Shown piece after piece: positions 1-64,000 of a stretch of 64,000 nt of DNA. The position numbers and the translations under genes are program-made. The stretch is taken from positions 121,094 through 185,093 of the forward strand of contig CAWBKT010000038.1 of the NCBI GenBank assembly GCA_963789385.1. Direction: 5' to 3'. This DNA comes from an uncultured delta proteobacterium. Lineage in GTDB: Bacteria; Desulfobacterota; Desulfobaccia; Desulfobaccales; Desulfobaccaceae. Each line of letters begins with the position of its first letter. The stretch's first letter is position 1. Under the pieces are notes generated by a model. That model had not been told where the DNA came from. It ran no database searches and saw nothing but the letters and a program-made list of their open reading frames with translations.

Positions 1-694
1 GAAACAGTTCCAGCTGTTCCGGGTTATTGGTGATGGTTGGTAATGCCTCCAGCCCCAAGGATTCCCGCAACTCAGTATTCACACCGACAGCCTGAGTATA
101 GCCCCGTTTGTAAATCTCGACGATTGACGGCGGCACCAGGGTCTCATCGTTGCGGCACTGCCATTGCCGGATAGACAGAATCATCTCGAACGGCATAACA
201 TTCATGGGGCACATTTCTTCACACCTGGAACAGGAGACACAGGCCCAGGGGGTATCATCCATCAGAAGATCCTCTTCCAGTCCCAGGATCACCTTGCGGG
301 CCAGGTTTCTGACCAGGAGCGCCGGATTTCCATGGGAGGCGGGACAACCGGATACGCAGGTGCTGCAGTTGAAGCAGTACTGGAGATTATCCGTGTTATA
401 AACGTCTTTCCACAAATTCTTGATTGATCCTTCTGCTAAATCTTTAGTGATCAAGTGTTTTAAGAAGAACTCCTTCATGAGCGGCCGCCAGCCAATATCC
501 GGATAATGGCCATAGAGGTTGTCGACGAAGGCGCCACCATCCGGCAGGACAACGCCCGCCTTACTCTCCACGAGGTTCAGCAGGCGGTGAGCTTCTTCAT
601 CGATCCAGGTGACATTGGCCTCACCGGAATAGAGGTTGTCGCAGGTTGCCCTGGAGATTGGTGGGCTTGACCAGGTACAGCCAGCCTTCCCCAT
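1..694 (-). CDS. HdrC-like 2x[4Fe-4S] protein; 3-prime end runs off the window and the start codon is unresolved
   Basis: The minus-strand frame is open from ~706 to base 1 with no stop. Hand translation gives ...NVTWIDEEAHRLLNLVESKAG...LQYCFNCSTCVSGCPASHGNPALLVRNLARKVILG...PWACVSCSRCEEMCPMNVMPFEMILSIRQW...VEIYKRGYTQAVGVNTELRESLGLEALP. It has two CxxCxxCxxxCP motifs spaced as in heterodisulfide reductase subunit C. In-frame ATGs at 706 and 694 overlap the upstream gene by 75-85 nt, and a GTG at 571 is an alternative. None has a clear RBS. Confidence 0.6.
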   Translation of the reverse strand, partial: MGKAGCTWSSPPISRATCDNLYSGEANVTWIDEEAHRLLNLVESKAGVVLPDGGAFVDNLYGHYPDIGWRPLMKEFFLKHLITKDLAEGSIKNLWKDVYNTDNLQYCFNCSTCVSGCPASHGNPALLVRNLARKVILGLEEDLLMDDTPWACVSCSRCEEMCPMNVMPFEMILSIRQWQCRNDETLVPPSIVEIYKRGYTQAVGVNTELRESLGLEALPTITNNPEQLELF

Positions 695-1037
695 AAGGAT
701 CGTCATGAACCAGACTGGGCTGTTGGCGAACTTTGGGATTGACGGTCTCGATGACGCCATCCACCGGGGCTTCAAAGGAAGCCTTTCTTCCCTCCTTGAA
801 CAGGGAAAGGCAGATATGGTCTTGATAAGAGGTCCTGCCGATCTCGGGCAACTTGAGTCTGTCTGCCGTGCCGATGATTTTTTGAGAGAAATCATCCAAT
901 CCAACGCGCACCTGGTCCGTTCCTTCTAACGCTACCCAGGCATGGCCCTGATGCAAATAATAGGCATCGGTGGGTACCTGAAAGCCAAAGACATCTTTCA
1001 TTTGGGGTCGTTCAATAGGTTGTTGCTGAGGCTTCAT
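621..1037 (-). CDS. glycine-cleavage-H-like (lipoyl-carrier-like) protein
   Basis: 138-aa ORF. The segments YYLHQGHAWVALEGTDQVRVGLDDFSQKIIG, FEAPVDGVIETVNPKV and DPYGEGWLYLVKP follow the GcvH fold pattern. The gene is packed between the hdrL-type and hdrC-like genes. Confidence 0.7.
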   Translation of the reverse strand: MKPQQQPIERPQMKDVFGFQVPTDAYYLHQGHAWVALEGTDQVRVGLDDFSQKIIGTADRLKLPEIGRTSYQDHICLSLFKEGRKASFEAPVDGVIETVNPKVRQQPSLVHDDPYGEGWLYLVKPTNLQGNLRQPLFR

Positions 1038-1064
1038 GACATTTTTCTCCTTAAAGGTTTTGCC

Positions 1065-4000
1065 TTAGGTCGCTTTTGCCATCTCTAAGGCCGGCGAGAG
1101 TGCTGCCATGAGCTTGGCATCGATGGCAGCCATCAACTGTTTGTCACTCCAGCCCCTGACTTCGGCCGCATTGTTCTGGCACTCAACCGCACACATGCCG
1201 CAGGCCTGGCAAGCGGCGGCATCAATATCGATGCATTTATCCGCCTCATTATAGGATCTCGCCCCATACGGACAGATGTTCACACATCTCTGGCAGCGAA
1301 TGCACAAGGCATCTTTTATCGTGGAGGTGACCGCCGCGGTATGTACCTCGCGCCCGGACAGATAACTATAGGCCTTCTGAGCCGCCGCCTCGGCCTGCAG
1401 GATGACGCTCTGCAGCGGCATGGGCGAATGGGCCGTACCGGCAAGATAAAGACCCAGCTTCTGGAACTCGATGGGGCGCCATTTTGAATCCGCTTCGGCC
1501 AAAAAACCATCCTCGGTCAAGGAAACGCCAAAGGCATCGGCAAGTTTTTGGTTCGACTCTTCCGGATCCACACCGGTGGAAAGAACCACGAGGTCAGCCG
1601 GCAGCTCTATCTCTTCCTGCAGGACCGGATCCATGACCGTGACGACCGGTTTTCCTTCGACGAACTCCACCTCCGGCTTGTCATCCAGGCTGTAATTCAT
1701 GAAAATAATCGCCGGCTGATCTTGCCTTCCCGTAATACTGCTCGTAAAAGCCATACGTCATGATGTCGCGGTAGAGAATGAAGACCCGGGCTTCAGGATT
1801 TAGCTCCTTGATTTTCAGGGCATTGGCGATCGCCCACATACAGCAGATGCGGCTGCAGTAGCGGCGGCCTTCCGGCTGCCGGGAACCGACACACTGGATC
1901 ATCACGATATTCTCGACTTCACTGATATCAATGTCGCCGCTGGCCAAACCTTTCTTCAATTCCCCCTGAGTCAGTACTGCTTCGGAAGTGCCGTAGCCAT
2001 ATTCGGTGGTGGCGCCTTCATGTCCGCCGGTGGCCATGATCGCCGCCCCGTGACGCACATAGGTGCTTTCCCCGCTATCCTTAAAGAGCAGTTTTGAATC
2101 AAAGGAGCCAAGTGTACCGATGGTTCTCTCGATTTCACAGTTTAGATGGACAGTAATATTCTTATTTTCAAGAATTTTTACCTTCATATCCGTAGCCATC
2201 GCTACGGGAGACAGTCCATCAACCGTTGCCTGCACCTGCGTGCCGAGATAGCCTCCCAGGTGGGCTTCCTTTTCCACCAGGTGGACCGGCACGCCCCGGT
2301 CGGCCAGCGACAGGGCCGCGTGCATCCCGCCGATACCGCCGCCGATCACCAGCGCCGTCTGATTGATCGGCAGCGTGCTCACCTGCAGGTCTTGCTTTAA
2401 ACTTGAGCTTTTCAATCTCCGCTTTCATGTCCCAGGCGGCCCGTAAGGTCCAGTCCCCGTTGGCGAGGATCGATCATGCCTCTCCGGGCCAGGCTGAACA
2501 AATCAAAGATCTCCACCATGGCAGAGTTGAACCCTGCCTTTCTGGCCTCATTTTTCAATTTCCGCCGGTACATGAAAGGCTGGCAGGCACCGATCAGCAG
2601 TCGATTGCAGTCTGTTTTGCCGAAAAGCTCAACGAGTTCGCTGTCGCCATCCGTCTTGCAGATGGAATCAATGATATGGATAGCACCCACTCCAGGGTAA
2701 TGTTTCAGCTCGTCGCTGAGCATGTTCATAATCAATTCCTGCTGCCCCTGGTTTTTCCCCGCACTTGCAGAGGACTACTCCCACCAGAGGCAGGTCCCGG
2801 TTATGAACGGCCGGCTCGGGAATTTCCTCTTCCCGGGTGGTGTCCACTCCCAGACTGGTCAAAAATTTGGTGGCCTCGCCCGCTGCGGAAATACCGCTGC
2901 TCATGGCCTCGCTGATATCCGTGAGTCCCATCAGAGAACCGCAGAGGAAAAGGCCATTCTGGCCGGCAACCCTGATTTTACTCGCTGTCTCGGTGGCAAT
3001 CAGACCCCGGTCATCCAAAGATATATTCAGCAGATCTGACCATTTCTTATGGGTCTCGAAAGGTACCTGCCCCGTGGACATCACCACCAGATCGTAATCC
3101 AGTTCAAAAAACTCGTTGCCTTCGGGATCGAGATAGCGCATCTGCAGATTGCCGTCAGGCTTGAGCATGACTCCCTGCACCCGGCAGCGGACAAGCTTTA
3201 CCCCATGCTCGTCAACTGCCTTGTCCCGGTACTGTTGAAAGCCTTTGCCAAAGGTCCGCATGTCCATATAGAAAATTGTCGTCTCAACCTCCGGCCCGCC
3301 TTTTTCCTTGGCCAGAACGGCCTCTTTCAGGGCAAACATGCAGCAGATGGAGGAACAGTAGTCTCTTCCGTGACGTCTGTTGCGAGAACCCATGCACTGG
3401 ATCCAGGCAATGTTTTTCGCCGGCCTGCCATCGGACGGCCGTCTGATGACGTCACCCTGATAGGTGCCGGAACCGCTCAGCATCCGCTCAAAGGCCAGTG
3501 AGGTCACCACATCCGGTGAAACGGCGTATGACTTGGCATCTTCAAATTCCTTGGTATTATAAAGTTTAACTCCCGATGCCAGGATAATGGCCTGAACCTC
3601 CCGGGTCTCAGACTCGTCCTGGGCGTCCAGATTGATTGCCCCAGTCTGGCAGACATTGACGCATTCACCGCAGCGGGTACAGGCCTGTTTATCAATGAGC
3701 AGCATCTTTGGGGTGTTATGCGGGATTGCCTGATAGACCGCCTTCCGCTTGGTCAGGCCGTGGTTAAATTCATCATCAACCTCAACCGGACAGACATTGA
3801 TGCAGTCTCCCATTTCATTGCAGATGGCGGGATCGATGAAACGAGCCTTTTTCAACAGCTCTACTTTGTAATTTCCCGCATCGCCCTGCACCGCAGTAAT
3901 TTCGGTAAACGGCAGAATTTCGATATTGTCATGAAACAGGCTTTTGCGCATGCAGTATTGCGATGCGTACTCCCGGCCCACCATGGGCAACATTCGGCAC

Positions 4001-4179
4001 ATGCCGCAATGGTCCGTCGGGAATTGGTAATCAAGTTTTGCCAGAATGCCGCCTATCTGCGGGGAATCATCAGTCAATATGACTTTATAACCGGATTCAG
4101 CCAGCTCTATGGCCGCCTTAATCCCGGAGATGCCGGCACCGGCCACCAGGACTGTGCCTGTAGGCTTATTTTCAGCCAT
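1065..4179 (-). pseudogene. HdrL-type double-HdrA flavoprotein (about 1030 aa if repaired), split into 4 ORFs as sequenced
   Basis: ORFs 2668-4179, 2412-2735, 1681-2415 and 1065-1754 read consecutively as one protein. Module 1 has VAGAGISGIKAA and QCMGSRNRRHGRDYCSSICC. The linker has VVLCKCGEKPG and MYRRKLKNEARKAGF. Module 2 has VIGGGIGGMHAA and QCVGSRQPEGRRYCSRICC. The C-terminal 2x4Fe-4S domain has CIRCQRCVNICP and CQACGMCAVECQ. Frame changes lie near 2745 (an extra G in a G-run), within 2400-2470 (at least two) and near 1750. Confidence 0.8.
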
Positions 4180-4189
4180 AATACCGCTC

Positions 4190-5321
4190 CTATTTGACCT
4201 GACCGGTCACTTCAACCAGTTCATCCGATTTGAATCCTGCCAGCGGCAGTTCTTCGTCGACCGATCGACCCGCCTGATAATCGAATCGTGCCTGCGTCTT
4301 ATCGGCACATGCCCTGAACATCGGCATCAGATCAATATCATTGGGACAGGCACTCGTGCATTGACCGCAGCCGACACAATAAAGGCTCATATGGGTCATC
4401 CGGGTCAGATGATAAAACAAAGTGTCATTGGGCAGCTTCAGCATCCCGTTCTGGTCGGCCCACATCATGTACTGCTCGCCGTTGTGCCGGAAGGTGTCGG
4501 TGACAAAAACGCATTCCTTGCAATAACAGACCGGACAGGCCACCCGGCAATTGTAGCAGTTGACACAGTTTGCCAGTTTGTCTGCCAGGGCTTCGAAATT
4601 ACCGACTTCAGCCTGGAATTCGGCCATTTTTTTATCTTTGGCCTCGGTGCGCACCGCCACCAGCTTCTTTACCGCCTCGTCCCGGCCGGATGGAGCTTGA
4701 CTCGACCCCACGCCTGCTTTCTCCAGGGCCTTCTCACCCTTTTCGGTTAAGGCTTCGATGTAGACTTCGCCGGAACCGGCTCCCATGGACAACCAAGTTC
4801 AGATCAGCATTGGCGGCTGTGGGAAATTCACAGATCTTGCAGGCTCCACAAATATCAAAATCTTGCGCGGCAGTTTTCCCGGCCAGGGCGTTTTCCAAGA
4901 AAGCTTCCGATGTCCCGCCCTGCTCCTGAAATTTGGCGAAATCAGTATTCTCATAGCGGCCCAGACAATCTGCCCCAATTAACAGGACGTCATCGAGCGT
5001 CACCTGCTTTAACTTGGAGAGTTCGACCACGGCCCGAATCTCGCAGGGGCGCAGGACCATTGCCAGGCTGCGGCCCGATGGACGTGCAGTGAGCGATGAA
5101 GCGATTTTTGCCCCGCTCACGGCCGCGACCGGGGCAAAAGGGTCCACTTGAGAGGTATGGGCCGCAGAGGTGAGGAGTGACAGCCTGACCCCCTTATTAC
5201 CCTGCGCCATCGGAGCCAGGACGGCATCAACCGCACCATTTTCCAGCAAGCCCTTGAAAAAATGGGACAGCTTTTGATTCATTTCGTCTTTCTGAAAAGA
5301 CACTTTTGCGAATTTAGCCAT
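4190..5321 (-). pseudogene. FrhB/FdhB-like plus AsrA-type Fe-S protein, one frame change near 4785
   Basis: ORF 4734-5321 (LRPCEIRAVVELSKLKQ...LLIGADCLG, FrhB/FdhB-like) continues in another frame as ORF 4190-4792 (CVNCYNCRVACPVCYCKECVF and CVGCGQCTSACPNDIDL). The join reads ADLNLV / SMGAGSGEVYIEAL. Confidence 0.65.
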
Positions 5322-5341
5322 TTTCCGTTATCTCCGTGTCT

Positions 5342-5770
5342 TTAAACCGCCATTTGACCCAAGTTCCGAAGCGGGCTTGGTCCAAGCTGTTTTAATTTTT
5401 CCGTCATTTCAACTGCCACTTCCTGCAGCATGGTTCCTTCACTGGCGGCGATCCACCGCAGCCAGAACCGGTCTTCGCCAATCCCGAACAGCTTTAGAAC
5501 CTCGGTAAGATTCGCCACCCGGCGCCGTGCCTTAAAATTGCCATTGATGTAATGACAATCTCCGGGCCAGCAGCCCCCGATCAAGACACCGTCAGCGCCG
5601 TTCAGGAAGGCCTTGATGACAAATTTTGGATCAACCATGCCGCTGCACATAACTCTGATGATCTTAATATTGGACGGGTACGAAAGACGTGAAGTACCGG
5701 CAAGATCGGCAGCGGTAAAAGTGCACCAGTTGCAAAAAAAAGCCACTATTTGGGGTTCAAACTCGCTCAT
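5342..5770 (-). CDS. mvhD: MvhD-like (methyl-viologen-reducing hydrogenase delta subunit family) [2Fe-2S] protein
   Basis: 142-aa ORF with IVAFFCNWCTFTAADLAG, IIRVMCSGMV and GADGVLIGGCWPGDCHY, the MvhD/FlpD signature. It lies directly downstream of an hdrA-type gene. Confidence 0.88.
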   Translation of the reverse strand: MSEFEPQIVAFFCNWCTFTAADLAGTSRLSYPSNIKIIRVMCSGMVDPKFVIKAFLNGADGVLIGGCWPGDCHYINGNFKARRRVANLTEVLKLFGIGEDRFWLRWIAASEGTMLQEVAVEMTEKLKQLGPSPLRNLGQMAV

Positions 5771-5783
5771 CGCATCAAACTCC

Positions 5784-8700
5784 TTAATGAAGTAAAAGAC
5801 CGTCTATTTCAGCAAAAATCTGCTTATCAGTAAAATGTCTGACTTTGGCAGCGCCGCTCGGGCAAATGCCGGAGCAGCTCCCGCATCCTTTACAAATAGC
5901 GCTGTTGACTTCGCTGATTCCGGCAAAATTATTGAATTCAATGGCCGTATAGGCGCACAGGCCTATACACAGCTGGCAGCCGACGCAGATATCAGGGTCG
6001 ATACTTGATATCATGGGAGGAATCTCGACCTGCCCCGCCGAACTCAGCGCCAGGCATTCCGCCGCGGCACCCTTTGCCTGGGCCACGGTGTCCGGAATAT
6101 CCTTCGGTCCCTGGCAGGTTCCAGCCAGGAAAACGCCGCTCGTGGGAGTGGATACGGGCGCCAGCTTCGGGTGCGACTCTTGAAAGAAACCATCCTGGCC
6201 GATGCCGATCCCGAATTTGCGCATGACGTCCGGGGCATCCGGTCTCGGTTCCATCGCCGTGCAGAGGATAACCATCTCCACCTGAATCTCGATCATGCGG
6301 CCGGATAGAGTATCTTCTCCCTTTACAGTCAGAATGCCGTCTTCGTCTTCGGTAATGGAACCGGCCTTGCCGCGGATCATCTTGACTCCTTCGGCCTGGA
6401 CCTTCTGGTAGAATTCCTCATATCCTTTGCCGAAACAGCGCATATCGATGTAGAAGTTATAGATTTCGGTATGGTGGCCGCATTTGTCTTTCAGCAGATG
6501 AGCATATTTGAGGGCATACATGCAGCAGGTGCGGGAGCAGTATTCGTGGTAATTTTTGTCCCGGCTGCCGATGCAATGCAAGATCGCCACGCTCTTGGGC
6601 GGATCGGTAAATTTCAGTGGATCTTGCAGATCACGCTTTAAGAGTTTGCCGGACGTCGGCCCGGTGGCGTTGGACAGGCGCTCGAATTCGATATTGGTGA
6701 AGACGTTCCGGTACTTGCCGTAGCCGTACTGGGTCATCTTGACCGGGTTCATGGGATCAAAGCCGGTGGCAATGATAATGGAGCCGACGTCGATGGTCTC
6801 CTTCTTATCGGTCATCTCATGATCGATGGCTCCGGCCTGGCAGGCATCGACGCAGAGCTTGCACTCGCAGCAGCCGCCGCAATCCACGCAGCGGGCCGCT
6901 TCGGCCCTGGCCTGCTCCTCGGTGAATCCCAGCTCGATTTCATCGTAATTATTGATCCTTTTGGCAACCGGCAGCATGGGCATTTCAGCCCGGGGTTGAA
7001 CCTTCACGTCTTTCGGAATCGGCTTCCAGGCATTTCCGGCCGGTTTTGGTGGCCGGTTTTCGGTAAGGTCCTCACCCTGCAGGTACTTGTCGATGGAGAT
7101 AGCCACCTGTTGTCCGGCGGCCACCGCTTCGACGGCGATGGATGGACCGGTAAAGACGTCCCCGCCGGTAAATATGCCTGGGTAGGTGGTCTCATAGGTC
7201 ACCGGATCGGCCACGATCGTTCCCCACCTGGTTAATTCGACTCCTTCCGTGCCTTCCAGAAAACCGGTGTCGACTCTTTGCCCGATGGCCGGAACAATCA
7301 TGTCGCATTCGACGTCAAATTCCGAATCGGCCACCGGGACCGGTCTTCTTCGGCCCGAGGCATCCGGCTCTCCCAACTCCATTTTGATGCAGCGCAGACC
7401 GCACACCTTACCATTTTCACTCAGGACCTCAGTGGGAGCCACCAGCAGTTCGATCTTGATACCTTCTTCCTCGGCGGCCTTGATCTCGTGTTTTGAGGCC
7501 GGTATCTCCTCTCTACTCCGCCGGTACAGCATCGTCACCTCGGAAGCGCCCTGCCTGAGGGCCTCGCGCGCCGAGTCGATGGCCACATCGCCGCCGCCGA
7601 CGATCGCCACCTTCTTGCCGGTCTGAACCGCTTCCTTCAGGTTGAGACTCCAGAGGTAATCAATGCCGCAGCAGACACCTTCGCACTCTTCGTTCTCGAT
7701 TTTCAACTTCATACTGCCCTGGGCTCCGACCGCCAGAAAGACCGCCTTAAATCCTTCCTGGAACAAACCGGCAATGGGACGATCCTGGCCGATGATGGCG
7801 TTCAGTTGAATATCCACCCCCAGCTTCTTGATGTAATTGATCTCCCGTTCCAGAATCTCAGGCGGCAACCGGTAGTCCGGTATGCCGGCGCGCAGCATGC
7901 CGCCGGCAAAGGGCGCCTGCTCGAAAACCGTGATGTGATAGCCTTGTTGGGCGAGAAAGTAAGCGGCGGAAAGACCTGCCGGACCAGCGCCGATTATGGC
8001 CACCTTCTCAGTTTCGGGCTTTTTCTCGATCTCCGGCACCGGCAGCGTCTCCCAGTCAACCTGATCCGCGGCGAACCGTTTCAACTGGCAGATGGCCAGC
8101 GGCGAATCGACATCCTGCCGGCGGCAGACCATCTCGCAGGGAGCCGGGCAGACGCGGCCAAGCGACCCGGGAAACGGCATGGTTTCCATGATTACTTTAA
8201 GTGATTCTTCATATCTGCCGGCCTTGATCAGGGCAACAAACCCCTGGATGTTGATACCGGCCGGACAGGTCTGCACGCAGGGCCCCCGATCGTATTTCTC
8301 AATGGCATAGCGGACCGGCACCGCCTGGGGAAAGGAGATATAGATGGCCTTGCGCATCTTCGTCCCCACATCCCATTCATTCGGTGACTCGACCGGACAG
8401 ACCTTGGCACAGTCTCCGCAGCCGGTGCAATTGGTCTTCACATAGCGGGAGCGCTGGTTGACATTGACTTTAAAATTGCCGACAAAGCCGCTGATGCTTT
8501 CCACTTCGCTATTGGTCATCAAGTGGATATTCTTGTCCTGGCCGACCGCCACCATTTTCGGGGTACCGATACAGGCCGCACAGTCCAGGGTCGGAAAAGT
8601 CTTGTCATACTGGAGCATGTGCCCCCCGACAGTCGGCTGCCGTTCCACCAGGTAGACCTGATTGCCTGAGCTGGCAATATCCAGGGACGCCTGCATACCG

Positions 8701-9158
8701 GCGATGCCGGCGCCGACCACCAGAGTGTTGGGATTGACCGAAAATGTGCTCGGGAAAAGCTCACTCTGATTGGTGACCCGCATCAATCCGGCCCTGACCA
8801 GGACGATCGCCTTTGCCGTCGCCTCGTCCTCGCTCTCCGTCACCCAGGACCCGTGTTCCCGGACACAGACCATGTGGAAAGCCCGGTAGGGGTTCAACCC
8901 CGCCCGTTGACAGGCAGACCGGAAGGTTTTTTCGTGCATGCGGGGCGAGCAGGAGGCCACCACCACATGGGTGAGATTAAGTTTTTTGATTTCCTTTTCG
9001 ATGAGGTCTTGTCCGGGATCAGAGCACATGAACAGATAATCATGGGAAACCACGACCCCCGGGAAGGTGGCGGCATATTTGGCCACCTCCTCCACCCTGA
9101 CCCGATAGGCAATATTGATCCCGCAGTGGCAGATGAAAAACCCGATTCGCTCAGACAT
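5784..9158 (-). CDS. HdrA-family flavoprotein with an inserted GltD/NfnB-like NAD(P)H module (1124 aa, intact)
   Basis: N-terminal Cys cluster IGFFICHCGINIA. FAD fold VVGAGIAGMQASLD. Inserted unit with GRVCPAPCEMVCRR, VAIIGAGPAGLSAAYFLAQQGY and VAIVGGGDVAIDSAR. HdrA core HCIGSRDKNYHEYCSRTCCMYALK. C-terminal ferredoxin motifs CVGCQLCIGLC and CKGCGSCSGICP. Confidence 0.88.
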   Translation of the reverse strand: MSERIGFFICHCGINIAYRVRVEEVAKYAATFPGVVVSHDYLFMCSDPGQDLIEKEIKKLNLTHVVVASCSPRMHEKTFRSACQRAGLNPYRAFHMVCVREHGSWVTESEDEATAKAIVLVRAGLMRVTNQSELFPSTFSVNPNTLVVGAGIAGMQASLDIASSGNQVYLVERQPTVGGHMLQYDKTFPTLDCAACIGTPKMVAVGQDKNIHLMTNSEVESISGFVGNFKVNVNQRSRYVKTNCTGCGDCAKVCPVESPNEWDVGTKMRKAIYISFPQAVPVRYAIEKYDRGPCVQTCPAGINIQGFVALIKAGRYEESLKVIMETMPFPGSLGRVCPAPCEMVCRRQDVDSPLAICQLKRFAADQVDWETLPVPEIEKKPETEKVAIIGAGPAGLSAAYFLAQQGYHITVFEQAPFAGGMLRAGIPDYRLPPEILEREINYIKKLGVDIQLNAIIGQDRPIAGLFQEGFKAVFLAVGAQGSMKLKIENEECEGVCCGIDYLWSLNLKEAVQTGKKVAIVGGGDVAIDSAREALRQGASEVTMLYRRSREEIPASKHEIKAAEEEGIKIELLVAPTEVLSENGKVCGLRCIKMELGEPDASGRRRPVPVADSEFDVECDMIVPAIGQRVDTGFLEGTEGVELTRWGTIVADPVTYETTYPGIFTGGDVFTGPSIAVEAVAAGQQVAISIDKYLQGEDLTENRPPKPAGNAWKPIPKDVKVQPRAEMPMLPVAKRINNYDEIELGFTEEQARAEAARCVDCGGCCECKLCVDACQAGAIDHEMTDKKETIDVGSIIIATGFDPMNPVKMTQYGYGKYRNVFTNIEFERLSNATGPTSGKLLKRDLQDPLKFTDPPKSVAILHCIGSRDKNYHEYCSRTCCMYALKYAHLLKDKCGHHTEIYNFYIDMRCFGKGYEEFYQKVQAEGVKMIRGKAGSITEDEDGILTVKGEDTLSGRMIEIQVEMVILCTAMEPRPDAPDVMRKFGIGIGQDGFFQESHPKLAPVSTPTSGVFLAGTCQGPKDIPDTVAQAKGAAAECLALSSAGQVEIPPMISSIDPDICVGCQLCIGLCAYTAIEFNNFAGISEVNSAICKGCGSCSGICPSGAAKVRHFTDKQIFAEIDGLLLH

Positions 9159-11463
9159 GAGCGCCCTCCTGAAATACCTTTATGTTGTTTTTTCCGGCTC
9201 CAGCCAATCTGTTTGACAGATCGACCGACTGCAGAAGAAGTTCCGCCATATCTATCACTTTTATCTTATTGCCGGCGCCCAGCCTGGCAATGGATTCATT
9301 AAGCACCCGGATGCAGTACGGACATGCCGTGGCGATCACGCCGGCGCCAGTCCCGATGGCCTCTTTAATCCGAATTTCTCCAAGGCTTTCTTTGCCAACC
9401 CGGTCTTTCCACAGCCCGCCGCCGCCGCCGCCGCAACAGAAGCTCCGCTCCCGGTTGTTTTGCATTTCGATTAATTGAATGCCGGGTATGGCTGCCAATA
9501 TTCTGCGGGGTGCCTCGTATATGCCGGAATGCCTGCCAAGATAACATGGATCATGGTAAGTCACTTTAAGATCAACCCTGTTGCTGGGGTTGATAGCGCC
9601 CTTCTGAATGAGTTCGTCCAGCAGTTCAGTGTAGTGAACCGTAGTTATGTTCTTGAGACCGTCATAATTTTGCTTGAATGAATTCAGGCAGTGGGGCGAG
9701 ATGGTCAGGATTTTGGCAACGCCAGCCGTTAAAAACATTTCGGTATTCTTTTTGGCCAGTTCGGCGGCGAGATCGGCAGCCCCGATCTTGTCGGCCAGAT
9801 CGCCGCAGCAGCTTTCTTGTGTTCCAAGTGTTCCATAAGAAACCGCAGCGTAATCGAGCAGGCGCAAAAGAGCGATGCCAGCTTTTTGCTGCCTTTGCGG
9901 GCGCTGGTGTCATAGGCCGTGGTGCAGCAGGTAAACAGGCAAAATTCATGCTCTCGGGTAAAAGTCGGCAATTCTGTGCTACCCGCCCAATCCAGGCGAT
10001 TTTCCCTTTTTCCTCCCCACGGATTGCCTTCTTCCTCCAGACTTTCCAATGGTGCCTTAAAGGATTTCGGGAAACCTACGTCATCTGCAACATGACTGCG
10101 GACGGATTTTATCAGATCAATAATATTGATCCCGCGAGGGCATTGCGTCGACGCAATTGTTGCAGGAGGAGCAGGTCCAGGAGGCTTGATCGACGGAGAC
10201 GTTTGTGGCTCGGTCCAGGGCGATATCGCGCAGGACCTTCCGGGGGTTGTAACTATTAACCTCGTTCCAGGGACAGGCGCCGGTGCAGGCCCCACACTGC
10301 ATACAGCTCTGGAAGGTGTCGCCCACGTCCTTGCGGACCGCTTCCAGGTTGGCCGGGGATTCCCGCAGGGCCTTTTGTTTCAGGGTAGTCAGAAAGATTG
10401 CCAGCGGCCGGTAAAATAGGTGCGAGAGTTTTCCGAACGGTATCATAATGCAAAGCATGCCGACACAGATGGCGACATGGATCACATAGATGACGTAGGT
10501 CATGATCGGCAGTCCGGCGAGACGCGAAAAATGGACCATGATGCCGGTGGTGGCCATGGTGATGATCAGCACCAGGAAGAAAAGGTCGGTAAAATCCGAA
10601 TATCGGTGAAGGTTTTCCTCTTTTTTGAACCAGCGGCTGTACAGCATCATGGTAGCGCCTGCCATCAGGGCAATTGTGGCATAGTATCCCAGCAACCTGG
10701 TCCAGTGCCAAAATGGGTGCACAATATCTGTCTGGAATTCCGACAGATACGCCATAACCAGAATTTCCATCGACACCCAGCCGGAGAACAGGAAAATGTG
10801 CCTCCACCAGGCGCTGCCCGGGCCGGTGCCGCATTGCCGCCACCGCTTCTGGGTGAAGTAGTTGAGGAAAAACACCGGGGCCTCGGTGACATAAAGATGC
10901 AGCGGTATCTTGGCGCCTTTCATGACCCCGCGATACATGTTGAAGGCATTCGAAAACAGCGCCGCAAAGACAAAACCGATCATGATCTGGTCGCCGAGGT
11001 GGACCAGATGGACCGGCGCGAAGGTGGTGAGCTCCACCCGGTCGGTAACCACGGGGCCATGAAAGATCAGGAAAAGCGCCACCACAAAGAGTGCCACGCC
11101 AAGAAAAGCACCGACTTCCCATTTCGGCTGGGTATAAAATTTCCAGGCAAGTCCCGTCCAGTCGTACTGGGTCATCAGCCAGCGCCGGGTGGCCATCATG
11201 GTCTCGGCCGGTTCCGCACCCCGGGGACAATCGGTATTACAGGTGCCGCAATAATAGCAGAGCCAGGGTTCCGGAGCCTCCATCAGCTTGTCCCGCAGGC
11301 CAAGCTGAAGATAGCGGTAAATTTTTCGAGGAAAGGTGTTTTCTCCGGTGGACAAAGGACAGGCGGAGGCACAATTGCCGCATTGATAACACGCTTCCAT
11401 GTCCCTGGCCCCCAGCTTCTGAACCTCGCTGTATAAATCAGGGCTGATATTGTTCTTCTTCAC
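9151..11463 (-). pseudogene. membrane-anchored HdrE/NarI-like + HdrC-like + CCG-domain (HdrB/D, DsrK-like) fusion; two compensating frame changes
   Basis: ORF 10117-11529 has the N-terminal motifs CYQCGNCASACP and CYYCGTCNTDCP, about six hydrophobic helices, then CMQCGACTGACP and CSSCNNCVD. The reading continues in the ORF 9729-10295 frame (CPRGINIIDLIKS...FCLFTCCTTAYD). It then returns to the original frame in ORF 9151-9867 (SCCGDLA, HDPCYLGRH, SFCCGGGGG, ACPYC). Frame changes lie near 10125 and 9880. The start is placed at GTG 11463, preceded by AGGGGA at 5-nt spacing, because the longer ORF would contain the promoter. Confidence 0.75.
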
Positions 11464-11513
11464 AGTTTTCCCCTTTAAACAATCAACACATGTCTGATGG
11501 TTTATTATATAAA

Positions 11514-11528
11514 GCAAGATATGTGCCA
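11514..11528 (-). promoter_or_regulatory. sigma-54 (-24/-12) promoter for the hdr operon
   Basis: The minus strand reads TGGCACATATCTTGCT, an exact TGGCAC-N5-TTGC. It lies 50-65 nt upstream of GTG 11463 and is followed upstream by a 500-bp AT-rich spacer. Confidence 0.75.
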
Positions 11529-12078
11529 CTTAGTTAACTGATTGATATTTCAAAAGATAAACAAATTAAAGGCTTGTCATTCCGTCAGCTAATCGTTGGA
11601 AAATCCTACACGTTAAAAGACTAAAATTGATAACTTATTGATTATATTAAAGAAATAATATTGGAAATTCCAACAGCTTCACAGGGGCCTTGGAAGAAAA
11701 ACAATAGAAAGGAGGATGTGATTTGGAGTGAGAAGAGGGGACGCGTTTTTTTTAAAAAAAACTGGTGATTAATTTTTTAACACCTCTGCATAAAATCTAT
11801 ACAGCTCAGAATAAGGACAGAATTGAACACCGGTTGGCGGATAAAAAAAAACAGAGAAAGATACTTAACAGTTAGAAGGCCCGAGATTTGAGAGTATTCA
11901 AAAACCCGGGTGATTCATTCGACTTGTTATGTCCTCATTTTAAAAGGATTCTGGCTATTAAGGGTTTATGCAATTGCAGTTGGCATGGATATTGTAGTTA
12001 CTGATTGCAAGACAAGTTAAGTGCTACTCAATTAGAGAACGCCTGCTTTATCAGGTGTTCGAATATAGGAGGCTGGCT

Positions 12079-12291
12079 ATGAAGACAAATATCGAGCGGA
12101 AAGACCAAAGAGTGCGGGTTTCTTTCAAGGGCGAAATCCAGTGTGTCTGGATGAATGCCACAAAGGAATGCACGCACATGCTGACCGGCCGGGTGCCATT
12201 CAAATTGTGTTCCCACAACTATGACTGTAAAGACTGTGCCTATGACCAACTCTTAGATGAATACGACCGACTCCAGGTAACAATACATTAA
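12079..12291 (+). CDS. small Cys-rich protein of unknown function (70 aa)
   Basis: An AGGAGG lies 7 nt before ATG 12079. The sequence MKTNIERKDQRVRVSFKGEIQ...CTHMLTGRVPFKLCSHNYDCKDCAYDQLLDE has a C-x-H...C-x5-C-x2-C pattern suggesting metal binding. The TAA stop lies inside the IS target duplication. Confidence 0.5.
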   Translation: MKTNIERKDQRVRVSFKGEIQCVWMNATKECTHMLTGRVPFKLCSHNYDCKDCAYDQLLDEYDRLQVTIH

Positions 12292-12295
12292 GTAT

Positions 12296-13537
12296 CATTA
12301 GTGTCCGGCACAAAAATTGAATAAAGGTATTTGGTTATCGACTGATGATGGAGGACGTTTTTTCGGACAGATGATTTCCCAAAGGTTCCGATGCTCCATT
12401 AACATGGTTTGAATAAGTCGGGTCAATTCCAAGATGCCAAAATTTATGGTGCTTTTGATTTTCAACCAGATAAGCAGCAAATAGGCTATCAAAGCAGTCC
12501 AGATTTGGATTAAGACGGCATTTCGGGAAGTGCCATAAAAAGTTTTGATTTTCAGGTTTTGTTTGACCCATTTGAAAAAAAGTTCGATCTGCCAACGTTG
12601 CCGATAAAGATCAGCGATGGTGAGGGCAGACAGGTCAAAGCGATTGGTTAAAAAGACATATTCTTTGCCGGTTTCGGGGTCTCGGTAGTGCACCCGGCGC
12701 AGGGTGTCAGGATAGCTGGTAAGACCATGCTTGAGTTCAAGCGGATGATCTGGTCAGCGAGAACCCTGTCAGGAACGGGATTTTCCAACGTTTCAATGAC
12801 CTCGAAGCAGGCATTGGCTTTCAGTCGGGTAACAAACCAGACACCTTTCTGATGGAGGGTATGCAGCCAGGTATAATCGATGTAACCACGGTCAAAGATT
12901 AATAGATCACCCGGATCGAATTGCAGTGTTTTGCCAACTTGGAGGTCATGTACCTTAGCTTCGGTCAGGATCACGCATTTCGGCAGCATATCTGTCATCA
13001 CCGTGTGCAACTTAATGCCAGCCTTGCGGGCTCGAAAGGAAGCCCAAGGGAAAACGCTGGCACAGAGATCGATGGTGGTTGAATCAAGGATTTTTATGTT
13101 GGACTGCCGTTTATTTTTTCGGGTCATCTCGCCATAGAAGCGGTGCAATAACTGGTGATAAATTTTTTCAAAAATAATAGCCGGACGTTGTTCATTAGCC
13201 TCTGCTAACGTAGAGCGTTTTACCTCGGACTGGCCCAAGTGATAAAGTTTTTTGACGTGTTGATTGAGACTAAACACCAAATCTCTGAGGCTCTTGCGAT
13301 TACTGAACTGGGCGTACAGCATGGCGACAAACTGTGACCAATACGAAAATGTTCTGGGCTTCGGGCCTGCCCAGGAATGGGTATCGACGATATGGTCGAA
13401 AACATGTCTCGGGTACTAGTTGTAGCATTTGCCCCAAGATTGTGTTAAGATGTGCCATAGTCTCCATAACTCCCTTATGTTATTTGGTTTTTAGCTAAAA
13501 CATTATAACATTAATGGCGGTTACGGGGACTATTTTC
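12296..13537 (-). mobile_element. IS4-family insertion sequence (1242 bp) flanked by the 8-bp direct repeat TTAAGTAT
   Basis: TTAAGTAT occurs at 12288-12295 and 13538-13545. The imperfect terminal inverted repeats are CATTAGTGTCCGGCAC at the left end and GAAAATAGTCCCCGTAAC as the reverse complement of the right end. A DDE transposase fills the interior. GC content is lower than in the flanks. Confidence 0.8.
12298..13467 (-). pseudogene. IS4-family DDE transposase, frame changes near 13400 and 12715
   Basis: The hand-joined reading is MAHLNTILGQMLQLVP / RHVFDHIVDTHSWAGPKPRTFSYWSQFVAMLYAQFSNRKSLRD...LIFDRGYIDYTWL... / LKHGLTSYPDTLRRVHYRDPETGKEYVFLTNRFDL...YRQRWQIELFFKWVKQNLKIK. This covers ORFs 12648-13322 and 12298-12693 plus an N-terminal piece. 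Confidence 0.85.
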
Positions 13538-13547
13538 TTAAGTATTA

Positions 13548-13841
13548 TTGACCTTTTTTACGTATCCTCTACCGGACAGCAGTGAGGTAATATATTTTAT
13601 CTATAAGGATGACTCCAGCATTTTCGAAATTCATGGAACCTATGCCGATGGTCCTTTTTCCCTCTCTGAAAACGTCTCTCCCGGCGCCACGGTCGATTTC
13701 ATGGTCGGTGAAGGAGGCTATAGGGGTGGCAATACCCCCCTGCATGCCATCATCACCTTAACTGCCGCACCTCTCCCCAGCGCCCTCTGGCTCTTGGGCT
13801 CAGGGCTGATTGGCCTGATTGGCTTGAGGAGGAAGATTTAG
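13548..13841 (+). CDS. PEP-CTERM domain protein lacking an N-terminal signal peptide (possibly a remnant)
   Basis: The C-terminus AAPLPSALWLLGSGLIGLIGLRRKI is a PEP-CTERM sorting tail. The only start is TTG 13548, 3 nt after the IS target duplication, and no hydrophobic leader is present. Confidence 0.55.
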   Translation: MTFFTYPLPDSSEVIYFIYKDDSSIFEIHGTYADGPFSLSENVSPGATVDFMVGEGGYRGGNTPLHAIITLTAAPLPSALWLLGSGLIGLIGLRRKI

Positions 13842-13940
13842 AGTTAAACCTTGAAAATAGGTGTTCAGATTGTAGGAAATACTGGACATCCCCAGATAAG
13901 GCATTGAATAACCGATAATAAGAAGTGAATATCTATAAAT

Positions 13941-13970
13941 AGGCCGGGAGGCAGCTATGCATCCCGGCTT
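13941..13970 (+). terminator. rho-independent terminator after the PEP-CTERM ORF
   Basis: GCCGGGA (13941-47) pairs with TCCCGGC (13960-66) and is followed by TTTT. Confidence 0.6.
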
Positions 13971-14058
13971 TTGTAATCATTTTTTAGAGTTAGTTTTGGA
14001 AAGAAGCTTTTGAATAAAAAAAAAGGGCCGGCCAAAATCAGCTAACCCATTGAAAGAT

Positions 14059-14134
14059 TGGGGTGAGCGACGGGATTTGAACCCGCGGCCACCGGGGCCA
14101 CAACCCGGTGCTCTGCCCCTGAGCTACGCCCACC
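14059..14134 (-). tRNA. tRNA-His (anticodon GUG) with encoded G-1 and CCA
   Basis: The reverse complement is GGTGGGCGTAGCTCAGGGGCAGAGCACCGGGTTGTGGCCCCGGTGGCCGCGGGTTCAAATCCCGTCGCTCACCCCA. The acceptor stem GTGGGCG/CGCTCAC is 7 bp. The anticodon stem CCGGG/CCCGG carries the loop TTGTGGC. The T arm is GCGGG TTCAAAT CCCGT. An extra 5-prime G opposite discriminator C is typical of tRNA-His. Confidence 0.95.
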
Positions 14135-14294
14135 ACACAATGTTATAATCTATCACATGCCGGTAGGCTTGACAAGCTCAAGCGTTAAAATTACCGACAT
14201 ACTTAGAGATTAACGTGAAAAACAATTCTTCCGGAGCCGCAACCGGTGCTGTCAAGTCAACATAATTAATTGCTTAAGTGGGTTGATGAAAAAA

Positions 14295-14960
14295 CTACAG
14301 GCCCAGATCCTGCTTGAATGTATCCAGGCCCACTTCGTCGATGAGTTTGCCCAGGCGCCTTTTCTTGTTCGCCTGGATAAACCAATTGATAATCTTGTCA
14401 ATGAGCTGCATGGCCTGATAGTCGTCCAGTTCATCGGCGATGACGTCCGCCAGGCGGGGCTTGATGCCGGAGAGGAAACCGCCGGCGTAGACTCGCCAGC
14501 CGTTTTTAAAGCCTACCAGGCCGATGTCCTTGGCAGAGCTTTCGGCGCAGGAATTGGGGCAGCCGGAGACGCCCATCTTAAATTTGTACGGCAGTTCATA
14601 GCCGTGATACTTGTCGTCCAGGGCCAGGCCGACCTTGACCGCATCCTGCAAACCGATGCGGCAAAAATCGGTCCCCGGGCAGATTTTGACGGACCGGACG
14701 CACAGGCCGATGGCGGACCCCGGGGTCATGGCCAGTTCGTGCCAGACCTGGTCCAGATCGGTTTCGTTCAGTCCCACCAGGACCACCCGTTGGGCCGAAG
14801 TGAGTTTAATGGCCTTCACCTTATATTTTTCGGCCACGTCGGCCAGGCGGCGCAACATGTCAAAATCGGTGATGATGCCCCCCGGGATGTGGGGGGCGAT
14901 GGCATATGAGGCTTTATCACGCTGCAGAATGGCCCCTTTTTCCAAAATGTCTTCAGCCAC
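14295..14960 (-). CDS. small nitrite/sulfite-reductase-like siroheme/[4Fe-4S] domain protein
   Basis: Contains KICPGTDFCRIG and VSGCPNSCAES, the SiR/NiR Cys cluster, plus ILEKGAILQRDKASYAIAPHIPGGI. The start is placed at GTG 14960, which has AGGAGG 7 nt upstream. The longest ORF begins at TTG 15071. Confidence 0.7.
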   Translation of the reverse strand: MAEDILEKGAILQRDKASYAIAPHIPGGIITDFDMLRRLADVAEKYKVKAIKLTSAQRVVLVGLNETDLDQVWHELAMTPGSAIGLCVRSVKICPGTDFCRIGLQDAVKVGLALDDKYHGYELPYKFKMGVSGCPNSCAESSAKDIGLVGFKNGWRVYAGGFLSGIKPRLADVIADELDDYQAMQLIDKIINWFIQANKKRRLGKLIDEVGLDTFKQDLGL

Positions 14961-15115
14961 TGCTGTTCCTCCTGAATATGAGCCTCCAGCCGGCACTAGA
15001 GCCGAACCCAAAGCTGGTGGCTGCAAGCTGACTGGTGAACCTTGATAAAAAAATGAAGCATTAAAAGACAATAAGTCTGAACAATTGACCAGGCAAGGAT
15101 TACCTGTGAAAAATT

Positions 15116-15649
15116 TTAATCCTGGAGGCGCACCCAGGTCGCCTGGGGACCCTTAAGTCCTTCTTCCCACGCTAACTTCACCTTTTGGCCCACCTGGAGG
15201 TTTTCAAATTTTCCCTTTTTGACCGCGTTCGCATGGAAATAAACTTCCGCGCCTTCGCCGATTTCTATAAAGCCAAAATCTTCTTCCGAAAAAATTCGTA
15301 AGATTTTGCCGTTTACCGAAGTTTCAGGGTGACTTTTAACTTTTTGCTGTTTGGTATCCGACGTCTCCTGAAGGCGTCGGTCCAGGACGTCAAAGGACTC
15401 GATGATAAGGGGGTGCACCAGTTCGCCCTGGCGGGTGACGGTGAGAACGTTGCCGGGGATTGTGGCGACGATGCGGATCTCAAACTGTCCCTGTTTGTGG
15501 TGGCCGGTGCCGATGATTTCCACTCTGGCATTAACAATGGGATCATTGTAGCGATTCTGTAACCGGACCAGTTCTTCTTCAACCTTGGCCTTCCATTCCG
15601 GCAGGATTTCCAGGTTTCGACCCTCAATAAATGTATTCAATGGTAGCAT
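15116..15649 (-). CDS. ribosome hibernation factor (HPF/RaiA)-like domain fused to a C-terminal cold-shock domain
   Basis: The N-terminal ~100 aa (IEGRNLEILPEWKAKVEEELVRLQNRY...FEIRIVATIPGNVLTVTRQGE...FDVLDRRLQ) follow the RaiA/HPF pattern. The C-terminal GKILRIFSEEDFGFIEIGEGAEVYFHANAV...LQVGQKVKLAWEEGLKGPQATWV is a CspA-like S1/OB domain. Confidence 0.7.
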   Translation of the reverse strand: MLPLNTFIEGRNLEILPEWKAKVEEELVRLQNRYNDPIVNARVEIIGTGHHKQGQFEIRIVATIPGNVLTVTRQGELVHPLIIESFDVLDRRLQETSDTKQQKVKSHPETSVNGKILRIFSEEDFGFIEIGEGAEVYFHANAVKKGKFENLQVGQKVKLAWEEGLKGPQATWVRLQD

Positions 15650-15898
15650 AAGCCAACCTCCTGCTTTCTTCAGGATAATGGGTTTTTAACAAATAATAAG
15701 GCTCATGTCGATGGTATGTCCAGATTTTTTGTAAAAAAAGGCAGGAGAGTTTGCGGAACCGGCTACTTGTGGTAAGTTTAAAGATAAGCGTTCAGCGGTA
15801 AGCTTTCAACAGTAAGCTCAGGAAGATAATTTCATATAAGCCCTGTTGAAGGCTCTTAACGTAAAAAGCATTTTATTCAGCTACCGGAGGTGAAAGCC

Positions 15899-16913
15899 AT
15901 GCAGGAGGCCAGATTTTATGACAAGATAGAAGACCGGAAAGTCAAATGTTATCTCTGCGCCCATGGCTGTGTCATTGATCCACTGAAACGCGGCATCTGC
16001 ATGGTGCGTGAAAATCGGGACGGCACTTTATATTCCTTAGTCTATGGAAAAGTCATTTCCCAGAACGTGGATCCCATTGAAAAAAAACCACTCTTTCATT
16101 TTCTCCCCGGCAGCCGGTCATATTCCATCGCTACCGTGGGCTGCAATTTTCAGTGCGAACATTGTCAAAATTTTGAAATTTCCCAATTCCCCCGTTATGA
16201 GAAAAGGGACATTCCCGGTCAGGAGGTACTCGCCGGCCCAGATTGTCACCGGAGCTCAAAACAGCGGCGCCGCCAGCATCTCCTACACCTACACCGAACC
16301 CACAATTTTCGGGGAGTTTGCCTACGATACGGCAGTGCTGGCCAAACAGGCAGGCATCCGCAACGTCTTTGTCTCCAACGGCTTTATGAGTGAGAAATCC
16401 GCCACTATCCTGGGGCAGGTGCTGGACGCTGACAACATTGACCTGAAGAGTTTTTCGGATGCTTTTTACCGCAAGGTTTGCAAAGCCAGATTGCAGCCCG
16501 TGCTCGACACCATCAAGCGTATGAAGGAGTTGGGGGTCTGGCTGGAAGTGACAACTTTAATTATTCCCGGTCTGAACGACTCCGACCAGGAACTCAAGGA
16601 TGTGGCCGGCTTTTTAACAGAGGTGGGGGCAGAGATTCCATGGCATGTCTCAGCTTTTTACCCTACCTATAAAATGCTGGACCGCCCCCGCACTACCGCC
16701 GAGTCCCTGCGTCGGGCTCGGCAGATAGGGCTGGAAGCGGGACTGCGCTATGTCTATACCGGGAATATTCCCGGTGAGGACGGTGAAAAAACCTTCTGCT
16801 ATGCCTGTGGCGAAGTGGTCATCGACCGTCATGGCTACACTATCAGGAACAATCTTCTTAAAAACGGCAAGTGTCCCAAGTGTGGCGTTAGCATTGATGG
16901 AGTCTGGGAATAA
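15899..16913 (+). pseudogene. AmmeMemoRadiSam-system radical SAM enzyme (AmrS-like), one frame change near 16226
   Basis: The reading KVKCYLCAHGCVI...IEKKPLFHFLPGS...VGCNFQCEHCQNFEISQ continues in the second frame as YSPAQIVTGAQNSGAASISYTYTEPTIF...GLNDSDQELKDVAGFL...CYACGEVVIDRHGY...GKCPKCG. This covers ORFs 15890-16393 and 16044-16913. Confidence 0.8.
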
Positions 16914-17039
16914 AAGAGGCTGTCAGCAATCGGCAAAAAATATTTTTTTCGAAAATCGCCGATATTTTCTTCCGAGCGTGTTTTAAGGATATAAAGGCGG
17001 GAAAATCGTCCTTTCACCTTACAGGAGGAAAAAATAATT

Positions 17040-17577
17040 ATGACAGGTTTTCAGAAAAATTGGCTGTTTCTTATGTTGGTCGCAGTGCTGAGCCTGGGAT
17101 TCGCCACCGCCGCGTTGGCCCAGCCCCAGGGTATGGGTCCCGGCATGGGTATGGGACAATGCGGTATGGGCCCGGGCATGGGTATGGGTCATGGGCAAGG
17201 GTTGCGGTATGGGTCATGGCATGAAAGGGAGATGCAGTTGACCCCGGATCAGGCCGCCAAGGCATTTGATCTGCGGCAGAAATTTATGAATGACACGGCT
17301 GACTTGCGCAAGCAGATGTTGGTCAAAGCAGGCCGAGCTGCGCCAGCTGTGGCAGGCCAAAGAGCCTGACAAGGCCAAGATTGCGGCCAAACAGAAGGAA
17401 ATCAATGCCGTCAGGGATCAGCTCCAGGAAAAAGCCACTGCTTTTAAATTGGATATGCGCAAGGACTTCCCCGATATGGCCGGCGGCGCCGGTTGCTGCC
17501 CGATGATGGGTGGCGGCGGCAAGGGCCCGGGAGCCTGTCCGATGCCCCCTCCTGCTCCAGAGGGCGCCAAAAAATAA
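17040..17577 (+). pseudogene. periplasmic Spy/CpxP/ZraP-family protein with Met/Gly/His/Cys-rich ends, frame change near 17330
   Basis: The signal peptide is MTGFQKNWLFLMLVAVLSLGFATAALA, followed by GMGPGMGMG repeats. LTPDQAAKAFDLRQKFMNDTADLRKQML continues in the second frame as QAELRQLWQAKEPDKAKIAAKQKEINAVRDQLQEKATAFKLDMRK, followed by a GCCPMMGGGG tail. Confidence 0.65.
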
Positions 17578-17606
17578 GGTAACTCATCAATCCCTTTTTC
17601 AAAGTC

Positions 17607-17645
17607 AAGCAGGGGTGAGCCGCATGGCTTCCCCTGCTTTATTAG
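17607..17645 (+). terminator. rho-independent terminator
   Basis: AAGCAGGGG (17607-15) pairs with CCCCTGCTT (17631-39) and is followed by TATTA. Confidence 0.55.
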
Positions 17646-17720
17646 TGGTCAGTGGCCAGTGCTCCGTGATCAGGTTTAAAACTCACAGCTTCTGCTGTTT
17701 TCTGATCCCTGTCACTTTTT

Positions 17721-18254
17721 TTACGATTCAATCCCTTCCCGGGCCGACACACCGGCTTGATAATAATGTTTGATATTTTTCATTTCCGTGACCAGGTCAG
17801 CCATCTCAACGAGTTCCGGTGGCGCATAGCGGCCGGTGAGAACTACTTCCACATGCGGGGCTCTTGCCTCGAGCACCTGGACCACCTCGTGTACGGATAT
17901 TAATTCGAAATACAAGGCGACGTTAATTTCGTCCAGGATAACAAGATCATATTCGCCCCGGCTGAGGATTTCCTTGGCCTTCTTCAAAGCCTCCCTGGCC
18001 CGATGGGCGTCGGCGGGATCTACTTTGCCCCGGTGAATAAATCCTTTCAACCCGGTCTGCTCAATGACAAAATTATCTCCGAAAAGACGGCCGGCATGAA
18101 GTTCACCGGTATCTTCGCCCTTGAGAAACTGGAGCATATAAACCTTGAGGTTCCGGCCCAGGGCTCGCAGGGCCAACCCCAGAGCGGCAGTGGTTTTCCC
18201 TTTGCCTTCGCCGGTATAAATCTGGACCAGACCTTGCTCTAATTTTCCCGCCAT
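17721..18254 (-). CDS. cobO: cob(I)yrinic acid a,c-diamide adenosyltransferase
   Basis: 177 aa. The motifs IYTGEGKGKTTAALGLALRA, ...LQFLKG... and DLVILDEINVAL are the CobO/BtuR signature. Confidence 0.9.
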   Translation of the reverse strand: MAGKLEQGLVQIYTGEGKGKTTAALGLALRALGRNLKVYMLQFLKGEDTGELHAGRLFGDNFVIEQTGLKGFIHRGKVDPADAHRAREALKKAKEILSRGEYDLVILDEINVALYFELISVHEVVQVLEARAPHVEVVLTGRYAPPELVEMADLVTEMKNIKHYYQAGVSAREGIES

Positions 18255-18490
18255 ACCTGAACCTCACCTGAATCTTTCTTGCCAATCGGCGAAGGAATTT
18301 AAATTAATGTTATTTTATTACCATAATACCAGAAAATCTCAAGCGAATTAAAGATTGACCCATGGCCGTTTCTCCTTAAATTGTCAGCTGTTCTGCTGTC
18401 GGCTGCTGCCGAGGTTTAAACAGACGAGGTCTTGACGGGGCGCCGGATTAATAATACGCTTACCGGCAGCCATACCTTGGCAGGAGAAAA

Positions 18491-19030
18491 ATGCCGGCAG
18501 CACCATTTCGATTAGCCTTTATCTGCGGCGGAGCCAAAAGCGGCAAAAGCCGGTTTGCCCAAAATCTGGCGGAATCATTGCCGGCTCCCCGCCTCTATGT
18601 CGCCACCGGAGAAGCCCTGGATGAGGAGATGTCGGCTCGTATTCTCCGTCATCAACAGGATCGGGGGCCCGACTGGCAGACCCGGGAAGAGCCTTTGGCT
18701 CTGGCCGGAGCCTTGAGAGGATCAAATGGCCATTTCGGTGTCATCTTAGTGGATTGTTTAACCATGTGGTTATCAAATCTGCTGACCCGCCGGGAGGCGG
18801 ACCTGGAGGAGGAGAAACGGCAACTGGCTGAAGTATTGCCACGTATGCAAACCCCGGTAATTGTGGTGACTAACGAAGTGGGTTGGGGAATTGTTCCGGC
18901 TAACCCTCTGGCCCGGCGTTTTCGAGATGTGGCCGGCACCCTTAATCAGCACATTGCCTCCCTGGCCGACGTCGCCGTCTTAGTGGTCAGTGGCCTGCCT
19001 CTTTATCTCAAGGGAAAGCAACTATGGTAA
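18491..19030 (+). CDS. cobU: adenosylcobinamide kinase / adenosylcobinamide-phosphate guanylyltransferase
   Basis: 179 aa with the P-loop FICGGAKSGKSRFAQ, ...ILVDCLTMWLSN... and VVTNEVGWGIVP. Confidence 0.9.
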   Translation: MPAAPFRLAFICGGAKSGKSRFAQNLAESLPAPRLYVATGEALDEEMSARILRHQQDRGPDWQTREEPLALAGALRGSNGHFGVILVDCLTMWLSNLLTRREADLEEEKRQLAEVLPRMQTPVIVVTNEVGWGIVPANPLARRFRDVAGTLNQHIASLADVAVLVVSGLPLYLKGKQLW

Positions 19031-19054
19031 TTTTCACGAGGATTAGTAAACCTG

Positions 19055-20117
19055 ATGAACCAAGAACTATTACACGATATTCTGAAACAAATTAAACCTG
19101 TTGACCCGGAGTGGCTGGCCAGAGCCCAGACCCGTCTGGATCAACTCACCAAACCCCGGGGCAGCCTGGGACGCCTTGAAGAATTGGCTGCCTGGTATGT
19201 GGCAGTCCGGGAAGAATTGCTGCCCACTATACGAAAAAAAATGGTGGTGATTTTTGCCGGCGACCACGGGGTGGTCGATGAAGGCGTCAGCGCCTACCCC
19301 CAGGAAGTTACTTTTCAAATGGTGGTTAATTTTGTCCAGGGAGGAGCAGGTATCAATGTCTTGTCCCGGCACGTGGGGGCCGAGGTGCAGGTTGTCGATA
19401 TCGGCGTCAAGCATGAGTTTACCGCTATGCCTGGTCTGATTCGCCGGAAAGTGGCCGCCGGCACCCGCAACCTGGCCCGGGAGGCGGCTATGAGCTCCGG
19501 CTGAAACTGAGGCGGCCATTGCCTGTGGCATTGAGTTGGCCCGAGAAAATATCGCCGCCGGGGCAGATATTCTCGCCACCGGGGAAATGGGCATCGGCAA
19601 TACCACACCGGCGGCGGCCCTCGCCGCCGCCTTCACCGGCAAAACCGCTCTCGAGGTTACCGGCCGGGGAACCGGAGTCGATGACCTCGGCTATCAACGG
19701 AAAATTGAGGTAATTGATCGGGCCTTGGCCCTGCATCAACCCAACCCCAAAGACCCTCTTGACGTTTTGGCCAGGCTGGGCGGTCTGGAAATTGCCGGCC
19801 TGACCGGACTCATTTTAGGGGCGGCGGCAGCCAGGCGGCCGATCATGGTTGACGGCTTCATTGCCACTGCCGCGGCCTTGGTGGCAACCAAAATATGCCC
19901 GGCCGCAAAAGATTACCTCCAGGCCGCACATCAATCAGCGGAATATGGGCATCGGGTTATTTTGGAGCATTTGGGACTGCGCCCCCTGTTGCAACTGGAA
20001 ATGCGCCTGGGAGAAGGCACCGGCGCCGCCCTGGGAATGAACCTTTTGGAGGCGGGCCTGAAAATCTATCGTGAAATGGCCACCTTTGCCGAGGCCGGAG
20101 TGAGCGACCAGGACTAA
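19055..20117 (+). pseudogene. cobT: nicotinate-nucleotide--dimethylbenzimidazole phosphoribosyltransferase, one frame change near 19493
   Basis: ORF 19055-19504 ([15 protein letters not shown]...VIFAGDHGV...FPQEVT) continues as [43 protein letters not shown] in ORF 19536-20117. A single extra base after ATGAGC explains the break. Confidence 0.88.
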
Positions 20118-20857
20118 TGCTGACTCAATTAAGTCTGGCCTTGTCATTTCTTACCATTATACCGGTGCCCGGGCACCGGGTTGCTGATGCCCGGGAACTG
20201 GCTGCTTCAATGGTCTGGTTCCCCGTGGTGGGGCTGTTTTTGGGGGGACTGCTGGCCGGGGCCGCGCTGGGGTTAAATTGCTGCCTGCCGCACCCTGCTG
20301 CCGCCGCAGTTCTGGTGACCTTGCTCGCCGTTGTCACCCGGGCCTTACATCTGGATGGCCTGGCGGATACCCTGGACGGCCTGGGAGGCGGCCAGACCCG
20401 TGAAGACTCTTTGCGGATCATGAAAGATCACGCCGTCGGAGCTTTCGGCGCCGTGGGCATCGTCCTGGCGCTCATGCTCAAATATGGACTGATCCTGGCC
20501 TTGTTAGACAAGGGCGAGATAAAAAATTTACTCATTTTTCCGGTAATAAGCAGGACGGCCATGGTGCTGCTGGCCTACCTGTCTCCCTATGCCCGTCTGG
20601 AAGGCGGACTGGGGGAGGCCATGGCTACTCTCGCCACCGGTAAGACGGCATCTCTGGCGGTGGGCAGCGCCATCATTATCGTCGGCCTGGCCGGATATTG
20701 GCAAGGCCTGCTAAGTCTGGCAGTGGTGATGGTTTTAACCTGCGCCTTAGCCATGTATTTTATACAAAGATTAGGCGGGGTTACGGGTGATGTATTCGGG
20801 GCCGTCAATGAATTGATGGAAGTTGCCGGATTGATTCTGCTCGTCTATCCTGCCTGA
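20117..20857 (+). CDS. cobS: adenosylcobinamide-GDP ribazoletransferase (cobalamin synthase)
   Basis: 246-aa polytopic membrane ORF with ALSFLTIIPVP, ...HLDGLADTLDGLGGG... and GGVTGDVFGA. Its start overlaps the cobT stop. Confidence 0.9.
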   Translation: MLTQLSLALSFLTIIPVPGHRVADARELAASMVWFPVVGLFLGGLLAGAALGLNCCLPHPAAAAVLVTLLAVVTRALHLDGLADTLDGLGGGQTREDSLRIMKDHAVGAFGAVGIVLALMLKYGLILALLDKGEIKNLLIFPVISRTAMVLLAYLSPYARLEGGLGEAMATLATGKTASLAVGSAIIIVGLAGYWQGLLSLAVVMVLTCALAMYFIQRLGGVTGDVFGAVNELMEVAGLILLVYPA

Positions 20858-21054
20858 AGAAGCACTCTTGGCCATTGCAGCTTACTCTGCCAACATACTA
20901 AGAAAAAAATCTAATTGCCTCGTAATTATGGCATAAAAAATAATCAGGTCTTATATTACCTTCATAGCAAAGATCATTGCCCGATCTGATTCGTCTATCT
21001 GCTCTCTTTGCCTTTGGGTTGACAAGGGTCTTTAGATTTTATTTAATTAAGACA

Positions 21055-22377
21055 GTGAACCGGCCGAAAAAAAGATTATACATCAAAACTTACGGCTGCC
21101 AGATGAACGTCTATGATTCTGAACAGATGGCGCTCATCCTGGGCCGGGATTATGAACTGACCGACAAGGCGGAGGACGCGGACCTTTACCTGATTAACAC
21201 CTGTGCCATTCGGAGGAAATCCGAAGAAAAAGTTCTCAGCCTGCTGGGCCGTTTAAAGGCTCTGAAGCAGCAGCGCCCCCAGATGCTTTTGGGCGTCGGC
21301 GGCTGTGTCGCCCAGCAGGAAGGTGAAAAACTCCTGCAACAGGTGCCGCACCTGGACCTTGTTTTCGGCACCCACGGAGTCTATAAACTGCCGGCGCTGC
21401 TGCGGCAGGTTCAAGAGACCGGGCGCCGTCTGGTGGATACCAGTTTTTCGGCGGGGATGCCGTATATTTGCCATGCGCCGCTGCCGGGAACCGTGCAGAA
21501 GTTAGTAACAATCATGCAAGGCTGTGACAACTACTGCACGTATTGCGTCGTGCCTTATGTCCGGGGTCCCGAGCGCAGCCGACCTCCCGGAGATATCATC
21601 CGGGAAGTTGAGGTGTTTTTAGGGCAGGGCGGCCGGGAAGTAACTTTACTCGGCCAAAATGTCAATTCTTACGGCCGGGGTCTGGACGAGAAAATTACTT
21701 TTCCGGCTTTGCTGCGCCAATTGGCCGAGCTGCCGGGGTTGGCCCGGTTAAGATTTACAACTTCACATCCTCGAGATTTATCCGAGGACTTGATCCACTG
21801 CTTTGCCGAGTTGCCGCCGTTGTGCGAACATATTCACCTGCCGGTGCAGACGGGCTCTAATAAAATCTTAACCAGGATGCACCGCGGCTACAGCCGGGAA
21901 GACTATTTAAACAAAATAAATACATTGCGTCAGGAGTGCCCAAAAATTGCCTTGAGCACTGATTTAATTGTCGGATTCCCAGGCGAAACTGAAAAAGATT
22001 TTCAAGATACTTTGCAACTGATGCAAGAGGCTGCCTTTGACAGCGCTTTTTTCTTTAAATATTCACCCCGGCCGCAGACTGCTGCGGCCGCTTTCCCGGA
22101 CCAGGTTCCGGAGGCTGTGAAGACGGAACGCCTGGCCCGGCTGAAGGAATTGCAGGAACAGCTCAGTTTCGCCAGCAATCAGCGGTTGCTGGGTGAGGTT
22201 GGCGAAGTATTGGTCGAAGGTTTCAGCAAGCAGAAGAACACCCAGCTGTACGGACGCTTGCGCAGCAATCAAGTGGTGAATTTTGACGGTCCCCGGGAGC
22301 TGATCGGTCGGATGGTGCAGGTGCGGATTGTAAAAGCCCATCTCCATTCCTTGGGAGCCCTCTTGTGCGAAAACTAA
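21055..22377 (+). CDS. miaB: tRNA-2-methylthio-N6-dimethylallyladenosine synthase
   Basis: Contains RLYIKTYGCQMNVYDSE, the radical SAM motif GCDNYCTYCVVPYVRG and a TRAM-like C-terminus. The start is placed at GTG 21055 so that the N-terminus matches the usual MiaB start. The longest ORF begins at TTG 20977. Confidence 0.9.
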   Translation: MNRPKKRLYIKTYGCQMNVYDSEQMALILGRDYELTDKAEDADLYLINTCAIRRKSEEKVLSLLGRLKALKQQRPQMLLGVGGCVAQQEGEKLLQQVPHLDLVFGTHGVYKLPALLRQVQETGRRLVDTSFSAGMPYICHAPLPGTVQKLVTIMQGCDNYCTYCVVPYVRGPERSRPPGDIIREVEVFLGQGGREVTLLGQNVNSYGRGLDEKITFPALLRQLAELPGLARLRFTTSHPRDLSEDLIHCFAELPPLCEHIHLPVQTGSNKILTRMHRGYSREDYLNKINTLRQECPKIALSTDLIVGFPGETEKDFQDTLQLMQEAAFDSAFFFKYSPRPQTAAAAFPDQVPEAVKTERLARLKELQEQLSFASNQRLLGEVGEVLVEGFSKQKNTQLYGRLRSNQVVNFDGPRELIGRMVQVRIVKAHLHSLGALLCEN

Positions 22378-22432
22378 TTTTGGCCTCAAATCCTTTTTTT
22401 ATCGCCTCCCGGCGAATCCACAGGAGGATACC

Positions 22433-22930
22433 ATGTTAAGAGAAGTAAATGTGGCCGGATTGACCATTGATCCTTTGACCAACAGCCCCATTATGATTTT
22501 AAAGGACATCAATTCCGATCAGGCCGTTCCCATATGGATAGGTTTACTGGAGGCCACGGCCATCGCCAGCGAACTTGAGAATATAAAATTTTCCCGCCCC
22601 ATGACCCATGATCTGCTCAAGAACGTCATTGACATCATGGAAGGCCGGATAACTCGCATAGAAGTCTGTGACTTGCGGGACAATACCTATTTTGCTCTCA
22701 TCTATCTAAAAATTGCTGACAAAGAGATAAGTATTGACGCCCGCCCCAGCGATGCCATAGCTTTGGCGCTTCGGGCCCGGGTGCCGATTTTTGTCGAAGA
22801 TGTCGTTATTCAAAAGTCCCGTCGGGTGGATTTAGGCGCTAAAGAGGAAATTACCACCGAAGAAGGCAAAAAATGGACGGAAATTCTCGAAGGCCTGGAC
22901 CCGGAAGATTTCACCAAATATAAAATGTAA
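22433..22930 (+). CDS. bifunctional nuclease (DUF151/BFN) family protein
   Basis: 165 aa with PIMILKDINSDQAVPIWIGLLEATAIA, ...RPMTHDLL... and ARPSDAIALALRA. Confidence 0.8.
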   Translation: MLREVNVAGLTIDPLTNSPIMILKDINSDQAVPIWIGLLEATAIASELENIKFSRPMTHDLLKNVIDIMEGRITRIEVCDLRDNTYFALIYLKIADKEISIDARPSDAIALALRARVPIFVEDVVIQKSRRVDLGAKEEITTEEGKKWTEILEGLDPEDFTKYKM

Positions 22931-23015
22931 ACCGGCAACCGCAAACGGCTCCAACCTTTTTTTGCACTTAAATCTGTGAAATTTTGCTGATCGCTGAAGC
23001 TGACCGCTTTATACT

Positions 23016-23672
23016 ATGATTGATCTACATTCCCATTCCCTCTATAGCGATGGTGAGCTTCTGCCGGCTGAAGCGCTCCGCCGGGTCACCGTTTTGGGTT
23101 ACCGGTTTTTAGGCATTACCGATCATGTTGATGCCTCCAATTACGATCTGGTCCTGGAAAGACTGCGCCGGGCGGCCTTTGAACTGAATAAGGTAAGTCA
23201 GACGAAATTAATTCCGGGAGTGGAATTCACTCACGTGCCCCCTTCCCAAATCATTCCCCTGGTGGCCCAGGCTCGGGCTCTGGGTGCAGCCCTGGTGGTA
23301 TTGCACGGTGAGACCTTGATGGAACCGGTGGCCCCGGGAACCAATAGAGCCGGGCTGGAGGCTGAGATCGATATTCTGGCTCATCCGGGACTGATTTCCC
23401 GGGAAGACGCCGAACTTGCCGCGCAACGTGGGATCATGCTCGAAATTTCCGCCCGGGCCGGGCATTCCCTGTCCAACGGGCATGTTGCCGCCCTGGCCCG
23501 GCAGGTGGGGGCCGGTCTGGTGCTGAACACTGATTCTCACAGTCCCGGCAATTACATCACCAGGGAGCGAGCCTACCAGATTGCTCAAGGCGCGGGGTTG
23601 TCCCTGGAGGAATGCCATCAGATGCTGGCAAACTCGGAAAACCTGGCCCGCCGGGCCTTATCCAGGATTTAA
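23016..23672 (+). CDS. PHP-domain (histidinol-phosphatase-like) metal-dependent phosphoesterase
   Basis: Begins MIDLHSHSLYSDG. Also has ...GITDHVD..., VVLHGE and NTDSHSP, the PHP His/Asp motifs. Confidence 0.75.
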   Translation: MIDLHSHSLYSDGELLPAEALRRVTVLGYRFLGITDHVDASNYDLVLERLRRAAFELNKVSQTKLIPGVEFTHVPPSQIIPLVAQARALGAALVVLHGETLMEPVAPGTNRAGLEAEIDILAHPGLISREDAELAAQRGIMLEISARAGHSLSNGHVAALARQVGAGLVLNTDSHSPGNYITRERAYQIAQGAGLSLEECHQMLANSENLARRALSRI

Positions 23673-24005
23673 CAAGCCTTCGCCGTCTCAAAAACATTGA
23701 TCCCTATCAGGCATCCTAAAATGAGGTGCCTTCTGTCTGTTCTTTAATAATTAACTTTCGCCTCCTTGCCGGTTCCCGTTCTTTTCGAGAAGTTCCCAAT
23801 TTTTCGCCGTAATTATTTTCTTGCCAAGCTCATCCCCGGCAGGACAAAATACGATTTAAGCTCAGCGCCGGATGTACTCATTGTCTTAATCGAATATAAC
23901 CTAACAGATATTCTTGTTCTCGTAGAGGCTGTTCGCTAACGGCCCCTACAGGTGGATCATAAGAAATTATTTTTAAGAACTACTATAAATTAAGAGAGGG
24001 TTATC

Positions 24006-24392
24006 ATGAGCAAAGAACGAAAAATCATCAGCAGCCCCAAAGCCCCGCCGGCAGTGGGCCCTTACAGCCAGGGGGTGCAGGTGGGTAATTTCCTTTACCT
24101 CTCCGGTCAAATTCCCTTAAATGCGGCCGGGGAACTGCAACAGGGCGACATCGTCGTCCAGGCCATCCAGGTCCTGGAAAATATTAAGGCATTGCTCGCA
24201 GAAGCGGGGATGTGCCCCGCAGATGTCGTGAAGACCACGGTATTTCTCACCGATCTGGGCAACTTTGCGGAAATGAACCGGGTCTATGCCGAATACTTTC
24301 CCCACAATCCCCCGGCCCGGTCAACCATCCAGGTGGCGGCTTTGCCCAAAGGCGCGGACATAGAAATAGAAGTCATCGCCTATAAATCATAA
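24006..24392 (+). CDS. ridA: RidA/YjgF-family reactive-intermediate deaminase
   Basis: 128 aa with APPAVGPYSQGV, ...LYLSGQIPL..., VKTTVFLTDL and PARSTIQVAALPKGADIEIE. Confidence 0.9.
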   Translation: MSKERKIISSPKAPPAVGPYSQGVQVGNFLYLSGQIPLNAAGELQQGDIVVQAIQVLENIKALLAEAGMCPADVVKTTVFLTDLGNFAEMNRVYAEYFPHNPPARSTIQVAALPKGADIEIEVIAYKS

Positions 24393-24469
24393 TTGCCCCG
24401 GCCCAATTGATGATCTTTTGATGCAGGTGCCTCGGGATATTCACTAAAAACGTCAAAGGAGAAAAGGTA

Positions 24470-25258
24470 ATGACTGTCAATTATCAGGAAGCTGCTGAAT
24501 TTATTCGAAACGATCTCAGATTAAAGACCATGCCGGTGGCGGCAAAATTTTTAAAAGATAAAGCCGGATTTCCCGAAAAAACTCGGCAGCCTTCAGTGGC
24601 CCTGAAAAAACGGGTAACCATCTGCATGGGGGTTACCATGGCCCGGGTCTATGGCTGGACAGTAGGGTTAACCAAAGAAGACCTCATTTGTGTCCCTGCC
24701 ATGATCATGTTCGGCTTTACCGACGCGCCGGACCAGTCTGAGACCCTGGCCGGCCTCTTTTGTGATATCAATTTTTCCAGCAGCCGGGAGAAGGCCTTGT
24801 CTGAAACCACGAATATGACCCGTTTAGCCAACCGGGAGTACGAAGCCCTCTTGTTGGCACCGCTGTCCGGAAGCCAGCAAATTCCCGATACTGTGCTTCT
24901 TTACGGCAATCCGGCCCAGATGATGCGCCTGGCCCAGGCTTACAGCTATATCGCCGGGGAACGGGTGTCCGGCCACTTCGGCGGCAAAGTGGAGTGCGAT
25001 GAGTACCTGATTGCTCCTTTTAAAACCGGTAAACCCCGGGTGGCCATACCGGGCATGGGGGACCGCATCTTTTCCATGACCCAGGATGATGAAATGGTTT
25101 TTGCCCTGCCCGGCCGGGACCTGGAAACCCTGTTGCAGGGCTTGAAAGAATCCGGCAACAAAATCGGCGCCAGGTATCCCGTCACCTGCTATCAGAATTT
25201 TCAGCCGGAGTTCCCCAAGTATCATCAGTCCCTGGGAAAGGAACTGGGGTTGTTTTAA
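24470..25258 (+). CDS. DUF169-family protein
   Basis: 262 aa. LKTMPVAAKFLKDK, ...VTICMGVTMARVYGW... and IPGMGDRIFS resemble DUF169 as I remember it, from memory only. Confidence 0.6.
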   Translation: MTVNYQEAAEFIRNDLRLKTMPVAAKFLKDKAGFPEKTRQPSVALKKRVTICMGVTMARVYGWTVGLTKEDLICVPAMIMFGFTDAPDQSETLAGLFCDINFSSSREKALSETTNMTRLANREYEALLLAPLSGSQQIPDTVLLYGNPAQMMRLAQAYSYIAGERVSGHFGGKVECDEYLIAPFKTGKPRVAIPGMGDRIFSMTQDDEMVFALPGRDLETLLQGLKESGNKIGARYPVTCYQNFQPEFPKYHQSLGKELGLF

Positions 25259-25310
25259 CGCCAGCAGGCAAATAATTCGCTCCCCCCGGTGGCACAGGCA
25301 TCCCAGACAA

Positions 25311-25359
25311 TCATTTGCCTTTGCCGAATTCCTTGCCATCAATCTTGTCGATGAGCAGG
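25311..25359 (-). pseudogene. 49-nt fragment homologous to the 3-prime end of gene 26660-27019
   Basis: 41 of 49 nt are identical to 26660-26708. It encodes ...LLIDKIDGKEFGKGK*, compared with ...LLIQKIDGKKFGTCK*. Confidence 0.75.
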
Positions 25360-25475
25360 AAATTCGACGGCGGCCCAGTGGGGGTGGACACCCTGGCCGG
25401 GGCGCCACCCGCCTGGCCCTGGAATATTTCGACCAGAAACCGAAAAAGGTCAGACAACCATCGCTGGAATTTTAA
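25360..25475 (+). pseudogene. fragment of a ruvB 3-prime end (internally deleted, about 84 percent identical to the resident ruvB)
   Basis: AAATTCGACGGCGGCCCAGTGGGGGTGGACACCCTGGCCGGGGCG aligns to 40270-40314. CCACCCGCCTGGCCCTGGAATATTTCGACCAGAAACCGAAAAAGG...CTGGAATTTTAA aligns to 40406-40476. About 90 nt between the two pieces are missing. Confidence 0.8.
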
Positions 25476-25871
25476 AAAGTGAAGCTCGAAAACTACGAGA
25501 CTTGAAAACCCCGACAAGATTTTTTTAAACAATCTTATATCATATTAATATTATTAACTAATTAATTCTCTCGACCATCAATCGGCGTGATTTTATCGAT
25601 TATTTCGCGCTCATTTCGCGCCTCTTTTTCACTTTTTTCCCGCTTCTTTGGCGATGGGTTTATTACCATGCCAGCGATTGTCAGCCCGGTTAGGCGCTTT
25701 GCTTGTCCCGGGCGAGGGCGTCTCAAGCCGTTTTTCCTTCTTGCCGAAACCTCGATCCCTGGGAATGATAATACCATAAGGAGAAGAATTTCCCCAGAAC
25801 AGGCGGGACGGATGTCACAATTAACGACCCTTTCATTCTTATTTTCGTGTAGTGGCAAGCAACTTCCTAAA

Positions 25872-25909
25872 GATGAAATAAAAATGGCAGGGCCGCGGCT
25901 GACCCTGCC
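25872..25909 (-). terminator. rho-independent terminator downstream of the PEP-CTERM gene
   Basis: The minus strand reads GGCAGGG-TCAGCCGCGG-CCCTGCC followed by ATTTTTATTT. Confidence 0.7.
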
Positions 25910-25938
25910 TTAGTGGATGGCTGATAGAGGAGACCTGT

Positions 25939-26615
25939 TTAACTCTTCCGCCGGAGTCTGCCGGCCATCCTTAACAGCCCGACGCCCAGCAGCCAGACGC
26001 CCGCCGGCAGGGGGACTGCCACAAAGCTCGCATCATACATGTCTTCGATAGTTAATGTATTTCCAGACACCCCCAGGATGGTGATATCTGCAGCAAACTG
26101 GGTAACAAAAGCTCCCGGCAAGAGTGGTGGGCCCGAAGAGTGGATTTTAGATCATAGGTATCCAGACCGGTAGGCGGGTCAGGGGGAAGAATGAGGAGAT
26201 CCGGTCTAATAAACTGTCTCCAAAAGCCACCTGTAACAGGATATTATCGCACCAGACATAAAGAGGATCAGTAAAGGTGCCGTCCATCACAAACGGGGCC
26301 AGGATCGGGGTATTATCGAGGTTGTAACCCAAGATCTGGGATCCCTGGATATGGATGGAACCGGTCAAATTATCATTTAACCAAAACCCGGAACCTACAC
26401 CTAAATATTCGGTAACATTTGCGGTATCGCCGGAAATGGAGATCAAAGCAGCTGACGTATCGAAGACAGTAGTACCATTCAAGTCCCCCGAGGCGGTGCC
26501 GAAAAAATTCGTAAACAATGGGATTCGCCTTGACCGGGGTTGTCGCCAGGCACAGGGCTGTGAGGACCAACATCACTACCAGGCACTTTTTGCCATAAAA
26601 GCTGTACTTCATCAC
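25939..26615 (-). pseudogene. PEP-CTERM secreted protein, frame changes near 26505 and 26147
   Basis: The signal peptide is MMKYSFYGKKCLVVMLVLTALCLATTPVKA (ORF 26373-26615). The body is FFGTASGDLNGTTVFDTSAALISISGD... (ORF 26147-26518). The tail FVAVPLPAGVWLLGVGLLRMAGRLRRKS (ORF 25939-26121) is a PEP-CTERM anchor. Confidence 0.75.
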
Positions 26616-26659
26616 CTTTCTCCTTTAATGCTAAGATTGATATTTTCTAAAAAATGATC

Positions 26660-27019
26660 TCATTTGCAGGTGCCGAATTTCTTGCCGTCGATCTTTTGGA
26701 TGAGCAGGTGGTCCGCCCCCTGGGGCAGATAGCCCTCCACGGTGACGGTCTGCTGTTTCGCCGCCAGGGCCTTCAGTTCAGCGACGTTGCTATTTAAAAT
26801 GAACAGGACCGTACGGGGAGGTTCCTGCTGGTGAAACATATAGTTGTAGGTTCTTTGATCGTAGACCACCTTCCCTTTGAAGCTGACCGTCGGCGCCTCA
26901 GAGGTCTTGGGAGGGCAATATTGCTGTTTGCCGGCCCCCTGGCAAAACCCCGGCTCGGCCAAGACGAGTGCGGCCAGCAGGTTTAAGACCAATACGAGGC
27001 CGATGGCTTTCCTGTTCAT
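26660..27019 (-). CDS. secreted small protein of unknown function
   Basis: AGGAGA precedes ATG 27019. The signal-like N-terminus is MNRKAIGLVLVLNLLAALVLAEP. I recognise no motif. The 3-prime end is duplicated at 25311-25359. Confidence 0.55.
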   Translation of the reverse strand: MNRKAIGLVLVLNLLAALVLAEPGFCQGAGKQQYCPPKTSEAPTVSFKGKVVYDQRTYNYMFHQQEPPRTVLFILNSNVAELKALAAKQQTVTVEGYLPQGADHLLIQKIDGKKFGTCK

Positions 27020-27107
27020 AACCTTCTCCTTACTATTGCAGTTACTTTCATCCAATACCCGTAACCTGACGGGTTTTTGATATTACTGACAATTTGAGGC
27101 ATCGTTC

Positions 27108-28927
27108 TTACCCGGCGGCACCGGCCGGATGACCTGGGGATGCACCGGGATACCGGGTTGGAGTTGTGGCGTTCCCGGTGCAGCTTGCGGGCCGGCAGGT
27201 GATGGCGGCACCGCCGAGCGCGGCATGGTGGTCCGGAGTCTCACAACATTCCTGGCCGGCTTCGCCTGGAGGCGGTGGTCCAGGCGAGGATGTTGTTTGT
27301 GGAGGTGTCGCCACCGGAGAACAGGTCCCCTGGGGGAGGCGAGCCGGGGTCAGGGCCGGGAGAGACCTTGGGGACCGCCGGGGTCAGCGAAACCGTGGCT
27401 GGACCAGGAGCAACCGCGGTGGGACCGGCTGGCGCCGGCCCGACATATTGTCCCGGGTCCTGCTGGAACTGCTGCTGACAGGCCTCGCTGCAGAAAAAAT
27501 AGGACTTCCCTTGGTGCCGGCCGGACCGGCCTGCCGCCGCGGCCTGGCGTTCGTCCACCAGCTTGCCGCAGACAACATCGCTGCCGATATCGCCCCTCAG
27601 GCCGGCAGCCGCCAGTTTCATGCGGCTCTCGGAGTCGATGAGGAAATTACCCGAGACCACGATCTTGTCGCCGGGCACCAGGCCCTTGAGGATCTGCACC
27701 CGATCTCCCAGCCGCCAGCCGGTTTCCACGACGCGGGGTTCAAAGAAGCCCTCTCCCCGGTCCACAAAGACCGTTTTCCGGAGGCCGGAATCCAGGATGG
27801 CATCGGCCGGAATGCTGAGGGTCTCGGGCACGGTTCACGGGAAAATCCACGTCCATGAACATATCCGGGCGCAGGGCGAAATCGGGGTTGTCCACCTCCA
27901 GGCGCACCTTGAGAGTCCGGGAGGCTGGGTCAAACTGGGGCAGGACCTGGCTGACCGACGCCCTGCAACACCTTTTTCTGGTAAGGTTGGCTGACCCGCA
28001 CCTTCTCACCGGGCCGGATATAATCGGCTTCATTCTCATAGAGGTCCACCAGGACCCAGATGCGGCTCAGGTCTGCCAGGCGGTACCATTCCGTACCCTC
28101 GTCGAAGCGTTGTCCGGTGGAGATATTCCGGGCCAGGATGAAGCTGGTGGCCGGGGCCACCATGCGGATGCTCTCCGTATACTGCCGGGACTTGCTCCAG
28201 TTCCTTGATCTGCTGGTCGCTCATGCCCAGATTGCGCAGGGTGTCGATGTATTGCTGGATATTTGCCCTGGGAGATCTGGAGCTGGGCGGGGGTTTCTTG
28301 GTCGCTGGCCTGAAAACGGTCCAGAGCGCTCACCGCATAAATGTAGGCCTGCTGCGCCGAGAGAAATTCCGGACTGTAAAAGACGGCCAGGGTCTCATCC
28401 TTCTGTACCACGCTGCCGGTGGAGTTGTTGCCCACCTCCCGGATCCAGCCGTCGATGGCGGCATTCATTCGGTAGATGCGGGTTTCGTCCACCGCCACCT
28501 TCCCCAGGGCTCGGAAGGTATAGGTGAAAGGCGCTTTCTCCACGGTGGCCGACCGCACCCCGATGAGCTGCTGTTTGCGGGGGGTCACCCGCACCGTGCC
28601 GGGGGCCAGGGAGGAATCCGGATAGTCCCCCACCTCGTCGGCATACACCGGCTCCATCTTCATCCCGCAGGGGGCCAGGCCGGGCACGGGAGAGGTGTGC
28701 GCCGGGTTCATGGGATCGACGTAATATAGGGCGGTGCGGCCGCCGGCTCCCGCCGCGGCCTCATGGCGCTTACTATAGAAAGACCCGGCCAGGAAGCCGG
28801 TGAGGAGAATAAGGATTGCCGCCCCGACCAGGGTCCAGGATCTCCGGGTAAGGCGAGGCGTCCGGGAAAAAATCGTCTCCCCCCAACGAGCTCGCTTGCG
28901 GTCCTGGTTTGCCTGGGTTAAGGGCAT
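27108..28927 (-). pseudogene. CusB-like RND efflux periplasmic adaptor with a C-terminal YHS/TRASH domain, at least 4 frame changes
   Basis: The start MPLTQANQ has AGGAGA upstream. Pieces read YYVDPMNPAHTSPVPGLAPCGMKMEPVY, VRVTPRKQQLIGVRSATVE, RIWVLVDLYENEADYIRPGEKVRVS, DPASRTLKVRLEVDNPDFALRPDMFMDVDF and IPADAILDSGLRKTVFVDRGEGFFEPRVVETGW. A YHS-like stretch follows (DVVCGKLVDE...SYFFCSEACQQQF). The pieces are spread over ORFs 28067-29161, 27930-28163, 27740-28039 and 27241-27831. No RND pump gene is adjacent. Confidence 0.7.
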
Positions 28928-29039
28928 AAGGCAATTCTCCTGTGAGTGAGAAAGTTTCTGGGCCGAAATGGCCCTGCCTGGGACTGCCAGGCCTGGCCGG
29001 CGTCCCCCGGCGCGGTGCCGCCGGGGAACGCCTTTCCTG

Positions 29040-31312
29040 GATCGGGTTCCTTGGTTACACCGGCGCTGCATGACCACCAGGGGCCGCATCATGTCGTGCT
29101 CTTCGTGCTCCAGGATATGGCAGTGCCAGACGTATTCGTGGCCGCCGGTCCGGGGGCTCAAGCAGGTAGTTGTTTACCGGCGCTGGGCTGTCACATTCGG
29201 CAGGATTTGGCGGCAGGGTGAAGGTCATGGCCACCCGGGTAACCTCCCCGGGATTCATTCTGACCGTCTCCTTCCAGCCCCGTTCGTCCGGGTAGGGCGG
29301 GGTCGGCGTCCCCATCTTGGTAAACCGGCCAAACTTGACGACAAAAGGCTGGCGGGAAAGCACCTGGACGTTCACCAGGTGAAAATGGATGGGGTGAGTG
29401 TCCCCGGTGAGGTTGTAAATCTCCCAGATTTCCGTGGTTCCCGCCATGGGCTTTTCCGTGGGGGTGTTCAGCAACGGCTGCCCATACGTCCCGTTGGGCT
29501 GCAGCACCGTGGTGCCCAGCAACTGCTGGAGGCGGCCGTATTTGTCGAAGTTCTCATTCAGGGTCAGCGACCGGGTCCTGTTGATCGGTTACCGTTGGGT
29601 TCCCCGTCGGAAACCCGTTCGCGTCGTAAGTCGGGTAAATAAGCGGGTCGTTCCAGGCATCGCCGCTCGATTGCACCGCCGGCTGCGGTAGTGAAGTTAG
29701 TCGGCAGTTGCACCGGAGTTATCGCCGTCGTGGCCGCAACCACGGTGATCTTCAAGATTTCCCGGGTGTTGGGCCCGACTGCCCGAATTGTGGTGTTGGG
29801 CAAAAAGTCGTTCACGGGGTCGCCCACCGGGAAGGGGGCCGGCGTGTCGGTGTAGAGGATGAAGCTCTTGCCCGTTTGACCGCTGAAGTCGATGACCACG
29901 TCCAGCCGCTCCGCCGGGCCCATGAGCAGGGAGCCGTTGAGCGTCACCGGGTTAAAGGGCACGTTCAAGGGCATGGCCACGGGTTTGGTCAGGAAGCCGC
30001 CCTCGTTGCCGATGACCAGGCACTTGCTTTGCCCCGCCACCTGTTGAGTAGCATCACCATTCACCACCGGTTCGGCGCCCTGCCAGGTAAACGGCAGCGT
30101 TGGTGGGCACCAGCGTCGTCGGGATCCAGGGTGATGCCGTTCAGGGAGTGGCGTCCGCCTGGTAGAGCTGCAGGTTCAGAAACCGGGCGTTGCAGGCATT
30201 CAAGCAGGCGCAGCCGGTACGGGCGGGCTTCCACCTGGAGGGTGGGATAGACCGTGCCGTTGGCCAGCATGGTGTCGCCAAAGAACTCCGGAACCACCGA
30301 AGGGTTGGGCGGCGGCAGGTACTTGCCGCCGGTCAAGAGTCTCTACCGGGCGGGGTCGTAAACATGGGCGTACCAGAGGGACCCCGTGGACTGGACATCC
30401 GGGCGGGCCACGGTGGGCCAGGTGGGGTCTAGAGTGGGGATGGAGGCGCTGTTCACAAAGACCTTGTCCTGGAAGACGAGGGGGAGTTCAACCACCGGCT
30501 GACCGCCAGGACACTGGTTTCGATATACTGCGGGAGGCCGTAATTGGCCACCAGATTGGCTTCGAATTGATCCCGGATGACCAGGGCGCTGGCCACGCCG
30601 GCGTAGGCGTTGATGCGGGTGATGCCGTAGGCGTGGTCGTGGTACCAGCCCAGCCGGGCGCTCTGGTCCATGGTGTAGTAATACTCCGCCTGATTGGCTG
30701 CGGCGCCAGGATTGAGAATGACGTTGTTCAGAAAGCTGGGCCCGTGATTGCCGACGGGGTCCCACCAGTCGAAGGGGCCGCCGTCGCTGTACCAGGGGAT
30801 ATGGCCGCCGTGGAAGTGCACGGCGGTGCGGTTTTGGGCCTTCGACCCGGTCCTCAATGACAGTGTCATCCACCGGGATGATGTTGAGTGCCTGTCCGGC
30901 AGAGTTGGTTCTGAAAGGTAATCTGGATGGGGGTGCCCTTGTTGGCCACGATGATGCCGCCCAGGTGCGTCTGTGGTTGAGGACCGGCGGATTATCCCCA
31001 AGGCTTTAGTCGGGTTATAACCCCACAACCGGGTGGGGCCGCCGCCGCCGATGGTATCGGTGAACTCGCCGATGTCGATGGTGTAATGGAGAGACGCCGG
31101 TAACCGGGGCCGGCGTGCCGATCCGCCGCGGCCACCGGGATGCCCCCGGGCCCCACCCCCCGGAAGGCTGTGCCCCACAGGGGGAGAGCCGGGCTGATCA
31201 TGAAAGCCTGCGCCTGGGCCCAGTGCAGCCCTCTTTGCCAATCGAAGCGCCAGGGAATCGCCGCGACTGCACCGGCGGCGCCAATAATTTGTAAAAACCT
31301 TCGCCTATCCAT
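29040..31312 (-). pseudogene. Tat-exported multicopper oxidase, at least 6 frame changes
   Basis: The Tat leader is MDRRRFLQIIGAAGAVAAIP, with GGGAGGGG upstream. Cu-site motifs are spread over six ORF fragments: WYHDHA (30453-31241), HPIHFHLVNVQVL (29055-29522) and HEYVWHCHILEHEEHDMMRP (upstream part of ORF 28067-29161). The 3-prime end is uncertain. Confidence 0.7.
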
Positions 31313-31930
31313 ACAATCCCCTCCCTGAGCCAAAGGCCCTTGTTATGATTTAAAAAACTGTTTTTTTATTCGACTGTTCCCTAAAACCTTGCCTCGCCGG
31401 CTGCCCGGATAGCCTGAGGCTGGCGCCGCCTGAGAACTGTTAACTATAAGTTTTTCATCACCATAAGATTATTGGCTTGCCCTTCCCGCCTCAGAGCGGG
31501 TTTTGGCATTGTCTGGCGGAAGGGTTAATCCATGCTCTCAAATCATCGCCATGTTTAATAAATGAAACTTAACCCTCACCCATCAAATATATATTAAATC
31601 GTCGATCTAAATATGATGCAATTTTCGTGCTAATAACAACAACTTGAAATAATTAAATATTAAATTCATTATGGATGATAATTATGTTCAGATAGATTAA
31701 ACATGATGTTTAAGTTTTCAAACATTGCACTCAGAATCCGAAATCAATAAAAATAAAATCCATTCCATCGAATTTAACTGAGGCCCGCCTCGTGAAAATA
31801 TTATGATTTTGTCCATCTTGAAACTATAGAGAATAATAGTCAATATGGTATGGTTATTTTGTGCTTATAAATTCTTTAATAATGTCTAACCAATTTAATT
31901 TATATATTTAAATCTGATTCATTTTCCTTT

Positions 31931-31945
31931 TGGCAATGCGGGTGC
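31931..31945 (+). promoter_or_regulatory. possible sigma-54 -24/-12 element upstream of the DUF4124 operon
   Basis: TGGCAATGCGGGTGC has GG and GC at the canonical 10-nt spacing, but it is degenerate (TGGCAA and GTGC). It lies about 95 nt upstream of GTG 32041. Confidence 0.3.
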
Positions 31946-32040
31946 TGTCGGAAATTGTGAGTCCCTTGCTTTTATGAGAATGAAAACGTAACTTATGCTA
32001 TAATTATATTTGTCATTGCTGGACTTTGGAGGCTGGGGAA

Positions 32041-32339
32041 AGTGAATCAAATGGTATGGCTGAAGCATCTGAGGGGATTGCTCACGATCCTGTGGCTGGG
32101 GGCTATCCTCGTCCTTGCCGGCGGCGGCAGATCAGATCAAGTGCTTCACCGACAGCCGGGGAGTGATCCATATCACCAATAACGCCGAAACCCAGGAGAG
32201 CCTCCAGACCGGCCCGGCCCCCGTGGCGGCTCTGCCTTCCTTCGCCAATCCGAGGGATAAATACGAGAAGCTCCGCATCTTAAATGAGAGGCGGGGTCGG
32301 TTGCCACCAGATCCCTGGCAGATGCAGCCTTTACCGTAA
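32041..32339 (+). pseudogene. DUF4124-like secreted protein, frame change near 32125
   Basis: GGAGG lies upstream. The signal part VNQMVWLKHLRGLLTILWLGAILVLAGGG is in one frame. The next frame (ORF 32115-32339) gives ADQIKCFTDSRGVIHITNNAE, the DUF4124 core pattern. Confidence 0.55.
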
Positions 32340-32400
32340 CCACAAGCGATAGAGTGAGTAATATTTTAGGAAAAAAAGTTTAAGTGAGGCAGACCGGGCT

Positions 32401-32697
32401 GTGAGAAATTCGGATATTTTCATCTTTTTCCTTGTGGGAGGCTCCCTGCTGCTGGGTCTGGCCCTGGCCCACTCCCAGGCGTCCAACCTGGCCCGGGAAA
32501 ACACCCTGGCCGTCACCACCAGGGTGGTGGCTGAACTCGGACTCACCGACTTGTGCCTGTCCACCGAAGCCCGGCACACCCGGCATCCTTCCCAGGCCGA
32601 CCGTAATGCCCCCTTTCAGAGCCATCCCCTGGCATTGGATCACTTTCCCTCCGGGTCAAGTATCGGGCCCCCTCCCGCCCTCCGGAACGGCTCGTGA
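32401..32697 (+). CDS. signal-anchored small protein of unknown function
   Basis: GTG start. One N-terminal hydrophobic helix, IFIFFLVGGSLLLGLALA, is followed by ...VVAELGLTDLCLSTEARHTRHPSQAD.... The stop overlaps the next start (GTGA), which suggests translational coupling. Alternative frames translate to W/P-rich nonsense. Confidence 0.5.
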   Translation: MRNSDIFIFFLVGGSLLLGLALAHSQASNLARENTLAVTTRVVAELGLTDLCLSTEARHTRHPSQADRNAPFQSHPLALDHFPSGSSIGPPPALRNGS

Positions 32698-33830
32698 AGG
32701 GCTCGCTGCAAAAGCAGAGGCACATCCTGGACCTGGCCATCTCCTCGCTGCTGCGACGGGTCAAAAAGAACCTCACCCTGTTGACGGTCTACACCCTCAT
32801 CGTCTTCTGCCTGGCCTCCGTCATGTTGTACACTCAGACCCTGAAACGTGAGGCCGCCCTGGTGCTGCGGGGCAGCCCGGAGCTGATCGTCCAAAAGCTC
32901 ATGGGTGGCCGTCATGAGCTGATCCCTCTGGCCTATGCCGACAAAATCCAAAAAATTCGGGGTGTGCAGGAGGTCAAGGGCCGCCTCTGGGGCTATTACT
33001 ATGATCAGACCGCCCGGGCCAATTATACCCTGATGGCTACCCTGGGTTACGCCCTGGGCGATCGGGAGGTTGCCATCGGTGACGGTCTGGCCCGCATGCA
33101 CGGACTGGGTCGGGGACAACGCCTGTCGTTTCGGTCTTTTGACGGCCAGCCGGTGGATTTCACCGTCAAAGGAGTGTTCGGGCCGGAATCGGCACTGGTC
33201 TCGGCGGATCTGATCCTGATGTCGGAGCCGGGACTCCGAAGGGTTTTCGGCATCCCGCCCGACAATGCCACCGACCTGGCCGTGACCGTGCGTAATCAAA
33301 AAGAGATTCCAACCATTGCCGCCAAGATCCTGGACCTGCTGCCGGATAGCCGGCCCATTTCCCGTCAGGAGATTCTCAAAACCTACGAGGCGGTTTTTGA
33401 CTGGCGGGGCGGCATCCTCCTGGTGATGCTGGCGGGAACGGTTCTGGCCTTCCTGATTCTTACCTGTGACAAGGCCGCCGGATTGAGCTCCGAAGAAAAA
33501 CGGGAGATCGGCATCCTCAAGGCCATCGGCTGGGAGACCGCAGATATCCTCCTGCTAAAAATGTACGAGGGTGCAGTTATTTCCCTGGTCGCCTTTCTGG
33601 TCGGCACCGTGCTGGCTTACGTGACCCTTTCCCTCACCGGGGGGGCTTTGCTGGCGCCGGTTCTGAAAGGTTGGTCGACGTTGTATCCGGAGTTTCACCT
33701 GATTCCCTACCTCGATGCCTACCAGCTTGCCGTGCTTTTCTTTCTGACGGTGATTCCTTATACCGTGGCCACCATCGTGCCTTCCTGGCGAGCCGCCAAC
33801 ATCGATCCTGATCTGGTGATGCGGACATGA
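32694..33830 (+). CDS. FtsX/MacB-type ABC transporter permease
   Basis: 378 aa with TM1, a ~200-aa extracytoplasmic domain and three C-terminal TMs. It contains EKREIGILKAIGWETADIL, the FtsX-family motif. Confidence 0.8.
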   Translation: MKGSLQKQRHILDLAISSLLRRVKKNLTLLTVYTLIVFCLASVMLYTQTLKREAALVLRGSPELIVQKLMGGRHELIPLAYADKIQKIRGVQEVKGRLWGYYYDQTARANYTLMATLGYALGDREVAIGDGLARMHGLGRGQRLSFRSFDGQPVDFTVKGVFGPESALVSADLILMSEPGLRRVFGIPPDNATDLAVTVRNQKEIPTIAAKILDLLPDSRPISRQEILKTYEAVFDWRGGILLVMLAGTVLAFLILTCDKAAGLSSEEKREIGILKAIGWETADILLLKMYEGAVISLVAFLVGTVLAYVTLSLTGGALLAPVLKGWSTLYPEFHLIPYLDAYQLAVLFFLTVIPYTVATIVPSWRAANIDPDLVMRT

Positions 33831-34498
33831 TCGTCCTGAAGGAAGTAAGGAAGGTCTTTCACGGCGGCCAGCCTAATGAATACGTAGCCGTGGCCGGTGT
33901 CAGCCTGGAGGTGGCAAGGAACCAGATGACGGTGTTGAAGGGGCCCAGCGGTTCCGGGAAGACTACCCTTCTGAGCCTCATCGGCTGTATGGCCCGCCCC
34001 AGCTCGGGCCGGATTTTTCTGGGGGAAAAAGAGATCACCAGCCTGCCGGAGAGATTTTTGACGGACATCCGCCTCCGGACCTTTGGGTTCATCTTCCAGC
34101 AGTTCAATCTGCTCTCCGGGTTGAGCGTCCTGGAAAACGTCCTGATGCCGGCATATCCCCTGGGGGAGAGCCTGTCCACTCTGAAACGGCGCGGCCGGGC
34201 CCTCTTGGACAGGTTCGGCCTGTCTCACCGGGCCGCGGCCAAGGTTCAATGGCTTTCGGGCGGCGAGGCCCAACGGGTGGCCATGGCCCGGGCTTTGATG
34301 AACCACCCGCAGATCATTATTGCCGATGAACCCACGGCTCATTTGGATACCAAACTCTCCCGGGAGTTCATGGAGATGATGCGCCTGTGCCAGGCCGAAG
34401 GTAAGACCATCCTCATGGCCAGCCATGATCCCCTGGTGTATGATGCCGCCACGGTGGATCGGGTCATCAACCTGCGTGACGGCAGGATCGTGGCTTAG
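33827..34498 (+). CDS. ABC transporter ATP-binding protein (MacB/LolD-like)
   Basis: Walker A GPSGSGKTTLL, signature LSGGEAQRVAMARAL and Walker B IIIADEPTAHLD. The start overlaps the permease stop. Confidence 0.9.
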   Translation: MIVLKEVRKVFHGGQPNEYVAVAGVSLEVARNQMTVLKGPSGSGKTTLLSLIGCMARPSSGRIFLGEKEITSLPERFLTDIRLRTFGFIFQQFNLLSGLSVLENVLMPAYPLGESLSTLKRRGRALLDRFGLSHRAAAKVQWLSGGEAQRVAMARALMNHPQIIIADEPTAHLDTKLSREFMEMMRLCQAEGKTILMASHDPLVYDAATVDRVINLRDGRIVA

Positions 34499-34508
34499 GG
34501 GGGCTAAA

Positions 34509-35505
34509 GTGCTGCTGACCCCCGCCGTCCTGGCCCTGACCCTCGGTTCCCTGTTGATCAGCGGCATGCTGGGGTACGCCGCTTTTTTCGGAGCCACCAT
34601 CCTGCGGTTCTGGGACCTGAAGAGCGGCAGCGAACTCCAACTCGGGCTGGAGCGGCAGACCTATCTCATCTCGACCCTCCTGACCGTTGCTCTCATCTTC
34701 CAGTTTCTGTCTTTTTTCCTGTTCATCTATACGGCAGATCGGCTGCACCCGTACTTCACCGGAGCCATGTGCGCCGCCGGGTCCCTCAACGCCAATGGCT
34801 GGGGCTATCCGGTCTTGGTCCTGAAACTGGCCACCTTGATCCTGGCCGGACTCTGGCTGATTATCAACCGGGCGGACAATGGAGGCTTCGATTATCCCTT
34901 AATCCGGGTGAAGTATCGCCTGCTCCTGGGATTGGCGCCCTTCGTGTTCGTCGAGGCTGCCGCCCAGTGGCTCTATTTTTGGCATTTGCGGCCCAATATC
35001 ATTACCTCGTGCTGCGGGGCCTTGTTCAGGTCCCGCCGGGGAGAGCCTGGGCGCGGATGTTCTGTCCCTGCCCCCCAAACCCATGTTGGTCGCCGCCTTC
35101 ATAGCCATCGGGGCGGTGCTGGCCGCCGGACTCTGGTTCTTCCGTACCGGCAAAGGCGGCTATCTCCTGGCGGGCCTCAGCCTGGCGGCTTTCATCATCG
35201 CCGGTTTGGCGTGCATCACGGTGGTCTCCCTCTATATCTATGAACTGCCGACGCACCACTGTCCCTTCTGCTTCTTACAATGGGAATACTGGTTTATCGG
35301 CTATCCCATGTATTTGATGCTCCTCATCGGCGTCCTGGGAGGCCTGGGCGCGGGTCTCCTGACGGTCTTCCGGGATCGGGAAAGCCTAACTGCCAGTCTG
35401 CCAGCTTTGCAGGCCAGGCTGGCCCTGGCCGCCATCGTGGGATTTGGCGTTTTTGCTCTGATTGCGGGGTATCAGGTGGTAACTTCCCACCTGGTCTTGT
35501 CCTGA
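34509..35505 (+). pseudogene. polytopic membrane protein with CC and HHCPFC motifs, unknown family, frame change near 35025
   Basis: The start is GTG 34509. About 8 hydrophobic helices run across ORFs 34425-35243 and 35083-35505. Conserved-looking Cys motifs are FTGAMCAAGS, ITSCCGAL and ELPTHHCPFCFLQWEYW. The last resembles the DsbB/BdbC-type PCxxC-xxQ segment. Confidence 0.5.
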
Positions 35506-35562
35506 ACTCGGAGGCTCCGGCAGGTCAGAGAAAGTTGCTATTATTCCAGGCGCTGGAGGCAT

Positions 35563-35775
35563 ATGATGGCTAAGGCGAAAACTATGGATGATAACGATAT
35601 TCGCATGAAGGGCATTGAGGCTTTAAATAAAGCCCTGGGACCGACCGCGGCGCTAAGGTTTCTTAGTCTCCTGCATCGTCAGCCCACTGATTATGTTGAA
35701 ATTTCTCGACGTCTCTATGAAGGACAGACGGTTGATGAGATTTTAAGCCGAGCCAAAGAACACTGGCGGGAATAA
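35563..35775 (+). CDS. small hypothetical protein (70 aa)
   Basis: GGAGG lies just upstream. The ORF is followed by a strong terminator. I recognise no motif. Confidence 0.45.
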   Translation: MMAKAKTMDDNDIRMKGIEALNKALGPTAALRFLSLLHRQPTDYVEISRRLYEGQTVDEILSRAKEHWRE

Positions 35776-35791
35776 TTAGCTTATACACAGA

Positions 35792-35831
35792 AAGCCGGAA
35801 CAGATTTGAGACCTGTTCCGGCTTCATTTTT
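35792..35831. terminator. hairpin terminator between convergent genes
   Basis: AAGCCGGAACAG (35792-803) pairs with CTGTTCCGGCTT (35813-24). CATTTTT follows on the plus strand. Confidence 0.75.
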
Positions 35832-35855
35832 AGTTCAATTCAGGCTGCCAGCGGC

Positions 35856-37511
<1,656 letters not shown>

Positions 37512-37580
37512 CTACTCCTCTCATAGGAAAAATTAAAAGCTTGGTTTGGATAATAAGGAAAAATTGGCAGGCTTGCGGAA

Positions 37581-37871
37581 TTAGTCTCCGAGAATCGCCA
37601 GGATGTCGTCTTCCCGCATCATGAGGTGCTCTTCGCCTTCAACTTTGATTTCAGTGCCGGCATATTTGCCGAACAGGACCCGGTCACCGGCTTTGACGGT
37701 CAGGGCCACACGCTCGCCATTATCGGATACCTTGCCGGAACCCACGGCCACGACCTTGCCTTCGATGGGTTTTTCTTTGGCGGTGTCGGGGATGTAGATG
37801 CCGCCTTTGGTCATCTGAACTTCTTCGGTCCGCTTCACCAGAACGCGATCGTTCAAGGGAATAATCTTCAT
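37581..37871 (-). CDS. groES: co-chaperonin GroES
   Basis: 96 aa with [14 protein letters not shown], ...[13 protein letters not shown] and GKVVAVGSG. Confidence 0.97.
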
Positions 37872-37922
37872 ACTGTAACCTCCTGATATATTTTAGTGAA
37901 TCAATAAGGATAGTCTGTTCTA

Positions 37923-37949
37923 TTAGCACTCGCTACTGTCGAGTGCTAA
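37923..37949. promoter_or_regulatory. CIRCE operator (HrcA binding site)
   Basis: TTAGCACTC-GCTACTGTC-GAGTGCTAA is an exact match to TTAGCACTC-N9-GAGTGCTAA. It lies about 50 nt upstream of groES. Confidence 0.92.
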
Positions 37950-38029
37950 CAACGTTAATTTAAACCGGATTGTCAGGAAGTCAAGAGGGGAGGGCGAATT
38001 TTTTTTGCGGTGATTAATATTTTCTGATT

Positions 38030-38557
38030 TTAAAACATGATCCTGACCACCATAACGGCAATAATAATACCTAACAGATCAGCGGTCAAACAGACGGGCA
38101 CCAGGTATTTGGACTTGCGGATGCCCACGGCGCCTAGATACACCGCGATCACATAAAAAGTGGTTTCGGCGCTGCCCATGATCACCGCGGCCATGGTGCT
38201 GGTGAGGGAGTCCGGGCCGTGGGTTTTGAGAATTTCCGTAAAAATGCCCAGGGCCGCGGCGTTGGACATGGGTTTGACTAACCCGATGGAAAAGATTTCC
38301 GCCGGCAGGCCGAAGGGGCCGGCCACCGCGGCGAAAATGTTTTTGAAAAAATCGTGGGCCCCCGAGGCCTGGAACGTCTTCACCATGATGAAGATGGCCA
38401 GGACATACGGAAAGATGCCGATGATGATGTCAATGCCCTCTTTGGCCCCCGACACAAAGGATTCATAGACCGGCGTTTTCCTGGCAAAACCGTAGGCCAC
38501 GGTAAAAAAGATGAATATCGGGATGAGGTACTGAAAGATAAGTTCCAATTTTTCCAT
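38030..38557 (-). CDS. spmB: spore-maturation-protein-B-like nucleoside-recognition-domain membrane protein
   Basis: The start is ATG 38557, directly after the spmA stop. The protein is hydrophobic, with FPYVLAIFIMVKTF and ...GLVKPMSNAAALGIF. Confidence 0.75.
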   Translation of the reverse strand: MEKLELIFQYLIPIFIFFTVAYGFARKTPVYESFVSGAKEGIDIIIGIFPYVLAIFIMVKTFQASGAHDFFKNIFAAVAGPFGLPAEIFSIGLVKPMSNAAALGIFTEILKTHGPDSLTSTMAAVIMGSAETTFYVIAVYLGAVGIRKSKYLVPVCLTADLLGIIIAVMVVRIMF

Positions 38558-38558
38558 G

Positions 38559-39143
38559 TCACTGCTTCCTGCCATAGATCTTTTTGAATAAAAAGAGAAT
38601 GCCCACTGCCGTAAACGCCGAGATGAGGGTGGCAATCAAGGTCGGCAGAAGTATCCGATTCGGTTTCTGGGACCCGAAGCTGGCCAGCAGGCCGATGACC
38701 GTAAATGGAATAAATTGGACGCTGGCCGTGTTGATCACGATAAAAAGCATCATCTCAAAGCTGACGGTGTCCGGCTGGGAGTTCAGGGTCTGAAGGTCTT
38801 CCATGGCCTTGATGCCCAGCGGCGTCGCCGCGTTGCCGATACCCAGCATATTGGCCAGCAGGTTCAGAGTGATATTGGTGATGGCCGGGTGGCCGGCCGG
38901 AATTTTCCTGAACAGGAGCGAAATGGCCGGCTGAAAAAAATTGGACATCTTATAGATGATGCCGCAGTCTTCCAGAATTTTGGTCAGGCCCAGCCACAGG
39001 GAGACGATGCCCACTAAATAAAGGCAGACTTCCACCGCCGCCTTGCCGGCTTCGAACAAGGCCTTGGTAAAATCGTCGATCCTGCCGCTCAGGGCGGCAA
39101 ACAGGACACTGGTGCAGACGAGCACCATCCAGATGACGTTCAT
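38559..39143 (-). CDS. spmA: spore-maturation-protein-A-like nucleoside-recognition-domain membrane protein
   Basis: 194 aa with MNVIWMVLV, ...LWLGLTKILEDCGI... and LANMLGIGNAATPLGIKAM. Confidence 0.75.
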   Translation of the reverse strand: MNVIWMVLVCTSVLFAALSGRIDDFTKALFEAGKAAVEVCLYLVGIVSLWLGLTKILEDCGIIYKMSNFFQPAISLLFRKIPAGHPAITNITLNLLANMLGIGNAATPLGIKAMEDLQTLNSQPDTVSFEMMLFIVINTASVQFIPFTVIGLLASFGSQKPNRILLPTLIATLISAFTAVGILFLFKKIYGRKQ

Positions 39144-39446
39144 ACGTTTCCCTTAAAATATGGAGCACAGGCGTCCCCGCCTGTGCCGGCACAAAAACTC
39201 TCTTCTGTTGTTGGCTAAAGGATTATTAGCTGATTCTTTCATACCGCGCTTAAAGCCCGAGAGCAAGCAAATTATTACTTCAACAGCTGCTCGTTCCCCA
39301 GCCGGAGGTGATTCAAACGGCATGACGAATCTCAGACCAATTGAAAATTTTTTAATTATTGCTATCTAGTGCCGGCCACGGTGCCACTTTAAACTTTAAC
39401 GGCCAGGCTTGCAATACCCCGGCAAGTGCGATAAACTGGGGCAATC

Positions 39447-40476
39447 ATGGAAGAGCAGGATCGTTTTATCAGCCCCCAACGGCACCCGGAAGACCTCACC
39501 CTGGAAGTCGGTCTCAGACCCCGGTCTTTGCAGGAATTTGTTGGCCAGGAGGAGCTTAAGCGGACGCTGGGGATCGCCATCACCGCGGCCAGGGGGCGGG
39601 GTGAAGCCCTGGATCACATCCTGCTGCATGGCCAATCCGGGCTTGGGCAAAACCACCCTGGCGCATATCATTGCCCAGGAAATGGAGGCTGGTTTGCGGA
39701 CCACCTCCGGCCCGGTCATCGAACGCCCCGGCGACCTGGCCGCGCTGCTGACCAACCAAAAAGCCGGGGACGTCCTGTTCATCGACGAAATCCACCGCCT
39801 GCCCCACGTGGTGGAGGAGGTCCTCTACCCGGCCATGGAAGATTACAAGCTGGACCTGATCATCGGCCAGGGGCCGGGAGCCCGGGCCCTGCGCCTGGAC
39901 ATGCCCCGTTTCACCCTGGTGGGAGCCACCACTCGCGCCGGTTTGTTGACCCCGGCGCTCCGGGATCGCTTCGGCCTGATGCTGCGGCTGGAATTTTACC
40001 ATCCCGATCACCTGCAGGCCATTGTCAGCCGCTCGGCTATGGCTTTACAGATCGACATTGAAACGGCCGGGGCCCGAGAAATTGCCCGGCGGTCCCGGGG
40101 CACCCCCCGCATCGCCAACCGCCTCCTCAAACGGGTGCGGGATTTTGCCCAGGTGTACGGGGACAGTCGCATTACCCGGGACAATGCCGATGCCGCCTTG
40201 ACCATGCTGGAGGTGGACCACCAGGGTTTAGACCGCATGGACCGCCGGATTCTCCAAACCATAATCGAAAAATTCGACGGCGGTCCGGTGGGAGTGGATA
40301 CTTTGGCCGCGGCGCTGTGCGAAGAGCGGGACACCCTCGAGGATGTCTACGAGCCCTTTCTGATTCAATGCGGCTTTTTAAACCGCACTCCCCGGGGGCG
40401 GGTAGCCACCCGCCTGGCCCTGGAATACTTTGACCGGAAGCCGAAAAAACCTCAACAGCCGGTTCTGGAATTTTAA
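39447..40476 (+). pseudogene. ruvB: Holliday junction helicase RuvB, one frame change near 39632
   Basis: ORF 39447 reads [40 protein letters not shown]. The ORF 39409 frame continues [17 protein letters not shown]...[11 protein letters not shown]...[17 protein letters not shown]...[16 protein letters not shown]. One extra C after CATGGC explains the break. Confidence 0.92.
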
Positions 40477-40568
40477 GAGAAACCTTTCCCGCTTATTTCC
40501 CGCTTATTTTTCATCCTTGCTCCTCTCTATAATCTTCGATAAGGTATTTGCCTATAAGGGAATTACAT

Positions 40569-41510
40569 ATGGATTTGGCAGTCCGGGTTCAAGGCCTTGA
40601 TAAAAGTTACTCTAGTGGTTTTCTGCGGCGGCGCCGGTACCCGGTGCTCCGGGATTTGCATCTGGAAATTCCCGCCGGCTCTATTTTTGGGATTTTAGGT
40701 TCCAACGGGGCCGGTAAGACCACCCTTATTTCCATCCTGGCCACGCTCTTGCTTGCCGATGCCGGCAGGGTGGAAGTTCTGGGCCTGGATGCCCTGAAGC
40801 AGGGCGCCCAACTGCGGCGGCGGATCAACCTGGCCAGCGGCGCCGCCAAATTCGTCTGGACCCTGACAGTGGAAGAAAATCTCCGTTTTTACGGACGTCT
40901 TTACGGGCTTTGGGGTAAGGCGCTGTCAAAACGGATCCAGGAAATGGTGGCGCTTTTTGATTTGGAGGCCTGGCGGCGCCGCCCTTTTGAGACCCTGTCG
41001 TCGGGATTAAAACAGCGGCTGGCCCTGGCCAAGGCTTTGATCAGTAGACCGGAGCTGCTTTTTCTGGATGAACCCACCAATGGTCTGGACCCGGTGGCAG
41101 CCCAGCACACCCGGGAGGAAATCGCCCGTTTAAACCGTGAGGCCGGCCTCACCATTATTCTCACCACGCACAATATGCGGGAGGCGGAAATGTTGTGCCA
41201 TGAAGTGGGTTTTTTGGGGGAAGGCAAAATACTGGCCCAAGGCGACCTGGCCACACTTCAGGCCAAACTGGCGTTGGGGGATCGTGTTGCCCTGACGTTT
41301 AGAGATTCTCTGCCCTCCCTCGATTTTGGGCGCCTGCCCGGCGTCCTGGACTGGCAGGCTCGGGCGCTCGTTGTGGAACTGGTAGTCGATCACAGTGAAA
41401 CCCGTCTGCCGGCCCTTTTTAAAGAAATTGAGGCCGTTCAGGGGATCTTAAGCCGAGTCCGGGTGGAGGCGGTTGATCTGGAGGATCTTTATCGTCAGTT
41501 CAGTCGCTGA
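40569..41510 (+). CDS. ABC-2-type transporter ATP-binding protein
   Basis: Walker A GSNGAGKTTLI, signature LSSGLKQRLALAKAL and Walker B LLFLDEPTNGLD. Confidence 0.88.
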   Translation: MDLAVRVQGLDKSYSSGFLRRRRYPVLRDLHLEIPAGSIFGILGSNGAGKTTLISILATLLLADAGRVEVLGLDALKQGAQLRRRINLASGAAKFVWTLTVEENLRFYGRLYGLWGKALSKRIQEMVALFDLEAWRRRPFETLSSGLKQRLALAKALISRPELLFLDEPTNGLDPVAAQHTREEIARLNREAGLTIILTTHNMREAEMLCHEVGFLGEGKILAQGDLATLQAKLALGDRVALTFRDSLPSLDFGRLPGVLDWQARALVVELVVDHSETRLPALFKEIEAVQGILSRVRVEAVDLEDLYRQFSR

Positions 41511-41637
41511 GGTTGCCGGGATACCGGGTTTGGTGCCCCGAGGCGCAATAATGTTGATACGTCTGTCTTTCTATTGTTTCAACTGCTGTTCCGGTGTCGA
41601 GGCGGTAATGGCGGGGTAGACTGGGAGGAAATTTAAG

Positions 41638-42433
41638 GTGAGCTTATTCACTGCTGCCATAAAAATCTGGGCTTTTGCCGCCCGGGGTGGTATTATGAAC
41701 CGCCGTAATGTCTTTGCGGTCTTTGAAATGCTGTTCTGGCCCCTGATGGGCCTTTTTTCCGTGGGTCTGCTCACCCGCTTTTTACAACTGGGGTCTGAAA
41801 CGGTCTCTTTTGTCCTCACCGGGGCCGTGGCCATGAACACGGTGCAGATCGCTCAACTGGACGTCTCCTATGCCCTGCTGTACGACGTCTGGGGTAAAAG
41901 CTTAAAACACGGATTTATCGCCCCGATTAATCTGCTACACGTGGTACTGGGTTCCGGGCTGATAGGCTTGTTGCGCGGTGCGGTAGTCTTCGGTATCATG
42001 ATAGGCTTGGCTATCTGGGCCTTTGGGATGAATTTAAGCCGCCAGGGTTGGCCGGCTCTGGCTATTTTTTTCGCCGGACTTTTTCTGGTGGCGGTTATCG
42101 AGGGAATGTTGGTGTTGTCCCTGGTGCTGATTTTCGGACATCGGGCTGAAATCACCGCCTGGGCCATCTCATACCTGGTGCTGCTCCTCTCCGGGATGTA
42201 TTACCCGGTGACGCTGCTGCCTGCTGGTGTGCAAGCCGTGGCCCAGGCATTGCCCTCTGACCCATTTTCTGGAATATTTCCGGCATTTCTACGGTTTCCC
42301 GCTGTCATCAGCCGCGCCATTGTGGCAAGGCTTCGGGCTCAGCCTGGTCTACTGTATCGCCGGCTATGGTTTGATAACCTTTAGCCTGAGATGGGCCAGA
42401 AAGCATGGGACGCTCTTGAAACTGTCGGAATAA
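41638..42433 (+). pseudogene. ABC-2-type transporter permease, frame change near 42255
   Basis: The GTG start has GGAGGA 8 nt upstream. Six hydrophobic helices are present. ORF 41638-42384 continues as LTHFLEYFRHFYGFPL...GYGLITFSLRWARKHGTLLKLSE in ORF 42227-42433. Confidence 0.75.
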
Positions 42434-42662
42434 CCTTATATAAGTAGGCAACTTTAAAAAAATCTCCGCTGCTCCCCTTTAGAAAAGCGGGAAACGGGCA
42501 CCGGCCTCAGCCCGGACTACTAAAGCCCAGGCAAAATTCCTGAGGCACCGACTGGTGCGATTCTGAAAAATTTTCCCATAATCCTGGGATGGGGAGAAAT
42601 TTTTGAGAAAAGTATAATTTTTTGAACCGAAAACTAAAAAATGAAAAATTGGAAACTATTGC

Positions 42663-43465
42663 ATGATTGGCGTCTTTGATTCCGGCTTTGGCGGTCTGGC
42701 GGTCCTGCGGGAATTTTTAAAGGTCCTGCCGGACTACGATTACCTGTATCTGGGTGACAATGCCCGCATTCCTTACGGCACCCGTTCGGATAAAGTGGTA
42801 TTGAAATTTACCCAGCAGGCGGTGGCATATCTTTTTAACCAGGGCTGCGTGCTCATCATTCTCGCCTGCCACACGGCCTCGGCCAAGGCCCTGCGCACTC
42901 TGCAGCAACAATACCTGCCGGTGCACCATCCGCCAACCGGGTTCTGGGGGTGGTCATCCCCACCGTGGAAGAGGCTTTAGCCCGCAGCGATTCAGGCCGC
43001 ATCGGTGTCATTGCCACGGAGGGCACGGTGGCTTCCAATTCATTTGAGATCGAATTGCACAAGTTGAATCCGTCCGTCCAGGTCTTCCAGCAGGCCTGTC
43101 CGCTGCTGGTGCCCATCATCGAGTCAGGGGAACAGGACAGCGAGGTGGCCGACCTGATGCTCAAGAAATACCTGGCCCCCCTGGCAGCCCGGCACATTGA
43201 CACCCTGATTTTGGGGTGCACCCATTACTCCATTCTGAAGCCCAAGATTCAGGCCCTGGTGAATCACCGGACCGGGATCATCTGTTCCGGGGAAGTGACC
43301 GCCCTGAAACTGGCGGATTACCTGCGCCGCCACCCGGAAATCGAAACCCGCCTGAGCCGCGGCGGCCGACGCCGCTATCTCAGCACCGACCTCACTCCCC
43401 GTTTTCAAGACTTGGCCAGCCTTTTTATGGGGGAAGCCATCGCTGCGGAAGTGGTCCAACTCTAA
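42663..43465 (+). pseudogene. murI: glutamate racemase, frame change near 42935
   Basis: IGVFDSGFGGLAVLRE and ...LIILACHTASAKAL lie in ORF 42663-42980. VIPTVEEAL...IGVIATEGTVASN...LILGCTHYSIL lies in ORF 42950-43465. Confidence 0.9.
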
Positions 43466-43888
43466 AATTCGACTGCATTTAAGCCGCAAGACGATGCTGT
43501 TGCCGGCGATCCGGAGGCGTTTTACCAGCTAAAACGGCATCTGGTAAGAATAAGTATTTTTTATTTTAGTTATTTTTGATAATATATTAATTATTTTCTA
43601 CTTAATTCGAATTTATTTCCAGTCAAATAAAAAATTTTATTGAAATAGAGAAAATTATCCCTGATCAAAAACAATGTTCAAATTTCTGAATGTGAAAACC
43701 TAATTGAAATTAATAAAAAGGGTAATATAACTGAAAATCATGTTCAGAAAATAAAACATGGCAAGAGTGGAGTACATATTTTGGATAGAATATATCATCC
43801 TATGATGGCCTAATATGGAACGGTTTCCTGAATTTGCATTTTAAACAAAGCACGCACGTAGCCTATGCTGGGGACCTTAAAAATGCCT

Positions 43889-43989
43889 TGCCCAATCCAC
43901 CCTCCGGCCCCATTCCCGGCTCTGTGCTGCTGCTGGGTTCGGGAATCCTTTGCCTGGTAGGGATTGGCATGCGCAAAAAAGTTAATTGA
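43889..43989 (+). pseudogene. orphan PEP-CTERM tail remnant with no start codon or signal peptide
   Basis: The frame after TAG 43886-88 reads ...DLKNALPNPPSGPIPGSVLLLGSGILCLVGIGMRKKVN*. It sits at the end of a 400-bp AT-rich tract and is followed by a terminator. Confidence 0.6.
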
Positions 43990-44013
43990 CCTTTGATTAA
44001 GCAAGCAGTTACT

Positions 44014-44045
44014 GAGGCAGAGCCGGGCTCTGCCTCATTTATTTT
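44014..44045 (+). terminator. rho-independent terminator
   Basis: GAGGCAGAG (44014-22) pairs with CTCTGCCTC (44028-36) and is followed by ATTTATTTT. It overlaps the meaB stop region on the other strand. Confidence 0.65.
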
Positions 44046-45007
44046 CTCCAGCCCGTGGAGATCAGACGGGCGACGATGTCGTCGCTGACGGAATAGGGGT
44101 CGGTGGTTCTGGCGACGATAGCGGCGAGAGCTTTTTCCAGATGGTAGTCTGCCAAAATCCGGGGCAGGATTTTTTCTCTGATGCCCTGGAGAACCAGATC
44201 CACCAGTTCCCGCTGCAGCCGGGGCGCTAAAATTTCAACCAGCCGGCGCCCGTCGTCCCGGCGCAGATAGTCCCGGTGGTCCAGAACCGCGGCCAGGAGC
44301 TCGGAGACGCCGACATTCTTATGAGCCTCGGTTTTAACCACCACCGGCCGCCAGCCGTCGGCGGCGCGGCCCGGCTGACGCATGTCGATCATGGTGGTCA
44401 GGTCCTGGAAAGTGCGGTCGGCTCCTTCCCGGTCGGCCTTATTGATCACAAAGATATCGCCGATTTCTAAAATGCCGGCTTTGATGGCCTGAATATCGTC
44501 CCCCATGCCCGGTATGGTGACCACGACGGTAGTATGGGCGGCGCCGGCGATCTCCACCTCATCCTGGCCCACGCCCACGGTCTCCACCAGAATAAAATCT
44601 TTGCCCATGGCGTCCAGAACATTGATAATGGCCCGGGCCGAGACCGTGAGGCCCCCGAAATGCCCCCGGGTGGCCAGGGAACGGATGAAGACGCCCTCGT
44701 CGGTGGCATGCCGCTGCATGCGAATGCGGTCCCCTAAGATGGCGCCCCCGGTAAAGGGGCTGGTCGGGTCCACCGCCACCACACCCACAGTCTGGCCCTG
44801 TTGCCGCAACTGCTGAATCAGACGGTCGGTGAGGGTGCTTTTGCCCACGCCGGGAGAACCGGTGAGGCCCACAATGTGGGCTCGGCCGGTGAATTGATAC
44901 AACTCTTTGAGCACCTCCCGGGCCTGGGGCTCGCCTTCATCCAGATCCCGCATCAACCGGGCTCCGGCCCGAATATCACCTTGCCGTATCAGATCAATAA
45001 CATCCAT
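44039..45007 (-). CDS. meaB: methylmalonyl-CoA-mutase-associated GTPase MeaB/ArgK
   Basis: 322 aa with GLTGSPGVGKSTL, ...VVAVDPTSPFTGGAILGDRIRM... and FVINKADREGA. Confidence 0.9.
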   Translation of the reverse strand: MDVIDLIRQGDIRAGARLMRDLDEGEPQAREVLKELYQFTGRAHIVGLTGSPGVGKSTLTDRLIQQLRQQGQTVGVVAVDPTSPFTGGAILGDRIRMQRHATDEGVFIRSLATRGHFGGLTVSARAIINVLDAMGKDFILVETVGVGQDEVEIAGAAHTTVVVTIPGMGDDIQAIKAGILEIGDIFVINKADREGADRTFQDLTTMIDMRQPGRAADGWRPVVVKTEAHKNVGVSELLAAVLDHRDYLRRDDGRRLVEILAPRLQRELVDLVLQGIREKILPRILADYHLEKALAAIVARTTDPYSVSDDIVARLISTGWRK

Positions 45008-45290
45008 GCTATCGGCTCCGTAATCCTCATTTAACTTCTACGTTACTTTCATAAGGGACCCAGAACGGCTTAGCGTCCGGATCGTGGTTAATGCTTATCA
45101 ATTCAAGGTGAAAAAGTCAAAAACGTTTCAGGCAGTCGTTTCCTCTTTAAAAGTCATCAGGTCTACAAATCACCACGAAACCTGAAAACAGGCTGATGTT
45201 TTTGAAGTGTATCTAGAGGCCTTTTTCCCCTTGCCAAGAGCCTATCGCCTGTTTTCATAAGATTCTTTGCCGAGAGGCGCTAAAATTTCC

Positions 45291-45319
45291 TTGACAAGCC
45301 CTGCCGGCCTTGCTAAAAA
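45291..45319 (+). promoter_or_regulatory. sigma-70-type promoter for the aroF leader
   Basis: TTGACA (45291-96), a 17-nt spacer, then TAAAAA (45314-19). Confidence 0.5.
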
Positions 45320-45454
45320 AAGATCATGTTAAGATTAACGATCTGAATTTTTGGTGCTGGCGGTTTACCAACGGAACCCCGGCGCTCTGCTTAACTAAAC
45401 CAACCGCCGTGGGTTCCCCGTGGGAGCCCCCGGCTTGTTATGTTTTTTCTCCGA

Positions 45455-45485
45455 GGCCGTGGGAAGCACCCACGGCCTTTTTTTT
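45455..45485 (+). terminator. intrinsic terminator inside the aroF 5-prime leader (candidate attenuator)
   Basis: GGCCGTGGG-AAGCA-CCCACGGCC is followed by 8 T. It ends 20 nt before the aroF ATG. No upstream plus-strand gene exists for it to terminate. Confidence 0.75.
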
Positions 45486-45505
45486 GCGGCGGCAGGAGGA
45501 ACAGC

Positions 45506-46519
45506 ATGCTCATCGTCATGGAAAAAGGCGCCACCGAAGCGGAGATCGCCGGGGTGGCGGCCAAGATTGAGGCCCTGGGGTTTACCGCCCAGCCCATGCC
45601 GGGAGGAGAACGGGTGGCCATCGGCATCCTGCGCAACCCGGGGCCGGTGGACCCGGCCCTGTTTGTGGATCTGCCGGGGGTGCAGGAGGCCATTCCCGTG
45701 TCCCGGCCCTACAAGCTGGTGAGCCGGGAGATGAAACGGGAAGATACCATCGTTGAACTTCCTCTGGGAAATCTCAAGATCGGCGGCGGCAATTTTGTGG
45801 TCATCGCCGGGCCCTGCGCCGTGGAGAGCGAAGCCCAGGCCCTGACCATTGCCCGGGCGGTCAAAGCCGCCGGGGCCCGGATCTTTCGGGGCGGCGCCTT
45901 CAAACCCCGAACTTCACCCTACAGTTACCAGGGACTGGAAGAAGAGGGTCTGAAGATTTTGGCCCGGGTCCGGGCCGAGACCGGCCTGCCGGTCATCACC
46001 GAGGCCATTGACCACGCCTCCCTGGATCTGGTGGAGGAGTACGCCGACATTATCCAGATCGGGGCCCGGAACATGCAGAATTTCTCCCTGCTGCGCCGGG
46101 CGGGGCAGGCCCGGAAGCCGGTGCTTCTGAAGCGGGGCATGTCCGCCACCCTGGATGAATTTTTCATGGCCGCGGAATATATCATGTCCGAAGGCAACAC
46201 CCAGGTGATCCTCTGTGAGCGGGGGGTCAGGGGGATCGGCAGCCATGCCCGCAACACCCTGGATCTGGCCGCCATTCCGTTTGTCAAGCGGGAAAGCCAC
46301 CTGCCCATCATCGCCGACCCCAGCCATGCCGCGGGCCGGCGCCTGCTGGTGGCGCCTCTGGCCCGGGGCGCCGTGGCCGTGGGGGCTGACGGCCTCATGA
46401 TCGAAGTGCACCACGACCCGGCCCATGCCCTCTCGGACGGCCCCCAATCATTGTTTCCCGAGCAGTTTGCCGTCCTCATGCAAGATCTCCAGGTCTTACG
46501 GCCCGGACAATGGTCATGA
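45506..46519 (+). CDS. aroF: 3-deoxy-7-phosphoheptulonate (DAHP) synthase, type I-beta with an N-terminal ferredoxin-like regulatory domain
   Basis: GGAGGA RBS. Begins MLIVMEKGATEAEIAGVAAKIEALGF. Also has ...VIAGPCAVES..., RGGAFKPRTSPYSYQG, IGARNMQNF and KRGMSATL. Confidence 0.9.
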   Translation: MLIVMEKGATEAEIAGVAAKIEALGFTAQPMPGGERVAIGILRNPGPVDPALFVDLPGVQEAIPVSRPYKLVSREMKREDTIVELPLGNLKIGGGNFVVIAGPCAVESEAQALTIARAVKAAGARIFRGGAFKPRTSPYSYQGLEEEGLKILARVRAETGLPVITEAIDHASLDLVEEYADIIQIGARNMQNFSLLRRAGQARKPVLLKRGMSATLDEFFMAAEYIMSEGNTQVILCERGVRGIGSHARNTLDLAAIPFVKRESHLPIIADPSHAAGRRLLVAPLARGAVAVGADGLMIEVHHDPAHALSDGPQSLFPEQFAVLMQDLQVLRPGQWS

Positions 46520-47606
46520 AGGAAATCTCCGTCCCTTTGCCCGGCCGGGATCAAGTCCTACCGGATCCTGTTGGGCGCCGGTCTGCGGCGGCAGCTGGGG
46601 GAGCGGCTGGCCAAGATCCTGCCCGGCCGGCGGTTGTGGGTGGTGAGCGATACCCTGGTGGGCCGACTGTACGGCCAGGAAATGCTGGACGGTCTCAACC
46701 GGCAGGGTTTTCGCGCCGATCTGCTTACCGTGGCCCGGGGGGAGCGCAGCAAATCCTGGCCGGTGGTGGCCCGCTTGACCCGGCAGCTTTTGGATCAGGG
46801 GGCCGACCGGGGGAGCGCCCTGGTGGCCCTGGGCGGCGGCGTGGTGGGGGACCTCACCGGTTTTGTGGCCTCGATTTTTATGCGGGGCATTCCGGTGGTC
46901 CAGGTGCCTACCACCCTGCTGGCCATGGTGGACGCGGCCATCGGCGGCAAGACGGCCATCAATATCCCGGCCGGGAAAAATCTGGTGGGGGCCTTTCACC
47001 AGCCCCGCCTCGTCCTCATCGACCCGGAGTTTCTCCTGACCCTGCCGGCCCGGGAGCGCCGCAACGGTCTGGCCGAAGTGGTCAAGGCCGGGTTTATTCG
47101 GGATCCCGGTCTGTTGGAGCTATCTGGCCGGACCCGGCCGGGCACTTTTTCAGGACCGGCAGTTGCGGGACCGGGCAGCGCTCACCGAAATCATCGGCCG
47201 GGCTGCGGCCATCAAAGCCCGGATCGTGGCGGCGGATGAACGGGAGGGGGATCTTCGCCGGATTTTGAATTTCGGCCATACCCTGGGGCATGCCTTGGAA
47301 AAAGCTTCCCATTTCAGGCTCAAGCATGGGGAGGCGGTGGCCGTGGGCATGGCCGCGGCGTTGGATTTTTCGGTGCAGCTCACGGGCCTGAGTGCGGCTG
47401 CGGCGAAGGAGGGGCGGGAGTTGCTGGTCTCCCTGGGCCTGCCGGTCCGGCCGCCGCAGTTGTCCAGAGACGAGGTCTTGCGGGCTTTAAAAGTAGATAA
47501 GAAAAAACAGGGGGAGCGGCTGGTTTTTGTCCTGCTCAAGCGACTGGGCGAGGCGGTGGTGTGCCCGGAAGTGCCGATGTGGGATGATTGCGGCATGGCT
47601 GGATGA
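46516..47606 (+). pseudogene. aroB: 3-dehydroquinate synthase, frame changes near 46545 and 47130
   Basis: MKEISVPLPGR shifts to GIKSYRILLGAGLRRQL...ALGGGVVGDLTGFVASIFMRGIPVVQVPTTLLAMVDAAIGGKTAIN...NGLAEVVKAGFIRDP. It then shifts again to ...RILNFGHTLGHALE...HGEAVAVGM. Confidence 0.9.
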
Positions 47607-47615
47607 AAAGACTAA

Positions 47616-48065
47616 GTGGGAAATCAAGAGGAGGGAATGACTGAGACCTACCATCTCAAACCCATCGGCTGGGTAAAAAAAGCGGCGGCAAGGGTAGTGG
47701 TGGAGGTGGAGGAGCCTTATCTCCCGGCCCTGCTGGGTTTGGAGCAGTATTCCCATGTCTGGGTATTGTTCTGGTTTCACGAGAATGACAACCCCCAAGA
47801 CCGGAGCATCCTCCGGGTCCACCCCTGCCGCAACCCGGCCAATCCTCTGGCCGGCGTCTTTGCGGCCCGGGCCCCGGTGCGGCCCAATCTTATCGGCCTC
47901 AGCGCCGCCCGCCTGGTGGGTGTGGAGGGCCGCCGGGTCATCCTGGAAGGCCTGGACGCCCGGGAGGGAACGCCGGTGCTGGATCTCAAGCCCTATCTGC
48001 CGGTGAGCGATGCCATCCTGGAAGCCAAGGCCCCGGAACTTTGGCCCCGCATTGAAGATGATTGA
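47616..48065 (+). CDS. tsaA: tRNA (t6A37-N6)-methyltransferase TrmO/TsaA
   Basis: Contains LKPIGWV, ...YSHVWVLFWFHEN..., GVFAARAPVRPNLIG and GTPVLDLKPYLP. The start could be GTG 47616 or ATG 47637. Confidence 0.82.
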   Translation: MGNQEEGMTETYHLKPIGWVKKAAARVVVEVEEPYLPALLGLEQYSHVWVLFWFHENDNPQDRSILRVHPCRNPANPLAGVFAARAPVRPNLIGLSAARLVGVEGRRVILEGLDAREGTPVLDLKPYLPVSDAILEAKAPELWPRIEDD

Positions 48066-48651
48066 TAGTGGAAGAAGATTTTAGTTTGCGGTTCCGGCAG
48101 GTTTGGCAGGAAAGTAAAAGGGCGCGCTAACCCAGCCGGTTGAGAGCATCGATTTTTACTGCAGCGGGACCAGGACGGTCTTGCTTTTTTTGTTTTCCGG
48201 AGGCGGTCTCCAATCCCCTGGCGGATGCTGGTCCAAAGAATGCGCAAACGAACTAAAGTTAGAAATAGAGGGTGTGAAGAAATATTTTAATGGTGATTAT
48301 TCCCTTGCAAGGAAAAAAGAAAAATAGTACAAACGAAAATGGCATATAAAAGGATTTTTGGGTCATTTTTCTGAGTAAGGCATAAAAACTGCTTTTCTGA
48401 GCACCATCCTTGTGATATTAGTCATTTGTTTCACACTATCTTGTAAATTTCGATTAATAGTAAGGCCTTAGAACTATGCCCAGGGAATTACCATACAGGG
48501 GAAGCGGTTGAACGGGGCCGGCGGGTTCCCGGCAGCGGGCCGCGGCCTGGTTGGCAGTAACCGGTGCTAAGCGCCTTGGGGATCAGGCTCGGGCTCGTTT
48601 GGGCCGATTTTTCTGCGAGTTTCAATAATCATCTGTAACAGGGACAAACAC

Positions 48652-51600
48652 ATGGCAAAAGAGGAAAAGAAAACAAGTAAAGCGAGTGGCGGCAACGGCA
48701 ACACCGGGGCAGTCATGGTAGTGGGCGCGGGCATTGCCGGCATCCAGGCCTCTTTGGATCTGGCCAAGGCCGGTCTCTACGTCCATCTGGTGGAGACCAA
48801 ACCGGCTATTGGCGGCATTATGGCCCAACTGGACAAGACCTTTCCCACCAATGACTGTTCGATGTGCATCATCTCGCCCAAGCTGGTGGAGTGCGGGCGG
48901 CATTTGAACATCGAAATCCACACGTTGACAGACGTCAAGGAGATTTCCGGGGAGCCGGGGAATTTCTCGGTAAAGCTGGAGAAGCAGCCCCGGTATGTGG
49001 ACATGTCCAAGTGCACCGGTTGTTCGGACTGCACCAAGGTGTGTCCGGTGGCCATGCCCAATGAATTTAACGCCGGTTTGGGGGACTGGCAGGCCATTTA
49101 CCGGCTGTATCCCCAGGCCATACCGTCGGCTTTCGGCATCAAGAAGCTGGACCGGGCGCCCTGCGTGCAGGCCTGTCCGGCGAATCTCTAGCGCCCAGGG
49201 CTATGTGCAGCTCATCAAGGCGGGCAAGTTTAAGGAATCGTTGGACATCATCATGAACCGGCTGCCCCTGCCCGGGGTCATCGGCCGGGTCTGCCCGCAT
49301 CCCTGCGAGAGCGTTTGCCGTCGGGCCGAAGTGGAAGAGCCCATTTCCATCTGCTCCCTCAAGCGGTTTGTGGCGGACCAGGTAGACTGGGCCACCCTGC
49401 CGGTGCCGGAGGTGACCAAGAACGACCAGCCGGTGGCCATTGTGGGCGCGGGCCCCTCCGGTCTGGCCTGCGGCTATCACCTGGCCCTCATGGGCTACAA
49501 GCCGGTAATCTTCGAGGCCGCCGCGGAAGCCGGCGGCTGGCTGCGTTACGGCATTCCGGAATACCGCCTGCCCAGGCACGTGCTGAAAAGGGAAGTGGAT
49601 TATATCCAACGCTGTGGCGTGGAGATCAGATTAAACAACCCCTTGGGCGGGGACCGCACCATTGACGGCCTGTTGACCAAGGACGGCTTCCGGGCGGTGT
49701 TTTTAGGCGTCGGTTGCCAGGGCAGTCTGAAAATACCGGTGCCCGGTTCGGATGCCCAGGGCGTGCTCTGGGGCGTCGACTATCTGAAGGAATTCTCCAC
49801 TACCGGCAATTCTCCCACCCAGGGCAAAAAAGTCTTGGTCATCGGCGGCGGCAACGTCTCCATGGACGTGGGCCAGACCGCCTTGCGCAACGGCGCCACG
49901 GAAGTGAAGATCATCGCCCTGGAAACCAGGGAAGAGATGCCGGCCTCGCCGTGGGAAATAGAGGAAGCCGAACTGGCGGGTTGTAAGCTTGTGCACCGCT
50001 GGGGCGTCAAGCGGATCGTGGCTGACGGCGGCAAGGCCAAGGGCGTTGAGCTCAAAGCCGTGGAACGGGTCTTTGACGAGCAGGGCCGTTTTGCTCCCAC
50101 CTATTTTGAAGATCAGACCCGGATCGAAGACGCCGACGTGGTGATTCTGGCCATCGGTCAGAAGGCGGAATTAGGCTTCATCACCGATGCCGATAAGATC
50201 AAGTTGACTCCCCGGGGTCTCATCGAAACCGATCCCCAGACCTTGCAGACCAGCCGGGGCGAAGTGTTTGCCGGCGGCGACGTCGTCTCCGGACCGTATA
50301 TCGCTATCGCGGCGGTGGCCGCAGGCCGGGAGGCGGCCATTTCCATCGACCGCTACCTCCGGGGCCAGGACCTGAAGGAAGACCGGGACTTCCCCATGCG
50401 CTACGAGGAACACGGCGACTGGAACCCGATTCCCAAGAACACCATCAAACAACCCCGGGCCAAGATGCCCCATGTGCCGGTGGCGGAGTGGACCAAAAGC
50501 TTCAATGAGATTGCCCTGGGATACACCCCGGAAGTGGCCCAGGCCGAAGCGGCCCGCTGCGTCAACTGCGGCGTCTGCTCCGAGTGTATGCAGTGTGCCA
50601 TCAACTGCCAGCCCAAGGCCGTGGACCACAGCCAGAAACCCCAAAAATTGGATATCAATGTGGGTGCGGTGATCATGGCGTCCGGGGCCAAGACCTTCGA
50701 CCCGAGTATTGCCGACGTCTGGGGCTACGGCCGCATTCCCAATGTGGTCACCAGCTTGGAACTGGAGCGCATCCTGAGTGCCTCCGGGCCGTTTGAAGGT
50801 CATCTGGTGCGGCCGGCGGACCACAAAGAGCCCAGGAAAATGGCCTGGCTGCAGTGTGTGGGCTCCCGGGATGTGAAATATAATTCCTACTGCTCATCAG
50901 TCTGCTGTATGTATGCCATCAAAGAAGCCGTGATTGCCATGGAGCACAGCAAGGAACCGCTGGAAACCACCATCTTCTACATGGACATGCGGACCTACGG
51001 CAAGGACTTTGAGCTTTATTATAATCGGGCCAAAGAACTGGGCGTCCGCTTCATCCGCTGCCGGGTGCACAGTCTGGATCCCGCCGAAGGCGGCGACGTC
51101 AAGGTCAACTATGTCACCGAAGAAGGCGAGTTCTTTAGTGAAACCTTCGATATGGTAGCCTTGTCGGTGGGTTTCCAGGTTAGCGGCGAAGTAATCAAGT
51201 TGGCTGCCAAGATGGGAGTGGAATTGACCCCGCACCATCTGGCCAAAACCGACCCCTTTACGCCAGTGCAGACCTCCAAACCGGGGGTGTATGTCTGCGG
51301 CACTCTCCAGGCGCCCAAGGATATTCCCCAGTCGGTCATGGAGGCCTCCGCGGCCGCGGGTGGTTGTTGCGCCGCGCTGGGTGACGTCCGCTGGACTTTG
51401 ACCAAGACCAAGGAAGTGCCGCCCCAGGTAGACCGGTCCCAGGAACAGCCGCGTATCGGCGTCTTTGTCTGCAACTGCGGCATCAATATCGGCGGGTTGC
51501 TCAGCGTCCCGACCTTGAAGGAATATGCCGCCAGTCTGCCCAACGTGGTGATGGTGGATGACAACCTCTTCACCTGCTCCCAGGACACCCAGGATAAGAT

Positions 51601-53104
51601 GCTCCAGGTCATCAAGGACCAGAACCTCAACCGGGTGGTGGTGGCCGCGTGTACGCCTCTTACCCATGAGCCCCTGTTCCGGGAGACCATCATGGATGCC
51701 GGCCTGAACAAATATATGTTCGAAATGGCCAACATCCGCAACCAGGACACCTGGGTGCACATGAAGGAATACGACAACGCCACGGACAAGGCCAAGCACC
51801 TGATTAAGATGGCCGTGGCCCGGGCCTCCATGCTGAAGCCGCTGATGGAAAAACCGCTCAACATTATTACGCAGGCCCTGGTGGTGGGCGGCGGCATTGC
51901 CGGTATGAATGCGGCCCTGAACCTGGCCGACCAGGGATTTAAGACCTTCCTCCTGGAAAAAGAGGCGGAGCTGGGCGGGGTGGCCAAAAAGATCCACCAC
52001 ACCATCGAAGGCCTGGATGTGCCGGCTTATGTGGCTGATCTGGTTAAGAAAGTTAAGAGCCACGACAAGATCGAGCTGCTCACCGGGGCCGAAGTCGTGG
52101 GTTTCAGCGGCTATAAAGGCAACTTCAACACCAGAGTGAAGGTGGGTGAGGAAGAAAAGGCCATCGACCACGGCGTCGTCGTCGTGGCCACCGGCGGCCA
52201 TGAATACAAGCCCAAAGAATTCCTCTACGGTGAGGATGGCCGGGTGCTGACCCAGTTGGAGTTGGGTGAGAAGATCCATGCCAAGAAGGCTGAGGTGGCC
52301 AAGTGGGATCAGGCCGTCTTTATCCAGTGCGTGGGCTCCCGGAATGAAGAAAATCCCAACTGTAGCCGGATCTGCTGCCAGGGCGCGGTAAAATACGCCC
52401 TGCAGTTGAAAGAAATGAACCCGAACATGGACGTGGTGATCCTCTACCGGGATATGCGGACCTATGGCATCCTGGAAGACTACTACCGCCAGGCCCGGGA
52501 TCTGGGCGTCATTTTTGCCCGCTTCGATCCGGAGAAACCGCCTGAGGTCACCAAAGAAGGCGACGATCTCAGCGTCACTTTTGTGGACCATGTCCTGCAG
52601 ATGCCGGTGAAGATCAATCCCGACGCCTTGATTCTCAGCGCCGGGGTCATGGCCAATGATGAGTTAGAGTTCGCCAGCATGTTGAAACTGCCGCGCAACG
52701 CCTTCGGCTACTTCATCGAAGCGCATGCCAAGCTGCGGCCGGTGGACTTCTCCTCTGAGGGCATCTTCCTGTGCGGTCTGGCCCATGCCCCGAAGCTGAT
52801 CAGCGAGAGCATCGCCCAGGCCATGGCGGCCGCGGCCAGGGCCGGCGGCTTCCTGTCTGACACCAAACAGACCATCAGCGGGGTGGTGTCCCACGTGGAT
52901 CCCAGCCGCTGCGCCGCCTGTCTGGTATGCGTGCGGAGTTGCCCGTACAATGTCCCGCAGATCAACGAGGACAATGTCTCGGAGATCAACGAAGCCATCT
53001 GTCAAGGGTGCGGTATTTGTGCGTCGGAGTGTCCGGCGAATGTCATCCAGTTGTCGCACTACGAGGATGATCAAATAGCTGCCAGCATTTTAGCGTTCGA
53101 ATAA
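48652..53104 (+). pseudogene. HdrL-type giant flavoprotein (HdrA module + GltD/NfnB-like insert + second HdrA module, about 1480 aa), one frame change at ~49188
   Basis: ORF 48652-49191 (VVGAGIAGIQASLD, CTGCSDCTKVCP, RAPCVQACPANL) stops at a TAG. The paralog alignment CPAGINIQGFVALIKAG versus CPANL-SAQGYVQLIKAG shows that one extra T shifts the frame into ORF 48995-53104. That ORF has GRVCPHPCESVCRR, VAIVGAGPSGLACGYHLA, QCVGSRDVKYNSYCSSVCCMYAIK, IGVFVCNCGINIGG, VVGGGIAGMNAA, QCVGSRNEENPNCSRICC and CAACLVCVRSCP/CQGCGICASECP. Confidence 0.88.
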
Positions 53105-53114
53105 GGAGTGGAAG

Positions 53115-53543
53115 ATGGAATTTACACCAAAGATCATTGCCTTCTGCTGCAGTTACTGAGCGTACTCGGCTGCGGACCTGGCAGGTTCGATGCGACTGCA
53201 GTACCCGACCCACATTCATATTATTAAAGTGCCCTGTTCCGGCCGGGTGGATCTGATTCACCTCCTCATGGCCTTTGAACAAGGGGCGGACGGCGTTTTT
53301 GTGGCCGGCTGCCTGGAGGGCGACTGTCACTATATGCACGGCAACCTCTTTGCCCGGAAACGGGTGGAGCGCGCCAAGGAAATCCTGGAGAAGACCGGCG
53401 TCGGCAAGGATCGGGTGGAAATGTATAATCTTTCTGCCGGACAGGGAACCAGATGGGCTGAAATATGTCGGGAATTCGATGAACGGATCACCAAGCTGGG
53501 GCCCAGCCCCATCCGCTTGGCTCACGAAAAGAAAGCCGCGTAG
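53115..53543 (+). CDS. mvhD: MvhD-like protein with an in-frame UGA (predicted selenocysteine) at 53157-53159
   Basis: ATG 53115 is preceded by AGGAG. The reading MEFTPKIIAFCCSY-TGA-AYSAADLAGSMRLQYP... is in frame with ORF 53190-53543. It aligns residue for residue with the paralog 5342-5770: PQIVAFFCNWCTFTAADLAG versus PKIIAFCCSYUAYSAADLAG. The TGA falls on the second Cys of the CxxC motif. Confidence 0.75.
53170..53201 (+). promoter_or_regulatory. possible SECIS-like hairpin 11 nt downstream of the mvhD UGA
   Basis: Hand fold only. The outer stem is CUGCGG/CUGCAG (one G-U pair). The inner stem is GCA/UGC with a GGUUCGA loop. Confidence 0.35.
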
Positions 53544-53561
53544 GCTTTAGGAGGCAGCCTG

Positions 53562-54257
53562 ATGATTAAGGCAACACCAAAACCATTGGAAGAAATTATC
53601 GAGTTTGTCAAAGATTATAATAAAATCCTGGTCGCCGGCTGCGACGGCTGCGTCACCGTCTGCGAAGCGGGCGGCATGAAAGAAGCCAAAGTCCTGGGTG
53701 CGGCCCTGCGCCTGTATTACACCCAGGCCGGCAAGGACCATGAAGTGGTGGAAACTACGGTAACCCGGCAGTGCGATAAAGAGTATCTCGAGGAATTAAA
53801 GGAGATGGTGGAGAACGCCGACGCCGTGGTTTCCATCGCCTGCGGCTGCGGCATCCAGTACCTGGGTGAGATGTATAATAAAAAGGTCGTTTTCCCAGGC
53901 GTCGACACCCACTTCATGGGCATCAATGCCGAACGGGGTTTGTTTGAAGAACGCTGCGCCGGCTGCGGCCAGTGCGTGTTGGGCACCACCGGCGGCATCT
54001 GCCCCATCGCCCGCTGCTCCAAACGGATGCTCAACGGCCCCTGCGGCGGTTCTGATGCTGGGAAATGTGAAATCAGCAAGGACACCCCGTGCGGCTGGCA
54101 CCTCATCTATGAGCGCCTGGAGACTCTGGGCCAATTAAATCGTTTCGAACAGCCGGTGGATCCCAAGGACTGGCGGACCAGTCGGGACGGCGGCCCCCGG
54201 GTGATTATCCGGGAAGATTTGCGGAAAGCGGAACCCCAGCACGGCGGCGCCCACTAA
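53562..54257 (+). CDS. metV: MetV (methylene-THF reductase C-terminal-domain-like Zn/Fe-S protein)
   Basis: 231 aa with VAGCDGCVTVCEAGG, ...CAGCGQCVLGTTGGICPIARCSKRMLNGPCGG and KCEIS...CGW. Confidence 0.82.
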   Translation: MIKATPKPLEEIIEFVKDYNKILVAGCDGCVTVCEAGGMKEAKVLGAALRLYYTQAGKDHEVVETTVTRQCDKEYLEELKEMVENADAVVSIACGCGIQYLGEMYNKKVVFPGVDTHFMGINAERGLFEERCAGCGQCVLGTTGGICPIARCSKRMLNGPCGGSDAGKCEISKDTPCGWHLIYERLETLGQLNRFEQPVDPKDWRTSRDGGPRVIIREDLRKAEPQHGGAH

Positions 54258-54323
54258 ATAAGCTTATACGGGCCGCCCGGTAAACGGCGGCCCGGTGCAG
54301 ATTTGAAGAGAGGACGAAAGGGA

Positions 54324-55256
54324 ATGAGCACAAAGACACCCAGCAAATTAGAAAAAATTATGGCTTCCGGCCAGTTAGGGGTTACCTCGGAAGTAGGCCC
54401 GCCCCGGGGTGCCGATGGGGCCGAGATCGACCATAAAGCGGCATTAATCAAGGATTATGTGGACGCAGTCAACGTTACCGACAACCAGACCTCAGTGGTC
54501 CGGCTGTGCAGTCTGGCGGCCTGTATCCGACTGAAACAGTTGGGCGTGGAGCCGGTGCTGCAGATGACCACCCGGGACCGGAACCGCATCGCCATGCAGA
54601 GCGACATCCTGGGGGCCGCCTCGTTCGGCATCAACAACATGCTCTGTCTCACCGGCGACCATCAGACCTTCGGCGACCACCCCATGTCCGCCAACGTGTT
54701 TGATCTGGACTCCGTGCAACTGCTCCAGACCGTCAGGTTGATGCGGGATGAGGGCAAGCTCCTGAGCGGCTATGAAATGAAGGTGCGGCCCCAGATCTTT
54801 GTCGGCGCCGCCGAAAACCCCTTTGCCGGCCCCAACGTGGAACTGCGGGCCATGCGGCTGGGAAAGAAAATCGCCGCCGGCGCGGAATTCATCCAGACCC
54901 AGTGTATCTACAACATCCCCAAATTCAAGGAATGGATGAAAATCGCCGTGGACAAGGGCTATGCCGAAAAAACCTTTATTATGGCCGGCATTACCCCCTA
55001 TAAGAGCCTGGGCATGGCCCGCTACATGAAAACCAAGGTGCCGGGGATGGACGTGCCGGATGACCAGATCAACCGTCTCAAGGGCGTGCCCAAGGAAAAA
55101 CAGGCGGACGAAGGCATCAAGATGGCCATCGAGATGATCCAGGAACTCAAAGAACTGCCCGGCGTCAAAGGCTTCCATATCATGGCCATTGAATGGGAAG
55201 AAAAGGTGCCCGAACTGGTAAAGGGCGGCGGCCTGTATCCGCGGCCCCAGGTGTAA
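54324..55256 (+). CDS. metF: 5,10-methylenetetrahydrofolate reductase
   Basis: Contains VTSEVGPPRG, ...VNVTDNQ..., QMTTRDRN, LCLTGDH and AGAEFIQTQCIYN. The gene is adjacent to metV. Confidence 0.9.
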   Translation: MSTKTPSKLEKIMASGQLGVTSEVGPPRGADGAEIDHKAALIKDYVDAVNVTDNQTSVVRLCSLAACIRLKQLGVEPVLQMTTRDRNRIAMQSDILGAASFGINNMLCLTGDHQTFGDHPMSANVFDLDSVQLLQTVRLMRDEGKLLSGYEMKVRPQIFVGAAENPFAGPNVELRAMRLGKKIAAGAEFIQTQCIYNIPKFKEWMKIAVDKGYAEKTFIMAGITPYKSLGMARYMKTKVPGMDVPDDQINRLKGVPKEKQADEGIKMAIEMIQELKELPGVKGFHIMAIEWEEKVPELVKGGGLYPRPQV

Positions 55257-55325
55257 GGAGCACTCGAGCCTCACCTTCGCACCTCGATCACTCTGGGCCT
55301 TGGTTCGGTCCAGGGTGATCGGTCA

Positions 55326-55354
55326 TTGACATTTAAAGTGAAGAATATTACAAT
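55326..55354 (+). promoter_or_regulatory. near-consensus sigma-70 promoter upstream of the hdrC/B-like gene
   Basis: TTGACA (55326-31), a 17-nt spacer, then TACAAT (55349-54). It is preceded by an 11-bp-stem hairpin at 55286-55320. Confidence 0.6.
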
Positions 55355-55412
55355 ATATATACAAAATAATGGATAAGTAATATCAGGTAGAAAATTCATA
55401 AAGGGGTAGAGG

Positions 55413-56808
55413 ATGTCAAAAGAACCCTTAGTAATCAAGAAAAAGAAGGAAAAGTCCTTCAAAGACATTGTCATGGAGAAACTCCCGGATGGGGGCAATC
55501 TCAATGCCTGTCTGACCTGTGGGACGTGTGCCGCGGGTTGCCCGGCCACCGGCTTGCATGGCATGGATCCACGCAAAGTGGTGCGCATGGCGGCTCTCGG
55601 TATGGACGAAGAACTGAAAAAGACCCCCTGGGCCTGGATGTGCAGCATGTGCACCCGTTGTGTCCATGCCTGTCCCATGAATGTCAACATTCCCCAGTTG
55701 GTCTTCAATATGCGGCAGTCCTGGCCCCGGGAAGAGCGGCCCCGGGGTATCTTGCGTTCCTGCGATGCGGCCCTGAGCACCGACACCGGCAGCGCCATGG
55801 GCACCCGGCCGGAAGACTTCGAATTTATCGTCAACGACGTGCGTGGAAGTGATTCGGGAGCAACCTGGTTTTGAAGACTATGCAGGCGCCCATCGACAAG
55901 AAAGGCGCGTATTTTTGTCTGAACCAGAATTCCCGGGAACCGGTAACCGAACCTGAAGAATTAGGACCGCTCTGGAAGATTCTCCATATGGTGGGAGCGG
56001 ATTGGACCTATCGCAGCAAAGGTTGGGCTGGCGGAAAATTACTGCATGTTCCTGGCCGACGACGATGCCTGGAAACATTTGACCAAGATGGCCTTGGATC
56101 AAGGCGGAGGAATTGGGGTGTAAAGTCTTCCTCAACACCGAGTGAGGCCACATCACTTTCGCTGTCCGGGCCGGACTGCAAAAATTCAAAATCCCGCATC
56201 AAGATTGAATCGTCAGCATCTATACCTGGTATGCCAAATGGATTCGGGAAGGGAAACTGAAGGTCAACTCCGACTGGAACAAAAACCTCAAAATTAAATT
56301 CACCGTCCAGGATCCCTGCAACATCATCCGGAAAAGCTTCGGCGATGCAGTGCGCCCAGGATCTGCGCTTTGTCGTGAAGGCCTGTGTGGGGGAAGAAAA
56401 CTTCGTGGATATGACCCCCAACATGTCCAACAACTACTGCTGCGGCGGCGGCGGCGGCTTTCTGCAGAAGCGCTATACAAGGAAGAGCGGTTGGCCTACG
56501 GTCAGAAGAAGCTGGACCAGATTGTCGCCACCGATGCCGACTATTGCGTCGCCCCGTGCCACAACTGCCACTCCCAGATTCACGAACTGGCCGAACATGC
56601 GCCCAAGCATTACGGCACCGTGCATCTGTGGACCATCATTTGCCTGGCCGCCGGGGTGCTGTGCCGCAATGAGCGGACCTACCTGCATGATGATTTGAAG
56701 GAAGTCAACATTCCGGAATGGGATGAGACGGAATTCTTACGTAATATAACCCATTATAATTGTCTTAATAAAAAGGGCGGTGTCTATGAGCACCGCCCTT
56801 TTTATTAG
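55413..56808 (+). pseudogene. HdrC + HdrB (HdrD/DsrK-like, CCG-domain) fusion with at least 5 frame changes and in-frame TGA codons at 56143 and 56206
   Basis: The N-terminal motifs are CLTCGTCAAGCP and CSMCTRCVHACP (ORF 55413-55874). The middle part, read across frames, is ...GWAGENYCMFLADDDAWKHLTKMALD / AEELGCKVFLNTE-TGA-GHITFAVRAGLQKF.... Further on are VQDPCNIIRKSFGDA and NNYCCGGGGGF (CCG motif), then YCVAPCHNCHSQIHEL (ORF 56350-56808). Confidence 0.7.
56773..56806. terminator. bidirectional rho-independent terminator
   Basis: AAGGGCGGTG pairs with CACCGCCCTT and is followed by TTTATT. An A-run on the other side gives the same structure for the convergent minus-strand operon. Confidence 0.75.
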
Positions 56809-56834
56809 AATTTTCATTTTTTCAGACTTCGACC

Positions 56835-58299
56835 CTAACAATTGCTATAAGTCAGAATTGCTATTTCCCAGCCGCTGGATCTTCCTGTTTCGCAGGTGCC
56901 GCCGATGCAGCCAAAGCCCGCCAAAGTCTCCTTCAATTGACTGAGCCCCTTGGCAGGGACAAGGCCGGCTAAGGTCTTATCTCCCTGGGTGAAGCTGACT
57001 TTTATCTGGTCTTTGTCTTCTGAAAATTCTTCCAGGGTAAATAACTTCTTATCTTCAGGACCTGAAAGTTGTAAGGTGAACACTGGCCCTTTGTCTTTTT
57101 TGATTTGGGCTGCCGGCAGGATTTTGCTGAATTCAAGATCTTTGCACCGCCGGAAAACCAGATTGAATTTCATGCCGGGTTCCTGCCGGGCCGGCTTATC
57201 GTCGCCATTTAAGATGCTCCAGCCATTCTGGTCCCTTACCGCGGTCCGCAGTTTATCCGGAGCGCCCCAGACAACTTTCTGAACCTCCGTATCCTGGCCG
57301 GACCACAACCGGCGGTCCTCCAGGGCTTCATAGGAGGCCGGCAGTTTCTCCACCAGGGCTTGATCCACCTGAATGATGGGAGCGGTTCCTGAAATCTGGG
57401 CGTAAGTAGCGGTCCCCCTGTTTGCTCCCGAAAAGCAGGGTTTCTTCCTGGGTCCCGGCCAGCAAAGTCAGGCGGAGGGCAGGGGAGGGGACCAGGCCGT
57501 ATTTCTTCAGGTCATCAGCTTTTTCAGCTACGAATTCCAAGGCCTTGGCGCCGGAAATTTCATTGAGTAAGGCATTAATTCTGTCAGTCCGAAGTGTTAT
57601 GGCCGGGTTATTTTCCAGGGCCCATCCTGAGGGTTCGTTTTTCCGAAGAATCAACCGGTTATCATTGCGTATCAGGCGTATTTCCGTCACTTTTTCGGGC
57701 GTCAAGGAAAATATCTTTTTGCTGCGCAGATCGGTGAGGCTGCGATCCAGAGTTTCTTTATCGGCCACGCGGATCAACAGTATCTGAGGATCGGTGTCTT
57801 TTTGAGCATAAAAACTCTGCTGCCCGGGGGCTTTGTGGCCGAAGCGGAGCTGGTGGTCCTGGCCCGATGCCTGGAATTCAAGAGTAAATAGCGGCTTATC
57901 CAAACCGAATTCTTTGATTGTATCTGCGGGCACCTCATCAAGGTGCCGCTGCCTTTTCAGGTCCGCTAACCCGGTGAGGAGAGAGTTGATGGTAAGCTCA
58001 TCCGCTCTGGCGGCAATCGGTTTGGTAAGGCGCCATTCTCCAGCCGGAGAAATGGGGGTCGGGGTTGCCGAAGGTGGCGGAGTCGATGGTTTTTCCGGTT
58101 CCGGAATCCGTTCCAGGTCGATTTGGCCTTTGTCGTTTTTCAAGGTAAGGGCCTTAATATCAGCAACGTTAACCTTAAAGACCTGTTTAGCTTCTTTTTC
58201 CTGGTCTTGTTTTTGAGAGTGGCGGGATTCGGAGTAAAAATAAGCGCCGGCCACCAGCACCAGGACAGCCAGGTAGATGATCAGTTTCTGAGCCCTCAT
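56835..58299 (-). pseudogene. DUF4340-domain protein, frame change near 57400
   Basis: ATG 58299 overlaps the gldG-like stop (ATGA). The signal anchor is MRAQKLIIYLAVLVLVAGAYF. ORF 57328-58389 continues in ORF 56835-57368. This is the usual fourth gene of GldA/F/G-type ABC clusters. Confidence 0.65.
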
Positions 58300-59880
58300 C
58301 GCCTGGATCTCCGTTTGAGATAGGCGCTGGTTGCAGCAATAACCATGGCCAGGGGGATGATAATCAGGCAGACGAACAGCAAAGCCCATCCCTGTGAGCC
58401 GGTGAGCAGCAGTGGCTGAGATTTTTTCTCCTGGGATCGAAGGGTTATCTGGCTCTCCTCGGCAACCAGGAAATTAATGGTATTCAGAAAAAGATCACCG
58501 TTACCGGAGAGGTTGAAATAGGTATTATCGGCAAAATCCGTATCGCCAAACACGGCCAGATAAGCAGTTTTGTCCCTGGTCTCGGATTTGGCTGCCTCAT
58601 TGGGGCTTTCCGGTGCTTTTTTGGCGTCATCGGGTGTCTCAGCCGACGGGGCCTTTTTCAGATCAGCTTCTTTTTCCGGCTTTTGGGCTTCACCTTGCTT
58701 GGGGACAGAAGGTGTGGCGCTGGGCTTGCCTGCAACTTCGGGGGCAGGTTGAGGCGCCGGCGCCGCCAGACGTTTTTCGGCCAGCACTGCCAGAGTAAAA
58801 GGTCCTTTCAAGTCTTTGGCGGCATCAAATTCAGCCTTGCCTGCTTTAATCCAATCCTGGCCCTGTTTGGCCCAACTGGTTTGCGTCGTGATGGCCAATG
58901 GAACCAACTGCACCGAGTTAGGCAGGTCCTTGGCCAAAAAGAGGGGCCGGGCCAGCGGAAAAATAGTGACGACATTGCTGAAATCCTGCGTGATGCGGTG
59001 CTTGCCGTACTGAATCACCAGCGGCATGGTGACGCTGGCCCCCAGGGCGCGGCTCACCTGGTTATCATCCAGAATCAGGCGGTCATCGGGCACAATGCCA
59101 TAGGCAGCCAGAAATTCCTTTAGCCCGGCATCCTTCTGGGGCTCCAGAAGCAGCAGTATCCGCCCTCCTTGATCCAAATAATTTTTTAAGGCATTTATTT
59201 CATTTGGAAATAAAGCTTTTTCCGGTCCGGCCAGCACGACTGCGGCGGCATCAGGAGGGACCGCGGTCTGAGTTAACAGGTTCAGATCCATGACCTCGAG
59301 ACCTTCTTTGGTAAGAGCTTCCCGAGCCAAAAAAAAGCTTCGTTTATCCGACTCTTTATTGCCCCGTTCCCCGTGACCGGTAAGAAAAAATATCTTTTTG
59401 TTTTGCGGGTTCAAAAGCTTGCGGATGGCATCAGTCAGATTTTCTTCCGTCGGGCTGTTGGCTAGTTGCCGACGCCCCTGATATTCCAACAGGACATTGC
59501 CGGGCAGGCGATAACCCGCCTGCTGAGCTTCCAGGGGAGAGCGATCGGGGTCAACAATATGTATGGCAATTAAACGATTCTGATAAGTGGTAGTTGTCCA
59601 GTAATTCTTTGCCTACCTGGCGGTCGGCCTGACCTTCGGGCAGAAAAGCAGTAATTTTCAATGGTTCCTTGACTTCGGCCACGATGTTTTTGGTAATTTT
59701 GGTGAGGGATTGGCTTTTGTCGGCGTTTGCATCCCAACGCCAGTAGTAACGATCTGCTAAAAAGGCCAGAAAGACCAGGATAGCCAGGACGATGATCACT
59801 GAAGCGACCGATCCGGAACCATAGAAAAATTTTTGCCGTGAACTGGTAGTAGGCCGGATACCCATAATTAGCCTCGCCAT
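58296..59880 (-). pseudogene. GldG-like ABC-transporter-associated protein, frame change near 59530
   Basis: The N-terminal TM region and ...KITAFLPEGQADRQ lie in ORF 59551-59880. FFLTGHGE...ALTKEGLEVMDLNL...ILLLLEP...AVFGDTDFADN and a C-terminal TM lie in ORF 58296-59489. Confidence 0.75.
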
Positions 59881-60644
59881 TGCCTGGATTCAAGCTGCCG
59901 CTTGGTTAAAAACAGAAAGAAAAAAATGAATCCCAGATAATAAAGGATATCTCTGGAATCCAGGACGCCTTTGCTGAAGGCGTCAAAATGACCGCTGGTC
60001 GAAAGATAACGGAAAAATTCCTGGAGGCCCTGGGGCCCTAATTCTGAAAGCCAGCCTATAATCCAAAACAGCAGCAACAGACTGAAAGCAATGATGGCGG
60101 CAATTATCTGATTTTCCGTCAGGGAAGAACAGAACAGGCCCAGGGCCAGGAAAGCTCCGCCCAGAAGAAAAAGTCCCAGATAACCTGCGGCAATAGCCGC
60201 CCAATCCAAATGTATCACAGTGGCGAAGGCAATACTGTAGAGCACGGTAATGGCCAGCAGGATGGCATAAAGGGCCAGGGAGGCCAGAAATTTCCCCAGG
60301 ATAACGCCCCAGTCGGTGAGGGGGAAGGTAAACAGCAATTCCATAGTGCCGGAGCGTTTTTCTTCCGCGAATAGTCGCATGGTGAACAAGGGAATAATAA
60401 ATAAAAAGACTACCGCCAGGTTACCGAAAAAAGGCCGATAGATCATTTGCAACGGGGTCATCATGCTGGCCAGGTACGGGTTTTGGCCGGCCTGAAAGCT
60501 GAGCACGCTGTAATAGAGGATGTTGAGATAAAAGAAATATCCCGCCAGCAGCAGAAAAAAGAAGCCGGTTAAGTAAAAAATGGGGGTGGCGAAATAAATT
60601 GTTAATTCCTTGCGCCAGACAGCAATGGAGCCGGTCATAGTCAT
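59868..60644 (-). CDS. GldF-like ABC-2 permease
   Basis: 258-aa ORF with six hydrophobic helices, between the ATPase and the GldG-like gene. Confidence 0.75.
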   Translation of the reverse strand: MTMTGSIAVWRKELTIYFATPIFYLTGFFFLLLAGYFFYLNILYYSVLSFQAGQNPYLASMMTPLQMIYRPFFGNLAVVFLFIIPLFTMRLFAEEKRSGTMELLFTFPLTDWGVILGKFLASLALYAILLAITVLYSIAFATVIHLDWAAIAAGYLGLFLLGGAFLALGLFCSSLTENQIIAAIIAFSLLLLFWIIGWLSELGPQGLQEFFRYLSTSGHFDAFSKGVLDSRDILYYLGFIFFFLFLTKRQLESRQWRG

Positions 60645-60703
60645 ATCCAGTGTTAAGCTTCAGTATATTAGCTTCAAGTTTTAATAGTCTGCTTCCTTAT
60701 TAT

Positions 60704-60742
60704 CCCCTCGCCTCCTTGGGGGAGAGGGTCAGGGTGAGGGGG
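60704..60742. repeat. GC-rich REP-like palindromic element in an AT-rich spacer
   Basis: The sequence is CCCCTCGCCTCCTTGGGGGAGAGGGTCAGGGTGAGGGGG. CCCCTC pairs with GAGGGG, and CTCC pairs with GGAG. Confidence 0.4.
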
Positions 60743-60746
60743 TAAT

Positions 60747-61685
60747 TTACGCCACCTCTTCCTCTTCCGTAATCAGATTCATAAAGACGTCTTCCAGAGT
60801 AAATTCCTGGGTCTTCAATTCCAGCAGATCCCAGCCTCGCTGCACAATACCGCGGGCCAGTTCAGGGCGGACTTCCGCATCCAGGTCAGCTTCCAGGGTA
60901 AAAGTCCCATCTCCCAATCCATGAACGTTCTTCACACCGGGGACTGCCGCAATCGCCGCCTGCACTTCGGCGGGGGGCCCTTTGACCGTTAGATGCACCC
61001 GGGCTTCCCGGTTCAACTGGTGCGTCAGATTCGCCGGAGTGTCACTGGCCACAATCTGCCCCCGGTTGATAATAATGACCCGCTGACAGAGCTGGCTGAC
61101 TTCGGGCAGGATATGGCTGCTCAGGATAACGGTGTGGTCGCCGGCTAATTGGCGGATAAGCTCCCTGATTTCCACGATTTGGGCCGGATCCAGGCCGATC
61201 GTGGGTTCGTCCAGGATAAGCAGGGGCGGCCGCCCCAAAAGGGCCTGGGCCAGGCCCACACGCTGCCGGAAACCCTTGGAAAGAAACGTTATCAGGGTAT
61301 TTTTGACGTCTTGCAGGGAGCAATCTTCGATGGCCCGATCCACCTCCAGGCGACGCTGGCGGGAATCCAAGCCTTTGGCCTGGCCGGTGAAATCCAAAAA
61401 TTGGCTGACGGTCAACTCGGGATAAAGCGGCACGGTCTCGGGCAGATACCCCAAAGACTTTCTGGCGGCCAGGGACTGAGTGACGCAGTCGAAGCCGTGG
61501 ACGGTGGCGGTCCCCGAGGTTGGTGGCATATAACCCGCCAGGATTTTTAAGGTTGTGGTCTTGCCGGCGGCATTGGGTCCTAAAAAACCGACGATTTCGC
61601 CATCCGCCACTTCGAAATTCAGAGCCTGGATGGCCGCGAAGGAACCATAAAACTTGGTCAAATCTTTGACTGCAATCATAGGCAT
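60747..61685 (-). CDS. GldA-like ABC transporter ATP-binding protein
   Basis: Walker A GPNAAGKTTTL, signature LSKGFRQRVGLAQAL and Walker B LLILDEPTIGLD. The start is ATG 61685 or 61679. Confidence 0.88.
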   Translation of the reverse strand: MPMIAVKDLTKFYGSFAAIQALNFEVADGEIVGFLGPNAAGKTTTLKILAGYMPPTSGTATVHGFDCVTQSLAARKSLGYLPETVPLYPELTVSQFLDFTGQAKGLDSRQRRLEVDRAIEDCSLQDVKNTLITFLSKGFRQRVGLAQALLGRPPLLILDEPTIGLDPAQIVEIRELIRQLAGDHTVILSSHILPEVSQLCQRVIIINRGQIVASDTPANLTHQLNREARVHLTVKGPPAEVQAAIAAVPGVKNVHGLGDGTFTLEADLDAEVRPELARGIVQRGWDLLELKTQEFTLEDVFMNLITEEEEVA

Positions 61686-61770
61686 ATACTTTGGGATTGG
61701 GTTATTCAAGGCTTGAAATATTTGGATAAATTATATTATTATCATAATCACTTTTATACTGCAAGCCTTT

Positions 61771-61799
61771 CACCGCAGAGACGCGGAGGACGCAGAGGG
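61771..61799. repeat. left 29-bp inverted repeat bracketing the GxxExxY gene
   Basis: CACCGCAGAGACGCGGAGGACGCAGAGGG matches the reverse complement of 62181-62209 at 27 of 29 positions. Confidence 0.85.
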
Positions 61800-61805
61800 A
61801 TAAAC

Positions 61806-62210
61806 ATGCAGCAATTGACTTCGAGAATTATCGGGGCGGCGATTGAAGTGCATCAAGCTCTGGGGCCGGGGTTGCTGGAATCTGCGTATGAGGAATGTTT
61901 GGCCCATGAGATGCGATTGCGTGGCTTGAGATTTTTGCGTCAGATATCCCTTCCCGTTGCTTATAAAGGCGTCAATCTTGACTGTGCCTACCGCCTGGAT
62001 TTTCTGGTTAACGACACCGTGGTGATAGAACTAAAGTCCATAGAAGTTTTATTGCCTATTCACACAGCCCAATTATTAACTTACCTGAAACTGGGCAACT
62101 GGAATTTGGGACTTTTAATTAATTTTAATGTACCGCTTCTTAGGAACGGCATCAGGCGATTAGTACTCAATTTATCTGAACCCTCTGCGCCCTCTGCGTC
62201 TCTGCGGTGA
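61806..62210 (+). CDS. GxxExxY-family (PD-(D/E)XK-like) protein
   Basis: Contains IIGAAIEVHQALGPGLLESAYEECLAHEM, ...YRLDFLVNDTVVIELKS... and QLLTYLKLGNWNLGLLINFN. The GxxExxY motif appears here as GLLESAY. Confidence 0.85.
   Translation: MQQLTSRIIGAAIEVHQALGPGLLESAYEECLAHEMRLRGLRFLRQISLPVAYKGVNLDCAYRLDFLVNDTVVIELKSIEVLLPIHTAQLLTYLKLGNWNLGLLINFNVPLLRNGIRRLVLNLSEPSAPSASLR
62181..62209. repeat. right 29-bp inverted repeat bracketing the GxxExxY gene
   Basis: The sequence is CCCTCTGCGCCCTCTGCGTCTCTGCGGTG. It contains the GTG start of the next gene. Confidence 0.85.
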
Positions 62211-62855
62211 ATAAAAAAATCAACTTACTCTATACAATCCTTCTCGATCACTACGGTCCCCAGGGCTGGTGGCCGGGAGACACCCCCCTGGAAGTGGCGG
62301 TGGGAGCCATTCTTACCCAGAACACCAACTGGAAGAATGTGGCTCTGGCCATCGACCGCTTAAAGAAGGCTGGATTATTAACGGCACAGGCCCTGCATGA
62401 ACTGCCGGCAGCGGCGTTGGCCGAGTACATCCGGCCGGCGGGCTATTACAATATCAAAGCCAGGCGATTAAAAAATTTTCTTGACTACCTGTTCGACAGC
62501 TATGGCGGGTCCATGGCTGCAATGGCCGGGGCGTCATTGGATCTTCTCCGTCCGGAATTATTGGCTGTCAAGGGGATCGGACCTGAAACTGCGGACAGCA
62601 TCCTCCTCTACGGCCTGGAAAAGCCGACGTTCGTCGTCGATGCCTACACCTTCCGCATCCTCTCCCGTCACGGTCTGGCCGTCTGAGACGATTTCTTATG
62701 AGGAATTGCAGGCCTTTTTTATGGAGGTAGTGCCCCCGGAAACTTCCCTGTATCAGGAGTACCATGCTTTATTGGTGCAAACCGGCAAGGAATTCTGTCG
62801 GCCCAAACCTCGCTGCGCCGCCTGCCCGTTAAAGAATTTTTCTGACGAGCCGTAA
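62207..62855 (+). pseudogene. endonuclease III-like HhH-GPD DNA glycosylase with a C-terminal Cys cluster, frame change near 62680
   Basis: YGPQGWWPGDTPLEVAVGAILTQNTNW and ...LLAVKGIGPETADSILLY... lie in ORF 62207-62686. YQEYHALLVQTGKEFCRPKPRCAACPL lies in ORF 62481-62855. Confidence 0.78.
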
Positions 62856-62971
62856 AATTATGACCCCGGATCGCGCCGGATCTGCACAAAATTTTTGTTA
62901 TAAGAAATATTGCACTGGTGACCGCCAGAATTAGCGCCGATGACTAAGAATTACTCAAGAAGGAGAACAAC

Positions 62972-63259
62972 ATGCACAAGCTGACAAAAGTGGTCCTGGT
63001 AGTCGTGATGTTCCTGTTTGCCGCCGGTAGTGTCTTGTTTACCCATCTGCCGGCTCAGGCCAAATCTCAAACCACCTGCCCGGTCCTGGGCGGCAATATC
63101 GATAAAAATGTCTATGTCGATTACCAGGGCAAGCGGATCTATTTCTGCTGCCAAGGCTGTGATAATGAGTTTATGAAAGATCCGGAAAAGTATATGAAGA
63201 AATTGCAGGATGAAGGTGTGACCCCGGAAACTGCCCCCCAGGGCAAAGCCGGCAAATAA
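62972..63259 (+). CDS. YHS/TRASH-domain metal-binding protein with a signal anchor
   Basis: 95 aa with TCPVLGGNIDKNVYVDYQGKRIYFCCQGCDNEFMKDPEKY. Confidence 0.8.
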   Translation: MHKLTKVVLVVVMFLFAAGSVLFTHLPAQAKSQTTCPVLGGNIDKNVYVDYQGKRIYFCCQGCDNEFMKDPEKYMKKLQDEGVTPETAPQGKAGK

Positions 63260-63390
63260 CCAGGTGTCTGTGGGCGGCAGCCTGTTGGCAGCGCGGCATA
63301 AAATCTAATTTTCACAAGTAGATAATTTGCTTTTCATTCTCAAATCTTCCATGTAATAATGTGGGTAAAGAAATTTTTAGGTGGGTATCT

Positions 63391-64000
63391 ATGAATCTCT
63401 ACTGCCGCCGGGTAATCCGTGCCGCCGCCTGTCTCATTGGAATCCTGTGGGGCTGCTTTGCTGTCCACGGCATAAGCTGGTCTCAGCCGCTGAAACAATT
63501 GCCGCCGGACTTAAAGACCTATATCGATGAAGCCCTGCAGTCCAATCCCGAGATTAAAAGGTTGGCCGATCTGAAAAAGGCCTCCCAGGAAGCTATCCGC
63601 CCGGCCGGGGCCCTGGACGATCCCATGCTGACCTTTGGGTTTTTCAATCTGCCCACGAATAATTTTGCCTTTAAATCAAGCAGGATATGACCCAGAAGGG
63701 GTTGGTGCCTCGCAGAAATTTCCTTTTCCGGGAAAGCGGCGGCTTCGCTCCGAGGTGGCAGAGGAGCAGGCAAGAGCAGATGATTTCATCCTGCTCGATA
63801 AGCTCAATGAGACCCGGGCCAAGGTTATCCAGGCCTATTGGGGTCTTTCCCTGGCCTATGCCTCCCACGAAATTACGGAAAAAAATAAAAACTTTTGGGA
63901 ACAGGTGGTGAAGGTCTCGGAAACCCGCTATGCCACCGGACAGGGGATGCAGGCCGACGTGCTCCAGGCCCAGGTGGAGTTGGGGAATTACCTGGACCGT
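63391..64000 (+). pseudogene. CzcC/CusC (TolC-family) outer-membrane efflux protein; partial, runs off the window, at least 2 frame changes
   Basis: The signal sequence MNLYCRRVIRAAACLIGILWG is followed by YIDEALQSNPEIK, ...LDDPMLTFGFFNLP. Reading continues in other frames with ...RLRSEVAEEQARADDF... and WEQVVKVSETRYATGQGMQADVLQAQVELGNYLDR. Confidence 0.7.

What the first reader, a model, noticed from the sequence alone, without database searches (positions are those of the whole stretch)
1..11528. Sigma-54-driven 11.5-kb operon for a membrane-anchored, multi-flavin Hdr-type complex with a GcvH-like partner
Seven co-directional minus-strand genes have overlaps or gaps of 30 nt or less. They are a [2x4Fe-4S + multi-TM HdrE/NarI-like + HdrC-like + CCG/HdrB-like] fusion (9151-11463), an HdrA carrying a GltD/NfnB-type NAD(P)H module (5784-9158), MvhD (5342-5770), an FrhB/FdhB-like Fe-S protein (4190-5321), a two-module HdrA of HdrL type (1065-4179), a GcvH-like protein (621-1037) and an HdrC-like protein (1-694, continuing off the window). 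An exact TGGCAC-N5-TTGC element sits just upstream of the first start codon. Each part is individually familiar. The combination is three HdrA/FAD modules, a pyridine-nucleotide module, a quinone-facing membrane anchor and a lipoyl-carrier-like protein. That is not the gene order of Qmo, DsrMKJOP, Hme, Flx-Hdr, Mvh-Hdr or the sulfur-oxidising sHdr-LbpA set as I know them. My inference is a membrane-coupled electron-bifurcating or confurcating module whose thiol/disulfide substrate could be protein-bound. This is my best candidate in the window for an undescribed system.
Basis: partly seen in the sequence, partly recalled or inferred. Interest (0 to 1): 0.7.

Follow-up and report, generated by a model that had tools for sequence, protein, structure and literature searches.

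The report
Conserved membrane-linked Hdr operon, GcvH-HdrC fusion
This is one error-ridden copy of an Hdr-type redox-enzyme operon that is widespread in sulfate-reducing Desulfobacterota, partly named in the literature but never studied biochemically; the new element is a glycine-cleavage-H-like domain fused to the HdrC subunit, and that domain does not look like a lipoate carrier.

Summary
The genes, their order and the sigma-54 promoter are real. Two corrections apply. The "GcvH-like" and "HdrC-like" ORFs are one gene, a GcvH-like::HdrC fusion that is intact (360-363 aa) in relatives. The 8-9 single-base frameshifts look like assembly errors, not decay.

The gene order is not rare. HdrF-like (QmoC-like + HdrD-like membrane fusion), HdrL (HdrA + GltD module), MvhD, FdhB-like, tandem HdrA, HdrC and HdrB recur in that order across 80 species-level Desulfobacterota genomes. 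The membrane gene sits directly upstream of HdrL in 55 of 58 evaluable loci.

The soluble six-gene core is already named "HdrABC/HdrL" in Syntrophobacter fumaroxidans, where the proteins are abundant only with sulfate. It is also drawn as locus VIII of Desulfobacterium autotrophicum. No biochemistry exists.

The promoter (TGGCAC-N5-TTGC) keeps its position in 13 related loci. It has two upstream palindromes and IHF-like sites, and relatives carry an adjacent sigma-54 two-component system.

The GcvH-like genes are a clade-specific accessory. Their family has the GcvH fold but no conserved lysine or cysteine in the hairpin, so a lipoyl or thiol carrier role is unlikely. The family is nevertheless repeatedly fused to Hdr-type modules.

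Verdict: a new variant of a known but uncharacterised kind, of moderate interest.

The parts
11514..11528 (-). Sigma-54 type -24/-12 promoter element, TGGCACATATCTTGC
   Evidence: It is the only match in the window (0.21 expected). The same element lies 62-68 nt upstream of the GTG start in 13 related loci.
11661..11675 (-). Upstream palindrome 1 (TGTTGGAATTTCCAA), a likely enhancer-binding-protein site
   Evidence: The motif TGTNGGANTTTCCAA occurs only twice in the 64 kb, both times here (0.01 expected). It is conserved in 12 related loci.
11596..11610 (-). Upstream palindrome 2 (TGTAGGATTTTCCAA), a likely enhancer-binding-protein site
11631..11643 (-). IHF-like site AATCAATAAGTTA (WATCAANNNNTTR), between the two palindromes
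   Evidence: The block is conserved in the alignment of related loci. Binding by IHF is inferred from the consensus only.
11535..11547 (-). Second IHF-like site TATCAATCAGTTA, just upstream of the -24 element
   Evidence: Inferred from the consensus only.
9151..11463 (-). Membrane subunit ('HdrF-type'). It has an N-terminal 2x[4Fe-4S] domain and a multi-transmembrane, His-rich region (QmoC-like). Its C-terminal half is HdrD/TfrB-like, with 2x[4Fe-4S] and two CCG domains. The copy is broken by a +1 indel near 10146 and a -1 indel near 9881.
   Evidence: The 41 intact orthologues keep 16 Fe-S cysteines, the CCG cysteines and 5-6 invariant transmembrane histidines.
5784..9158 (-). HdrL: HdrA with an inserted GltD/NfnB-type FAD/NAD(P)H module (1124 aa, intact)
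   Evidence: Homologues are 65-93% identical.
5342..5770 (-). MvhD/FlpD [2Fe-2S] electron-transfer subunit (142 aa, intact)
   Evidence: PF02662, 172 bits. NCBIfam VhuD scores 130 bits, below its cut-off.
4190..5321 (-). FdhB/FrhB-like Fe-S protein (376 aa in relatives), broken by a net +1 indel near 4795
1065..4179 (-). Tandem (two-module) HdrA, 1032 aa in relatives, broken by single-base insertions near 2723, 2465, 2395 and 1711
   Evidence: Both modules keep the C-x-G-S-R...C-S-x2-C-C motif.
1..1037 (-). GcvH-like::HdrC fusion gene (360-363 aa in relatives). It consists of a GCV_H fold, a ~70-aa conserved extension and an HdrC 2x[4Fe-4S] domain. It has a +1 indel near 641 and runs off the window edge.
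12079..12290 (+). Truncated N-terminal, Cys-rich fragment of a long GcvH-like paralogue. It is divergent from the operon and abuts an IS element.
   Evidence: tblastn with the 306-aa paralogue of L006 gives E=7e-16.

Best explanation
The region is the first 11.5 kb of a sigma-54-dependent operon. It encodes the Desulfobacterota 'HdrF-HdrL-MvhD-FdhB-like-HdrA-HdrC-HdrB' enzyme set. That set is the HdrABC/HdrL complex of the literature plus a conserved membrane subunit. In this clade a GcvH-like domain is also fused to the N-terminus of HdrC.

Shown:
- The domain content, the gene order and its conservation.
- The promoter architecture.
- That the fusion is real.
- That relatives have intact genes.

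Inferred mechanism:
- NAD(P)H is oxidised at the GltD-type module of HdrL.
- Electrons pass through MvhD and the FdhB-like polyferredoxin to the HdrA flavins, where flavin-based bifurcation (or its reverse, confurcation) takes place.
- The high-potential branch ends at the CCG-domain sites of HdrB and of the membrane subunit. There it would reduce a disulfide or trisulfide such as that of DsrC, or exchange electrons with menaquinone through the QmoC-like haem-b domain.
- The low-potential branch goes to ferredoxin.

Expression is probably switched on by the adjacent PAS histidine kinase and sigma-54 response regulator, which would bind the two upstream palindromes.

The frameshifts in the window are most likely consensus errors of a long-read assembly. 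The GcvH-like domain is most likely a non-lipoylated docking or adaptor domain of the HdrC/HdrB module. Its role is unknown.
For: Conservation: the full seven-gene order is present in 45 of 80 species-level loci. HdrF lies directly upstream of HdrL in 55 of 58 evaluable loci.

Cofactor ligands are conserved in 41 intact membrane subunits. All three HdrA modules keep the CxGSR...CSxxCC motif.

Literature: the HdrABC/HdrL proteins are abundant only under sulfate-reducing conditions in S. fumaroxidans, where a confurcating, DsrC-linked role was proposed (PMC5947623). HdrL and HdrF are named in D. autotrophicum, and its locus VIII has hdrL-mvhD-fdhB-hdrA4-hdrCB (PMC2702500).

Promoter: the match is unique in the window and keeps its position in 13 loci. 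The palindromes are unique to this spot. A sigma-54 activator gene lies within 10 kb in 42 of 80 loci.

Fusion: P0121-P0124 are 81-90% identical over 100% of the query. In-frame fusions without a stop codon occur in 7 other loci, short-read assemblies among them.

Frameshifts as errors:
- All relatives are intact.
- Third-codon-position differences dominate in the broken genes just as in the intact ones (0.58-0.69 versus 0.71-0.83).
- Frame breaks in the same operon run at 0.16 per kb in 'contig_'-named MFD/ERZ assemblies and 0.011 per kb in other assemblies.
- Further frame breaks lie elsewhere in the window.
Against: - No enzymology exists for this complex in any organism, so the electron donors and acceptors are inferred from domains alone.
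- It is not shown that all seven proteins form a single complex.
- The QmoC-like match is below the curated cut-off and Pfam sees no NarI-type family, so quinone interaction is inferred.
- Orthology to Sfum_0819-0824 rests on the published description and on Syntrophobacteraceae loci. It was not tested by direct comparison.
- Reads are not available, so genuine inactivation in this organism cannot be excluded. The indels are not in long homopolymers.
- That the MFD/ERZ assemblies are long-read is my own knowledge, not a tool result.
Confidence: 0.6

Rival explanations
1. The GcvH-like proteins would be lipoylated (or thiol-bearing) swinging-arm carriers, and their protein-bound disulfide would be the substrate of the HdrB/CCG sites. 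That would be analogous to LbpA in the sulfur-oxidising sHdr system.
For: - The GcvH fold is confirmed, with TM 0.85 to solved H-proteins.
- A Lys (K84) and a Cys (C75) are at least 90% conserved within the window's own subfamily.
- The domain is covalently fused to HdrC, and elsewhere to HdrA/MvhD and CCG proteins.
- Loci carry several paralogues, as with LbpA.
Against: - In the model the hairpin tip is E81-G82, with G82 invariant. K84 lies two residues past the tip.
- Across 150 family representatives no hairpin Lys is conserved (position 84: K 26, R 26, S 18, E 14, T 13), and no Cys either (position 75: A 39, G 35, C 18).
- Scores of 66-77 bits fall below the curated GcvH cut-offs of 116-117.
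- No lipoate ligase or synthase gene was found in the neighbourhoods examined.
Confidence: 0.1
2. The operon is genuinely decaying in this organism. On this reading the frameshifts are real mutations and the complex is not made.
For: - There are 8-9 indels in four of the six genes.
- The indels are not in long homopolymers.
- An IS element lies 0.8 kb upstream and has truncated a neighbouring GcvH-like gene.
Against: - There are no nonsense substitutions or larger deletions once the frames are restored.
- Substitutions relative to L010 are dominated by third positions in the broken genes, as in the intact ones.
- A +1/-1 pair 265 nt apart in the membrane gene is what random consensus errors would give.
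- Orthologous operons in other 'contig_'-type assemblies are broken at different places, about 15 times more often than in other assemblies.
- Unrelated genes in the window are also broken.
Confidence: 0.1
3. The operon encodes two separate enzymes rather than one super-complex. One would be a membrane-bound Qmo-like unit (HdrF-type, HdrL, MvhD). The other would be a soluble HdrABC-type unit (FdhB-like, tandem HdrA, HdrC, HdrB). The GcvH-like proteins would belong functionally to the sigma-54 two-component/M54-peptidase module, as sensors or adaptors, and not to catalysis.
For: - The S. fumaroxidans proteome paper lists only the six soluble proteins.
- Some loci carry HdrA-MvhD-FdhB sub-sets next to GcvH-like genes without the rest.
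- The module of histidine kinase, sigma-54 response regulator, Peptidase_M54 and 2-4 GcvH-like genes also occurs without any Hdr gene within 10 kb, for example beside an NDH-2-like flavoprotein (L137).
Against: - The seven genes keep their order and very short spacers across orders of Desulfobacterota.
- The membrane gene overlaps HdrL by 8 nt.
- The fusion of a GcvH-like domain to HdrC argues for a physical role inside the enzyme.
Confidence: 0.25

Closest known systems
HdrABC/HdrL of Syntrophobacter fumaroxidans (Sfum_0819-0824; PMC5947623)
   Same: The gene content and order of the soluble core are the same: HdrL (HdrA with an NAD(P)H module), MvhD, an FdhB-like Fe-S protein, HdrA, HdrC and HdrB. 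The same order occurs in Syntrophobacteraceae genomes (L018).
   Different: That description does not include the membrane subunit or any GcvH-like gene. Here HdrC carries an N-terminal GcvH-like domain. The S. fumaroxidans complex is known only from proteomics. Orthology to the Sfum genes was not tested directly.
Locus VIII, HdrL and HdrF of Desulfobacterium autotrophicum HRM2 (PMC2702500)
   Same: There, 'HdrL' is an HdrA/glutamate-synthase fusion followed by mvhD. Locus VIII has tandem hdrL/hdrA4 with fdhB, hdrC and hdrB. 'HdrF' is a transmembrane-domain protein with HdrC- and HdrB-like domains.
   Different: In that paper HdrF1-3 are described next to glpAB or etfAB, not in locus VIII. No GcvH-like genes are mentioned. 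Several of those proteins are selenoproteins, and no in-frame Sec codon is needed here.
QmoABC
   Same: Both combine HdrA-type flavoproteins with an MvhD-type module and a membrane subunit built from an HdrC-like 2x[4Fe-4S] domain and a haem-b transmembrane domain. The N-terminal half of the membrane protein aligns with the whole QmoC model.
   Different: The score (224 bits) is below the QmoC cut-off (300). The membrane protein carries an extra HdrD-like CCG half. There is an NAD(P)H module, and HdrB and HdrC are present. No aprBA genes were seen beside the cluster.
DsrMK(JOP) and HdrDE/HmeCD
   Same: A haem-b membrane protein is coupled to a cytoplasmic HdrD-type CCG protein that reduces a disulfide or trisulfide.
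   Different: Here the two are fused into one polypeptide with an added N-terminal ferredoxin domain. The DsrK model scores 63 bits against a cut-off of 400. There are no periplasmic DsrJOP-type subunits.
MvhAGD-HdrABC and FlxABCD-HdrABC
   Same: Both have an HdrABC core with MvhD (or FlxD). Flavin-based electron bifurcation at HdrA is established for Mvh-Hdr and proposed for Flx-Hdr.
   Different: There is no hydrogenase (MvhA/G) and there are no FlxABC genes. The electron input is a GltD-type module inserted into an HdrA. There are three HdrA modules and a membrane anchor.
sHdr-LbpA system of sulfur oxidisers
   Same: Hdr-like genes are clustered with GcvH-family proteins in several copies.
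   Different: The gene order differs. There are no lipoate-assembly genes nearby. The GcvH-like family here has no conserved hairpin lysine and carries a ~70-aa C-terminal extension.

Membership tests
HdrABC/HdrL-type cluster (S. fumaroxidans Sfum_0819-0824; D. autotrophicum locus VIII) | Contiguous genes for HdrL (HdrA + NAD(P)H/GltD module), MvhD, an FdhB-like Fe-S protein, HdrA, HdrC and HdrB | tested here: met
   The domains are found in the window and its relatives. The order is seen in 53 of 80 loci. HdrB lies beyond the window edge but follows in all close relatives.
HdrABC/HdrL-type cluster (S. fumaroxidans Sfum_0819-0824; D. autotrophicum locus VIII) | Sequence orthology to the named Sfum/HRM2 proteins | not testable with these tools
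   Neither genome appeared in the top-120 hit lists, and no tool fetches them by accession. Syntrophobacteraceae MAG proteins are 81-85% identical.
HdrA (heterodisulfide reductase subunit A family) | FAD-binding Rossmann motif plus the CxGxR...CSxxCC [4Fe-4S] motif and ferredoxin domains | tested here: met
   The motif is present in all three modules: CIGSRDKNYHEYCSRTCC, CMGSRNRRHGRDYCSSICC and CVGSRQPEGRRYCSRICC. NCBIfam HdrA2 scores 764 and 664 bits, both below the archaeal cut-off of 1100.
QmoC | Reaches the curated NCBIfam NF038018 score | tested here: not met
   The score is 224.5 bits against a cut-off of 300, although model positions 5-358 of 360 are aligned.
QmoC / NarI-type haem-b membrane anchor | Conserved transmembrane histidines able to ligate two haems b | tested here: inconclusive
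   Five or six His are invariant in the transmembrane region of 41 orthologues, and four or more hydrophobic segments are present. There is no Pfam NarI hit. Haem binding is not testable here.
HdrB/HdrD CCG proteins | Two CCG cysteine-rich domains (non-cubane [4Fe-4S] sites) | tested here: met
   PF02754 matches two stretches in the membrane protein (95 bits) and two in HdrB of relatives (87 bits). The CC pairs are invariant.
DsrMKJOP | A DsrK-level match and DsrJOP partners | tested here: not met
   DsrK scores 63 bits against a cut-off of 400. No such neighbours were found.
Glycine cleavage H protein (GcvH) | Reaches the curated TIGR00527/PRK01202 score | tested here: not met
   Scores are 66-77 bits against cut-offs of 116-117.
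Lipoyl-carrier GcvH/LbpA proteins | A conserved lysine at the tip of the lipoyl hairpin | tested here: not met
   The tip is E81-G82 in the model. Alignments to solved H-proteins place the lipoyl-Lys opposite G or R. No Lys is conserved across 150 representatives.
Lipoyl-carrier GcvH/LbpA proteins | The GcvH (barrel-sandwich hybrid) fold | tested here: met
   The GcvH domain has pLDDT 75-93. Foldseek against 1ONL/3A8I gives a target TM of 0.85-0.89 and an rmsd of 1.7-2.4 A.
Sigma-54-dependent promoter | GG-N10-GC with a TGGCAC/TTGC consensus, placed upstream of the first gene and conserved | tested here: met
Sigma-54-dependent promoter | An enhancer-binding-protein gene and upstream binding sites | tested here: met
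   Two palindromes are unique to this spot. A response regulator with a Sigma54_activat domain lies next to the operon in relatives. In the window itself the regulator would lie beyond the left edge. Dependence on rpoN is not testable here.

The most novel reading that the evidence does not exclude
The GcvH-like proteins with the conserved ~70-aa C-terminal extension are a previously unrecognised, cofactor-less partner family of HdrA/MvhD/HdrBC-type enzymes. They would act as a docking subunit, substrate adaptor or redox-state reporter. They are co-inherited with a PAS kinase, a sigma-54 regulator and an M54 peptidase, and they have been fused to Hdr modules at least three separate times (to HdrC, to HdrA-MvhD and to an FAD-oxidase/CCG protein). 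If so, they mark a new layer of control or substrate delivery for the still uncharacterised membrane-anchored HdrL-Hdr complex of sulfate reducers.
Probability: 0.3. Interest if true: 0.6.

Novelty: new variant of a known kind. Interest (0 to 1): 0.42.

Why it matters
Hdr-like complexes are thought to be the main cytoplasmic electron-bifurcating devices of sulfate reducers and syntrophs. Apart from Flx-Hdr and Qmo, almost none has been studied.

This operon is one of the most conserved of them. It is reported to be abundant during sulfate respiration in S. fumaroxidans. Its architecture would connect NAD(P)H, ferredoxin, a thiol/disulfide couple and the menaquinone pool in one unit.

Three results here give concrete handles for experiments in cultivated relatives:
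- The membrane subunit is a constant member of the operon.
- One clade controls the operon with a sigma-54 two-component system.
- A non-canonical GcvH-like domain is welded onto HdrC.

The window itself adds no new biology beyond being one more, error-laden, member of the family.

Tried and rejected
- Selenocysteine as the cause of the in-frame stops. Rejected: the membrane-gene frame shows five stops of mixed type within 88 codons, and the homologous sequence continues in another frame.
- Programmed frameshifting. Rejected: there are 8-9 sites with no shared motif, and the orthologues are intact.
- A Pfam NarI/HdrE family in the transmembrane region. No hit was found.
- Literature on GcvH together with Hdr in sulfate reducers or Desulfobacterota. 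Nothing relevant turned up.
- Pereira et al. 2011, the comparative genomics of sulfate reducers. The paper is not held in the library, so I could not check whether it already lists the membrane gene.
- Direct retrieval of the S. fumaroxidans or D. autotrophicum loci. Neither was among the listed hits.
- Structure of the HdrC part of the fusion. Confidence was low (pLDDT about 40-57) because only four fusion sequences cover it. Fold search therefore returned only GcvH structures.
- Scan for internal sigma-70 promoters and terminators. Counts were no higher than in shuffled sequence.
- Synteny beyond the promoter. It ends at the IS element.

Full report
**What is in the sequence**

On the minus strand of window 1-11529 the ORF list and profile searches find, in transcription order:
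- A protein with an N-terminal 2x[4Fe-4S] domain, a hydrophobic His-rich middle, a second 2x[4Fe-4S] domain and two CCG domains (9151-11463).
- A 1124-aa HdrA carrying a Fer4_20 + Pyr_redox_2 (GltD/NfnB-type) insert (5784-9158).
- MvhD/FlpD (5342-5770).
- An FrhB/FdhB-like Fe-S protein (4190-5321).
- A two-module HdrA (1065-4179).
- A GCV_H-domain ORF (621-1037).
- A Fer4 dicluster ORF that runs off the window (1-694).

The spacers are an 8-nt overlap, then 13, 20, 10 and 27 nt. All three HdrA modules keep the CxGSR...CSxxCC cluster motif.

**Frameshifts**

Four of the genes are broken.
- Comparison with intact orthologues shows a +1 indel near 10146 and a -1 indel near 9881 in the membrane gene, leaving 88 codons out of frame between them.
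- There is a net +1 indel near 4795 in the FdhB-like gene.
- There are single-base insertions near 2723, 2465, 2395 and 1711 in the tandem HdrA.
- There is one insertion near 641 in the GcvH-like gene.

Selenocysteine does not explain the stops. The homologous sequence continues in another frame, and the in-frame reading has five stops.

Several lines point to consensus errors rather than decay:
- Every relative fetched has single intact genes of 742-791, 376 and 1032-1042 aa.
- Against the L010 orthologues, third-codon positions carry 58-69% of the differences in the broken genes. The figure is 71-83% in the intact HdrL and MvhD.
- The same operon in other 'contig_'-named MFD/ERZ assemblies is broken at different places, at 0.16 breaks per kb against 0.011 per kb in all other assemblies. 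That these are long-read assemblies is my own knowledge.
- Genes elsewhere in the window are broken too. One is a DDE transposase at 12298-13322. Another is a second HdrL-type gene that changes frame near 49200.

Without reads, real inactivation cannot be excluded. I give it about 0.1.

**The last two ORFs are one gene**

Homologues of the GCV_H ORF are about 209 aa long. They have a conserved ~70-aa C-terminal extension.

In the window that extension lies in the frame of the 'HdrC' ORF. It continues without a stop into the HdrC sequence.

One is annotated by JGI as 'heterodisulfide reductase subunit C/glycine cleavage system H lipoate-binding protein'.

In-frame, stop-free fusions are present in seven other loci: L006, L010, L016, L027, L087, L088 and L089. 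L087 has an intact 363-aa ORF.

In these relatives the operon continues with HdrB. Two more GcvH-like genes follow (209 aa, and 293 aa with a Cys-rich N-terminal domain). On the other strand lie an M54 peptidase, a sigma-54 response regulator and a PAS histidine kinase.

**Promoter**

TGGCACATATCTTGC (11514-11528) is the only match in the window, with 0.21 expected. The true start is the GTG at 11463, behind AAAGGGG.

In 13 loci of the same clade a TGGCAY-N5-TTGCY element sits 62-68 nt upstream of that start.

Upstream are two copies of TGTNGGANTTTCCAA. They are the only two in the 64 kb, with 0.01 expected. Two WATCAANNNNTTR (IHF-type) sites are also present. All four are conserved in the alignment of related loci.

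A sigma-54 activator homologue lies within 10 kb in 42 of 80 genome loci.

This is the classic layout of an enhancer-dependent promoter. Other clades, such as the Desulfocapsaceae type, have a different conserved upstream block and no such element.

No excess of sigma-70-like promoters or terminators is seen inside the cluster.

**How common is the gene order**

The 1124-aa protein has thousands of homologues. The best 120 are 65-93% identical and come from Desulfobaccales, Syntrophobacteraceae, Desulfocapsaceae, Desulfopila and Desulfobacteraceae.

A scan of one genome per species with the FdhB-like protein returned 80 loci. I annotated them by tblastn with the L001 proteins.
- 45 loci show the full order: membrane gene, HdrL, MvhD, FdhB-like, HdrA, HdrC, HdrB.
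- 53 loci show the six-gene core.
- The membrane gene is directly upstream of HdrL in 55 of 58 loci that extend far enough.
- GcvH-like genes are present in 16 loci.
- A rubrerythrin gene follows HdrB in 14 loci.

The window is 80-86% identical in DNA to the nearest of these, so it is a further species of that clade.

**What is already known**

The D. autotrophicum genome paper defined HdrL as an HdrA/glutamate-synthase fusion followed by mvhD. It defined HdrF as a transmembrane domain plus HdrC- and HdrB-like domains. Its locus VIII has tandem hdrL/hdrA4 with fdhB, hdrC and hdrB (PMC2702500).

The S. fumaroxidans proteome paper calls Sfum_0819-0824 'HdrABC/HdrL'. It found all subunits abundant only when sulfate was present, and it proposed a confurcating enzyme linked to DsrC (PMC5947623).

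Neither text mentions the membrane gene as part of this cluster, nor any GcvH-like gene. Searches for GcvH together with Hdr in these organisms found nothing relevant.

The key comparative review (Pereira et al. 2011) is not in the library.

It is not met at the level of biochemistry.

**The membrane subunit**

NCBIfam aligns residues 10-352 with the whole QmoC model (positions 5-358 of 360). The score is 224 bits, below the cut-off of 300. Residues 378-741 align with TfrB/HdrD-type proteins. Pfam sees no NarI-type family.

In 41 intact orthologues the 16 ferredoxin cysteines, the CC pairs of both CCG domains and five or six transmembrane histidines are invariant.

It works like a QmoC or DsrM anchor fused to a DsrK/HdrD head. 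By score it is not a member of QmoC or DsrK.

**The GcvH-like domain**

The fold is that of the H protein. The pLDDT is 75-93. Foldseek gives a target TM of 0.85-0.89 and an rmsd of 1.7-2.4 A to 1ONL, 3A8I and 3AB9.

The case for lipoylation is poor:
- Scores of 66-77 bits are below the curated GcvH cut-offs.
- In alignments to solved H proteins the lipoyl-lysine falls opposite G or R.
- In the model the hairpin strands are 74-80 and 83-88. The invariant G82 is at the tip, and K84 is two residues further on.
- In 150 representatives of the wider family (167 clusters at E<=1e-30 among 1.84 billion representatives) neither that Lys nor Cys75 is conserved. The fold residues and the C-terminal extension (W143, G166, G167, W182) are conserved.
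- No lipoate ligase or synthase gene is near.

The link to Hdr chemistry is nevertheless strong. Besides HdrC, the family is fused to:
- an HdrA C-terminal ferredoxin, MvhD and a molybdopterin-binding domain (P0247, P0248);
- three GCV_H copies joined to an FAD-linked oxidase and a CCG protein (P0263);
- a dicluster ferredoxin (P0286).

In metagenome loci of at least 7 kb, 23 of 40 have Hdr-type genes within 10 kb. Most have a sigma-54 regulator beside a tandem array of 2-4 copies.

Some arrays have no Hdr gene nearby. One (L137) sits beside an NDH-2-like flavoprotein and a DUF1641 protein.

I therefore read the domain as a cofactor-less docking or adaptor module of unknown role.

**Mechanism (inferred)**

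NAD(P)H would enter at the GltD-type module of HdrL. MvhD and the FdhB-like polyferredoxin would wire the HdrA flavins together.

Bifurcation or confurcation would occur at an HdrA FAD. The low-potential branch would go to ferredoxin.

The high-potential branch would go to the CCG sites of HdrB and of the membrane subunit. There it would act on a DsrC-type disulfide or trisulfide, or exchange electrons with menaquinone through the haem-b domain.

Only the domain content, its conservation and the sulfate-specific abundance reported in the literature are established. Donors, acceptors, stoichiometry and whether the proteins form a single complex are inference.

**Verdict**

The interpretation as a membrane-coupled, multi-flavin Hdr-type bifurcating module under sigma-54 control is reasonable.

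The claim of an undescribed system is overstated. The operon is widespread and its core is already named.

The lipoyl-carrier idea is not supported.

What is new is the constant membrane subunit, the sigma-54 control module of this clade, and the GcvH-like::HdrC fusion, which belongs to a wider and unexplained GcvH-like/Hdr association.

Noticed in passing
window 12079-12290 (+): A truncated N-terminal, Cys-rich (CxWM...C...C) fragment of a long GcvH-like paralogue. It is divergent from the operon and ends at the IS element. Intact 293-306-aa versions exist in L001 and L006.
   Followed up: partly
window 12298-13322 (-): A DDE_Tnp_1 transposase split into two overlapping ORFs (profile positions 4-115 and 138-200). 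This is either another frame break or a decayed IS. Synteny with related loci ends here.
   Followed up: partly
window 48652-55256 (+): A second giant HdrL-type flavoprotein (HdrA parts plus a GltD module, more than 1400 aa) with a frame change near 49200. It is followed by MetV-like (53562-54257, DUF5981) and MetF (54303-55256) genes. This looks like an Hdr-linked methylene-tetrahydrofolate reductase set.
   Followed up: partly
window 14062-14133 (-), 14295-15071 (-) and 15116-15649 (-): A tRNA gene, a NIR_SIR sulfite/nitrite-reductase-type ORF, and a 177-aa ORF that combines a ribosome-hibernation (S30AE / 'sigma-54 modulation') domain with a cold-shock domain.
   Followed up: no
L131, L137, L127, L128 (metagenome loci); L137:5167-15112: A conserved module of PAS histidine kinase, sigma-54 response regulator, Peptidase_M54 and four tandem GcvH-like genes. 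It occurs without Hdr genes within 10 kb. In L137 it is followed by an NDH-2-like Pyr_redox_2 protein and a DUF1641 protein.
   Followed up: partly
proteins P0247, P0248, P0263, P0286 (representative library): Independent fusions of the GcvH-like family. Partners are ferredoxin + MvhD + a molybdopterin-binding domain; three GCV_H copies + an FAD-linked oxidase + a CCG protein; and a dicluster ferredoxin.
   Followed up: partly
window 1-1037 compared with L010:14293-14871: In the GcvH-like part only 39% of nucleotide differences fall at third codon positions. The other six genes show 58-83%. Possible causes are faster protein evolution or gene conversion among paralogues.
   Followed up: no
L014, L020, L028, L033, L034, L037, L038, L041, L042 (upstream of the membrane gene): Desulfocapsaceae-type loci lack the sigma-54 element. 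They share a different conserved upstream block (TTTCGGGCAGTCTGAGAAGCGATTTCCT...) and have a rubrerythrin gene after HdrB.
   Followed up: no
L004:18779-20266 and L062: In two Desulfobacteraceae-type loci a 495-aa TPR-repeat protein is inserted between the tandem HdrA and HdrC. The GcvH-like domain occupies the same position in the window's clade.
   Followed up: partly
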